Shown here one piece after another: positions 1-64,000 of a stretch of DNA of 64,000 bases (positions are counted from its first letter, which is position 1; every line of letters begins with the position of its first letter). The position numbers and the translations under genes are program-made. The stretch spans positions 11,408,001-11,472,000 of the forward strand of contig NC_135815.1 of assembly GCF_964213995.1 (NCBI RefSeq), read 5' to 3'. The DNA comes from Mustelus asterias. Lineage: Eukaryota. The notes below the pieces were generated by a model. The model saw only the letters and a list, made by a program, of their open reading frames with translations, was not told where the DNA came from and searched no databases.

Positions 1-1629
1 AAAATTTCAGAGTGGTAAAACGTGCAGGGATAACATTCAAACCAATGAAAGTTTGTTACCAAGAAAGATGATTGAAAAACATGCCAAGTTCAAGTTGTAA
101 GGTGACAGTAACCCCCACAATGTTGTGCTTCAGTTAACTTAATGTGGCTTTTGGACACGACTATAGGATAAGATAGTGCTGGAAATGGTTTAAGGGGATG
201 GATAGGCACCTAAACATACTTCACTCCTGTATTTTGTGGGGCTGGTAGAGCACACTTTAGTGAAGAAATACAAGTGTTGTTCAGAAGGTCACTGGATGCA
301 GATCCACTTGACCATGCAAAATTCTTAGAAGCAACTTAAGAAAGAGGGAAGGCTATTTATAGACTGACAATATGCTGTAATAAGCAGAAGACAAGAGTAG
401 ACATGAATTGGTGCAGCAAACTAAAAACCAATGTAGCTGGTATAAATAGATTAAATCTCTGAAGATAGACAAAGTAGACTACTAACAGCAGAATCAACAA
501 ACTGCATGGATGGAGTGACATAGTCAGGAGAAGTGTGGAAAAATATATCAAGGAGCTAGCTTTGGCCAATGGATCAATTTAGGTTCCTGTTTTAGTGGCG
601 GGTCAGGAAAGAGAAGCAGGGGTGGGAAGGAGGTGAGGACGTGCTACCAACTTGAGCAAACCTGACAGTATGGATCTATAGGCAGAGTGTGGCCACTTTG
701 GAGCACAACCTGTTGTTATAATCATTAGGTGCTGAAGGTGGAATGTAACAGAAAGTGAAGATAAAAATGTTAATCAACAAAGAAGAGCAGTGACTGAGAT
801 TGTGAAGGAGGAGTAGCAGGCTAGAAATGCTTGGAAGAACAGAAAATTGATCTTATTTTCTTCAATTTCTTTCTTCATAAAACATTAGAAAATCAGAGAA
901 GATCTTGGGCAAGCAGGCACTTTGCCTGTGCTTCAACCTCAAGCCAGACATGGTACTGTGATCAGAGTTGATAAATGGCATGCACACGGTGGAACTGATG
1001 GTTTTTGTTAGGTACACAGATCAAGAGATGCAAAGAAAGCTGAAATTTGCAAGCAAGCAGCTGAAAACAGAGATAGACGTGTGAGGTGCCTACAATGGAA
1101 ATTAAATGCTCTGGCTTTACAGAAGAATGGATATGAAGATTCTTAATGAGACTGGAATTGAGAAACACAAGGGCTGATACAATGATTAAGAGAGTTGAGG
1201 ATACAGCACAGAAAGCATCAGGGTGCACTGCTAAGCATCACACTAACAATTCAGGGGACAAACTACTGTGCAGTGGTTTGTAGGGGGTTGTGCACTCACA
1301 ATTTCACCAGCTGGACTATTGTGGAGGCTAAAACCACATTGATACTCAGACAACACTGATAGTTGAATGAGGGAGGAAGTGACCGTTTTTCCTGTTGGTG
1401 AGATACATATAGACTTTGTGTTTAACACCAAGCTTTAAATGCATTGTCAATCACAATTCAAGATAGACAACATGTTTTAATTTCATCTTCAAACCCGAAA
1501 GCGGGTTTTCATTTTCCAACTTATAGATAACAAATGAAGATTTAGTGCCTTTGACATGTACCAAAGAACCGAGACCCTAAGAAAGCATCATGCATTATGT
1601 CTATTAATAGCCTTATGTTGACACCAATT

Positions 1630-2510
1630 TTGAATATACAAGTAGGGAAGTTATGCTTCAGTTGAACAGGACATTGGTGAGGCCACATCTAGAGTACTGT
1701 GTACAGTATTGGGTCTCCTTATTTAAGGAAAGATGTAAATACATTTGAAGCAGTTCAGAGAAGGTTTAATAGACTAATACCAGGAATGGGCAGGTTGCCT
1801 TATGAGGAAAGGTCAGGGAGGCTGGACCTGTATCAATTGGAGGTTAGAAGAGTAAGAGGCAGTTTGATTGAAACATACAAGATCCTGAGAGGTCTTGACA
1901 GGATGGATGTGGAGAGATTGTTTCTTCTGGTGGGAGAATCTAGAACGAGGAGTCACTGTTTAAAAATAAGGGGTCGCCCATTAAAGCCAGAGATGAGAAT
2001 TTTTTCTCTCAGAGAGTCATGATTCTTTGGAATTCTCTTCCTCAAAAGGCAAGGAAGCAGAGTCTTTGAATATCTTAAAGACAGAGGTCGATAGATTCTT
2101 GATAAACAAAGGGTGAGAGCTCATCAAGAATAGGGGGGAGATTACAGTGGTTAGCATTGCTGCCTCACAGCGCCAGGGTCACGGGTTCAATTCCCGGCTT
2201 GAGTCACTGTATGTGCAGAGTCTGCAGATTCTCCCCGTGTCTGCGTTGGTTTCCTCCAGATGCTCCGGTTTCCTCCCACAGTCTGGTTCGTGCATTGGCC
2301 ATGCTAAATTCTCCCTCAGTGTACCCGAACAGGTGCTGGAGTGTGGTGACTAGGGGATTTTCACAGTAACTTCATTGCAGCGTTAACGTAAGCCTACTTG
2401 TGACTAATAAATAAACTTTAGCCATGATCTTTTTGAATGGCAGAGCAAGTTTGAAAGGCTGCGTGGCCTATTTCTGGTCCTTAATCATACATATGTTTGT
2501 ATGTATGTTT
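1630..2510 (+). mobile_element. CR1 LINE 3' fragment interrupted by a SINE
   Basis: ORF 1699-2022 (SPYLRKD...VQRRF..LIPGM); the 3' UTR resumes after 2420. Confidence 0.85.
2143..2420 (+). mobile_element. HE1-like V-SINE, tail type B
   Basis: tRNA-like head, V-domain GGTTTCCTCC.G.TGCTCCGGTTTCCTCCCACA, tail ending CTACTTGTGACTAATAAATAAAC. Confidence 0.88.
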
Positions 2511-2971
2511 GTAATCCATGATAAAAAATCATGCACCAAGGGAAATGACAGCACAGACAATCAACATAAAATGAAATACTTCCATTCTCAAAATAGACTG
2601 CTCACAAAAAGTCACAACTGCCAAAGAGGCAACTCTGCACTGCACTGGAATGTTGTGGGAGATTAAATAACAAACACAAGCTGAGCTCAGTGCCTGACAT
2701 TGTCTGAAGCCTGAGATGTGCTGAGAGAGTTGTAACTCACAAGGAGATATCATTACTCTGCTAATTTCCATTTTCCCTTTTAAAAGAAAAATTCTTCACT
2801 GAATCCCCTCCACTTCTGCTGTCATTTGGAACATCATAAAGTAAACCTGGTGCCAGATACAGGATTACATTTTCCACAATGTCATCAGAAAAAGTATTTT
2901 GGTCAAATTGCCAGAGCAGTTCTTAAAAGCATGGTGAAATGCATTCAAGCTTCTATTCAGACTCCGAATAT

Positions 2972-3275
2972 GGCACGGCACAGTGGTTAGCACTGTTGCC
3001 TCATAGCGCCAGGGACCCGGGTTCAATTCCAGCCTCAGGTCATTGTCAGAGTGGAGCTTGCTCTTTCTCCCCCGTGTCTGCGTGGGTTTCCTCTGGGTGC
3101 TCCGGTTTCCTCCCACAGTCCAAAGATGTGCGGGTTAGGTTGATTGGCCATACTAAATTGTCAGAGGGATTAGCAGGGTAAATGTGTGGGGTTACAGGAA
3201 TAGGGCCTGGGTGGGATGTGGTTGGTATAGACTCGATGGGCCAAAAGACCTCCTTCTATACTGTAGGGATTCTAT
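2972..3275 (+). mobile_element. HE1-like V-SINE, CR1-type tail A
   Basis: A/B-box head, V-domain, tail ...CTCGATGGGCC...CTGTAGGGATTCTAT. Confidence 0.9.
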
Positions 3276-3287
3276 ATGTCAGGGCTA

Positions 3288-3480
3288 GCCTTTTGGTTAG
3301 ATCAAGCATAGTAAGATCAAACTCAGGATCAGGTCTAACGCTTGTTCTTGTCAGCTTCGATCTAGTATGTCTCTGTTGCGGGGACAATGAATGGGATTCA
3401 GTTTGAATTTGAATTGTTTTTTGGAGCAAGCAAGAAGATAGTTTAGGGACTTGCCTGTCCACTCTGCGAATTGGTTTGTA
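3288..3480 (+). mobile_element. Repeat with U2 snRNA-derived 5' head (Keno/Tx1-related or SINE), copy 1
   Basis: GCCTTTTGGTTAGATCAAG approximates U2 nt 12-31; the body is shared with the minus-strand copy at 39460-39585. Confidence 0.55.
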
Positions 3481-3874
3481 ACTTTTGAAGGAAATAAATT
3501 GTTTTAAAATCAGAAAAAATTTCAATTCATGCCAACGTGTGGAAGGATCATTTATTTTCACATGGAAATTGCGGCCTTGGCTGCACTGTTGTGAACTGCC
3601 AACCAGAGATCCCACCCACAGGAAGGAAAGAAAAAGAAAAACAAACAAGTCAGATAGCGGAAAAGTCATCCCAGACACTTTGTAAATATGAGCAATGGCA
3701 ACGATGAGGTTAGAGAGAAAGCCAGATACCTTACGATCCCTCTGGCCCACAGTACTCCAGGCCAAGATGGTGGGGCGCAGGGATCGGGGAAAACAGAGTA
3801 GGAGGAGAAGAAATAAATCTAAAACACCTTATTCATTATTTGAAAAACATGCAATATCTTCAAATATCCTATAC

Positions 3875-4016
3875 CTTAAAGTCCTTCAAAGCCTCTTGGA
3901 GACTACCATGATGATAAAGCATCATTCCTCTCAACTGGAGAGACTGAATGTGGTTCTGATTCAATATTAAAGCCTTTTGGAAACTTTCCATAGCTGCTTC
4001 AAAGTCACCCAGCTCT
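3875..4016 (-). CDS. TTC13: TTC13 exon 10 (gene continues beyond the left edge)
   Basis: tgtag|(R)ELGDFEAAMESFQKALILNQNHIQSLQLRGMMLYHHGSLQEALKDFK|gtata, 142 nt. I did not find the next exon in 1-3874. Confidence 0.96.
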
Positions 4017-5175
4017 CTACAGAAAAATGCAAATAGAAAAAAATCTCATAGGCATGGTACTAATAACTGTACAGGTGCAACTTTTAAAAAATATATCCAA
4101 ATTCTCATAAGGACCTGAGACAAGAATTTGCCACTGTAAATAAATATTAGTGTACTTTCTGTACTTCAGACAGACAGACCAGCACTTCTCAATTTCCTTC
4201 TTTTTTTTCCATCTGTTTAACATCTGATTAGTTCATTAATCTTGTGTGCAAAAAGTCATTTGCAAACTCATATCAACGCTGTCAACACTTTCCAAATATT
4301 AAGAAACCCAGAGGAAAAGCCAAGACCCATCATGGAGCACAAGCCTGTGACTGTAAAAAGTTGAGAGAGACATGGTCATTAAGGAAGTAGTGATTAGGCA
4401 AGGTCAAGCCTATGACCTATAAGCCTAGGAGATTGAAGACAGACATACTGAGGGTAAAAAAACTATTCAGTTTTTAGGTTCTAGAAAAGAACAAGATAGA
4501 GTAGCGGATTGTCAATTTTGATCCAAAGCAATGTGATTAACTCTTGACTGTCCTTGAAATGAACTAGCAAGCTACTCAGTTGTCAAAAAGGCTCACCACC
4601 ATCTTCTCAGGTATAAGCAATAAATGCCAAGTTTACCAGTGCCCACATCCATGAATACATAAGAAATAAATGACAGTAGCAGCGATCAATAAAGTGAACT
4701 GGTTAACAAGATGGGTAATTGAAGCATTCATTAGAAAAAAAACAGGAACTGTTATAATGGGAAGATATTAGCGTTAGCATTCTGGAAAATTAGTTCAAAA
4801 GAGCTGATGGGAATGTAGAGTTGAGGTTACAATCAGATCAGTCATGATCTTATTGAATGGTGGAGCAGGCTCGAGCAGCCGAGGTGCCTCCTCCTGCTCC
4901 TAATTTGTATGTTCCTTCGTACGTCCAGCCAAAATTGATCTTCTCCAAAAGGTACAAAAATATAACTCTTGATTTTGTTTAAACAGGAATGTAAAAAACA
5001 TAGAGATACCAAGGGAGAGTCACTGGAGAGTAAAGTAGTCTTTACAATCCTACTTGTGGATCAAAACCAGTGATTTTCAGTTGCTGGTTTGGAGATTATA
5101 TTTATTCTAACTTATTACCAAACAGAATTAATTATAATTTATTACTTCCCTTCCCAGATTCAAAATCAAACCAAC

Positions 5176-5258
5176 CTGTAGGCTTGCCCTAGACTTCTAT
5201 AAGCATCTGTAAAATCTGTTTTGAGTTTAACGGCATCTTTGAAAGCATCAATTGCTTC
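5176..5258 (-). CDS. TTC13: TTC13 exon 9
   Basis: tgtag|EAIDAFKDAVKLKTDFTDAYRSLGQAY+AG|gttgg, 83 nt. Confidence 0.95.
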
Positions 5259-6424
5259 CTACAAGATAAAAGAACAAAAAGACTCTTCAGTTTACCATGT
5301 AATCACATGAAATAAACATAAATCTGCCAATTTTTATCTTTGCAGCATAATTCTTCTCTAAATCATTATTTACATCCATCCAGCAGATCAACACAAACTG
5401 CAAGTGATTTACACTATTCACTAACAGAAGAGGATAGATTTGAAAGTACCTAAGGCAACATTGTGACCCAAATAACTGAGCCTCAACACACTGCAGCATA
5501 AATTGGTAAAGTGCCAGTTTGAGCTGTGATCCTAAATGTCAACTCCCTGTCTCAATCATAGGGATTGCACGGAGCTGAAGGACGGTGTTGGAGAATTGCT
5601 CTAAGAATTGCCTTTAATGTGTCCTCCAGTTACAGTCGGTAGTCTGATTCAATTCTAGGAAAGAAAAGAGCTAATGCTAATTAAACCAGGAAGGGTCCAA
5701 TATAACAACACATGCTGCACCAGGCACTGAAGCTCCATCTTAAGTATACCTATGTGTAATCGCTTTCTTAGTAAAGCCCCATGAAGCTATGGAGTAAACA
5801 AGGAACTTTGCATGTCCAGGTGCTAAATGTTTCATTGCTCAGGGATTATTGAGCTATAATTCTTTTAGTAATTTGTGTAGTCGTTTTATAGAAGCTGTGG
5901 GTGTACTGTGTCGAATTTGTGGAAAATGGCTTCGCAGCAAAATCCTGAATACAGCGACAACAGTTTCAGAAGTTAAAATTGTATAGCTATATAATCCCAG
6001 ATAAAAGCACATCACTGAGCAGTAACAAGTTCTTCCAAGATCGAGAGAGAGGAGATTTCAGTTGACTAGAGGTAGAGAAACCAGCATGGATGGTGAATTG
6101 ACCCAGGAACTGAAATTCAGGAAGAACAGGTAACACCTCGACAGATGGATGTTCATCACTCTTGCATCTCAGAAGGCCAACTCCATTCTCCCAAAGGAAA
6201 ACGAGGCAACCAGTTAATCCACTCCAGCTTATGATGTGGTCACACAGGTTGTGGAGACATTGCTACCTACAAACATATAGATTTTAACTTTAAATAACTG
6301 GTCAGCTGTCAAAAGTGTCTAATCCAAAACTTATTCCTCAACAGTATCTGTAATTCCAGGTTTATCAGACACCTAAAGCAGACAGATCAGGTTTAAAATC
6401 TTTATTCTTGCACAATACACTCAC

Positions 6425-6535
6425 CTTCAGCATACCTCTGTGATAGAAGGTCAGCCCTTTGTATAGCATTGCAATTGGCTGATATTTCTTCATTTCTAAG
6501 GACAGCTGGAAGTCTTCATGTGCTGCTGCATAATC
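6425..6535 (-). CDS. TTC13: TTC13 exon 8
   Basis: tctag|DYAAAHEDFQLSLEMKKYQPIAMLYKGLTFYHRGMLK|gtgag, 111 nt. Confidence 0.96.
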
Positions 6536-7628
6536 CTAGACGATGTAAACATACAAAAGTTAACATACTTAAAACTTTCAAATAAAACCAGTAGAATATT
6601 TTAAAAACTTAACACAGATAACTATTTTTCCAATTCTATTACGCAAATGCATCCAACTTAATATCTTCCTTATAACAAAGTTTACATGTCATTGTGTTTT
6701 GTCACACATTAACAGATCCAAATCAGTCAGGCCTTCAATGAGTACAGGTGCCTATGGTGAAAGAGGGAAGTGAAAAATATCCCGAGGTCCATTTACATTA
6801 AAAAAAACTTAAATTCTTCCAATATCTTAGCTTTGATAAGTGCACTTTCTCACACACCAGGCCCTTATCTTCTCTCCCTTTCCTCAGAATGCTAAGTCAT
6901 TGCTGAGTTACAGTTCCATATTTTCTGGTTGCCCTTCTTTCATGCATCAACCTAAAGAGTGTGTTTGGAGGATATTCCTTCAGAGGAAGACTGAATCTTG
7001 AAGATGTATACCCCTGCACTATTAGTCAAAATTGCTGGATAGCAATCAGGGTGGCATCTCTGGCCAATTTTCCATTCACCAAGGGCACTGTATTAAATTG
7101 TAACACCCCTAGTGCCATTCCAGCTAAGAAAGGATAATTTAGTCTAGACCTGTAATGAATATCGGTGCACCCCTTCTGTGTATGGTTGATCTACCAAAAA
7201 AGGAGGAAAAAGGAGTGTGAAGATAGACTGGAAAAAAAACTCTGCTTCAATCAGCTGATCCATCAAATGGGCTTATCTACATATATGGTAATATTTGAGC
7301 AAATTTGTCTGCCTCAAGAATTTGGCTTTAATGAGTCTTGCTAGCTGTTGTTTATGGTCATAACTTTCTTTGCAGACCTTGAAATTGTAATCAGATTTTA
7401 TCTTTTCAGTTCTTTAAGTGTTTTAGATATTTCAATGAGCTCCCTCTCTGCTAGACTGCAGGGTTTAACATCAGTCATATTTCTGATAGCTAAAATTTTG
7501 CAATGCAACAAATAATATTTATAACATTTCTTAAACTCAGTTTTTATGGTTGGGTAATTAGTTTGTTACCACAATGTAATACAAAAATTGTTGATAATTA
7601 CAGGAAGCATAATCACCTATGTACATAC

Positions 7629-7745
7629 CTCAGATATAAAGTAAAGGGTACCTCTATGTCTGTACAAGCGCGCTGATGGGCGCAACTGAATGGCCCTGCT
7701 AAGATCATTTAACGCCTCACTAATTCGACCAAGTGGGGACAAAAT
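7629..7745 (-). CDS. TTC13: TTC13 exon 7
   Basis: tacag|ILSPLGRISEALNDLSRAIQLRPSARLYRHRGTLYFISE|gtatg, 117 nt. Confidence 0.96.
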
Positions 7746-7875
7746 CTGTAGAGTTAAAACACAGAATCACCATCCAATATCATAATGTGCATGTAAACCC
7801 TCCTAAATGCTATGCATAATAACATTCATGTCATCCGAAATAAATAAGGAGTCACTGAATAAAGACAAATCTTAC

Positions 7876-7968
7876 CTCTGCTCTCTGCTCAAATACCTCA
7901 GGTGCATTTGGTTCTAGGGTTATAACTCTGTTCAGTTCAAAGAGGGCAAGTTCAGCATTTTTAATATC
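7876..7968 (-). CDS. TTC13: TTC13 exon 6
   Basis: tttcag|DIKNAELALFELNRVITLEPNAPEVFEQRAE|gtaag, 93 nt. Confidence 0.96.
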
Positions 7969-8019
7969 CTGAAACATAAATATCACTTTGAAAACCAGTA
8001 CACTCCAGTAAATTCAATA

Positions 8020-8730
8020 AAGATAAATGGTAGGAAGGGGAGATTAAATTTGGTAGGAAAAGGAGATAGGTCACTTATAGCTTGAATGATGCAAATTTTG
8101 ATGGCGAAGAGGCACAAAGTGATTTGTGTATGAATACACCCAATCAAAGTTGTAGCAAGGCCATTACAAAATCAAACCAAATTCAAGGTTTTCTTTCCAG
8201 AGAGATAAAATTGCAAAGTAGGGAAGTTATGTTAAACCAATATCGAACGTTGGTTAGACCACACTTAGTTTGGCCATCTCTGGAGAGGGTGCAAGGAAGA
8301 CTTACAAGGATAGCAGCAGAAATGCATGTGTAGACATATCAGGAAAGAATCAACAGGCTGGGTCACTTTTCCCTTAAAAAAAGGCTGACCATTAAAATTC
8401 AGAAATATTTTGATAGAATGGATATGGAGAAAAAAATGCTTCCTCATGTGGGGAAGAACATAACCAGAAGCCATCAATATAAGATAGCCACCAAGAAATC
8501 CAATAGGGAATTCAGAATAATGTTCTTTCTCCAAAGAGTTAGAAGATGTCGCAGGGTGCGACTAAAGCAAATTGTACTGATGCATTTAAGGGGAAGCAAA
8601 ACAAGCATATGAGAGAGAGGTTACAATAATAGATTTAGAGAAGCAAAGATAGGGGAGGCTGGAGTGCAGCATAAACACCTGCATGGCCAGGTTGGGCTGA
8701 ATGGCCTGTTTCAGTGCCATATATCCCTTA
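8020..8730 (+). mobile_element. Degraded CR1 3' fragment
   Basis: SREVMLNQYRTLVRPHL...LERVQGRLTR remnants plus a CR1-type 3' UTR. Confidence 0.8.
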
Positions 8731-8992
8731 TATGGGTCATTTCCTTTTGGTCCCCCTCCCTTACGCTTACATGAGCATTTGAGGCTAATGTGGTAGATGG
8801 TGGTCAGTTAATAAGAAACAATGATTGGCATAAATAGATTTGTTTATAATTACATTTACAATGCAGATAAACTTATTCCAAAAAAATTCCAAATTTGTAA
8901 TTAAAAATCAAGCTAATGACAAATTCACAGAAATATCACAAGCTTTTGTGGATCACACCTCGGGCTGTAATTCTAACAGGAGAATCACTGAC

Positions 8993-9058
8993 CTGTAAAC
9001 CCTTCTTTCCATATGCTATTCCCCTTCCATAGATGGCACCCACGAGTTCCGGGTTTCC
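8993..9058 (-). CDS. TTC13: TTC13 exon 5
   Basis: tag|GNPELVGAIYGRGIAYGKKGLQ|gtcag, 66 nt. Confidence 0.95.
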
Positions 9059-9504
9059 CTACTCCCAGACATAAGAACAAAGGAAAGGCAAGTAGTAGAA
9101 ATGTAGCTACTTCAAGACAAATTTTCATTGTAAACAGATGCTACACCTCCTACGTCATTACGACCGACGCAAATTGTATTTTACCATCGAATTATATATT
9201 CAAAAGGAATGCATCCTGTCAAAGGTAATTTATTCAATGCCTCTGTCCGAAATTTTCCATCTAATCCATCGGGTCTCAAACAAAGCAAAATGTGTGTGAA
9301 ATGTATATTACATTCAGTACTGGCTCAGTGATAAATATCCAACTATGCAGTCTCCGCATGTTCAGAACATGCTTTTCAGATGACAGGCACTCATTTATTG
9401 AATACAGAAAACATATCACGCACACACACGTGCATAATGAGCATCGGAGTGTACAGCTAAAGCTGTGCGTCAGTTTTGTTGTAATTTTTACAAAATGTAC
9501 ATAC

Positions 9505-9575
9505 TTGCAGCAATGCTGAAAAATGTTTTATTGCTTCATCATACAAGCTGTTTCCAATCAAGGCGTAGCCAAATG
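9505..9575 (-). CDS. TTC13: TTC13 exon 4 (TPR region)
   Basis: ccccag|(A)FGYALIGNSLYDEAIKHFSALLQ|gtatg, 71 nt; phases match the neighbouring exons. Confidence 0.93.
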
Positions 9576-10733
9576 CTGGGGAGAAACAAAAGTGGTTTAA
9601 CATCACCTTTTAAAATAATTCAAAATCTAAGCGATGCTGCAATTTATCTCCAACGAATTCTAAATATTTTTATTTTGTTTCATCTTCTTATAATTTATAA
9701 GCAATTAAGCACAGATGGCATCAAAAGGTCAGTTGAAAGTAAGACCATGAGGGAGATGGATTTAACCCATGGAAATTAAAGATCAGCTTGTTGGTTAATA
9801 ACTGAGTGAGTAACTGTTAAAAGCAGCAACAGTCACTAACAGAAAAATTCAGCAATTTGTTCATTTCAACTGCTATATTTCATGTCTGGAATGACTGAGC
9901 TTAGCACAGGCACTCTGCACCCCAAAGGGGTCATCAACACTCATCATATTCAAAACCAGCAAAGATGCAGCAAAAACAATGTTAAATTTATCAATGGTAT
10001 TGTTGTATCCGTCCAATCTAATGAGATACTGAATGCAATATAAAACAGAAAGCTCCAAGGTACAACCCCTATCCTATGCTGGCCGCTGATCTAGAGCAAC
10101 AACAGGCTCTGGTGCCCAGGTCAAGACAAAGGAAATGCTTCCTGCTCGCCATCTAACAACGACCTAAAAGAATATGGATGCGAGGTGCATCAGGATCATG
10201 TCTGTCCATACTGCCCCTCACAGCCAAACAGTTTGACAAGGTAGGGCTTCACTGTTGAGGTTCACACATAAGAATGGTCTTTTGGGAAACATATCAAAGG
10301 GTGGAATATATTTATGGAATTATCTTTCAGGAGGTTACAATAAAAGAAACTGTTAGGGTACAAAACAATGTTTTTCTTCTAACCATGTCACAGTTTTCCC
10401 ATAATCAACAATTATCTAAATGTTTTACGGATAATCAGCTTCAAATACAGCTACCCAACCACGACACAGTTGATCCCAAATGGGACATTGCTGAAATATA
10501 GCATCCAAGAACTGCTTGCAGTAATTAGGTTTGTGGGATTTACATAACACTTCTCACAAGTGGCAGGTGCTGACGGAAGGCTGTCAGGTCAGAGCTCCTA
10601 TGACCATTATCTCAGTTGGAAATGGGATACAACCTTAAACAGTACAATACTTATCCTGCAGAAAAACTGTGGCTTTTTGTTGATTTGACAATCCAAATTA
10701 AAAATCACTGACAACTCTCAAGTGAATACATAC

Positions 10734-10809
10734 CCAATTCCTCGTTTGTATTTGCATCGACCGTGGAAAAGGGGAACCTCTTTTGTTCTGCTAATACTTT
10801 AGCCTGACT
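10734..10809 (-). CDS. TTC13: TTC13 exon 3
   Basis: tttcag|SQAKVLAEQKRFPFSTVDANTNEEL+G|gtatg, 76 nt. Confidence 0.95.
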
Positions 10810-12007
10810 CTGAAATTGAGAAACGTAATGCACTGGTGCAGAATATGCCATGAAAATACAAAATATGTTGCTTCCATTGTTCAAGAAGTTATCGCTACAC
10901 AGATCACCATCACTAATCCTCAAAGAATGCAGTTCAGATGCTTTGCGTTATGTAACTGATTTTACATGTGTTCACCACCACAAAAAATTCAATATAGTCA
11001 GACTGAAGTCATGAAATCCTGTTGAGCATTCCTTCTGCTTGTCTGAATCAACCTCTGTCCATAATACGAAAAATAATGGTTCTGATTAATTTTCCACAAA
11101 CTCCTGGTCTCTAGTGGTGCTACATTCGCCTGTTGTGAGTTTTAAAAAGTATCAAATGCCTTGTGTTCCTTCCAAGAGGCAATAACTTATGAATCATTTA
11201 GAGAATGAAGTGCCTTTGCTCAGTGGCTCCGCAGTCTTAGTGGTGGGAAAAGGTGAAATAGCAAACTGTCTCATGCACCCCTCAAGAGCAGCACAGCAAG
11301 GCCAGAGGGAGAAGCTCACCAATTTGCTCTGTTAGTTAAATATTTGTGGTTTCGCAGAGGCATTTAATTTCTGCCGTTGCAGGCCATATTAGCAAAGCGA
11401 TCTTCCATTTATTAAAACATGCCCTTTCTGTTCAACTGGAGACTATTAGAATTCTGGCACAATCTCGACACTGCAATATTTGAAAGTCACCACACAAACC
11501 GCATTATCCTCATCCACCCCCTCTGCTACCACATCAAAAATCTCAAGCAACCTTGTGACATCTTGGAGTAAAAAGAACTGTAACAGCAAGGACTTGGGGG
11601 AGTGACAGGAACAGTAGTGATGAATGGTCATTTTTCGACTGGACGAAAGTTTATAATGGAATTCCCCAGAGTTTGCAATAGGACCTCTGCTCTTTTTGAT
11701 ATGCATTCATGACCTAGACTTGGCACACAAGGCACAATTCAAAATTTGCGGGTGACAAGAAAGCATTGCAAATGAAGAATGATAGTGTAGAGCTTCAAAA
11801 GGCCATAGACAAGCTGGTGGAATGCGCAGACAAGTGACAGATGAAATTTGATCCAGAGAAGTGTGAAAGGATTAATTTTGGTAAGAAGAATGGGGAAAGG
11901 CAATATAAATTAAAGGGTACAAATCTAAAAGGGATGCAGGAGCAGAGGGATTTATGCGCCTAATCATTGAAGGCGGAAGGGTAAGTTGAGAGCACAGGTT
12001 AGAAAAG

Positions 12008-12795
12008 CACAGTAAGAAGTTTAACAACACCAGGTTAAAGTCCAACAGGTTTATTTGGTAGCAAAAGCCACACAAGCTTTCGAGGCTCTGAGCCCCTTCT
12101 TCAGGTGAGTGGGAATTCTGTTCACAAACAGAACTTATAAGACACAGACTCAATTTACATGAATAATGGTTGGAATGCGAATACTTACAACTAATCCAGT
12201 CTTTAAGAAACAAAACAATGGGAGTGGAGAGAGCATCAAGACAGGCTAAAAAGATGTGTATTGTCTCCAGACAAGACAGCCAGTGAAACTCTGCAGGTCC
12301 ACGCAACTGTGGGAGTTACAAATAGTGTGACATAAATTCTGATTCTAGGATCGCATGATAAAGACTCAGGAGGAAAAAAGCAGAAATATTTATGTGAAAT
12401 AGTGTGACATAAACCCAATATCCCGGTTGAGGCCGTCCTTGTGTGTGCGGAACCTGGCTATCAGTTTCTGCTCCGCGACTCTGCGCTGTCGTGTGTCGCG
12501 AAGGCCGCCTTGGAGAACGCTTACCCGAATATCAGAGGCCGAATGCCCGTGACCGCTGAAGTGCTCCCCAACAGGAAGAGAACAGTCTTGCCTGGTGATT
12601 GTCGAGCGGTGTTCATTCATCCGTTGTCGCAGCGTCTGCATAGTTTCCCCAATGTACCATGCCTCTCTCCACTCCCATTGTTTTGTTTCTTAAAGACTGG
12701 ATTAGTTGTAAGTATTCGCATTCCAACCATTATTCATGTAAATTGAAGATTATTCCAACCATTATTCATGTAAATTGAAGATTATTCATGTAAAC
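12008..12795 (-). mobile_element. Penelope-like element (GIY-YIG endonuclease C-terminus plus terminal repeat with an inverted segment)
   Basis: AWYIGETMQTLRQRMNEHR...PVGEHF...EQKLIARF...GLN; 84-bp inverted repeat at 12150-12233 / 12663-12746. Confidence 0.9.
12068..12112 (-). ncRNA. Minimal hammerhead ribozyme motif in a Penelope terminal repeat
   Basis: Minus strand CAC-CUGAAGA-A-GGGGCU cag AGCCUC-GAAA-GCUU-GUG: both core boxes, stem II, palindromic stem III. Confidence 0.7.
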
Positions 12796-13753
12796 AGAAG
12801 ATGCAGAAAAGATTCATGAGAATTATTCCAGGGATAAGAAACTTCATTTATGTGAGTAAATTGCAAAAGCTAGGGCTGAGAACAGAAGATTTGAGAGAAG
12901 ATTTGATAGAGGTGTTCAATATCATGAAGAGCCTAGGCAGGTAGATGGGAAGAAACTTTTCTCATTTGTGCATTGGTAGAAGGATCATGGACAAGAGGAC
13001 ATCGATTTAAGCTGATTGGCAAAAGAATCAATGCCTCATGGTGAAAGTCCTATTTTTGTATTTTACACAGCCGGTGATTAGGATCTTGTATGCATTGCCT
13101 GAAAATGTGGTGGAGGCAGATTCAGTCACCGCTTTTAAAGAGAGAACTGAGTCCTTATCTGAAGAGGAAGAATTTGCAGGGCTGTAGGGAAAAGGCAGGG
13201 AGTGACACAGGTGAATTGCTCTTGTATGTGCTGGCTCTCTACATGACATGCTGAATGGTCTCCTTCTGTATCGTAACCATTCTGTGATTCAACTATATTT
13301 ATTATGAACAATAGCGTACTACATTTTTATATTATACCCCAGAAAGCATTTATAATTTGGGCCAAATTAATTATGCGAGACACCTGAAAACTCTAATTTC
13401 TTGGAGCAAAGGCAAAATAAATCTTATGAAATGTCTGAATAATGAATACAGGGTTAGTTACTAACTCACTGTACCCAATGCTACACATATCTTTTTGAAA
13501 CCTATAGTTGAATACAGGGTTAGTTACAAAATTAACAGATTTTATGACTGGAGTTGCTCCAGTTGACTTAATCCTTTTCATTTGGTACTTCTATGACTCA
13601 TTAAACTGCAGTTGTAAACCACAGGTACAAATTTGACCAGCATTTAAGCCAAGACTGAATTAATCATTTATTTCAAAACAACAAGTAGATTCAGAATCAT
13701 GAATGGATTTGCGCTAGCCAAGTATTTTTTTAAAAATAAACAGAACAACATAC

Positions 13754-13848
13754 CAGGATTTTTTCTGTATCAAGGGACAGTACTGGTTCACATGGTGGAG
13801 CTCCACTGGGCACACAGTCAGTGTCTTCAGGATTCAGAAATGAAGACT
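13754..13848 (-). CDS. TTC13: TTC13 exon 2
   Basis: ttttag|...|gtatg, 95 nt, (E)SSFLNPEDTDCVPSGAPPCEPVLSLDTEKIL; resembles human ESSFLNFHDSDCEPKGSSPCDSLLSLNTEKIL. Confidence 0.93.
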
Positions 13849-14779
13849 CTAAAACATTAAGCAAAACAAATCTTTCATGGGGTCACAAAACATTAACCCT
13901 TTTCCTCTTTATTTTTGCAATCTTAACCTCAGCCTTCAGTCCGGTGATGGGTACATAACTGAAACATCATAATCTGTCTTAATTTTGAGTGCTGGCTGAT
14001 TTGCCGCACAATTCCAACATTCTCGGTTTTCATTTTGAACTTTGTTTTTTTTTAAATCCCACTATATTTTAAATATTTGTTCCATGGGTTACTTAGATGA
14101 ATGAAGTTTCACAGGACCACTGGGATGATAAAATAGAATTGTGGCTATGTAAATATGGAAAAACTTGTTAGATAAAGTCATTACAGAGGTATAACAGAGG
14201 GTAATTTACATCTAATTTGATTAAGGAAACCAGAGCTCATGAATCAGGCCCATAGCTGTACTAGCAGCTAGCTTCATTGTCAGACTTTAGGCAAATACCT
14301 TTTTGCCCCTGATTGTTCATGTGGACATTAAAGATCTTATGATACTAACTGAAGACTGGAGAGATCTAGTTTCCCTCTTCGACCAATATTGCATTGCCTC
14401 CGATGGGACACTGTTGTTACATAATGGATGTCATGTTGTTCTGCATAAAATGTCACTGCAAAACAATTAATTGTGTGGCACAATTCAAGCTGTTCTATTT
14501 TTTCATCTTTTCTTAAGATGATAGTGATGCAAAGATATTTTTCTGAAGTATAGCAATGAGCTAAGTGCACACAGTAATATTATTTTGAATAGTCAAAGCA
14601 ACGAACATACACTAAACAACATTTCCAAAGGATAGGCATTAACATTTAAATATATTTGTTTATATCTGAAGATTTTGCATTGATACATTGCCACATCACA
14701 TAAGTGAAAAAACTTTATTGTCGCCTCATATGTGAAAAGACATTGTAGCAAATGAACTAACAAAGTGTAATCAGTAACA

Positions 14780-15420
14780 TGTAATGATAGAATGGTAACA
14801 GCACAGATAGTGGCCATTTGGCCGAACACATCCATGCCATCTCTCTTTATGAGCTATCCAGCTCGTCCCATATTCTGCCTGTTTACTGTATCCTTGCATA
14901 TTTTCTCTTAAGATATTTAACTAATTCCCTTTGAAAGCCATGATTAAATATGCCTTCATCACATTTTCAGGCAATGTATTCTCAATCCTAACCACATGCT
15001 GTGTAAAAAAGTCACCTCTGGTGCTTTTGCCAATCACCTTAAATCTGTAGCCTTTGGTTCACAATGCTTCTGATCTCCTCGCAGAACAGCCTAGCTTTTC
15101 CAATCTATCCATGTAACTTGAGGTCTCTCATCCCTGGAATGATTTTCATATTTTTTCCATTGCATTCTCATAAGTGCCTTCACATTCATCCTATACTGTA
15201 GTGCCCAGAATTGGACACAATATATCATTTGAGGCTGAACCAGTGTCATAGAAACTTTCACTAAAGAACAAAGAAAATTACAGCACAGGAACAGGCCCTT
15301 CGGCCCTCCAAGCCTCCACCGACCATGCAGTTCAACTGAACTAAAACCCCCTACCCTTCCGGGGACCATATCCCTCCATCCCCATCCCACTCATGTATTT
15401 GTCAAGACGCCCCTTAAAAG
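14780..15420 (-). mobile_element. CR1 3' fragments (two abutting copies)
   Basis: YCVQFW remnant in ORF 15091-15390; CR1 3' UTR GGGCCGAAGGGCCTGTTCCTGTGCTGTAA on the minus strand. Confidence 0.75.
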
Positions 15421-15879
15421 ACGTACTTGATATTGATCTAAGGTTGAAAATTATAACAGGACACTTAATAGCCTCATCAACTCCAAGTGTGATCCTTGTT
15501 GGAATGAAAGAAGTGTGGCAGCCAATTTACACACAGCAGCTGCAACAAACAGCTGGATAATTTGCTGGCTGAGGAATAAATATTGGTCAGACCACCAAGG
15601 AGAACTCCTGTGGATATCTACGTTCAAGTGACAGGGCAGAGTTAATGTCTCCGCTGAAAGTGCAGTAAATCCACTGGGAGTGTCTTCTTAGATTTTATGC
15701 TCTTGTCCCAGGGTGAGACTTGAAGAATGCAGAACTACAGGTTTGAAGATAGATTGATATACAGTTTGTTTCTGGACTGCCAAAAGTTTGATGAAACACA
15801 GACATTATCATAACTGAAAAATTTCCAAACTATTGAGAAATCCTTGCAGGCATCTGGAGTATGTCCGCCTTTTCATTGT

Positions 15880-16650
15880 CAATACTGCGATAGGAATATA
15901 GGAGTAGGCCGTTCAGCCCATCAAGGGGCGGCACGGTGGCACAGTGATTAGCACTGCTGCCTCACCAGCACCAGGGACCCGGATTTGATTCCTGGCTCGG
16001 GTCACTGTCTGTGTGGAGTTTGCACATTCTCCCCATGTCTGCGTGGGTTTCCTCCGGGTGCTCCGGTTTCCTCCTACAGTCCAAAGATGTGCAGGTTAGG
16101 TGGAATGCCCATAATAAATTCTCCCTCAGTGTACCCGAACAGGTGCCGGAGGGTGGCAACCAGGGGAATTTCACAGTAACTTCATTGCAGTGTGAATGTA
16201 AGCCTACTTGTGACGAAAAAGAACAAGCCTGCCCTGCCATTCAATACTTTCATGGCCTATCATCCATTTCAATGCCTTTTTTCAAACTATCCTCTTATCC
16301 TTTAACGTCATTGACAGTTGCCGAAACATCAATATTTAGTTTAAACATATTCAATGATTGAGCTTCCACAGCCCCCCGAGATAGAGAATTCCAAATATTC
16401 ACAACCATCTGAGTGAAACATTTGAATACAATTGAAGCAAAACTTCACCACTCAGGTATTCAATCCTCTCGTGATAAATACTAACATGCCATTAATCTTC
16501 CCAATTGCTTGATACAGCAGCATGTTGGCCTTCAGTAACTTATTGACAAGGGCACAAAGGTCCCTTTGCATATCTACGCTTCCAATTCTCTTACCATTTA
16601 AGAAATACTCTGCACATCTGTTCCTCCTTCCAAAGTGGATAACCTTTCAG
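15880..16650 (-). mobile_element. Degraded CR1 fragment hosting a SINE
   Basis: Antisense CR1 3' end at 15890 and an antisense VIHFGR..AEYFLNG-type remnant near 16590-16645. Confidence 0.65.
15926..16215 (+). mobile_element. HE1-like V-SINE, tail B
   Basis: Full head GGGCGGCACGGTGGCACAGTG, V-domain, tail B. Confidence 0.9.
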
Positions 16651-16659
16651 TTTTCTGCT

Positions 16660-16950
16660 GCGGTTAGCACTGTTGCCTCACAGCGCCAGGGCCCCAGGTT
16701 AGATTCCTGGCTTCGGTCACTGTCTGTGCGGAGTCTGCATGTTCTCCCCATGTCTGCATGGATTTCCTCCGGGTACTCCGGTTTCCTCCCACAGTCTTAA
16801 AGATGTGCTGGTTAAGTGCATTGGCCATGTTAAATTCTCACTGAGTGTACCTGAACAGGCGCCAGAGAACAGGCGACTAGGAGATTTTCACAGTAACTTC
16901 ATTGCAGTGTTAATGTAAGCCTACTTGTGACACTAATAAATAAACTTGAA
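16660..16950 (+). mobile_element. HE1-like V-SINE, tail B
   Basis: Same body; ends GACACTAATAAATAAACTT. Confidence 0.9.
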
Positions 16951-17154
16951 CTTATCATATTCCATCTTCCATGTTCTTGCTCAGACTCACTGGCTGGAAA
17001 TCTACCACCTCGTCCGCCAGGGAATCGGTGCGGGCGGGGGTCCGACAACGGAAATCTCCTTTGACCTCAGGCGGGAATTTCCAGTCTCGCCCAAATCCTG
17101 CCCACTAAATCTGTCCAAATTCTCTTGATGCAACTTTGTATCTTTGTCGTAACA

Positions 17155-17465
17155 TGGCGGCACAGTAGCACAGTGGTTAGCACTGCTGCCTCACAGCACC
17201 AGAAACCTGGGTTCGATCCCCAGCTTGGGTCACTGTCTGTGTGGAGTCTGCATGTTCTCCCCGTGTCTGCGTGGGTTTCCTCTGGATGCTCTGGTTTCCT
17301 CCCACAGTCCACAAGGTGTGCTGGTTAGGTGGTTTGGCCATGTTAAATTCTCCCACAGTGCGCCCGAACAGGCACTGGAATGTGGCGACTAGGGGATTTT
17401 CACAGTAACTTCATTGCAGTGTTAATATAAGCCTACTTGTGACAATAATAAATAAACTTCAAACT
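17155..17465 (+). mobile_element. HE1-like V-SINE, tail B
   Basis: Same body; ends GACAATAATAAATAAACTTCAAACTT. Confidence 0.9.
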
Positions 17466-18174
17466 TCAACACCCATTCCCACCTTGCTCTGTGTTATCTG
17501 CAAACTTGGAAATATTACATTTGGATAGAATCTGTGGTTTTAAAGTTGTAGATATTTTCAGACAGACCCCAACTGAAAAGGGAAACAGAGAAAGAAAACT
17601 GGCCCTTTCAGAAAACAAAAATTGAAACATTGGTTGAAAACCAAAAACTTCCAGGGAGATTGAACCAGACAGGATATCATATAAAAGGACACAGATCAAT
17701 CCAAGCTCAGTAAATACTGATGAGTCCATAAGTGCAGTACAGGCAAGCTGAAGAGGCTATACCCAGAAGCTGAGAATAAGTAAATACATAATGGCTAGAG
17801 CTGTCTCAGTTACTCTGACATAACATTAGTGGATCTATGCCATCAGACTGAGGTTCTGCAGATGCATACCATTTTTGGTGAAGATGGTGCCCATGGAACT
17901 CAGATTGATTGTGCTACTGCTGTTGGGAATCAGGCTAAATCCAACAAGATGAAGAATTGAAATTCTTCAAGAGGACTTTTATGACTGAGATTGAGATATA
18001 TATATATGCACAGCCAATTTGTAAGATCTGCATAAAGTGTATCTGCAATTTAATGTGTAATTTATAGTTTGTAAGCGACAACAATTTCCCATGAACTCAT
18101 GTCTAAAACCAAGCATCGAAATGTGTAGCATCAACATATGTTAGAGTGTAGATGGTTATCTAAGATCGTATTTA

Positions 18175-18755
18175 ATGCAGCTGTATAAGGTGCTGGTGAG
18201 GCCACACCCGGAATACTGTGTACAGTTTTGGTCTCCTTACCTGAGAAAGGATATACTGGCACTGGAGGGGGTGCAGAGGAGATTCACTCAGTTGATTCCA
18301 GAGTTGAGAGGGTTGGCTTATTAAGAGAGACTGAGTAGACTGGGGTTATACTCATTGGAATTCGGAAGAATGACAGGAGATCTTGTAGAAACATTTCAAA
18401 TTATGAAGGGAATAGATAATATAGAAGCAGGGAAGTTGTTTCCAGTGGAAACTAGAACTAGGGGGCATGGCCTCAAAATAAGGGGGAGCAGATTCAGGAT
18501 TGAGTTGAGGAGGAACTTCTTCACACAAAAGGTTGTGAATCTGTGGAATTCCCTGCCCAGTGAAGCAGTTGAGGCTACCTCATTGAATGATTTTAGGGCA
18601 AGGATAGATACATTTTTGAACAGCAAAGGAATTAAGGGTTATGGTGAGCGGGCGGGTAAGTGGAGCTGAGTCCACGAAAAGATCAGCCATGATCTTATTG
18701 AACGGCAGAGCAGGCTTGAGGGGCCAGATGGCCTACTCCTGTCTCTGGTTCTTCT
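18175..18755 (+). mobile_element. CR1 3' fragment
   Basis: ORF 18355-18669 (TRGHGLKIRG..F....RRNFFTQKVVNLWNSLP) plus 3' UTR. Confidence 0.9.
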
Positions 18756-21195
18756 GACAGGCAAGAACCTCAGCAAGAAGAATTCAGTGACTATTCGACT
18801 CTTCCAGGTTCCACTGATGTGCCAATAATGACTGGTCAAATAAATACCACCTATGCCCAACTCAGCTCATACTCAACTGAAGCTACAACAGATGATTAGG
18901 TTTGTTACACTCTCCCATCAGTGGACAAGTCAGATAAGAACCATATCAACTCCAGACAGACCATTTATCTAGTTCCCCACCCTCCAATTAAGCTAATAAT
19001 TAGGCTACGACAAGTGCAGTTTGACATGTTCTCTAGGGGCCCAGTGTCAAGGTGGCTTCTGATTGAACCTTCACCCCTGCCTTTTTGCCACAGATTCATC
19101 TCACAACATTGAGATGAAACCTTTCCAAGAATTACTACACCCAGGCAATTAGGATTGGGCTACAAATGCTAACAGTGCTACATTCAAAATCATTATGGTA
19201 TAAATTTGAGGTGCCATGGGAGTGCAGACAAAAGAGCGCTCTTTGTTACTCCTTGTTACTCTTGCACATCTCCTTTCAGTTAGACGTAGGAAGTAAAATC
19301 AAAAGTGTAGCAAGGAGGAAATAAACCTTTCAAAAGCTTCCCATGTCTTTCTCCAGTAGCAGAGGGCAACTCCTAATTTTATGTTTATTTATTTGTGTCA
19401 CAAGTAGGCTTACACTGTAATTAAGTTACTGTGAAAATCCCCTAGTTGCCACACTCCGGTGCCTGTTCGGGTACACTGAGGGAGAATTTAGCATGACCAA
19501 TGCACTAACCGGCACATCTTTCGGTTTTCCCTCAGCTTTTCAGATTAGAGAAGGGAAAATGGTCTGAATTCCCACCCCTCTTGGTTTTCCGGTGAACTTG
19601 CACAACTGACCTATCAACACCTGGCAGACACATCACACACAGAAATAGAGAAACAGCAGAATGAAACTGCACTCCTGAGAAAATGGCTAAGAAAATAACA
19701 TTCCATGGCAGTAAGCTAGAGCCAGCAGTTCCTTTTCTTTGGCAACTGTGAATTTGCATAAAGGAGCTGCATCACTTTCAAAACAATATAATCAATTGAA
19801 TTTGATGTGTTCCAACATTAATCATCATTGTACAAATGATAAATAGTTTGCAAACAATTTTCCATAAATCTGGTGCCTCTTTAAAATAGATGCCACCAAA
19901 CAGGTGGTATCAGTCAATAATAATCCTTCACGATGCAGGAAATAAATAAAATTGGCAAACAGCTGCTATCCTTTCCACATGACAGACAATATTTACAAAC
20001 AGTTACGTTTTCAGTATACTAATAACAGTCACTTGTCTTCTAATAAGACACTGGAGACTAATTTACCATTTGGGACAAAATACAACCCTCCAAACTCTAA
20101 TACAAGCCTAAAGCTAGCCTACAGGCAACTGAAGGCCAAGGTGCAGCAAAGAACCCGCGACCTCAAAAGCAATTGGTGAGTGGAAAGAGTGCAAGAGACA
20201 CAGCAACTCGCCAACAACAACAACGTGCATAGCTTCTTCAACACAATTAAATGATCTATGGTCCAAGTATCCAGGAACCCACCCCACAGAGCCATAATTG
20301 GACAGGCGCTCAAAGACGGAGAGGCAGTCAACGTCTGCTGGAGACAGCACTTCGAGGACCTCCTCAACCAAGACACAGCCTACGATGCAAATGCCCTCGA
20401 CACCATCCCGCAACACACTACCCGCCAGTCTGCCGTGAGGTCGAAAAAGCCATCCCACAGGTGAGAAACAACAAGGCCTCGGGCAGATGGAATCCCCATT
20501 GAGGTATTAAAATGCGGCGGAGCAAATCCACAACCATATCACCCTTGTCTGGAAGGAAGAGAGCATGCCAGGAGATTTCAGATATACCTTAATTGTGACC
20601 ATCTTCAAGAAAGGGGACAGGGCTGACTGCAGAAATGACAAAGGGATTTCCCTACTCTCTGCCACGGAAAAGGCCAATGTGAGAATCCTCCTCAACCGCC
20701 TACTCCCAGTGGCTGAAGAGCTCTTCCCTGAGGCTCAGTGTAGGTTCCACCCATCAAGAGGCACAATGGACATGATCTTCAGCGCACAACAAATCCAGGA
20801 AAGGTGCAGGGAGCACATAGCCTTCTTCAATCTCATAAAGGCCTTTGACTCCGTCAACAGTGAGGGATTGTGAAACATCTTCCTCAAATTTGGCTGCCCG
20901 CAGAAATTCATCCCCATTCTCTGCCTGCTCCATGATGACACACAAGCTGTGATCTCCACCAACAGAATCACCACAGATCCAATACGAGTGCAAACTGGAG
21001 TCAAACAGGGCTGTGTCATCGCACCAATGCTCTTCTTCATCTTTCTCGCTGCAACACTCCACCCTATAACCTTGAAGCTCCCCACTGGAGTGGAGCTAAT
21101 CTACTGGACAAGCGGGAAACTGTTTAACCTCCAATGCCTCCAGACCAGAACCAAGACCACCCCAACTTCTGTCATCAAGCTATAGTACGCAGACA

Positions 21196-23833
21196 CAAGA
21201 ACACAAGAACCAGGGACCTGGGTTCGATTCCCGGCTTGGGTCACTGTCTGTGTGGAGTTTGCACATTCTCCTCGTGTCTGCGTGGGTTTCCTCCGGGTGC
21301 TCCGGTTTCCTCCCACAGTCCAAAGATGTGCGGGTTAGGTTGAGTGGCCATGCTAAAAAAAATTGCCCTTAGTGTCCTGAGATGCGTAGGTTAGAGGGAT
21401 TAGTGGGTAAATCTGTAGGGATATGGGGGTAGGGCCTGGGTGGGATTGTGGTCGGTGCAGACTCGATGGGCTGAATGGCCTCTTTCTGTACTGTAGGGTT
21501 TCTATGATTCTAAGCAGGAGTAGGCCACCAGGCCCCTCAGGACTTCCCTGCCATTCAATACAATCATGGCTGATCTATGCCGGCCTCAATTCCTTTTCTG
21601 GGCCATTTCCCCATGGCCTTCTATTCCTCAATCTAAATATATATCCTTCTCTAATTTGAATACTTCTTATGACCCAGCCTCCACCATCCTTTGGGGCAGA
21701 GAATCCAGAGATTCACCACCCTCTGCGAGAAAAAATTTCTACGCACCTCAGTTTTAAATGACCCGTCCTTTATCGTGTAGCTGTATCCCCTTTTTCGAGA
21801 CTCGCTAGTGAAAACATCTCACCTTTACCCTGTTAAGCCCCCTCAGGATCTTATACATTTGAATAAGGTCACCCCTCACTCTTCTAAATGCTAAGGAATA
21901 CAGACCCAGATTACTTTGTCTCTTTTGATGGGCAATCCTTTCATCCCAGGAATTAGCCTGGTGAATCTCCTTTGGACTGCCTCAACTGTCACAATATCCT
22001 TTTTTAGGTAAGGGGACCAAAACTATATGCAGTATTCCAGCTGAAGCCTCACCAACACCCTACAGAATTGCAACAAATGTATTTTTAAATTCCAACCTCT
22101 TTGCAATAAAGCCGTTTGCCTGAACGACTTGTTAGACTGCCTGGTAGCTTTTAGTGCATGCACTCGATTCATGCAATAGACCACCTAGATCCCTCTGTAC
22201 TTCATTCACCTGCAGTCTCTCTCCATTTAGATAATACTCTGCCTTTTGATTTCTCCTGCCGAAGTGCATGACCTCACACTTCCCCACATTAAACTCCATT
22301 TGTCAGGTTTTCACCCAGTCACCCAATCTATCTATATCCCATGCAGAGTCATAACATCCTCATTACAGCATGCCCTTCCACCCATCTTCGTATCAATGGC
22401 AAATTTGGAAACCTTATACTCTGTTGCTTCTTCCAGGTCATTAATGTAAATAATTGTGGGCCAAGAACTAACCCCTGCGGTACTCCACGAGTTTCATCTT
22501 TCCATTCTGAAAAGGACCCATTTATTCCAACTCTCTGCTTTCTATGTGACAGCTAGTTTTCAATCCATGCTTCCTCCAATTCCATGGACTTTTACTTTAT
22601 GCATCAGCCTCTTACGCGGCACCTTGTCAAATGCCTTTTGGAAATCTAAATACACTACATCTACAGGTTCTCCTCTATCTACTCTCCCTGTTACATCCTC
22701 AAAGAATTGAAGCAAATTTGTCAAACATGATTTAACTTTCATAAAACCATGTTGACAAGGCTTGATTATATTCTGCTTTCCTAAATGATGAGCTATTTCC
22801 TCCTTGAATAGTGACTCCAGCATCTTGCCAATAATAGATACTAAACTAACTGACCTACACTTTCCTACCTTCTGTCTTTCTCCCTTTTTGAACAAGGGAG
22901 TCCAATCTGTTTTCCAATCTTTTGGGTACCTTCCCGAATTTAGCGAGTTATGAAAATTTTCAACCAATGGATCCACTATCTCTGAAGCTACTTCCGTTAA
23001 AATCCTAGCATGCAGTTCATCAGGTCCTGGCAACTCATCTGCCTTTAGCCCTTTGAGATTCTCTAATTATCTCTTGTAATTGGGATTTTTATAAGTTCTA
23101 GCAGGTTATTTGAAATCAGCCCATCTGATATCTTAGGGATACTTGCAATGTCTTCCATGATGAAGACTGATGCAAAATATTTATTTAGCATATGCTCCAT
23201 TTCTTTGTTTGCCGTTATCAATTCACCAGCCTCATTCAGTCGAGGTCCCACATTTACCTTAGCTGCCTGCTTCCTATTTATATTTCCATAGAAACTCTTA
23301 CTGCTTGTTTTTATGCTGCCTGCAAGTTTTCTCTCAAAATTCATTTTCTCCCTTCTTATGAGCCTTTTAGTCTTTTGCTGCTGGATCCTAAAAGCTTCCC
23401 AGTCCTCTGGCCCACCACTATCCCTTGCCACTTTGCATATCCTACTTTCTAATTTAACATTATCCTTGAGCTCCTTTGTTAACCATAGAGCTTGCCTCTT
23501 TCCCATGGAATCCCTCTTTTTGATTGGAATAAACTCCTGCTGAGCATTTTGGACCAGCTGTTTGAATATCTGCCAGTGCTCATCTCCTGACCTGTAGCTT
23601 AGCTTGTTTATCCATTTCATCTTAGACAATGCCTCCCTCATATCATCATAATTGCCCTTATTTAAGTTGAAGACACTGGTTATGGACCTATGGTGTTCAC
23701 CCTCAAACTGTACCTGGAATTCTATCATATTGTGGTCAGTACCCCCTAGGGGATCCTTAACTACACGATCCCTTATCAGTCCTTCTTCATTATACACAAG
23801 CAAATCTAAAATAGCCCGCTCTCTTTTTGTGTG
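21196..23833 (-). mobile_element. CR1 LINE (end of endonuclease plus RT, frameshifted) inserted in the RTE
   Basis: ORFs 23063-23836 (ILDLL...TDHN) and 22560-23033 (QHGF..KSCLTNL, DFQKAFDKVP); (TTCTTGTG)n-type tail at 21196. Confidence 0.92.
21207..21511 (+). mobile_element. HE1-like V-SINE, tail A, 5'-truncated, inserted in the CR1 3' end
   Basis: V-domain plus tail A. Confidence 0.9.
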
Positions 23834-24070
23834 CACACTCTGAGGCTGAGCTACAAACCAACATCACACATTCATCGCGGCATATGAGAGAATGGATCTC
23901 CAACTAAACATCCAGAAAACAAAAGTTCTCTACCAGCCCGCTCCTGCCACACAAAACTGCCCCTCGACCATCAAGATCCATGGTGAGTCCCCAGATAGTG
24001 TGGATCATTTCCCATACCTAAGGAACCTCCTCTTGGCGCGGGAAGACATCAACAATGAAATCCATCATCA

Positions 24071-24860
24071 ATTTGATTTGTCACTTGTATTAGTAAACAG
24101 TGAAAAGTATTGTTTCCTGCACTATGCAGACAAATCATACCATACATAGAGTAGGAAAGGAGATGGTGCATAATGTAGGGTTATAGTCATAGCTAGGGTG
24201 CAGAGAATGATCAACTTAATACGAGGTAGGTCCATTCAAAAGTCTGATGGCAGCAGGGAAGAAGCTGTTCTTGAGTCGGATGGTACGTGACCTCAGACTT
24301 TTGTATCTTTTTCCTGACGGAAGAAGGTAGAAGAGTGTGTGTCCGGGGTGCGTGGGGCCCTTGATTATGCTGGCTGCTTTTCCGAGGCAGTGAGAAGTGT
24401 AGACAGAATCAATGGATGGGAAGCTGGTTTGCGTGATGAACTGGGCTTCGTTCATGACCCTTTGTAGTTTATTGTGGTCTTGAACAGAGCAGGAGCCATA
24501 CCAAGCTGTGATACAACCAGAAAGAATGCTTTCTAATGGGGCATCTGTAGAAGTTGGTGAGAGTCATAGTGGCCACGCCAAATTTCCTTAGCCTCCTGAG
24601 AAAGTAGAGGTATTGGTGGGCTTTCTTAACTATAACATCAGCGTGGAGGGACCAGGACAGGACATTGGTGATCTGGACACCTAGAACACTCTCGACCATT
24701 TACACTTCATCCCTGTTGATGTAGGCTGGGCATGTTCTCCTCTATGCTTCCTAAAGTCAATGGCTGTCTCCTTTGTTTTGCTGACATTGAGGGAGAGATT
24801 ACTGCCTTTGCACCAGTTCATCAGATTCTCTATTTCTTTCAGTACTCCGTCTCATCATCG
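24071..24860 (-). mobile_element. Rex1/Babar-type LINE 3' part
   Basis: LSWSLH...VKKAHQ.LYFLRRLRKFG...LTNFYRC and LLPSGKRY...RLKNSFFPAAIRLLN; (CAAAT)n-type tail; CATCATC at both junctions. Confidence 0.85.
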
Positions 24861-26151
24861 ACTTCAATGCCCCAGTGCAGGCTTCAGATGCCTGAGGAAG
24901 TGCGTTTGAAGACAGAGACCTCAAATCCAGCACAAACGCATGGTCTACAGAGCAGCCGTGGTTCCTGCCCCCCTGTATGCATCGCATCAGAAAAATGGAC
25001 AATGTACAGCAGACACTTCAAATCCTTGGAGAGATATCACCAATGGTGCCTCTGCAAAATTCTACAAATCCACTGGCAGGTTAGGCGTACCAACATGAGT
25101 GTCCTCTCCCAGGCCAACACCCCCAGTATCGAGGTACTGGTCATGCTCAACGAGCTGCATGGATAGGCCACATTGTCTGCATGTCCAACACAAGACTCCC
25201 AAAACAAGCGCTCTAATCCGAGCTCCACAATGGCAAACGATCACTAGGACAGAAGAAATGCTACAAGGACACTCTGAAAGCCTCTCCAAATAAATGCAAA
25301 ACCCTCATCAACATGTGACAATATCCTGCCTGGGAATGCACAAACTGGAGAAGAAGCATCCGAGAAGGTGCTAATCACCTCCAGCGTCACTGGGTGGATT
25401 ACGTGGAGGCCAAGCGTAAACAGTGGAAAGAAAACGTAGAATCCAGAGCACCCCCACCCCACATCAAAAACCTGCCAAACCTATACCATAGTCTGCGGAG
25501 CCAGGATTGGACTATTTAGCCACCACCAAACCCACCTCCCCGGAGTGGAAGCAAGGGATTGACAGACGAATAACTAAAAGATTGCCTTGCCAAAAAAAGA
25601 GAGAATTCCAATTGAACCGTGAAGCCATAATTGACTTTTCTTACCTTTTCATAAAAATCTGAACTCACTATAACTCCCTCCGCCAATCCCTGTAGCTTCC
25701 AATTTCTCTCGTTGCCTGCATAAAGCCTACATGTCTCAACTTTTGATTACCTCCCGTATTTTTCCTATAATTGAGAGTCTCCTGAAAGACCTTGACATGT
25801 TCACTGCATTGAGGGCTAAATCTGTTGTTGCTCTTGCAAGGAATGAGGGAATAAAGCATGCACTAAATTCAGATGTTTTTTGAACAGTCAGATGTCAAGA
25901 CTGTTGGCCATTGTGCACAAAAACATTGCAAACCGTTTATATCAATGTCACCATGCATTTAAAAAAAACTTCAGGGCATTCAGAATACATATTTAAGGAA
26001 ATCTATCAATACAACCCAACCCTGCCTTGGACCCAATCTCCACAGTGACTTAGCAGCTACCTGTCCTGACCGCGGATGCGGAAATCAGAAACAATTCGCA
26101 ATGGGCAAAAAAAAGGACGTGGCAAAAAAAAATAAAAGTCCAGGCTCTCAC

Positions 26152-26341
26152 CGCACTCCACAAAGTCTTCCGAGTTCCCAAATTCAGACTGAGTGACGCA
26201 GCCTTGCTTCTGTACCTGGTTATTATTGCTAAAGGACAAGAGGGAAGAAAAGTACTCGGCCCAGGCCGATCGGCACAACGAAAACAATAAAAGTTGAGCG
26301 ACAACCGCCGCCACCGCCACTCGCTGACTGGCAGCTGCCAT
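26152..26341 (-). CDS. TTC13: TTC13 coding exon 1 (N-terminal hydrophobic signal-like segment)
   Basis: ATG at 26341 reads MAAASQRVAVAAVVAQLLLFSLCRSAWAEYFSSLL...DFVEC, then G|GTGAGA donor (phase 1). The end aligns with ...AECG|ESSFLN of vertebrate TTC13. Lies in a CpG-rich region. Confidence 0.88.
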
Positions 26342-26642
26342 TTTTTTTGCGCTGCGGCTTGTTCGGGGGGAGAGGGAAAGCGGCCGCTGTGCCCTCTGGG
26401 AGATGCAGTTCCCCTGGCACGGGCGCCAGTTTGCGTCATCAGAGGGAAGGACTACATCTCCCGTCAGGCCGTGCGCGACGCTCTCTCTCCCTCCAGCGAC
26501 CACCACAACAGTCCCCAGCGCCGCGAGCTGGTAACTGGGGCAACGGCGACCAGCTGGTCTGGAGGGAGGTGGGGGAAGGGGCGGGACGGTTGGTCTGGGC
26601 CTCGCGCTTGCCGTTTTGAAAATAAACCGCCGTTTGCCGGTA
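26342..26642. promoter_or_regulatory. CpG-rich bidirectional promoter shared by TTC13 and ARV1
   Basis: 301 bp between two divergent ATGs, CpG-dense. ZNF143/THAP11-type motifs at 26451-26469 (+, ACTACATCTCCC) and 26391-26409 (-, ACTGCATCTCCCAG), TGCGTCA at 26432-26438, GC box near 26577, YY1-like ATGGC contexts at both start codons. Confidence 0.85.
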
Positions 26643-26738
26643 ATGGCGGCGCTGGTCTATCGCTGCGTCGAATGTAATGAGGAGGCGTCCGAGCTGCACA
26701 GGGATTACAGTCATGGTATTATCAAGATAACCATTTGT
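26643..26738 (+). CDS. ARV1: ARV1 exon 1 (first half of the zinc-binding Arv1 homology domain)
   Basis: [32 protein letters not shown]|gtaagt; resembles human [27 protein letters not shown]. Confidence 0.96.
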
Positions 26739-28639
26739 GTAAGTTCAGAATGGAGTTGAAGAGCGAGCTTAGAAGGGCTAAAAGGGGACATGAGAAGACT
26801 TTGGCGGATAGGGTTAAAGAGAATCCTAAGGCGTTCTATAGGTATGTCAAGAACAGAAGGTTGGTTAGGGCAAGTTTAGGGCCAGTTATAGATGGCAGAG
26901 GGAAGTTATGTGTGGAACCGGAGGAGATTGGTGAAGCATTGAACCAATATTTCTCTTCGGTGTTCACACAAGGGGACATGAATATAGCTGAGGAGGACAC
27001 TGGGTTGCAAGGGAGTAGAATAGACAGTATTACAGTTGATAAGGAGGATGTGCAGGATATTCTGGAGGGTCTGAAAATAGATAAATCCCCTGGTCCGGAT
27101 GGGATTTATCCAAGGATTCTCTGGGAGGCAAGAGAAGTGATTGCAGAGCCTCTGGCTCTGATCTTCAGGTCGTCGTTGGCCTCTGGTATAGTACCAGAAG
27201 ATTGGAGGTTAGCGAATGTTGTCCCATTGTTTAAGAAGGGGAACAGAGACTTCCCCGGGAATTATAGACCGGTGAGTCTCACTTCTGTTGTCGGCAAGAT
27301 GTTGGAAAAAATTATAAGGGATAGGATTTATAGTTATTTGGAGAGTAATGAATTGATAGGTGATAGTCAGCATGGTTTTGTGGCAGGTAGGTCGTGCCTT
27401 ACTAACCTTATTGAGTTTTTTGAGAAAGTGACCAAGGAGGTGGATGGGGGCAAGGCAGTGGACGTGGTATATATGGATTTTAGTAAGGCGTTTGATAAGG
27501 TTCACCATGGTAGGCTTCTGCAGAAAATGCAGATGTATGGGATTGGGGGTGATCTAGGAAATTGGATCAGGAATTGGCTAGCGGATAGGAAACAGAGGGT
27601 GGTGGTTGATAGTAAATATTCATCATGGAGTGCGGTTACAAGTGGTGTACCTCAGGGATCTGTTTTGGGGCCACTGCTGTTTGTAATATTTATTAATGAT
27701 CTGGATGAGGGTATAGTTGGGTGGATTAGCAAATTTGCTGATGACACCAAAGTCGGTGGTGTGGTAGACAGTGAGGAAGGGTGTCGTAGTTTGCAGGAAG
27801 ACTTAGACAGGTTGCAAAGTTGGGCCGAGAGGTGGCGGATGGAGTTTAATGCGGAGAAGTGTGAGGTAATTCACTTTGGTAGGAATAACAGATGTGTTGA
27901 GTATAGGGCTAACGGGAGGACTTTGAATAGTGTGGAGGAGCAGAGGGATCTAGGTGTATGTGTGCATAGATCCCTGAAAGTTGGGAATCAAGTAGATAAG
28001 GTTGTTAAGAAGGCATATGGTGTCTTGGCGTTTATTGGTAGGGGGATTGAATTTAGGAGTCGTAGCGTTATGTTGCAACTGTACACAACTCTGGTGCGGC
28101 CGCACTTGGAGTACTGTGTGCAGTTCTGGTCCCCACATTACAGGAAGGATGTGGAGGCTTTGGAGAGGGTGCAGAGGAGGTTTACCAGGATGTTGCCTGG
28201 TATGGAGGGGAGATCCTATGAGGAGAGGCTGAGGGATTTGGGATTGTTTTCGCTGGAAAGGCGGCGGCTAAGAGGGGACCTTATTGAAACATATAAGATG
28301 ATTAGAGGTTTAGATAGGGTGGATAGTGATAGCCTTTTTCCTCTGATGGAGAAATCCAGCACGAGGGGGCATGGCTTTAAATTGAGGGGGGGTAGTTATA
28401 GAACCGATGTCAGGGGTAGGTTCTTTACCCAGAGGGTGGTGAGGGATTGGAATGCCCTGCCAGCATCAGTAGTAAATGCGCCTAGTTTGGGGGCGTTTAA
28501 GAGATCCGTAGATAGGTTCATGGACGAAAAGAAATTGGTTTAGGTTGGAGGGTCACAGTTTTTTTTTTAACTGGTCGGTGCAACATCGTGGGCCGAAGGG
28601 CCTGTTCTGCGCTGTAATGTTCTATGTTCTATGTTCTAT
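26739..28639 (+). mobile_element. Young 5'-truncated CR1-clade LINE with an uninterrupted RT ORF
   Basis: 602-codon ORF 26735-28543 with PGPDG, NYRPVSLTS, QGSVLGP and FADD motifs. No endonuclease domain. Short 3' UTR ending in (TTCTATG)n. Confidence 0.96.
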
Positions 28640-28820
28640 CTCTACAATCGCACACCATGGTTATAGCGCAGAAAGAGGCGGTTCGACCTGTCGTCGCCGT
28701 GCTGGCCCATTGAAAGAACAGTTCATCTCATGCTATTCCCCCGGCCTTCTCCATGTAGCCCTCCGCATTCTTCCTTTTCAGATAATACTCCAATTCTCTT
28801 TTGTACACCTCCTTTGAACT

Positions 28821-29180
28821 TGATTTGATTTATTATTGTCACATGTATTGGGATACAGTGAGAAGTATTGTTTCTTGCGCGCTATGCGGACAAAGCATAC
28901 CGTTCATAGAGTACTTTGGGGAGAAGGAAAGGAGTGAGTGCAGAACATGGTGTCACACTCATAGCTAAGGTGCAGAGAAAGATCAAATTAATATATAATA
29001 GGTCCATTCAAAAGTCTGATGGCAGCAGGGAAGAAGCTGTTCTTGAGATGGTTGGTGCTTGTTTTCAGATTTCTGTATCTTTTTCCTGACAGAAGAAGGT
29101 GGAAGAGGGGATGTGTGGGGTCCTGGATTCTGCTGACTGCTTTTCCAAGACAGCAGGAAGTGTAGCCGCCGTCAATGGAT
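28821..29180 (-). mobile_element. Rex1/Babar-type LINE 3' end
   Basis: LLLSGKRY...LKNSFFPAAIRLLN and tail GTGACAATAATAAATCAAATCA. Confidence 0.85.
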
Positions 29181-29850
29181 CTGCCTCCACCACACTTATT
29201 AGGTGGTCCATTCCAAATCCTAACCACTGATAGAATGAAAAAGCTTTTCCTCATGTCTCCATTGCTTCTTTCACCAATTAATGTTAAACCTGTGCCCTCA
29301 GGCTCTCAGTCCTTACATCATGGAAACAATTTCTTGCTATCTTGTCCAGACTCTTCATGATATTGAATACTTTTATCAAATCTCTCAACCTTCACTTCAA
29401 GGAAAACAGTCCCAACCTTTCCAATATATCCAATTGTTCCTCCTTATCCTGAGACTGTGTCCCTTTTTTAGATTCCTGGCCAGGGCAAATAATTTTTCAG
29501 TGTCTACTTTATTGAGCTCCTTCAGAATCTTGTATTTTTCAGTGTGATCGCCTCTCATTCTTAGCTCCAGAGAATTTAAGCTCAATTTACTCAGCCTCTA
29601 AACACATCTCCATCCATTCATTGCAGGCACCATTCTAAAGCACATTTGCTGTACCCACTTACAATGCTTCCAATATCTTTCCTTGAACATGGAGACAAAA
29701 TCTGCACACACTACTCCAGATGTAGTCTCATCAAAATCCTGTACGATTGTAGCAAAACCATTTTATTCCTGTACTCCATTTCTTTGTAGTAAAGGTCAGC
29801 ATGCCATTTGTCTTCCTGATTGATTGTAACTGCATGGCAATTTTCTGTGT
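29180..29850 (-). mobile_element. Degraded CR1 fragments
   Basis: MRKSFF..SVVRIWN and LNSLELRMRGD..EKYKILK remnants. Confidence 0.7.
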
Positions 29851-30366
29851 CCAAAAATCAGCATCTCTGATAATGCGGCATTCTTTTATGCCAGTTTTAA
29901 AAAAATTATTGTCATGTGTTGGGATACAGTGAAAAGTATTGTTTCTTGCACACTATACAGATAAAAACATACCCTTCATAGAGTACCCAGGAGAGGGAGC
30001 AGAATATAGTGTTGAAAAAAGACATTCCTAGCCCTCAGGTGGGAAGAGTGGCACTTAATTTACACTTTAGTCTGTGTTACATAAAAGCCCACATCCATTT
30101 TCTTTTTTATGTAATAAGTTGTTTAATGTCCCTTGCTGGCATTTCACACAATGTTACATTTTTAACTTCAGTAATGATCTCCACCTATTTCTTACATCCT
30201 TATGTTTGCAAAACATTTCTTCAACTTTTTTTTCATGATTGTACAGTGACATTATAGCTCTAGGGTCACAGTGGTGCTAAGGCTTATAAATACGTAAATG
30301 TTAACCTAATAGTATAACAATTAATTATCAGTGGCACTGAAAAATAATTTTAACTTTTACTTCCAG

Positions 30367-30486
30367 AAATCATGCCAGAAACCGGTTGACAAGTATATTG
30401 AATATGATCCAGTGATAATTCTCATTGATGCAATCTTATGTAAAGTTCAAGCTTATAGGCATATAATCCTCAACACCAAGATTAAT
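30367..30486 (+). CDS. ARV1: ARV1 exon 2
   Basis: ttccag|[40 protein letters not shown]|gtaagt, 120 nt. Confidence 0.97.
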
Positions 30487-30775
30487 GTAAGTATGTCTAA
30501 ATTGTAGATTATTTCATAATGAATTCCTTGGTAATTACCTTAAAATACAATACAAATATCCTCTTTGTGCCTCATGTGACTGATACTTACCAGTAAAATT
30601 GATAAAGTTTAGTTATTAGTCACAAGTAGGCTTACATTAACATTGCAATGAAGTTACTGTGATAATCCCCTAGCATGATGACACCTTTCTGGTCACACTA
30701 ATCAATTGCTGCTTTATTTCCCCTCTCAATTTTCTATCTTTTCCTCTCTAAGGCATTGACTCTTGAGTGTATGGT

Positions 30776-31400
30776 TGTTGTGGGAAATGTACCACTGAGT
30801 CAGGCTTGAAGGTTTCAAGAATACAATTTTATTTTAACGAAGCTTCGTGGAGACAAGGCACTAACAAGTAGCAAACCTTCTCAATGAGATAATAGGAGCG
30901 GTCCATCTTTATATCCTTTACACAATAGATGGACCGGACATTTAGCCATTATCACATCGTTGTAATCAAGTAGGTGATCGATCGTTATAGACAAATACAG
31001 ACAGATATAGACATAAGCATGTTAACATCGCATTGTTCGATGAATGGATACATTTCCTACATCAGTGGCTATCAATGATTTTAGTTTCAGTCTATTCAGA
31101 CAGTAATCTACAGTAATTGGTTTTCCTGCAGTTATGTATTCCCGATCCCACCTGTAGCTAATCTCTTTACCCAACCCTATTGTCCTTATCCTAAAGAGTG
31201 CCTCAAGCCCTGACTGGCTTCCTGCAGGATCTGATTCCTGCATGTTTAACTTTAAATAGCTGTCTGTCCTTTGTTTTAATCTCAGGTGTTGTCTGTACTA
31301 AAAGTCAGTGCCTGTTTTATGTCTCCTTCCCAGGTGACTGTTTATGTGCCAGGCAGTCATTTTTTAAAGTGTACTCATCTGTATATTTTTCCCCACTTCA
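30776..31400 (-). mobile_element. Solo LTR (625 bp) with perfect 5-bp TSD
   Basis: ATGGT|TGTTGTGGGAAA...TTTCCCCACTTCA|ATGGT: TG..CA ends and an imperfect terminal inverted repeat. TATA-like (near 30910) and AATAAA (near 30830) on the minus strand in the expected order. Confidence 0.8.
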
Positions 31401-31532
31401 ATGGTGAAAAGGCATCAAGAGCCCTCCAGCATCCTTCTTGGATTTCAATTAGTCATGCATAATTATTTTATTTTAGCCTTTTAAAATGTCAGCATGGTTA
31501 ATTCAGTGTTTTTTAATAACCTTTTCCTTCAG

Positions 31533-31686
31533 ATTCATTGGAAGCTGTGCATATTCTGCTTGTTGTGTGAAGCGTATCTTAGGTGGTCACAGCTGCAGGA
31601 TTCACAACAAACTGTTGATCCTACAGATATAATTCGTTATGCCAAAGAGTGGGACTTCTACCAAATGTTTGGATTAGCTAGTTTGG
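31533..31686 (+). CDS. ARV1: ARV1 exon 3
   Basis: cttcag|[51 protein letters not shown]+G|gtaag, 154 nt. Confidence 0.97.
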
Positions 31687-32175
31687 GTAAGATCACATTG
31701 TTTTACCTCATAAGAAAATCAACTTAAATGCTTATCCTTCTCGAGTGAAAGAATGTCATTTGAACTGGAAGGAACCTGTTTGTCTCGTAGCCCTGTTGAG
31801 GAGATATATATGTGAACTTTGTTCGTGTTTAATAAAATAAAGTCTACTTTGATTGAAACAGATTGTGATATCTTCAACTCTCTTTCTCTTTGATCCCATT
31901 TCATCATTTACGTTCTCCCACCCACCCCCAGTAGATGATTTACATTTGATCCTGCATGCTTTTGAATTCTACAAAGGCTTTCCCAGGATGCTACAAGAAC
32001 GTTTCTGCTTCAATTGGTGACAGAAAGTCAAAGAAGAGCACAATTGCCCTCCTTGCAATGGACTTTAAGCAACATTGTTACAAACATGAAATGCAGATCA
32101 CCGTAGTTAATGTGACCTGGGGGAAAGCAAGTGGACTAGAAAGGAAAAACAACAAATACAATTATCCACCAACTT

Positions 32176-32638
32176 GAATTCCATAGATTCCTTACAGTGC
32201 AGTGCTTTTGGCCCATCAAGTCCACGCTGACTCTCTGAAAGCAACTTGCCCATGCCCAACCCCTGTCCTATCCCCGTAACCATGATGTGGAGATGCCGGT
32301 ATTGGACTGGGGTAAACACAGTTAGAGTTTGAACAACACCAGGATAAAGTCCAACAGGTTTATTTGGTAGCAAATATTTGCTACCAAATAAACCTGTTGG
32401 ACTTTAACCTGGTGTTGTTAGAACTCTTACTGTGGCTATCCCCGTAATGCCATACATTTACTATGACTGATCACCTAATCTGCATATCTTCGGATTGTGG
32501 GAGGAAACCAGAGCACCCGGAGGAAACCCACACAGACACATTGAGAACATGCACACTCCACACAGACAGTCATCCAAGGCTGGAATTGAACTCGGGTCCC
32601 TGGCACTATGAGGCAGCAGAGCTAACCACTGTGCCACC
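32176..32638 (-). mobile_element. HE1-like V-SINE interrupted by a Penelope hairpin fragment (32283-32434)
   Basis: Antisense SINE body on both sides; CTATCCCCGTAA duplicated at 32268 and 32436. Confidence 0.85.
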
Positions 32639-32829
32639 TAAGCGATTAGGCTATGTAAATCAAGCTATGTAAATAATTTAAAACAGAAATGTTCTCAAAA
32701 ATTCAGATTACCAGATAATTAGAATGAGGATTAGACAACTTTCAAAAACTTAATCGAGTCATCAGTTATGCCTTGTATGAGTTATGACTCAACTGTTCAA
32801 TTATTATCTAACCATACCAGATAATCATC

Positions 32830-34160
32830 TGCGTTGGCCTCTCTTCCTGCTCCTTTCCCTCACTGTTACCTCTGGAGCCCTACCCAAGCTCTAATTTACA
32901 CGCTGTCCCTTGCTGACATCCAAAAACATCATACATTGATGACCTTCAGCTCTACCTCACCACCACATCGCTTGACTCCTCCACCATCTGATTTATCTCT
33001 CAGTTTTTCTGACATCCAATACCAGATGAGTATAAGTTTCTTCCCACAAAATATTAGAATCATAGAAACCCTACAGTGCAGAAGGAGGCCATTCGGCCCA
33101 TCGAGTCTGCACCGACCACAATCCCACCCAGGCCCTACCCCCACATATTTACCCGCTAATCCCTCTAACTACACATCTCAGGGACAATTTTTAACCTGGC
33201 CAATCAACCTAACCCGCACATCTTTGGACTGTGGGAGGAAACCGGAGCACCCGGAGGAAACCCACGCAGACACGAGGAGAATGTGCAAACTCCACACAGA
33301 CAGTGACCCGAGCCGGGAATCGAACCCGGGACCCTGGAGCTGTGAAGCAGCAGTGCTAACCACTGTGCTACCGTGCCGCCCAAATTGGGAAGATTTCACT
33401 CATTGTCTTCAGTCACTGCCACAAACTTCATTCCTTAGTCACTGATTTTATCCCTCATCCAGACCATTCGAAATCTCGGTATTTTATTTGATGCCAAGCT
33501 TCCAACCACAAATCCAGTCCATAATTAGCGCTACCTACGTCTACTTCCATAATGTTGGCTATCTCTGCCCCTGCTTCAGCTCATCAATTGAAAGCTTCAT
33601 CCATGTCTTGGTTGCCTCTAGACTTAAATTCCAATGCTCTCATGGTCAGCATCTTACCTTCCGTTCTCCATAAACCTGAAATCATCTAAAAAAAAACTTC
33701 CTGTATCTTAATGCACCAAGTTGCTTTCACCCATTACCCCTGTGCTCACTGGCCTATATTGGTCCCAGTCCAAATTGATTTTCAAATTCTCTTCTCTGTT
33801 TTCAAATCCTTTCATCAGTGTCCCTCCTTATTTCTGTAATCTCCACCAATCCCACAACCTTCAGAGATCCCTGCTTAACTCTGATTCTGGCCACTTGTAC
33901 ACCTCAAATTTTAATCACTCCAACATTGCCAGCTGTGCCTTCAGCCGCGTTGGCCCTCAGCTCTGGAATTCCCTCCCTTAACCTCTCAGCCTCTCTACCT
34001 CTCTCTCCTTTAAGACACTCCTGAAAAATTACCTCTTCAACCAAACGTTTGGTCCCCTGACCTAACACCTCCTTATGTGGCTCTGTGTTGAACTTTAATT
34101 TGCTAATGCACCTGTGAAGCAGTCTGGTATGTTTGATGTTAAAAGCAGTATATAAATTAA
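32830..34160 (+). mobile_element. Degraded L2 LINE 3' part
   Basis: IHVLVASRL, SPITPVLTGLYW and AFSRVGPQLWNSLP remnants typical of L2; split by a SINE at 33057-33381. Confidence 0.75.
33057..33381 (-). mobile_element. Young full-length HE1-like V-SINE, tail A
   Basis: Nearly identical (antisense) to the copy at 55987-56325. Confidence 0.93.
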
Positions 34161-34236
34161 AGTTTTTTAAAAATAGAGTACAACTTGCAACAATCCTGCA
34201 AAAAAAGGCAAATATGCTATTTTTTTTTATTTCTAG

Positions 34237-34461
34237 AGCTGGCAGGATTCCTGAGTGGGGCGTTTTTTTTCTTGTGGTTAACAAAAGATGATTTCATCCA
34301 GAAAAAATCAAATCGCAACACCTTGCTAATAGCTTTATTATTGTCTGGTTACGGGAAGCTCCTTGTCATTCCAGCTGTGATCTGGGAACATGACTACTCA
34401 CCATTATACATTAATCTCATCAAATTCTTTGTTCTTGCATCAAATGCACAAGCCGTCAGAG
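34237..34461 (+). CDS. ARV1: ARV1 exon 4
   Basis: ttctag|(E)LAGFLSGAFFFLW...ALLLSGYGKLLVIPAVIWEHDY...ASNAQAVR+G|gtaac, 225 nt. Confidence 0.96.
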
Positions 34462-35179
34462 GTAACCTGCTCATTATATCAGATTAACTAATTAACATTT
34501 TGAAGAAATGTTAAAGTTGTAATCTTCTTTGTTAACTGTGTTTCATTCTGTGAGCTTGCAATGTAAAAGTAAGTTTCCATAACTAGCTTAAATTGGTGAT
34601 AAATCTATCTACAGACATTTTTATTTTACATTTGCAATGAAAGGAGGCAATTGATATGAAAGCACTATTGGTTTGTGTGTAATAAGATCCATATGACTTA
34701 TCCACCTCTCTGATCAACTTTTTAGAAAGATTCTGAATGTGGTAAATTTAATTTATGTACAAAAGTCATGTTTACTGTTAATTCAAAATTGTGACAAGTA
34801 GTTTGTATTTAAGTGGTTTTCAGGAACAGCTATCTGATAGCTTCCATCATTAAAAGCTAAGTGGAAATGCTGCAGGTTTATTTTTTTTTAAATTATGAAT
34901 ATTCATGATTGAAAAGTTTATTTATTAGTATCACAAGTAGACTTGCATTCACACTGCAATGAAGTTATTGTGAAAATGCCCTAGAAGTCAATCCTTTTGT
35001 GCAAAAATCAGATTTTTATCAGTCATTCTGTCTAGGTCAGGTTAGATTGTGGTACCCTTTTCTGAGTTTCAGTTTTCATGGTTAGAAAATGTATTCTGCC
35101 CCTGTCTGCCCTCAAAGGACAAAGAACTTGGTTGAGTTTTTCTTTAAAATATTTTGTACTTATTGTCTTCAAGTATTAA

Positions 35180-35480
35180 TTACAACAGCTACAACATTGG
35201 CATCTACCCAACATTGTGGAAAATTGCCCAGGTATGTCCTGTGCACAAGAAACAGGACAAATCCAACCTGACCAATTACTGCCTCATCAGTCTACTCTCG
35301 ACCATCAGGAAAGTGGTGAAAGGGGGTCATCAACAGCACTATCAAGCAGCATTTGCTCACGCACGCTCAGTTTGGGTTCCGCCAGGGTCATTCAAAAGAG
35401 CTGAATGCCAGACGTGAGGTGCAAATGACTGTCCTCAACATTAAGGCAGCATTTGACCAAATATGGCATCAAGGAGCCTT
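35180..35480 (+). mobile_element. CR1-group LINE RT fragment (second family)
   Basis: GIYPTLWKIAQVCPVHKKQDKSN..NY..ISLLS; QFGFRQGHS; IKAAFDQIWH. Confidence 0.8.
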
Positions 35481-36141
35481 AACTCCTTATTGGTCACAAA
35501 GTGGCACAACTGCAACCTCCACAGCCCTTCTCCTCAAAAAACATATACTATGCAGACATTCTTAGGATATTAAATGTGGCTGAACTCTGATCTGTTATTC
35601 TGACTACGTTGTGTTAATGTTTAAATAGCACAATTGCTGCTCTGTTAGAAATTCTTTTCTGGTTTATCTCTGTGAAACTCAACACTTTTTTTTCCCAATT
35701 TAGTTTATTTCTGTCTATTAAGCTGAATTTTGTGTAGTTACTTCATTTTTTTCCTGTATGTCAGCCTTGGCTCAGTGATACCTGCTGACTTTGGGACGTT
35801 AGGTTGTGAAAGGTGCAATATTAGGCTGTAAAAGTGCGATATATATGCCAAGTTCTATGTTTCTCTTGTGAATAGCTAATTTTTATCTTCATCCCCTTCC
35901 CACAATGACAGTGCACCACCTTTTAATTTTATTTTCCTTTCTGCACTGTTACTGTGTTGAGCCTCCAATCTCTAGACACACACTGCCAATTAGAAATTTC
36001 ATGGGACCTTCACAAATAATTCAAAATCCTGTTTTTTCAGTTCAAGGACCAATGTAAAAATATACATTCCATTTTTTACATAGTTATATTCCTGTTCTGT
36101 GTTTATTTTAATGTACTCTAATGGTTTGTTTTCTCTTACAG

Positions 36142-36269
36142 TGGTGCTGAATAGCAGCAGGAGGTTTGCATTGTCTGTCATTTTCGTTGGATGGATAGTG
36201 GAGCAGTTTACAGCCTGCATCTTTCAACAGCTCAAATTGAGTACATCAGCATATGTTACAAATACCTAA
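36142..36269 (+). CDS. ARV1: ARV1 last coding exon
   Basis: ttacag|(V)VLNSSRRFALSVIFVGWIVEQFTACIFQQLKLSTSAYVTNT*; the total CDS is 723 nt = 240 aa plus stop. Confidence 0.92.
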
Positions 36270-36872
36270 GAGCACACATACAGGCTCTTGAACCATCTGA
36301 CATTGTTCTATCTGAAAAACTTTTATGGTTTGCACACTTTCCACAATAAGCTCCTGAGAGATTTTAACAGCCACAGGTAAATAGGCAAGATTGTAAGATG
36401 CCTTTCTTATCATAAAGGCAATCAAACATTAAACTTCAAAATCTGTATGTAACAATCACATGTGTCCTACTTATGGTCAAAATCATATTCAGTGACTTCA
36501 TGCATATCATGGACAGAACAGGCAGACATTGTATGAAGATAAAATTCAGATTCTGAAGAATTGTATGGCTTTTTGTACAAAATAACAAGCAGGTTTTTCC
36601 CCACTCATCGACAGCTGCAGTGACAACTTTAGCTATCTATTGTTTATTTCTAACAAGATTATGAATCTTAAATATTCTGTTGTAGTTTTTGTACTTAAAT
36701 TATTATATGGCTATACAATAATTATTCAAACTCATCCTAAAAAAACATGTTACTACTTTGCCAGTTGTATTTACCAGAAAGGAAAACTGTAAAAAGATCA
36801 GCTTCATGTAAGATCTGCAGTGCAATCCATTAGTTTGTTGTAAGCTCAACTGGCTGACTTCTGAATTATTCC

Positions 36873-36878
36873 AATAAA
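36873..36878 (+). terminator. Candidate ARV1 polyadenylation signal
   Basis: First canonical AATAAA I found after the stop codon, with U-rich sequence further downstream. Confidence 0.4.
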
Positions 36879-37662
36879 GAAGTTTATTCTGCCATGCCAC
36901 TGAAATAACATTGACCATTACTGCTATTGAACTTTTATTGTTTTCTTATATGTTTATCTTGGTTAACAATAATTGAAATAAGTGTGATATTATATCACAT
37001 CTCTTAAATAATAATTTTAAAATTGGGCATCACTGGCAAGGCCTGCGTTTATTGACAGTCCTTAATTATCCTTGAGGTGGTGGTGGTAAGCACCTGCTTG
37101 AACCGCTGCAAATCCTTGTGATGTAAGGAGCAAGTTCCATGATTTTGACCCAGCAATGATGAAGGAACAACGATGTATTTCCAAGTTGGGATGGTGTGTG
37201 ATTTGGAAGGCAACTTGTAAGTGCCAGTGTTCCCATGTGCCTGCTATCCTTGTTTCAGGTGATGGCATTTGTGGGTTTGGAAGGTGCTATCTAAGAAGCC
37301 ACAGTGCACTGGTGTTGGAGGGAGTGGATATTTAAGATGGTGCAGTGGGTACTGATCAAGCATGCTGCTTTTTGCTGTATAGTGTTGAACTTCTTATGCT
37401 GTTGGACTCATGCAGGTCTGCGGAAAGTATTTAATCACTCGTAATTTGTCCCTTGTAAGTGGCATTCAATAAGGTGCCACACGATGGTTAATATGCAAGA
37501 TAAGGACTCATGAAGTCGGGAGTAATATGTTGGCATTGATAGAAGATTGGTTAACAGATTTGAAACAGAGAGTAAGAATAAGTGGGGCATTTTCAAGTTG
37601 GTAGGTTGTGACTGGAGTGCCACAAATATCAGTGATGAGTCTCAGCTACTTGCAATCTATAT

Positions 37663-38622
37663 TGTTAGGGACCAGATCAGAAACTTCAAGGTATTTTATG
37701 AAGTTAGTCGAAACGCCAACTTTTTTTGATTGTGACATAGGGCGAGCATAAGGTGTTTCACTCCAAGTATGGTTCAATGAACCCACTAGGAAGCTTTTAT
37801 TAAAACAAACTTTATTGAACAAAACAAGTAAACTCTAACAAAAAGAATCAACATAATTTTTACCAACTGAAAATACTTAAACATGACAAGGTATAGTTCT
37901 TAACAGCTAACCATCTCAAAAGTTCCAGTGTAAGCAATAACCCTACAGACATAACTATTCAGACTGTTAGCACCAAAAAAAATAGTCTCACATGGATGCT
38001 GAATTCCCATCCTTTTAACCCCTCTGGACAGATAGAGAAAGACACCTACCTGTCTTCTGACTCCCAAGCAGCAGCCTCCAGGGAAAGGGACTTATTTCCT
38101 GTCAGATCCCAGTCTCCAAATCCAGAGAGAAAGCTACCTCTCTCTAAAGATTCCAAGTAGCACCTGACTTGATTTCTCTGTGTAAGCCTAATCCCACCCA
38201 GTCACATGATCTTTCATGTTCATCAACCTCATTAAGCCCTATTCTGAAAAAAAACCCAGGGTAAAACACAAAAATAACAAGTGTTAGCCCATATTAAAAC
38301 AAACATTTGAGTAATTAACCAAAAGAGAAAATGCTGGAAAGTCTCAGCAGGTCTGACAACATCTGTAAAGAGAGAAAAGAGCTAATGTTTCGAATCCAGG
38401 TGACCCTTTGTCAAACCTTTTTCTCCTTACAGATGCTGCCAGACCTGCTGAGATTTTCCAGCATTTTTTCTTTTGGTTTCAGATTCCAGCATCTGCAGTA
38501 ATTTGCTTTTATTTGAGTAATTAAGATCAATTATGCTGCTGTTAAAAGAACTGACTGCTAAAACAAATCCTGCCCAAAAAACATGACACAAACACATTTA
38601 TTAAAGGCATAGTATCATCACA
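37663..38622 (-). mobile_element. Probable solo LTR (TGT...ACA) containing a Penelope insertion
   Basis: Interrupts the CR1 coding motif; flanks ATAT/GTAT (4-bp TSD, one mismatch); minus-strand AATAAA near 37800. Confidence 0.65.
38319..38510. mobile_element. Inverted pair of Penelope terminal fragments with a 14-bp flanking duplication
   Basis: ATTTGAGTAATTAA at 38305-38318 and 38511-38524; the internal arms are reverse complements. Confidence 0.8.
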
Positions 38623-39459
38623 GTATTAATGACCTCGATGTGGAACCAGTAATGTATTTAGGTTTGCAGACTATCTAAAGTTAAATGGGAATACAAGATG
38701 TGAGGAGGACACAGAAAGACTGCAAAGAAACATAAGTTGAGGGGGCATCAAGCAGACAGATGTGGAGAAGCCTGGAGAAGTTATTCATTTTGTTCACAAT
38801 AGAAAGGCAGAATATTTTTTTAAAAGGTGTGAAACTTGTGAATACTGATTTTTAAGAGGGGCTTGGGTAAAACCATACAAGGAAGACAAAGTTGACAGGC
38901 AGGTACAGCAAGAATTAGGAAAGCAAATAGCATTTTGGTCTTTATTGTAAGTGGATTAATGTACAAGTAAAATGAGTCTTACTACAATTGTTCAGGGATC
39001 TGGAATACTGTGTGCAGTTTTGGGTGTCCATATTTAAGGAAGGATATATTTGCATTGGAGGCAGTACAGTGAAGGTTCACTAGATTGATTCCTGAGATGT
39101 AGGTGAGTCAAAAAATGAAATATACCTCCTAGTACAGTTGATCTATCAGCCTCAAATTATCTGAAGAAGATACTCAACTGTCTTGGCAATGTTCATTAAA
39201 ACAGGTTTGTGCGGCAAACAGCAGCAAACAGATTAGGAAGAGGAAATGGAGTTAAAATGTGAGCTGAGATCAACAGAAAGGAGGGTTTTGCAGGTGTGTA
39301 TCTAATTTGCTCTTGACCTCCCAATATAGAGACCGCACCATAAACAATGGTCATAATACACTAGTTTTAAATAATTATGGGCTGAAGTCCCATTTTAGAG
39401 TTGTGCATATAAGTTAAACAGATACTCCAGTGAATTACAAGAGAGTGTTGCACTGACTT

Positions 39460-39585
39460 TTGGCGAGCCTGAATCAATCTCCTTGTTTGCTCAAAAAACC
39501 AAATTCATCATTGAATCCAATTCATTGTCCCCACAGAGGAAACGTACAAGATAAGCCCATCATGGGCTTGATCTTAGCCAAAAGG
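39460..39585 (-). mobile_element. Repeat with U2 snRNA-derived head, copy 2
   Basis: 39567-39585 antisense reads CCTTTTGGCTAAGATCAAG, exactly U2 nt 13-31; body GGGGACAATGAAT.GGATTCA...TTTT.GAGCAA.CAAG is shared with copy 1. Confidence 0.6.
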
Positions 39586-40363
39586 TGATAGCTGAAACAG
39601 ATTGGTCATTTATTTCATTGTTGTTTGCGGGAGCTACTTTTGTACAATTTGGCTGCACCCTTTCAGCATTACAACAATGATTGCATATCTAGGAGTACTT
39701 AATTGATTGTAAATTACTTAATAATGCATTAAATGAATTCCCACGAATGAATAAAGAAATGATGAATTGTGCTATATAAATGTAAGTTTTTGTTTTTTTA
39801 ATAAACTTTCAGCTTCACCACTCCCACTCGTGCCCATTGATGAATGGCAAGAGGTCCACGAGTTAGAGATTCTATCTGCATTTAACTAACTTGAATTTTC
39901 AGTCTACAGCCCTTCCAGAAAAGTTCGAAAATCACGAACTTATCACATGATTGCATTGGTAGCTGTACACATGCTATACATTTATAAAACTATTTTTTTA
40001 TTTAATGAGGCAATTTACAATTTTACCGAATAGCCAACTTTGAACTCTGCTATTTTGAGATAAGTATGGTCGTATTTTGAGATATGACATACCCTTTATT
40101 CCACTTTTAAGGCTAATTCGTTCAATTACAATAAGTTAAATTCGGATCAGTTTCTCAGTTGTGATTATGTACCAACTAAGTGAAAGAAAAGCAATCAGAC
40201 CACGGAGGTGATTTTTTTTGTATTGTCTCTCTCCTGGCATTTTGAATCGTCTTACAGAAACTGCTAATGACGATGTGTGTGTCAGAGAATAGACGCAATA
40301 AAGCGTCTTTGTGTGACTGACTAACGTCTGATAACAGCGGCGAGGTTGGGTGGGACCAGCAAC

Positions 40364-40442
40364 ATGGTGACCAGGGGCAGGAGAGACATTCCCAGACTGA
40401 AAACGGAATCTCACATCATTGTATTGAAAAGAGGAAGTACAG
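40364..40442 (+). CDS. SYNJ2BP/OMP25-like PDZ protein exon 1
   Basis: AACATGG Kozak context; MVTRGRRDIPRLKTESHIIVLKRGST+G|gtcag, phase 1; parallels human EEINLTRGPS+G. Confidence 0.8.
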
Positions 40443-40799
40443 GTCAGCAGAGAAATTCTGGCATCCTCCATGCTCAGTTCGGAACAGGATATAAATTGTT
40501 ATCTTGGATCAGCAGTACTGGGGTTGTTAAAGTGCATCCAACATTTTTTTTAAATGGCATTTTTACAATACTTTAATTCTCACCAGTATTCTGTCCTTAC
40601 AAAGACTGGTAAAGGAAAATTAGTCTTAAGATTGAAATTTATATGGTAATAGCATATTTCCCAAAACCTTTTGTACTTGTAGCTTTTGCTGTAATGTAGG
40701 AAGTAGCACAAGTTGCAACAAAATAATGACCACTTGATGATTGATGCTGGTTCAGCGTTATATATTTACCAGGACACCAAGGAAAATAATCTCATGAAT

Positions 40800-42215
40800 A
40801 AAATAAGCAAAATACTGGAGATACTAGAATCTGGAGGAAGGACAGAGGATGCTGGAAAAACTCAGCAGGTCTGGTAGCATCTACCAGTAGAGAAAGTAGA
40901 TTTCAAGTCTTTTGACTCTTCCTCAGAACTGAAGGGAGGGAGAATGTGGTAGAGCTGTGAGAGATTGCAACAAAGAGTAGCAACTTTAAGAACAAAATCC
41001 AAATGGTCTGGTGTGGAAGGAGATAGGGGCATTGCATTGAGGCATCTACACACATGTGATATTTTAAAAAGCGTTTAAAATGGAGGAGAAAGGCCACAAT
41101 CTAAATAAAAGCAAATGACTGCAGCTGCTGGAATCTGAAACCAAAAGAGAAAATGCTGGAAAATCTCAGAAGGTTGGCAACATCTGTAAAGGAAAGAAAA
41201 GAACTGATGTTTCAAGTCCAAATGACCCAATCTCCTTCCAGATGCTGCCAGATCTGCTGAGATTTTCCAGCATTTGATTTGATTTATTATTGTCACATGT
41301 ATTAACATACAGTGAAAAGTATTGTTTCTTGCTCGCTATACAGACAAAACATGCTGTTCATAGAGAAGGAAATGAGAGAGTGCAGAATGTAGTGTTACAG
41401 TCAGAGCTAGGGTGTAGAGAAAGATCAACTTAATGCAAGGTTTTCAAATTCAGAAGTCTGACAGCAGCAGGGAAGAAGCTGTTCTTGAGTTGGTTGGTAC
41501 GTGACCTCAGACTTTTGTACCTTTTTCCCGAAGGAAGAAGTGGAAGAGAGAATGTCCAGGGTGTGTGGGGTCCTTAATTATGCTGGCTGCTTTGCCGAGG
41601 CAGCGGGAAGTGTAGACAGAGTCAATGGATGGGAGGCTGGTTTGCATGATGGATTGGATTTTCTCTTTCCGACACAATCAAACGTTGCTCAACTCAACAT
41701 TGAGTCCAGCGAGTTGAAAATGCTTAATAACCAGAAGATGAGATGCTGCTCCTCCAGCTTGCACCAAACTTCACTGGAGCATTGCAGCAGGCCAAGGATG
41801 GACATGTGAAAATGGCAAGCAACAAGAAGGTTAAGGTCATGCTTCCGGACTGAATAAAGGTGTTCCGCAAAGTGGTCTCCCTACTGTAGAGGAGACTGCA
41901 TTGGGAACAGCAGACACAACAGGCCAAACCAAAGGAAGTGCAAGTGAAATACTGCTTAACCTAAAAGGAATATTTGGGGCCTTGAATGGTGAGGCAATAT
42001 GAGATATAGAGGCGCAGGTGTTGCACTTTATGCGATTGCAAGGGAAAGTGCCATGGGAAGGGGATGGAGAATTGGACATGGTTGAGGAGAAAACAAGGGT
42101 ATTGTGAGCTCTTCCTGCGGAATGCTGACGGAGTTGAGGGGAAGATGTGTTTCATTGTAGCATCGTGCTGGAGTTGGTGGAAATGGAGGAGGATGATCCT
42201 TTTGAATGTAAATGA
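40800..42215 (-). mobile_element. Penelope family-2 remnants with nested insertions
   Basis: Degenerate GIY-YIG CSQCSLLY..ET (ORF 41724-41927); terminal repeats at 40800-40931 and 41104-41272. Confidence 0.7.
41273..41660 (-). mobile_element. Rex1/Babar-type LINE 3' end
   Basis: Same sequence family as 24071 and 52592. Confidence 0.85.
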
Positions 42216-43995
42216 TGGAAGGGGTCATCAACAGCGCCAACAAATGGCATTTGCTTAACAATAATCTGTCCACTGAAGTTCAGTTTGGGTTCCACCAGGA
42301 CCACTCTGCTCTTGCCTCATTACAGCTTTGGTTCAAACATGGACAAAAGAACTGAATGCCAGAGATGAGGTGAGACTGACTACTCTTGACAACAAGGCAG
42401 CGTTTGACCAAACATGACATCAAGGAGCCCTAGCAAAACTGGGGTAAAGGAGAATCAGGGTGGAAACGCTCAACTGGTTAGAGTCATACCTGGCACAAAG
42501 GAAGATGGTTGAGATGATTGGAGATTAATTCTCTCAATTCCAGGACATCACTGCAGGAGCTCCTCATCTTCAGCTGTTTCATTAACAATGTTCCTTCTAT
42601 CATATGGTCAGAAGTGGGGATGTTCGCTGATGATTGCACAATGTTCAACACCATCCATGCCTCCACAGATACAGAGGCAATCAATGCCCAAATGCAGCAA
42701 GACTTGGACAATATCCAGGCTTGGGCTGACAAATGGTAATTAACATTTGTGCTGCAAAAGTGCCAGGCAATGACCATCTCTGACAAGAGAGGATCTAACT
42801 ATTGCCTCTTGACATTTAATCAAATTGGAGATGGTCATTGCCTGGCACTTTTGCAGCACAAATGTGAATCCCCCACTATCAACATCCTGGGGGTTACCAC
42901 TGAACTTGACTGGCCATATAAATACTGTGCTACAAAAGCAGTTCCAAGGTTAGGAATCCTGCAGTGAGTAACTCACTTGTTGACTCCCCAAAGCCTGTCC
43001 ACCATTTACAAGACCACAAGTCAGCTGTGTGATGGAATACTCTCCACTTGCCTGGATGAATGCAGATCCAACAACGCTCAAGAAGCTTGATACCAGCCAG
43101 GAGAAAGCAGCTTCCTTGATTGGTAACCTTTGCACAAATTTCCAATCCCTCCACCAACGATGAACAGTAGCAGCAGTGTGTACCATCCACAAGACACACT
43201 CCAGGAACTCACCAAGGCTCCTCAGGCAGCACCTTTCAAACTGACAACCTCGACCATCTAGAACAGGTTTCCCAAACATTTCCAGCCACGGAACCCTTTT
43301 AACCTCCCAAGAGTACAAAGAAGCTCTGAGAAACATCCTTATTATTTGAAGAATCAAACCACAAAAAAAATGCAATAGGTACAAACATACAAAAACAAAC
43401 TTAAAATGTGTTTGTGTCTTGTATGTGTACAGTTATAATAAAAAGTCCTATTATTCAACAAATACTTCCAAGTCTTACCTTTTTGTCATTTTTAATGGAA
43501 ACTCACCCCACTCATCCTCACCCTCACCCACCCACACTGTCACCCACTCATCTTCCACTTGGGCCCCTACTCTTCACAGCTTTGGCTCTTCTTGGTGCCC
43601 CTGACTATGGTTTTTCTCAGGGGCCCTCCAACCCCAACCTTGGATCCTTTTGGACTGCCTTCCCCCAACTCGGCTCTTCTCGCTGTCCCCCGGCCTCAGT
43701 TCTTCTCAGACTGACTGCAGAACATCTCAGGCATCCCATGGAACCCAATTTGTGAATCTCTGATCTCGAAGGACAAGAGTAAGTCACTCACCATCTTTAC
43801 TTGGAAATATATCGCCATTCCTTCACTGTCGCTGGGTCAAAATCCTGGAACTCCCTGACAGCACTGTGGGAGTACCTACACCTCATGGACTGTAGCAGTT
43901 CAAGGAGGCAGCTCACCACCACCAGCTCAAGGGCAACTAGGGATGGGCAATAAATGTTGACCCAGTGTGTGACGCCCACATCCCATAAATGAATT
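42215..43995 (+). mobile_element. CR1-group LINE (second family), split by a hAT MITE
   Basis: FSCFINNVPSII.SEVGMFADDCTMF...MQQDLDNIQAWADKW; 3' end GGGCAACTAGGGATGGGCAATAAATG...GACGCCCACATCCCAT. Confidence 0.85.
43264..43762. mobile_element. Non-autonomous hAT (Charlie-like) DNA transposon
   Basis: Imperfect TIRs CAGGTTTCCCAAAC / TTTGTGAATCTCTG; 8-bp TSD ATCTAGAA / ATCTCGAA, matching the NTCTAGAN target preference. Confidence 0.75.
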
Positions 43996-45174
43996 TTTAA
44001 AATTGAGAATTGCTCTGCATTTCTGTTTTTCTGCCCAAACTGGATAACTTCACATTTTTCCACATTAAATTCCAACTGCTATGTTCTTACCCATTGAGTT
44101 CGCCCCTCTAAATCACCTTGAAGACTCTTAACATCTCTGTCACAACTCACATATGGCCCATGGATTTGTTTACTTCTATTTGTGCCATCAATTCATCTTC
44201 CTTACTGCAAATGTGGTGTGCATTCATTTAGAATGCCTTTCATTCTCGTTAGTATTTTCACAATCTCGAGCTTTATTTGTTGGTGCACTCAAGTTTGTCT
44301 GCTCTCTCTCTTCCTGCCACTCTCTGATTATCATTTTCCTTAATGCTACCCTACTCTCTTGCTATCTTAGAGGTTATTTTTTTTACCACAAAGAACCAGT
44401 TTACTGAATTAAGTCTGCCCTATGGACTTTTAAATCATAAACTTAGTTGTGAATCTAACAGAACCATAGTTTTAAAGTAATTAATTTGTTGTTACACACT
44501 TGGGAACATCCTGAGATAGTGGTAACGTGCTAAATAAGTGTAATCTCTTCCTAATAGTGGAACAGAAGACGCATGACAAAATGAGATGATGTAGCTTGTT
44601 ACATGGGAAAAGCTGATTCCAGAATTTATGCGTGATAAAGTAATTGCAGTGAATTAGTTGTTGAATGGAAGCCAGCATTTCAATTTAGACAAATTTTAAA
44701 CAACATCATGGACTGAATGCTTGCTGAATGTAAAAGAGCCAGCTGGAAACTTTCTTCAGTGTTAAATGGGTGAAGAGGAACAGAAGAGTAGCACTATGAC
44801 TTCATATTGCAGGAAGTAGTGTTTAAAATTGGAGTACAGAGATGAGTGAAATGTTCTACAGCTGACCAGATGTCCTATTCGGTCCAACTGCCCACATGTA
44901 TCACTGTCAGCAATATACACATCAGTCATTGTCTGATCGATTAGTGGAACAGGCTGAATAGCCTGCTTTTGTTCCACTGTTCCATTTCACCTGTGTTTCC
45001 ACCAATTGCCCTAGGTCAGAGAGCCACATTCAGACTTCCCCAGCAAGTTTTTGTATCATCTTTGGAAAGTGGGTGTTGCTGAAAAAGCTGGCCATCACTT
45101 GTTGACCTGACTGGCTCTTCAGAAGGTAGTTATTTTTGACCATTTTGGCATCTGACTTGAATCACTGGGCAGCA

Positions 45175-45460
45175 AGTGGTTAGCACTGCTGCCTCACAAC
45201 GCCAGGAACCTGGGTTTGATTCCCGGCTTGGGTCACTGTCTGTGCAGAGTCTGTACATTCTTCCCATGTCTGCATGGGTTTCCTTCAGGTGCTCCAGTTT
45301 CCTCCCACAGTCCAAAAGACATGCTGGTTAGGTGCATTGGCCATGCTAAATTCTCCCTTGGTGTACGTGAACAAGCGCCGGAGTGGAAACTAGGGGATTT
45401 TCACAGTAACTTCATTGCAGTGTTAACTTGTGACTAATAAATAAACTTTAAACTTAAACT
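45175..45460 (+). mobile_element. HE1-like V-SINE, tail B
   Basis: V-domain; ends GACTAATAAATAAACTTTAAACTTAAAC. Confidence 0.88.
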
Positions 45461-45845
45461 TGATTAAGGACAGCAGTTTCCTTCTTAAAAGAACATTAGT
45501 AAACAAGCTAGGGTTTTGTCACAGGCTGACAGTTTCATGGTCACTTTTACTGACCAGATTTCAACTGAATTCAAATACTCAAACTGCCATAGTGGGATTT
45601 GCACTAAAATTCCTTGGGTTATTTCTCTGGATTTTTAGCCTGGTAATAAACACCTCAATAACCGATAAGTGCCCCATCTTTTTTTCGCAGTTTCAACTCA
45701 CTTGCCTTAATGATTTTATATGTATAAATAGATGATAATAGCTATCTCCAGTGCGAACAAGATTATTATTGAAGAGTTCTATTGTACCTAACATTACAAT
45801 TCAGTGTCATTTTGATTTACATTCATGCTTGGTACTTATTTACAG

Positions 45846-45982
45846 GGTTTGGGTTTAACATCTTAGGAGGAGTGGATAAACCCTGTTATCCTGGAAATTT
45901 TGGAATCTATGTTGCTAAAATAAGAGAAAATGAATCGGCAGCTCTTGATGGAAGACTTAGAGAGGGTGACAAGATCTTGGAG
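45846..45982 (+). CDS. SYNJ2BP/OMP25-like PDZ protein exon 2
   Basis: ttacag|(G)[45 protein letters not shown]|gtatg, 137 nt. PDZ carboxylate-binding loop and the DGRL.EGDKIL motif of SYNJ2BP. Confidence 0.92.
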
Positions 45983-48088
45983 GTATGTTCCTGCAATTGT
46001 TTTGATCTAAACATGATTTTTTTCTGGAATTATGGATTATGGCAATGAAAAAAAAAAATCAAAACAGAAAATTTGATAGGTCTCCCAGCATCTGAGAAGA
46101 CTGGTTAATATTTGTTATGTATTTTTTTGTCAGAACTCAAAAGGTGTGAGCTTCAGAAAATTGAACAAGAGAAGCACTTAAATGGTCAGCTAACAAGTTT
46201 TAGTTTGTCCATATGATGTGGGTGTCACTGGCACAGCTGGTCCCATTCCAAATTACCCTTGAGAAGGTCTTCGTGAACAGCTGCAGTCCATGGGGTGTAG
46301 GTACACACACAGTGTTGTTAAGGAGGAAGTTCCAGGATTTTGGCCCAGTAGCAGTCAATAGTGGTTTGTTTCCAAGTCAGGATGGCTTGTGATTTGAAGG
46401 GGAACTTGCAGGTGGTGGTATTCCCATGTCCCTGCTCCCCTGGTTATGATAGGCAGTAGGGGTTGTGGGTTTGGAAGTATCATGCTCAGCGCAAGTATGG
46501 GAATTTTGGATATTCAAGACAACTGTAAGTTTGTACTTTGTGAAATGGCCACAAACTCTGATAAGGTTGCTGCAACTTAACATGTAACTGTGGGCATTTA
46601 AACTATGAAAAGTATTTGATTCTGTGGCCAACATTTAGTTAAACAGGACTGGAATAAGGGTATTTTGCAGCCACCTATGAATTTAAACATCTCATTGTTT
46701 AAAGATGGACCAATATTTGAGGAATATGGGATCACTAGACTGGCCACCAGGTGCCATATTGAACAAAGGAAACTATCTGAACTCAAGTTGGGACAGAGTG
46801 AAAGACCATTGTCAACTACTATTGTATCATGGTGGTCTGAACCCCAGATGTGTCTGTCATCTGACTGAAACTAACTTTCTGGGATTGCAGTATAATATAA
46901 CCTGAGCGAAGCAAATCTGGGAGGAAGAATGATCTGAAACAGCTGAATGTCTTCTAATGCAGCCCAAAGTACTCTATTTGTTCCAGTTTCCAAGTCGACT
47001 TGAGAACCAATCTCCTAGCTATTTGTAGACAAGAAGCTGTGCAGTTTTTTTTTTGTTTCTAAATGACCTTCACTCCAACTAAAGTATCAACTCAACTAAG
47101 AAGATATCAGGCCTACATTGACATTGAGACTGAGTTAGACATCCCATTTTTATAATTACAGATTTAACTTAATCTGTATCTAACCTTTGCATGTGTGGTA
47201 GTGTGAGTGAGATACGTGATTGAGATGTTGCATTTCAAAATTGGAGCAAGTGTATGATAATAAATAACTTAAAACCACCAAAAGCCTGCTGCTCGAATTC
47301 ATTTTTAATTGGAAAAAATCATCTGAAAACCAGGAAATACACAAACCTTACATACAAACATCCTGATTATGGACTGGAAAGGACCTGACAAATTATGTCT
47401 GCTGTCGAAGGAGCCTTGGCGAGTTGGTGGTGTGCATCTTGTAGATGGTATACACTGCAGCCATGGTGCACTGGTGATGGAGGGAGTGGATGGTTAACAG
47501 TACTTAACTACGCCACTGTTGGTCAAAATTAACTCCGTCAGTGGTTCAATTATGAAGCTTTCGTAAAAAAAACTATCTTCACCTCTAAGCTTATCCACAA
47601 GGATGCCACCAGGCTTCCTCCAATCGTTATTTGAAGCTATCCCAATGAGGTGATCATTTCCTACTTTCATGATTGGCAAGGTGCTTGGAAAGCATTTGAT
47701 TGCCATTTTCAGCTCAACCATCAAGGTATGACACAGTCAAGATTGAAGAAAATAAAAGATGAGTTAAATAGTGTACTGTTTTGAAGCTAAGCTCAGAGTT
47801 TAAATGCTGAAAATTATAGGAGTAACTGGAAGGTAAGGATTCTCACAGTTTTGAAAATTGAGTTATGAAAGTGCAATGAAGTTTAATTAGTAGTACATGT
47901 TCAGTAGAGGAAAAGCATATAGACAGAAAAGAACCTTTTCTTGAGCTACTTTTGAATCCACATTCTAAATGTGAAAGAACAGTGCTAACCCATTGCACAA
48001 TCTAGTCCCCATCCAAAATTTGCATTAAAATTATCACTTGCAACTGCACTGCTACTTCATTGTACCTCGTTTGATCTCCTGTCTTTAG

Positions 48089-48187
48089 GCTGGTGGAGTT
48101 TCACTTGTTAATGTACAGCATGAGGAAGCAGCAGAAATTTTTCGGAACGTGACCAACAATGAGTTAGTATTACTAATTGAGAGGCAG
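48089..48187 (+). CDS. SYNJ2BP/OMP25-like PDZ protein exon 3
   Basis: ctttag|AGGVSLVNVQHEEAAEIFRNVTNNELVLLIERQ|gtaag, 99 nt. PDZ alphaB helix with His (compare HQDAVDLFRNA). Confidence 0.88.
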
Positions 48188-48734
48188 GTAAGGAACAATT
48201 CAAAAGAAATCAATTCTTTGCGATAGATTTTTGTGGATAGAGTCAGCTAGAGCAACTTATGTTTGGTAACACTGATACAGACCATAGCACACCCCAATAT
48301 AGGAAGTGCTCTTCACAAGAAGGTAAATAAGATCCCACCAGGGGAAAGCAATTCCTTGTCAGGACAGGGTAGGTTAGCCCTGAACATTCTGCTCTTCTAA
48401 GCCAATACATCATTTGAATGAATATACGGTCACTCAGTTACCATGTAAGCAAAATGTGTGGCACCTTCACCAACATGTAAACTAATTTCAAACTCTGCGT
48501 AAATTTAAAAAATATATATTGGAACTCTATTTTTGCTTCGGCAATTTTAGTAATAGGGTAATATGCAGCACGTCTTTGAAGAAACACTTTCATAAAGAAA
48601 CTGTTTAAGAGTCAGGTTTTGGAATTGTTGGTTTCAGCCTTATTTGAGCCACTGATTTCAATCTATTCTTAATTGTTTTGTACGTAAGCAAAGCATGTAC
48701 ATTGTTGACACAGCGACTGGACAGCATATAATGG

Positions 48735-49035
48735 TCCTAGAATTTTTTTACAGTGCGGAAGGAGGCCATTTGGCCCATTGGGTCTGCACCAACTCTCCAA
48801 AAGAACATCTTACTCAGCCCCCCCCCCCCCCCCCCCCGCCCCATAACACCATGCGTTTACCGTGGCTAATCCATCCAACCTACATGCCTTTTGCAGTGTA
48901 GGAGGAAACTGGAGCACACGGAGGAAACCCACGCAGACACAGAGAGAACGTGCAAACTACACACAGACAATTACCCAAGGCCGGAAACGAACCCAGGTTC
49001 CTGGTGCTGCGGGGCAGCAGTGCTAACCACTGTGT
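48735..49035 (-). mobile_element. HE1-like V-SINE with an internal poly-C run
   Basis: Antisense head and V-domain; C-run at 48818-48837. Confidence 0.8.
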
Positions 49036-49209
49036 CAATGTCCTGTTCGAGAAGCAAAAATAATGGACATTACAAAGAGAAAGGAAACCTTTTCTTGATG
49101 AACGATTCCCTTTTCTTTCCTATAATTTTTTTTGGGACTCGAAGCTCACACCGCGTATCATTCTCAGCAGAGGATGATGATGTATCCTTTGCACAGAAAT
49201 TAGAAACAA

Positions 49210-50260
49210 GGGGCTGGATTTGACAGTGCCTGCCAGGCGTGTTTTCAGCAGGGGTGGGTGCATGTAAAATACGAGGGGTGCCCAGCCCACAAACATTCCA
49301 CTTCGGCAGCCTGCCTCCATATTTAAATAAATGTCAATTGAGCTCGTTAAGAAGCCAGTTAACCCGGACAATACCCTGGTTGACATGGACAGGCAGGAGT
49401 GGGCAAGGCAGGGAGGGGTACATTCTCTGGGGGTGTCTCTGTGTGCATCAGTTGCACCTGGCCTCCAAAACCAGCTCCTTCACCCGCCCCCATCCCCAGC
49501 TGTCCCTGTCCTTTTGCTACCTGATTCTCTCCCTGCCCAAAAAGACCCAACCTATCTGGCTCCAAAGTCCATCTTGTCTTCCTCATGGGTGTGCTTGCAG
49601 TCCCAGCAGCTATTCCACTGGCCGGACTGGCCAATCTGTCTTCCAATTGAATTATCATCCAGTTTAGCCCACCTGCAGCATGTCATGGCTGCAGTCCGGT
49701 CCTCCATAGATAACATCCAGCCCAGGGTGCCTTTTGACAGCAACCTGAGAAGACTCTTGTGTTTCTCTGTGGAAAGCATGACCTCTGCTCCTCAATCTTC
49801 TTCAACAGCATAGCTGAGATTGATAATTATGTGCAGATTTCTAAACTTAGTCCTTATCACAAAGGCTGCAACCAGCAAGGTGAGATTTTGAAATGTACAT
49901 ACCTGAATATGGAATTCGTAACAGCAAAAATCCTGTTCCTGACTCCACAGTCAAAGGACTGCGACCACCTCCAGCCATCAATTTCCCTGCCATCCTCACC
50001 AGATCACTGCTGCCTCTGCTTCCTAACCATCCTTCCCCCAACCTGCCTCTCATTCATGCCCTTTCCTCATTAGTTGGGGGTCACTATGGTGCCAGCAGTA
50101 GCCTGATCTCCCATTGTGCTCGTCTGATGCTTTCAGCAGCGACATGGATGAGACTTAATAGGCCCATAATCAGGGATGCCTCAGCCCTCACCGTGCAGAC
50201 ATGCTCAAATTTCTCAGCCACACTGTTACACAAAGCCAACATTTCTAAAACTATTCAAGT
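49210..50260 (-). mobile_element. Possible decayed PIF/Harbinger element
   Basis: GC-richer block starting GGGGCTGGATTT; weak Myb/SANT-like remnant DLVR..GK..AGGG..PLT on the minus strand. Confidence 0.35.
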
Positions 50261-51014
50261 GATGTTTTTCAGGTTGGATGTCAGCTTGACAATGAGGTGT
50301 GTTCAACAGCCGAATGGAAGCCACCACAACTCTGGCAGGTCATTTGAATATCTTCCCCTGTGTATTAAAACAATGTGGTATAGATTTCATTATACAGCTT
50401 TCCCTCGGGTTCAACAACAAAAACTTCTATTGATATACTAAAATATCTCAAGGTGCTTCACAGGGACATCTATAATTTGACATTGAGAGACGTGAGATAT
50501 TAGGGCAGATTGGTTTTAAGGAGTGTCTTAAAGGAGAAAGACAGGAGAGGCTTAAGCAGGAAATTCCAGAGGTTCTCCTTTATCTGCAATATACTGAAAA
50601 CAAAACATACATAAATTACACTACACTCTTTATTGCAATTGCAAACAAACTTAAAAAGCACGAGGAAAAAAAGAGATAGTTACATAATGATAGGTGCTCC
50701 TGACCTGAAGCAGAAATGACAGCCATAATTTTTTAAGTTCCCTGACCAAGCTACAATTAAACTGAGTGATTTAACCTGTATTTGCTTTAAAGAGACACAG
50801 ATCCACCCAGCAGAATAATACTTTGTGTTGTGCTTTGTATAAACCTCCCATCCTGAAAAGCAGAATATCCTTTGGCTTGTCTTGAACAATAACACAGGAA
50901 TATTTTGGTATTTAAAATTGGAATATGGACATCCCAACCAGAATGATAGCTGGATTGAGAGGATTAAATTATGAGCACAACTTGCATAAGCCCAGCTTCC
51001 ATTCCCTTAAGTTT

Positions 51015-51210
51015 AAGCTTATTTATTAGTATCACAAGTAGGCTTACATTAACACTGCAATGAAGTTACTGTGAAAATCCCCTAGTCGTCACACTCCAGT
51101 GCCTGTTCGGGTACACAGAGGGAGAATTTAGCATGGCTAGTGCACCTAACCAGCACATCTTTCGGACTGTGGGAGGAAACCAGAGCACCCGGAGGAAACC
51201 CAAGCAGATA
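51015..51210 (-). mobile_element. HE1-like V-SINE 3' half, tail B
   Basis: Antisense tail B plus part of the V-domain; shorter tail-only copies at about 19383-19525, 30607-30673 and 34915-34985. Confidence 0.85.
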
Positions 51211-52591
51211 AAGAGAAAATATTTAATCTGTTAAGTGAATCCAGGATGAGGAGATACAAAACTCAATTGATATCTGGATATCTCACTCCCAAAAGACTGC
51301 GAATGCTGGGACAAGTCTTCAAGGCTGATATTGATAGATAAAAGTATCAAGGGATGTGGGGTTGAGGTACAGATTCGCCACAATATAATTGAATGCTGGG
51401 GCTGGTTCAAGAATTGAATGGTTTACCTCCATCTCTGTTAGGGTTTTAGAGAAAGCTGTTTCTGGTTGTTCTAAAAATGTGCACTTGTCTAAAACTCTCA
51501 AATGAGATGAGAAATCACATGGAATAAAGTGATGAAAGAGTAAATCCAGGAGCAACAATATATTATCATCACAGAAATTACTGGAAAAGCTCAGCAGGTC
51601 TGGCAGCGCCTGTGGAGAGGAACACAATTAACATGTCAAGTCGAATTTAACTTCAGAACCATTCTTTACAAAATAGACTCATTTGTGCTTACATAAGATT
51701 CCACTGGTGCAGATTGTCTCACTAAATTGTCAAGGATGGGTGAGGGGAAACATTAGCACAAAACTAGTGATCGCTGTTGAGTTGAATGACAGACAAAATA
51801 GACTGAGTGTAAAGTACCACAGCTCAAGGTAAATTTCACCCCACTTCACATATAAATCTGGGCACTAACTCTCTAGAAGAACTGGACATCACTATCAACC
51901 ACCATTCACAAACAAAAGCAATATACTACAGATGCTGAAAATCTGAAATAAAAACGAAATGCTGGAAACACTCAGCAGATCTGACAGCATCTGTGGAGAG
52001 AGACAAACAATTAACACTTGAGGTCAAGGATCTTTCTTCAGAATTGAAGGGAGATAAAAAAAAACAGAGGTGCGGTTGGAGTGGGAGTAGGAGAAAGAAC
52101 AAAAGGGAAGGTCTGTGATAGGTTGGAGGGCAGGAGAAATTAACTGACAAAAAAATATTGGTACAAAAGGCAAAGTGAGGGGTAATGGTTATAGTAAAGA
52201 AACTAAATATGTGCCCAGAATGGGTGTGTATAGTGAACAGCTGTGTCCATAAGCAAAAAACATGAAAAATAAAATAAGATGGGGACAGGGGGTAACAGTG
52301 CAGGGGGGCTAGCAGTAGATGCAGAGTTTATGATCTGAAATTGTTGAACCCTCAGTGTTGTGTCCAAAAGTACCTAATCAAATTATGAGGTGCACTCCTT
52401 AAGCTTGTTTTGAGCTTCAATGGAACAATGGACAGAGATGTCTGCTTGGGCGAAAGGTGGAGAATTAAAATACAAGCCCCCGGAATCTCAGGATTGCACT
52501 TGCAGACAGAGGAGGTGTTCTGCAAAGTGGACACCCAATTTGCATTGGATTTCCCCAACGTAGAGGAGACTGTACTGTGAGCAACGAATAC

Positions 52592-53600
52592 TGATTTGAT
52601 TTTGATTTGATTTATTATTGTCACATGTATTAGCATACAGTGAAAAGTATTGTTTCTTGCGCGTTATACAAAGTATACCATTCATAGAGAAGGAAACGAG
52701 AGAGTGCAGAATGTAGTGTTACAGTGATAGCTAGGGTGCAGAGAAAGATCAACTTAATGCAAGGGAGGTCCATTCAAAAGTCTAACGACAGCAGGGAAGA
52801 AGCTGTTCTTGAGTCAGTTGGTACGTGACCTCAGACTTTTGTCTCTTTCTCCCAACGGAAGAAGGTGGAAGAGAGAATGTCCGGGGTGCGTGGGGTCTTT
52901 AATTATGCTGGCTGCTTTGCCGAGGCAGCAGGAAGTGTAGACAGAGTCAATCAATGGGAGGCTGGTTTGCGTGATGGATTGAGGCTACATTCACGATCTT
53001 TTGTACTTTTGTGCGGTCTTGGGCAGAGCAGGAGCCATACCAAGCTGTTACACAACCAGAAAGAATGCTTTCTATGGTGCATCTGTAAACGTTGGGGAGA
53101 GTCGAAGCTGATATGGCAAATTTCCTTAGTCTTCTGCGAAAGTAGAGGCATTGGTGGGCTTTCTTAACTATTGTGTCGGCAGCAGGGGACCAGGACAGGT
53201 TGTTGGTGATCTGGACACCTAAAAGCTTGAAACTCTCGACCCTTTTTACTTTGTCCCTGTTGATGTAGACAGGGGCTTGTTCTCCTTTACACTTCCTGAA
53301 GTCGATAACAATTCCTTTGTTTTGCTGACATTAAGGGAGATTATTGTCGCAGCACTAGTTCACCAGATTCTCTGTCTCATTCCTGTACTCTGTCTTGTCA
53401 TTGTTTGAGATCCGACCCACTACGGTGGTGTCATCAGCAAACTTGAAAATCAAATTGGAGGGGAATTTGGCCACACAGTCATAGGTGTATAAGGAGTAGA
53501 GGGCTGAGAACACAGCCTTGTGGGGCACCGGTGTTGAGGATGATCGTGGAGGAGATGTTGTTGTCTATCCTTACTGATTGTGACCTGTGTGTTAGGGAGT
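52592..53600 (-). mobile_element. Rex1/Babar-type LINE (RT C-terminal half to 3' end)
   Basis: LNTGAPQGCVLSPLL motif; (CAAAT)n tail. Confidence 0.9.
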
Positions 53601-55165
53601 TAGAACATAAGAAATAGGAGCAGGAGTAGGCCATCTGGCCCTTCGAGCCTGCCCCGCCATTCAACAAGATCATGGCTGATCTGAAGCGAATCAGTTCCAC
53701 TTACCCGCCTGCTCCCCATATCCCCTAATTCCCTTATCGATCAGAAAACTATCGACCCATGATTTAAACATATTCAACGAGGAAGCCTCCACCACTTCAA
53801 TGGGCAGAGAATTCCAGAGATTCACTACCCTCTGAGAGAAGAAGTTCCCCCTCAACTCTGTTCTGAACCGGCCCCCCCATATTTTGAGGCTGTGCCCTCT
53901 AGTTCTGGTTTCCCTTCTAAGTGGAATCTCTCCACCTCTACCCTATCCAGCCCCTTCATTATCTTATATGTCTCTATAAGATCACCCCTCATCCTTCTAA
54001 ACTCCAATGAGTACAGACCCAATCTGTTTAATCTCTCCTCATAAGCTACACCCCTCATCTCCGGTATCAACCTGGTGAACCTTCTCTGCACTCCCTCCAA
54101 GGCCAATATATCCTTTCGCAAATAAGGGGACCAAAACTGCACACAGTACTCCAGTTGCGGCCTCACCAGTGCCTTGTACAGTTGCAGCAAGACCTCCTGC
54201 TTTTATATTCTATCCCCCTCGCGATAAAGGCCAACATTCCATTCGCCTTCTTGATCACCTGCTGCACCTGCAGACTGAGTTTTTGAGATTCGTGCAGAAG
54301 GACCCCCAGGTCCCTCTGCACAGTCGCACGATGTAATTTTTCTCCATTTAAATAATATTCCAATTTACTATTATTTCTTCCAAAGTGGATAACCTCACAT
54401 TTGCTAACGTTATATTCCATCTGCCAGATCCTCGCCCACTCGCTCAGCCTATCCAAATCTCTCTGCAGACTTTCCGCGTCCTCCACGCAATTCGCTTTCC
54501 CACTCACCTTCGTGCCATCAGCAAACTTGAATACCCTACATTCAGTCCCCTCCTCCAGATCATCTATGTAAATGGTAAACAATTGAGGCCCCAGCACCGA
54601 TCCCTGCGGCACGCCACTGGTTACCAACTGCCAACCAGAAAAGCACCCATTTATCCCAACTCTCTGCTTCCTGTTAGATAGCCAATCCCCAATCCACGCC
54701 AACACCTTACCCCTAACTCCGTGTACCCCAATCTTCTGCAGCAACCTTTTGTGAGTCACCTTATCGAACGCCTTCTGGAAATCTAAAAACACCACATCCA
54801 CCGGTTCCCCTCTGTCAACCGCACTAGTGACATCTTCATAAAAGTCCAGTAGATTCGTCAAACACGACTTTCCCTTCATGAATCCATGCTGCGTCTGCTT
54901 GATCGAACCATTCTTATTCAGGTGCTCTGTTATTTCCTCTTTAATAATGGACTCTAGCATCTTCCCAACTACGGACGTTAAGCTAACCGGCCTGTAGTTA
55001 CCCGCCTTTTGTCTACTTCCTTTTTTAAACAGCGGCGTAACAGTAGCTGTTTTCCAGTCAGCCGGCACTACCCCAGAGTCCAGCGAATTTTGATAAATTA
55101 CTACTAACGCATCTGCTATTACCTCAGCCATTTCTTTCAGTACCCTGGGATGCATTCCATCCAGG
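53601..55165 (-). mobile_element. Young CR1 LINE, 5'-truncated, frameshifted
   Basis: 330-aa RT ORF 54163-55155 continuing in ORF 53852-54190; catalytic motif reads FADG; 3' UTR to 53601. Confidence 0.95.
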
Positions 55166-55986
55166 AGAAGTGCTTGTGGTCCTGCACAATGAGAGAGGAG
55201 GTCTCAGGGCAGGTATTACGCCTCCTTTGTTTGCATTAAGGAGGTGCCATCGGAGAGAAGTGAAGGATTGGGCATAATTGAGAAGTGGACCAAGGTGTTT
55301 TAGAGGGAACGATCCTTTCAGAATGTTAACAGGGAATAATGAATATTAAATTATCAACTATTATCAAATAATATTCATTATAAACCCACTGATTGTCAGG
55401 CTGCAGTTCCTCACACCCTGCTCTCTTTAAGGACTTCATTTTAAATTTCAAACAATGCTCGTCAGATAACTGTCAATCATCATCAACTGGTGCATTTTCC
55501 ATGGCAATGCCTCTCCAATCAGAGGTCACCTGCCAAAACCAAACAGCATTCGCTTCTCATACAGTATCATTTTTTGTTTTCCCTTACATTGATATTTTTG
55601 CAAAGTGTCCTGATGAAGCAAGATGAAAAGTTTCAACACGTCTCTTTATTTCAGCAATATTCAAGTTCTGTACTACCAAATAACTGTTTGCCTTCCTTGG
55701 TTCTATATTAAACTAGTAGCCAAAATCCTCTTCAGGTGCTTATGATAGGGTGTCAGCAGTCATAAACAATGACAAATGTTTCCTATTGATGCCTGAGCAA
55801 TTAATCATTTACAAAAGCTTCACAGATTCGTAGAAAAATGGGTCGTAGCTGAAACTGAACCAGAATAAATATCAACAATAAAGTCAGATTTTGTGCTGGG
55901 GATGGAAGGCTGAGGATAAGAGACAGAATGTATGGTGACAACTTTATTGTCCGACCAACCTGCCAGTCTTCAATTCCCTGATACAA

Positions 55987-56325
55987 GGGCGGCACGGTAG
56001 CACAGTGGTTAGCACTGCTGCTTCACAGCTCCAGGGTCCTGGGTTCGATTCCCGGCTTGGGTCACTGTCTGTGTGGAGTTTGCACATTCTCCTCGTGTCT
56101 GCGTGGGTTTCCTCCGGGTGCTCCGGTTTCCTCCCACAGTCCAAAGATGTGCGGGTTAGGTTGATTGGCCAGGTTAAAAATTGCCCCTTAGAATCCTGAG
56201 ATGTGTAGGTTAGAGGGATTAGCGGGTAAACATATGTGGGGGTAGGGCTTGGGTGGGATTGTGGTCGGTGCAGACTCGATGGGCCGAATGGCCTCCTTCT
56301 GCACTGTAGGGTTTCTGTGATTTCT
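55987..56325 (+). mobile_element. Young full-length HE1-like V-SINE, tail A
   Basis: GGGCGGCACGGTAGCACAGTGG head, B box GGTTCGATTCC, V-domain, tail A. Confidence 0.93.
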
Positions 56326-56577
56326 GTGAACTGAGTGTTCGGGTAACTGAACTGGTATGATATCCTGCAAATTTCTGCCTTTATGCAATTGTTGTACAGT
56401 TTACTGCTGCACCGATTGCTCAATTAAATCCTAAAGGCTATGAAACTATAACAAATAATTTTTGTGATAAGTCACTTCTAATTAAAAGCAAAATACTCCG
56501 GATGCTGGAAATTGGCAATAAAAAAAAATGCTGGATAAACTCAGCAGGTTTGGCAGCATCTGTAGAGAGAGAAACAA

Positions 56578-56618
56578 GAGTTAATGTTTCGAGTCCATAT
56601 AACCCTTCGACAGAACTC
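56578..56618 (-). ncRNA. Hammerhead-like motif in a Penelope family-2 terminal fragment (56485-56620)
   Basis: GAGUU-CUGUCGA-A-GGGUU auaug GACUC-GAAAC-AUU-AACUC: perfect stem I, stem II, one core deviation. Confidence 0.55.
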
Positions 56619-56719
56619 TTCTAATTTCTTGATTACTGTTTAGTTGTGGTTTATGTTTGTAATACCAATAAAGCACTGTTTTGTATGCTGACCCTAACTT
56701 TCTGTTTTATTTATGGCAG

Positions 56720-56863
56720 TACTCTGTAAAGAAACCTCAAAAACCGTGTCACAGTTCAAGGACATTTAACAACGGTAGATTGCCATGGATCGTTCTAGCA
56801 ACTTCTGTGGTGACTGTAGCCATCGTGATAGGGGCACTGAAACTCTCAGCTGTAAAGAAATGA
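56720..56863 (+). CDS. SYNJ2BP/OMP25-like exon 4 (C-terminal transmembrane tail anchor)
   Basis: ggcag|YSVKKPQKPCHSSRTFNNGRLPWIVLATSVVTVAIVIGALKLSAVKK*; phase 0, hydrophobic segment plus basic tail, AATAAA directly after the stop. Total 152 aa. Confidence 0.78.
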   Translation, partial: YSVKKPQKPCHSSRTFNNGRLPWIVLATSVVTVAIVIGALKLSAVKK

Positions 56864-57147
56864 AATAAATCCTCATTTATTTATGTAATAACCTTGCCAG
56901 TACCAGTTAAAGGCTTGCCAGTGCCTTTATTTTGTTGCAGCACAATTACAACCACATCAAACTATTAGTGCAAAGGACAGGTGGCACGAAGTGGAAATAT
57001 GGTTTATAAATGCAGGTTCTGGAAATCTGAAACACTAAAGACAATACCAGGAATCCACAGTAAGATTGGTTAGCATTTGAAAGAGAAAGAAAGGTACTCA
57101 TTTCAAAGAAAGCTGCTGTGTCAGAACTTGATGTAGTGCTGTTACAT

Positions 57148-57481
57148 ACCATAGGAATCCGACAGTGCAGGAGGCCATTTGGCCCATCGAGTCTGCACCA
57201 AAAACAATCCCACCCAGGCCCTATCCCATAACCCCACGTATTTGGCCTGCTAATCCTCCGAACCAATGCATTCTGGGACACTAAGGGGCAATTTAGCATG
57301 GCCATTGTACCTAACTCTCACATCTTTGGACTGTGGGAGGAAACCGGAGCACCCGGAGGAAACCCACGCAGACACGAGGAGAATGTGCAAACTCCACACA
57401 GACAATGACCCAAGCCGGGAATCGAACCTTGGTGTCTGGCGCTTTGAGGCAGCAGTGCTAATCACTGTGCCACCCTGCCGC
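57148..57481 (-). mobile_element. HE1-like V-SINE, tail A
   Basis: Full-length antisense copy. Confidence 0.9.
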
Positions 57482-57703
57482 TCATAAATATACCTGAAAA
57501 TGTATCTTTCCAGATACTGTCTGATTTGCTGTGGCACTCCCAGCATTTAATGGTTGACTTTTTAAAAAGTCAACATTTACTCTGGCTGAAGGATGGCTGA
57601 TACTCCTTTGGTATATCTGGGGTTAAGACAGGACTTCTATTTGGAGAAAAATACCCTTCAATTACATGTACAAGATACAAAATACAGTATTTGGGCAAAA
57701 GCA

Positions 57704-57810
57704 AGAGTTTTGACAAAGGATCGTCTGGACTCGAAACGTCAGCTCTTTTCTCTCCTTACCGATGCTGCCAGACCTGCTGAGATTTTCCAGCATTTTCTCT
57801 TTTGGTTACA
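57704..57810 (+). mobile_element. Penelope family-2 terminal fragment with a variant hammerhead
   Basis: AGAGUU-UUGACAA...GACUC-GAAAC-GUC-AGCUCU followed by the family terminal sequence. Confidence 0.7.
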
Positions 57811-57869
57811 GTATTTGGACTATTATGAAAACGAATGACAATTAACGTCCCTAATATAACTTCTGGACC

Positions 57870-58510
57870 CTTGCCGTGATGAGAGGCTCGAGGACCGTAT
57901 CCCGCTCCATTTTATCTCCCTGACTACCGATGCATCGACACTCTCGCCTTTCGATTGCCTCTCATTGAAACCTTCAGCGATGCCCTTCCGTGGGGTAGTC
58001 GCCCGGGGCGGGGTCTCCACCACTTCCTCCTCCTGGCATAGCGCCCCCGGGCGGTGGGGAGGTCTGGATTCCCATCACCACTATCGCTGCAGCGCCCCCG
58101 GGAGTTGGGGAGGTCTGGATTTCCGTCACCTCCACCACCTCCTCCTATCGCTGCAGCGCCCCCGGGCGGTGCGGAGGGATGAGAAGCTGCTTCGTCTTTT
58201 GTCCGCCGACGATGGGGACGGGGGGAGGGTGGATGCGGTGATAGAGTCGCTCGAGCGCCTTTGCTGGAGGAGCGGCCGTTGGGGCGGCGGCGTCTCGCCC
58301 GGTGAGACGGAGGGGGCCGGGGCCAGGGCAGGGCGGGGTCGGGCCGGGGGGAGGGGGAAGCCGGAGGGGATAGCCCTGGGAAGCCGCGGCTTGGGGTGAG
58401 GGAAGAGGAGGGGGAAGCCCAGCCTGCGCCGCCCGCTGGAGCAACCGGGAGAGAATGGCCAACGAGCTGGTGATCCTCAATGTGTACGACATGGTGAGTG
58501 AGCGGCAATT
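57870..58510 (+). promoter_or_regulatory. CpG island, promoter and 5' UTR of DESI2
   Basis: Sharp GC/CpG enrichment, GC boxes and a triplicated GCGCCCCCGGG motif, ending at the exon-1 donor. Confidence 0.85.
58455..58493 (+). CDS. DESI2: DESI2 (PPPDE1) first coding exon; no further exon found in the window
   Basis: MANELVILNVYDM|gtgagt resembles human MGANQLVVLNVYDM; phase 0; lies in a CpG island. Confidence 0.88.
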
Positions 58511-58653
58511 TAACCCTCAGTAACACTCACAACTTACTAACTCATACCGTCTGCCTTTAAACTACTACAAATCCTTAAGCTGCTTCAAGATATTTGTTCC
58601 ATTGCTGCTGAATTACTCGAGAAATTTAGGACTAAAGAAGTGAAGTAGATCTC

Positions 58654-58812
58654 AAAATCCACTCAAACTTTAACTCAAAATTCCTCCCAAAATCCACTCA
58701 AACCTCCTCCCAAAATCCACTCAAAATTCCTCCCAAAATCCACTCAAACCTCCTCCCAAAATCCACTCAAACCTCCTCCCAAAATCCACTCAAACCTCCT
58801 CCCAAAATCCAT
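58654..58812. repeat. 23-24 bp minisatellite, about 6 copies
   Basis: Unit AAAATCCACTCAAACCTCCTCCC with variant ...AAAATTCCTCCC; no G on the + strand. Confidence 0.9.
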
Positions 58813-59469
58813 CTGAAAAACCATTAAAATTTCATCCATTCAAGCCTATATAAATGAAATGTACACACACACATCTATTTATATATATAATTGCACTTTT
58901 GAGTCAAAAAGAATCTAATTTGCCTTAAGCAAATTAGTCAAATTCAGTTTTTCTCATGAGATTTTTGTGGTTTGGAAGTTGAATTCCTGTTTCCTCTTAA
59001 ATCAGTGTCTTTGCACTTTGCTGATCTTATTGCTTTTGCTTTAATGATTTGATCGAATAAAGGCATAAACTAACCTTTTAAACTGTGAATATATTTGTTG
59101 CACTGTGCTACATGGTGAAATGGTTTGCGTGATGAAAGTCATTGTGAAAATGGAACTGAAGTGGAACCTTTCAAAACTAAGAAACCTTGTCTGAAGCTGA
59201 ATGGTGCTCTGTTGCAGATTAAAATGTTTCTTTTAAATTATTAGTGACTGCATCTATTTGTTTCACTTCTCAACAATGAGGTTCAGTCATACCACTTTTA
59301 CTTGAGATAATTTTAGTTCTTGTTGAATAACTTGATTCTGATACTTTTAAACAAAATTTAAAGCTTACCCTTTGTGTGTTTTATTGAGTGTGACCAAAAT
59401 AATCTAACCCTTTTGGGGTTACAAATTTATGCAAATCTCCACAACATTGTAAACTTTACTGGCCCAGCA

Positions 59470-59770
59470 GATGGTGATGTTGTGGTAACTGGACTATCGA
59501 TTCAGAGACTCCGGCTACTGGGGACATGGGTTCAAATCCCACTGTGGCAGCTGCTGGAACCGGAATTGAAAACTAGTATTAGTGACGGCAATGTCTTTTA
59601 GGGAAGGAAATCTGCTATCCTTATCTGGTCTGGCCTACTGTGACTCCAGATCCACAGCAATGTGGTTGACTCTTAACTGCCCCTGAAATGACCTCGCAAG
59701 CCTTTCTGTTTGAGGACAATTAAGAATGGGCAGCAAATGCCGCCCTGCCAATGATGTCCACTTCCCATTA
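59470..59770 (+). mobile_element. tRNA-derived SINE, second family (internally deleted)
   Basis: B box GGGTTCAAATCCC, body TTTAGGGAAGGAAATCTGC...TGTGGTTGACTCTTAACTG, tail like that of the LINE at 43930-43995. Confidence 0.8.
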
Positions 59771-60395
59771 GTAAGCATATCTGTCTTGTTAGCATGTTAA
59801 ACTCAAGGGGAAGTATTCACAAATGTTTCCCCTCCCATCTAACCTTGAATGTGATAGTTTCACTTGGTCAATGGGATCGATTTAATGTGACACAAGTTCA
59901 GTTTAACTGGGAATCTTGCCTGCACCACCCTCTCCAAGTAAGCGTTGGCAAAGGGTTACTCTGATTGCCAATTTGTAGCAGCGTTGTAAATATATTTTAA
60001 AAGTGCATGGTTGCATTACACAGCGAGCACAGGAACTAATTTACCACAGAGACTAACCTGAGTTTTAAAAGTCAGTATTTACTAAAATGTATTTCATCCT
60101 TGGTACTTGTAGTGGGATTGTTCAATACCAAAGCGGAAAGAGTCAGAGACATGACTTAGACGTTTAAACATCTCATTTTTCTTTCAACAATTCCCATGTG
60201 AATTGCTGGATGGGTGCAGTATCAAAGAAGAGGAACATTGTATTCGTTCATACCAGGTTTCCTTTATGATTTGGTTAGTGATTGGAACTTGTGTAGTTTG
60301 AGGTAATTGCCAGTGTTTTGAGTTATGCTAGGGTGGTTTGCTGTGTTACCCACACACAGTTTATTTTCTCTTCTGGAACCCATAAATAAATAAAA

Positions 60396-60836
60396 TCTTG
60401 CATCTATGTAGCACTTTCCACAACCACTGAACATCTCAAAGCACTTTACCGGCAATTAAATACTTATTTAAAAAGTGCAGTCACTTTTCTAATGAAAGAA
60501 ATGGCCTGCCAATTTGCACACAACAAGCTCCCATAGACAGCAATGTGAAAATGACCAGGGGGTATGTTTTGTGATGTTGAGTAAGAGATAAATATTGACC
60601 AGGACACTGGGGATAACTCCCCCTGTTCTTCTTTGAAAGGGTGCCATAGGACCTTTTGCATTGACCCATATGGGCAGATGGGGCCTTCGTTTAACATCTC
60701 ACCCGAAGGATGGCACCTCCAACTATAAGAAATGCACTGGCATGCCAGCCTTGATTTTCATATTCGAGATCTGGAGTGACTGTTGAACTGGGACATTTGA
60801 TTTGAGTGAGAATGCTATCAACTGAGCCACAGCTGA
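60396..60836 (-). mobile_element. Deu-domain SINE (SacSINE1/AmnSINE1-like)
   Basis: Antisense head TCAGCTGTGGCTCAGTTG, Deu-like core (GATGTTAAACGAAGGCCCC...CCCCAGTGTCCTGGTCAATATTTATC) and an L2-like tail. Degraded relatives near 15510-15725 and 39590-39790. Confidence 0.7.
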
Positions 60837-60916
60837 CGTTATAAAGGAATTTGAATATCTTGAAACTTGCATCAGTGAGGGTGTAGCTAATATGTCATCT
60901 GTATTACCTCATTGAT

Positions 60917-61412
60917 GATGTGGAGATGCCGGTGTTGGACTGGGGTAAACACAGTAAGAAGTTTAACAATGCCAGGTTAAAGTCCAACAAGTTTATTTGG
61001 TAACAAAGCCACAAGCTTTCAGAGCCTTAAGCCCCTTCTTCAGGTGAGTGGGAATTCTGTTCACAAACAGGGCATATAAAGACACAGACTCAATTTACAG
61101 AATAATGGTTGGAATGCGAATACTTACAGCTAATCAAGTCTTTAAAGTACAAACAATGTGAGTGGAGAGAGCATTAAGACAGGTTAAAGAGGTGTGTATT
61201 GTCTCCAGACAGGACAGCCAGTGAGACTCTGCAGGTCCAGGCAAGCTGTGGGGGGTTACACATAGTGTGACATGAACCCAATATCCCGGTTGAGGCCGTC
61301 CTCATGTGTGCGGAACTTGGCTATCAGTTTCTGTTCAGCGACTCTGTGCCGTCGTGTGTCGTGAAGGCCGCCTTGGAGAACGCTTACCCGAATATCAGAG
61401 GCCAAATGCCCG
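60917..61412 (-). mobile_element. Penelope-like element 3' part (same family as 12008)
   Basis: Clearly similar to 12008-12550; contains a hammerhead motif. Confidence 0.88.
61009..61052 (-). ncRNA. Minimal hammerhead ribozyme motif, second copy
   Basis: CAC-CUGAAGA-A-GGGGC uuaag GCUCU-GAAA-GCUU-GUG. Confidence 0.65.
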
Positions 61413-62060
61413 GATCCTTAAAGGCGGCAGCACAGGTGGAGAAGGTGGTGAAGAAGGCATATGGCATGCTTGCCTTTATTGGAGGGGGCATAGAATATAA
61501 AAGTTGGCATATGATGTTGCAGCTGTATAGAATGATGGTTAGGCCACATTTGGAATACTGCGTCCAGTTCTCGTCACCACACTACCAGAAGGACATGGAG
61601 GCTTTGGAGAGAGTACAGAGAAGGTTTACCAGGATGTTGCCTGGTATGGAGGGTCTTAGCTATGAGGAGAGATTGGGTAGACTGGGGTTGTTCTCCCTGG
61701 AAAGACGGAGGATGAGGGGTGACCTAATAGAGATGTATAAAATTATGAGGGGCATAGATAGGGTGAACGGTGGGAAGCTTTTTCCCAGGTCGGGGGTGAC
61801 GATCACGGGTTCAAGGTGAGGGGGGGGCAAGATTCAACACAGATGTCAGGGGGACGTATTTTACACAGAGGGTGGTGGGGGCCTGGAATGCGCTGCCAAG
61901 CAAGGTGATTGAGGCAGACACGCTGGGATCGTTTAAGACTTATCTAGATAACCACATGAACAGACTGGGAATAGAGGGATACAAAAGAATGGTCTCGTGG
62001 GCACATGAGCGGTGCAGGCTTGGAGGGCCGAAGGGCCTGTTCCTGTTCTGTATTGTTCTT
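61413..62060 (+). mobile_element. CR1 3' fragment
   Basis: QVEKVVKKAYGMLAFI...RPHLEYCVQF...; 3' UTR GGGCCGAAGGGCCTGTTCCTG. Confidence 0.92.
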
Positions 62061-62640
62061 GGTTGGGCTCCTGCACAATTTCAAGTAGTGTCATCTCCAA
62101 TCGCAAATATTAATGCTCTCCATGTATAGGGATAATATTGAATTTGGTAACAATGGCAAGTATTTGGAGTTGGAAAACAAAATTATTGTACAGTACAATG
62201 CTGCATTGGTGTGGTGTCGATACCTACACCCTTTCATGCACCGGCTTATTCCTGTGCTCTGAGTGACCTTTGACCTGTCCTGATTTGGCCCAAATGGGGC
62301 AAGATCCTAAATCCGGCACAGCTTAAATCCCGAGTTTGCATGTACCACAGTACAGAACACACTTTACTGTAATACCATACATTAAGCAGTGTGTGTCGTA
62401 AAATCATATGCAAATTAAAACTGAAACCACTTTTACAAAATTTAATGGAGTGTATTTTACACTTTTGCATATCAAAATTACCACTTCATTCTTGATGAGT
62501 AATGGTGTGCAGTATCAAGAGTTTGTTTACCGTAAAATTTTATTTTGATGTTTAAATCACTCATTTGTTCCATTTGGAATTTTTAAAAAAGCTTGTTATG
62601 AGTTTTTATGAACGCAATACATTGTCATGGATGAAATAGG

Positions 62641-63035
62641 GGTGATGGTGATGTAGTGGTAATGTCACTGGATTAATAATACAGACGATACAATGCTCTG
62701 GGGACGTGGGTTCAAATCCCACCAAGGCAGCTGGTGGAATCTAAATTTGGTTCATTAAAATCTGGAATTGAAAGCTTGTCTCAGTAATGATGACCGTGAA
62801 ACCATAACTGATTGTCGTAAAAACCCATGTGGTAACTAATGCCCTTTAGGGAAGGAAATCTGCCGTCCTTGCCTCATCTGGCTTACATGTGACTCAGATC
62901 CACTAATATGTGGTTGACTCTTAACTGTTCTCGGAAATGGCCCTGTAACCCATTTAATTCAAGGGAAATTAAGGATGGGCAACAAATTCTGGCCTTGCCA
63001 GCGATGCCCACATCCCATCGAGGAATAAAAAAAAA
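62641..63035 (+). mobile_element. tRNA-derived SINE, second family, near full length
   Basis: A/B boxes, conserved body, tail GGATGGGCAACAAAT..TGGCCTTGCCAGCGATGCCCACATCCCAT followed by an A-run. Confidence 0.82.
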
Positions 63036-64000
63036 TTTTAAACTTAAAATTAGTTGTGTAATTCCCATTTTCTTAAAGGCAGCATGCTTTCAGATGATGT
63101 TGAACTTTTATTCCATTGATGTTACCAATCACTGGATATGTCCTGTAGTTTGATTTGACTGAATTCCGAGCACAGGCAGTCATATCATATTGTAGTTATA
63201 TTGCAATGTAAGTATGTTATTAGTTACTTGAATGAAACTCTCTGCAGTTTATAGTTAGAATATTTTGGTTGGATTCTGATCTTGCACCACTATAACAGAA
63301 GTGATTATTGTAATTCAGACCAGTTCTAATAATTTTTCATTGAATTCGTTGAGGTTCAAGATTGTCTCGTCTAGTGATTAGCAATGTCCATGTGGGTATG
63401 GACTAAAAAAGTTGCAGTTTTGACTCCAAAGTGTGTGTTGAGTTTATTTGCCTCATGCTCAGGGACTGTAATACCACTATAACACAGTAGCAGTGGGTAA
63501 TCAAACCAGGGTTTCCACTCCGCACCCTTATTTGGAAGCATCTGGTAAATGGGTATGTGTGGAAGTCGTGAGAAAAGGGCTGGGTCAAGATTTCATCCCT
63601 TCAAATTATTCAGTAGTCTGTAGAAATTCTTGGTGTTCAGAAAAGTTGAATGATTATTTGGGCGAGGGAGCAGAGAGCTGCCAAGGTTTATGCACTAGGC
63701 CAACAGTCAGCGATTTTCCAAGGAGAGAAAATTGGAGGGGGAGGTGAGCATTTTATAGTATTTGAGCAGATTATTTGCTACCTTTTGGCCTTGAGCAATA
63801 AATTGTCATGGACCAATCTGGCAGCCATGTTGGCTGTTTCTCGCACTATGACTGGAACATCTGGAAGCCAATCAGTAATGCTTGATCATTCTGAGAGCCA
63901 GTCTATGTGCATACGCTGCACATCAACGTTTCAGAGCAATTATTACCCTTATTGCTCCAGATGTGCTTTCTAACCATGGTATAAATGAGACCATTCCCTC

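Follow-up and report, generated by a model that had tools for sequence, protein, structure and literature searches.

Mustelus asterias carries an intact second gene of the family of SYNJ2BP (a small docking protein of mitochondria), located on the plus strand of the 64-kb stretch of DNA analysed here (the window, on a contig labelled C15). The gene encodes a single PDZ domain with a C-terminal membrane anchor, and is almost certainly a real, functional paralogue. Our explanation, which on balance we think holds as a whole, is that the gene is derived from whole-genome duplication, was lost in bony vertebrates, and encodes a mitochondrial tail-anchored PDZ adaptor with shifted ligands. A second intact family member at this position had been predicted from the sequence, and is borne out by the presence of the canonical copy on a different contig (C18) and by the placement of the window gene outside the orthologue clade.

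The window gene consists of four coding exons with AG/GT ends and phases 1,0,0, which give an open 152-aa frame, in agreement with the original prediction. Exon 1 (40364..40442, 79 nt) contains the ATG, the N-terminus, PDZ strand A and the carboxylate-loop lysine/arginine, ends in a phase-1 donor, and matches the proteins of other sharks. Exon 2 (45846..45982, 137 nt) extends from the GFGF loop to PDZ strand D, and has the length and phases of canonical SYNJ2BP exon 2. Exon 3 (48089..48187, 99 nt, with a one-residue insertion relative to the canonical 96 nt) encodes helix alphaB with its His and an Ala at alphaB5, and the last coding exon (56720..56863, 144 nt including the stop) encodes a basic linker, a 20-aa transmembrane segment and a +3 tail. 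The GFGF loop, the alphaB His, the 20-residue hydrophobic C-terminal segment and the terminal KK are all present in the translation, as had been predicted. An AATAAA hexamer (56864-56869, plus strand) lies immediately 3' of the stop, and was included in the gene end originally given (56869). Exon 2 is 82-100% identical to RefSeq proteins of other cartilaginous fishes, and exons 1, 3 and 4 also match such proteins in tblastn searches; because of these matches, the gene model is not a product of chance. Exon 2 alone gave a Pfam PDZ match above the curated cut-off (E 8.5e-7).

A cassette exon (50273..50338, plus strand, 66 nt in frame) encodes a 22-aa linker, and its inclusion lengthens the protein to 174 aa. 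Use of a GC donor after position 50334 within this exon would yield an anchor-less form of 128 aa. All three types of product recur among the Scyliorhinus canicula isoforms in RefSeq. The cassette exon, the GC donor with its 128-aa form, and the read-through models involving ARV1 described below were absent from the original prediction. A segment at 40097..40208 (plus strand, boundaries approximate) is probably an upstream 5' exon or lies close to the promoter. It ends near a GT donor, resembles an alternative first exon of Heptranchias models (39% identical at the amino-acid level over 43 residues, E 6e-4), and contains a stop in M. asterias.

The gene start is GC-poor (36-40%), in line with the reported lack of a CpG island, but its CpG is not depleted: the observed/expected ratio is 0.6-0.9, depending on window placement, compared with a median of 0.27 for low-GC windows, and just 4 low-GC windows out of 384, the start being one of them, contain at least 14 CpG. 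The suggestion of tissue-restricted expression, which had been drawn from the missing island, is unsupported. A search of sequencing runs with a mostly intronic query returned no RNA run, and the two matching runs, with 98% of the query words, look like DNA.

The canonical SYNJ2BP of the same genome lies on C18 near MED6 and PCNX. Its model has exons of 61/137/96/117 nt with intron phases identical to those of the window gene, and the two proteins are 39% identical over 130 aa. Since the introns are kept with the same phases in both genes, the duplication was DNA-based, and a retrocopy is ruled out. The two best matches of the Ciona protein in the genome are the window locus and the C18 locus, and no third copy emerged when 20 and 66 candidates were scored. 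The canonical copy had been expected beside COX16; the only COX16 exon found lies on the same contig, 0.9 Mb away and on the opposite strand. MED6, PCNX, SLC8A and COX16 surround the canonical copy and not the window gene, which instead has ARV1 upstream (26643..36269, plus strand, five coding exons, open 239-aa frame) and a DESI-family gene downstream. The first coding exon of the latter lies at approximately 58456..58494 (plus strand), and later exons past the window match Pfam Peptidase_C97; we take this gene to be DESI2. A minus-strand neighbour is presumably TTC13, judging from its exon peptides, and no Pfam match was obtained with the two exons tested. The case named against the original prediction, a sole SYNJ2BP grouping inside the orthologue clade, fails because a canonical copy exists on C18 and the window gene lies outside that clade.

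To describe the occurrence of the paralogue, 343 proteins were classified, and the 25 that class with the window gene are all chondrichthyan (11 species, including sharks, skate and chimaera). Six named species contain both genes, on different contigs. No bony-vertebrate member was found in word-limited searches or among the best 150 matches of a profile search (down to 137 bits), which were crowded by multi-PDZ proteins, and loss of the second gene in bony vertebrates is likely. PDZ identity to the window gene is 78-92% in five elasmobranch species, compared with 82-93% for the canonical gene, which points to comparable constraint on the two genes since the end of the long stem branch; in the chimaera the identity is 72%. 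All 11 full-length rows retain the 20-aa transmembrane segment, anchor-less isoform models are present in several species, and the Callorhinchus models have no anchor in frame. RefSeq has named the gene automatically as DLG-like (e.g. 'disks large homolog 1-like'), merged it into ARV1, or, in Callorhinchus, called it plain SYNJ2BP. The description of the gene as uncharacterised stands for the literature searched, which excluded most subscription papers and contained no paper describing it, but automatic RefSeq models already exist.

The chromosomal setting of the two genes was compared using eight families, picked from human synteny rather than blind, with paralogue identity read from position only. 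Four of these (ADSS, CEP170, RGS_DHEX and actinin-type loci) pair C15 with C18, which places both SYNJ2BP-family copies on paralogous chromosomes, at chromosome scale only; the other four (PCNX, SIPA1L, presenilin and SLC8A) pair C5 with C18. Canonical SYNJ2BP has actinin and RGS loci on its flanks, no more than 2.6 Mb away, copies of three of the C5-paired families lie within 1.6 Mb of it, and the two SYNJ2BP-family loci have no immediate neighbours in common. The paralogy originally argued from four named gene pairs accordingly held for the RGS6/7- and ACTN-type loci, which are on the window's contig, but not for PCNX and SIPA1L, which are on C5. Lamb 2021 (PMC8040251, in part) assigns AKT3, PLD5, ZBTB18 and PCNX2 to quad A, and AKT1, PCNX1 and SLC8A3 to quad C, of one paralogon divided by the 1R split. 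SYNJ2BP does not occur in the examined part of the supplement of PMC8040251.

In the best PDZ-domain trees under both models, the window gene falls outside a clade uniting shark and bony canonical SYNJ2BP (support 95/89), as had been predicted. The paralogue forms its own clade (100/99-100) on a long stem branch of 1.5-2.0 changes per site, and all vertebrates group together (85/79-84). This topology, based on 96 columns with no named cyclostome or amphioxus sequence, would fit a duplication that postdates the divergence of tunicates but predates the shark/bony split. In addition, Pro39 and Arg53 of the paralogue are the residues of most invertebrates (39 and 32 of 43), whereas canonical vertebrate proteins mostly have Gln and Lys. 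A duplication of the gene or segment confined to chondrichthyans, before the chimaera/shark split, would account for the restriction to cartilaginous fishes with no bony-vertebrate loss, if fast divergence and long-branch attraction had expelled the copy from the orthologue clade. The long stem branch fits this, AU tests did not reject a grouping of the paralogue with shark canonical sequences (p 0.15 under LG+G4, 0.117 under the mixture model) or with bony ones (p 0.073), and the nearest tested C18 neighbours pair with C5. Against it stand the joint shark and bony canonical clade, the residues shared with most invertebrates and the four families linking C15 to C18, and we think it unlikely. 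We think it likely that the duplication preceded the shark/bony split. Given the unrejected shark-only grouping and the C5 pairing of PCNX and SIPA1L, the whole-genome-duplication origin originally proposed is probable but not proven, with the first vertebrate whole-genome duplication as the likely source.

At two pocket positions that never vary among 66 other family members, the window gene has a different residue (Leu28 to Phe, and Val87 to Ala at alphaB5), and His83, Phe90, Ile32 and Arg23/Lys are retained in the sequence comparison. The two changes suggest a shifted specificity, and the chance that the predicted binding preference differs from that of SYNJ2BP appears about even. Class I C-terminal peptide binding is predicted because the alphaB His is kept: the GFGF loop would bind the C-terminal carboxylate, the His would select Ser/Thr at position -2, and the Phe and Ala may alter the preferred C-termini. 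In the AlphaFold model of the Scyliorhinus torazame orthologue, the PDZ domain has pLDDT >90 and is followed by a C-terminal helix (150-173). The best fold match of this model is the human SYNJ2BP PDZ (rmsd 1.0 A, 94 columns), the best single-domain PDB sequence match is also SYNJ2BP, and a whole-protein atlas search led to SYNJ2BP clusters; the same search with the C-terminal part gave no usable match. The window gene is thus assigned to the SYNJ2BP/OMP25 family by a single PDZ nearest SYNJ2BP, a C-terminal transmembrane helix with a short basic tail, and the four-exon 1,0,0 structure.

The paralogue tails (GRAVY18 2.33, charge +3.1) resemble those of shark canonical SYNJ2BP (2.38, +3.7), and the window gene itself has a 20-aa transmembrane segment with GRAVY18 2.44 and a +3 tail. 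The terminal KK is in the wrong position and on the wrong membrane side for an ER-retrieval signal. The mitochondrial outer membrane is the predicted, and probable, location, though the match in tail values is no proof of the organelle. The C-terminal helix with its basic flanks would insert into the outer membrane, leaving the PDZ in the cytosol. A membrane-anchored, carboxylate-binding PDZ would, in the manner of SYNJ2BP, recruit partners such as ER proteins, receptors and enzymes to mitochondria. Splicing would determine whether the protein has the linker of the 152-aa or of the 174-aa form, or would free a soluble 128-aa PDZ.

Alternatively, the gene product could act mainly away from mitochondria: tail-anchored as a scaffold in the ER or peroxisomes, as a soluble PDZ, or joined to ARV1 as the 3' half of a read-through protein. 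RefSeq contains in-frame fusion models in Rhincodon and Stegostoma (five records), and ARV1 exon 3 of M. asterias is phase-compatible both with exon 2 of the PDZ gene and with an acceptor at 40338, so that both fusion routes are in frame. However, the phase match is a one-in-three chance, the fusion drops ARV1 exons 4-5, and nine other species have stand-alone models. The anchor-less isoforms are compatible with a soluble protein. The transmembrane GRAVY of ~2.3-2.4 is in a range shared with ER proteins, organelles in mammals are not cleanly told apart by hydrophobicity and charge, and peroxisomes are a further destination of OMP25 itself (PMC5450235), but the tail values match canonical SYNJ2BP, and we regard a mainly non-mitochondrial role as improbable.

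It is very unlikely that the gene is a duplicate of greater age or of some other non-WGD kind (a small-scale event in the chordate or vertebrate stem) whose position on a paralogous chromosome is incidental. With DLG outgroups the paralogue falls unresolved among invertebrates, in a tree whose root is unreliable; vertebrate monophyly has only the support given above, and immediate neighbours are not shared. Nevertheless, no second SYNJ2BP-type clade joins the paralogue among the 27 invertebrate rows of that tree, and its location matches the quad A/quad C pattern. A pseudogene or assembly artefact is barely credible, given the open frame, the five intact exons, and the conservation of PDZ and anchor across species.

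The best structural match among known systems is vertebrate SYNJ2BP/OMP25/ARIP2, with a single PDZ, a C-terminal transmembrane anchor and a short basic tail (PMC7164261 and PMC5404927, both in part); the shark canonical gene shares the intron phases and the 137-nt exon 2, and anchor-less splice variants are reported for mammalian SYNJ2BP (PMC7164261, in part). Unlike the canonical protein, the window gene has GFGF for GLGF, Ala for Val at alphaB5, Gly/Asp for Asn74, Glu for Gly56, a one-residue insertion, the extra cassette exon and a long basic linker. Invertebrate pro-orthologues (Ciona, molluscs) share the architecture, but the pocket substitutions are present in none of 43 rows. The PDZ2 of DLG/MAGUK proteins is the next-best PDZ match and the origin of the DLG-like RefSeq names, but a DLG fragment is ruled out by the trees and by the presence of one PDZ and a tail anchor, with no SH3 or GK. 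SYNJ2BP-COX16 read-through occurs in human, and a teleost SYNJ2BP-COX16 model was found among the proteins searched; this is likewise read-through with a tandem neighbour, whereas ARV1 lies upstream and the PDZ gene forms the 3' half.

Cartilaginous fishes have kept Hox14, FoxG2/3 and Pax10, ohnologues that mammals have lost. The window gene shows this differential-loss pattern, and is a real if modest addition, a further ohnologue-like gene that cartilaginous fishes have kept; those genes are developmental regulators, whereas this is a housekeeping-type organelle adaptor, apparently lost in all sampled bony vertebrates. A bolder account, which we offer tentatively and hold to be rather doubtful, is that 1R gave jawed vertebrates two tail-anchored PDZ adaptors, the second of which was rebuilt early (new pocket, linker) and, from a time before the chimaera split, has been strongly constrained throughout cartilaginous fishes. 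It would have its own ligands and define a distinct pathway of organelle contact or recruitment, a conserved GC donor switching between anchored and soluble forms, and would have been lost wholesale in bony vertebrates.

The finding opens no new mechanism. It flags annotation errors, the gene being filed as DLG-like, fused to ARV1 or called plain SYNJ2BP, and adds a gene that is not developmental to the cases of differential ohnologue loss. A transmembrane mitochondrial protein with a PDZ domain has been described as highly unusual (PMC5404927, in part), and a natural second version with two altered pocket residues offers a comparison for PDZ specificity and for the evolution of mitochondria-ER tethering.

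The window carries a second SYNJ2BP/OMP25-like gene, whose four forward-strand coding exons (40364-40442, 45846-45982, 48089-48187 and 56720-56863; phases 1,0,0) give an open frame of 152 aa. Positions, AG/GT ends and translation all agreed with the original prediction, as did its single PDZ domain (exon 2 matches Pfam PDZ above the cut-off) and C-terminal transmembrane segment; the last exon encodes a hydrophobic stretch of 20 residues and a tail charged +3. Absent from that model was a 66-nt in-frame cassette exon (50273-50338, +), inclusion of which gives a 174-aa product. Use of a GC donor 4 bases before the cassette-exon end is predicted to shift the frame, with a stop at 128 aa and loss of the anchor. 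RefSeq isoforms of Scyliorhinus canicula include 152-, 174- and 128-aa forms with ends matching the window forms, and RefSeq contains similar frame-shifted forms of the paralogue from Heterodontus and Chiloscyllium; judging by how RefSeq builds isoforms, RNA evidence presumably underlies such models.

Upstream, a segment similar to a Heptranchias alternative first exon lies at ~40097-40208 (+). At 40315-40337, CTGACTAAC resembles a branch point and TGATAA a GATA motif; they precede an AG that lies 26 nt before the ATG, so coding exon 1 may be internal. The start had been described as lacking a CpG island. It is indeed too GC-poor for a classical island, yet shows no local CpG depletion; this says little for or against tissue restriction.

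A separate canonical SYNJ2BP, sought elsewhere in the genome, is present on another contig, C18. A search of the Mustelus asterias genome with exon 2 returned the window first and C18:12.46 Mb second (56%), followed by DLG-type and other PDZ domains. The C18 gene (exons 61/137/96/117 nt, 136 aa, phases as in the window gene) encodes a protein 39% identical to the window protein over 130 aa, and its exon 2 matches shark and ray proteins named SYNJ2BP at 82-98%. With a Ciona protein as query, the two best matches were these two loci, and no third copy was found among 66 scored candidates.

Profile score and motif placed 25 of 343 fetched proteins with the window gene; these come from 11 species, every one chondrichthyan, with Leucoraja and Callorhinchus among them. 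Both genes are on different contigs in 6 named species. In an alignment search (best 120 of 123 matches; 3385 candidates), the last paralogue scored 185 bits and the next scores were 112. A profile search covered 1.84 billion representatives; among its best 150 matches (at least 137 bits), 6 were single-stretch, all of them paralogue sequences. The proteins returned by these searches included no sequence named as lamprey, hagfish or amphioxus; a diverged bony-vertebrate or cyclostome orthologue could have been missed by them. The Callorhinchus milii paralogue (proteins P0012 and P0276) is labelled plain SYNJ2BP, and the C-terminus of one model matches window exon 4 in another frame, leaving the anchor absent from the models through either an annotation error or a real frameshift. 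No canonical chimaera SYNJ2BP was in the protein lists retrieved. RefSeq automatic names for the paralogue are SYNJ2BP-like, DLG-like, 'mitochondrial scaffolding protein 1-like' and ARV1, and no description was found in the literature searched (titles and abstract-level listings). The paralogue is real, conserved and, in that literature, undescribed.

In a PDZ-only tree (96 columns, 64 rows, DLG outgroups included), the paralogue formed a clade (100/100) that a 94/99 branch set apart from canonical vertebrate genes, its placement among invertebrates not being settled. A second tree used 31 of these rows, dropping 4 outgroups and 29 rows hand-picked as redundant or long-branched. Both models gave invertebrates, then the paralogue, then shark plus bony canonical genes (95/89; all vertebrates 85/84 and 85/79), placing the paralogue outside the SYNJ2BP orthologue clade, as predicted. 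AU tests did not reject its grouping with bony canonical genes (p 0.073) or with shark canonical genes (p 0.15 and 0.117). Despite its long stem (1.46-1.99), the paralogue shows 78-92% identity among elasmobranchs (5 species), close to the 82-93% of the canonical gene, which points to a burst of change followed by constraint. In killifish canonical SYNJ2BP (proteins P0024, P0026, P0033), the betaB-betaC loop converges on that of the paralogue; P0033 nonetheless groups with teleost orthologues (99/89, 64-row tree).

Eight families, picked by hand from the gene pairs shared by human 1q42-44 and 14q, were mapped. Four paired the window contig, C15, with C18: ADSS (13.4 and 54.9 Mb, respectively), CEP170 (14.3 and 54.7 Mb), actinin-type (18.4 and 10.9 Mb) and RGS_DHEX (20.9 and 15.0 Mb). 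PCNX, presenilin, SLC8A and SIPA1L paired C18 with a third contig, C5, with no C15 match in this genome. The pairs originally cited for paralogy therefore held for actinin and RGS, but PCNX and SIPA1L belong to C5 and C18. The contiguous human 1q42-44 block looks split, with presenilin, SIPA1L and PCNX on C5 (138-141 Mb) and ARV1, DESI, ADSS, CEP170, actinin and RGS on C15 (11-21 Mb). Lamb 2021 assigns AKT3, PLD5, ZBTB18, PCNX2 and SLC8A1 to paralogon 3, quad A, and the 14q counterparts of these genes to quad C; the 1R event separated (A,B) from (C,D). ADSS, CEP170, RGS and actinin rows are not in the part examined (PMC8040251). Elsewhere, 6,495 families have been assigned to ancestral chromosomes (PMC13689697). 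From the quad A genes of both human regions and the eight-family mapping, quad A seems to be spread over two contigs in this shark, C5 and C15. The paralogy support for the window gene is chromosome-scale; the window and C18 loci have no immediate neighbours in common.

The ARV1 neighbour (Pfam Arv1 on 3/3 exons tested; open 239-aa model) lies ~22 kb from the first exon of the downstream DESI-family gene (Peptidase_C97). ARV1 and a minus-strand gene, which we take to be TTC13, share a CpG-rich head-to-head promoter (26050-26740; o/e 0.96, GC 60%). ARV1 intron 1 contains a 620-aa open reverse-transcriptase-type frame (26681-28543), presumably a CR1-like LINE, with a near-identical stretch in another sequence, L037. 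ARV1-PDZ read-through models exist in RefSeq for Rhincodon and Stegostoma (5 records), a merging that echoes the SYNJ2BP-COX16 read-through. Window ARV1 exon 3 (31533-31686) would join in frame to either PDZ-gene entry, at 40338 or 45846; such phase agreement has a one-in-three chance. On C18, canonical SYNJ2BP (12451330-12487509) lies among SLC8A (11.64 Mb), MED6 (12.62 Mb), PCNX (13.46 Mb) and SIPA1L (13.96 Mb). The expected COX16 neighbour is on the same contig but not adjacent: one exon was seen (C18:11552615), on the opposite strand, 0.9 Mb away with SLC8A between. An inversion likely separated the two genes, a misassembly being possible; an inversion would prevent SYNJ2BP-COX16 read-through in this shark.

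In the AlphaFold structure predicted for the S. torazame orthologue from a 75-row alignment, the PDZ domain is confident, the linker, which holds the cassette, is disordered, and a C-terminal helix follows; the best PDB match was the PDZ of human SYNJ2BP (94 columns, rmsd 1.0 A). The basic residue of the carboxylate loop is kept in the paralogue, as are His83 and Phe90. Leu28 and Val87, at positions known to line the PDZ ligand pocket, are invariant in all of the other 66 family rows (43 from invertebrates and 23 from vertebrates) and are Phe and Ala in 9/9 paralogue rows; further differences are at Asn74 and Gly56 and in a one-residue insertion. The tail (GRAVY18 2.33, +3.1; 11 rows) matches that of shark canonical proteins (2.38, +3.7; 11 rows). 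Mammalian SYNJ2BP, tail-anchored in the outer membrane, has RRBP1 as a binding partner and induces contacts between mitochondria and the ER (PMC5404927). It also occurs in anchor-less splice variants (PMC7164261), and peroxisomes can be a further destination of the protein (PMC5450235). From the kept and changed residues, the matching tail, the model and the analogy with mammalian SYNJ2BP, we infer that the window protein would act as a class I adaptor of the outer membrane, with a changed set of partners.
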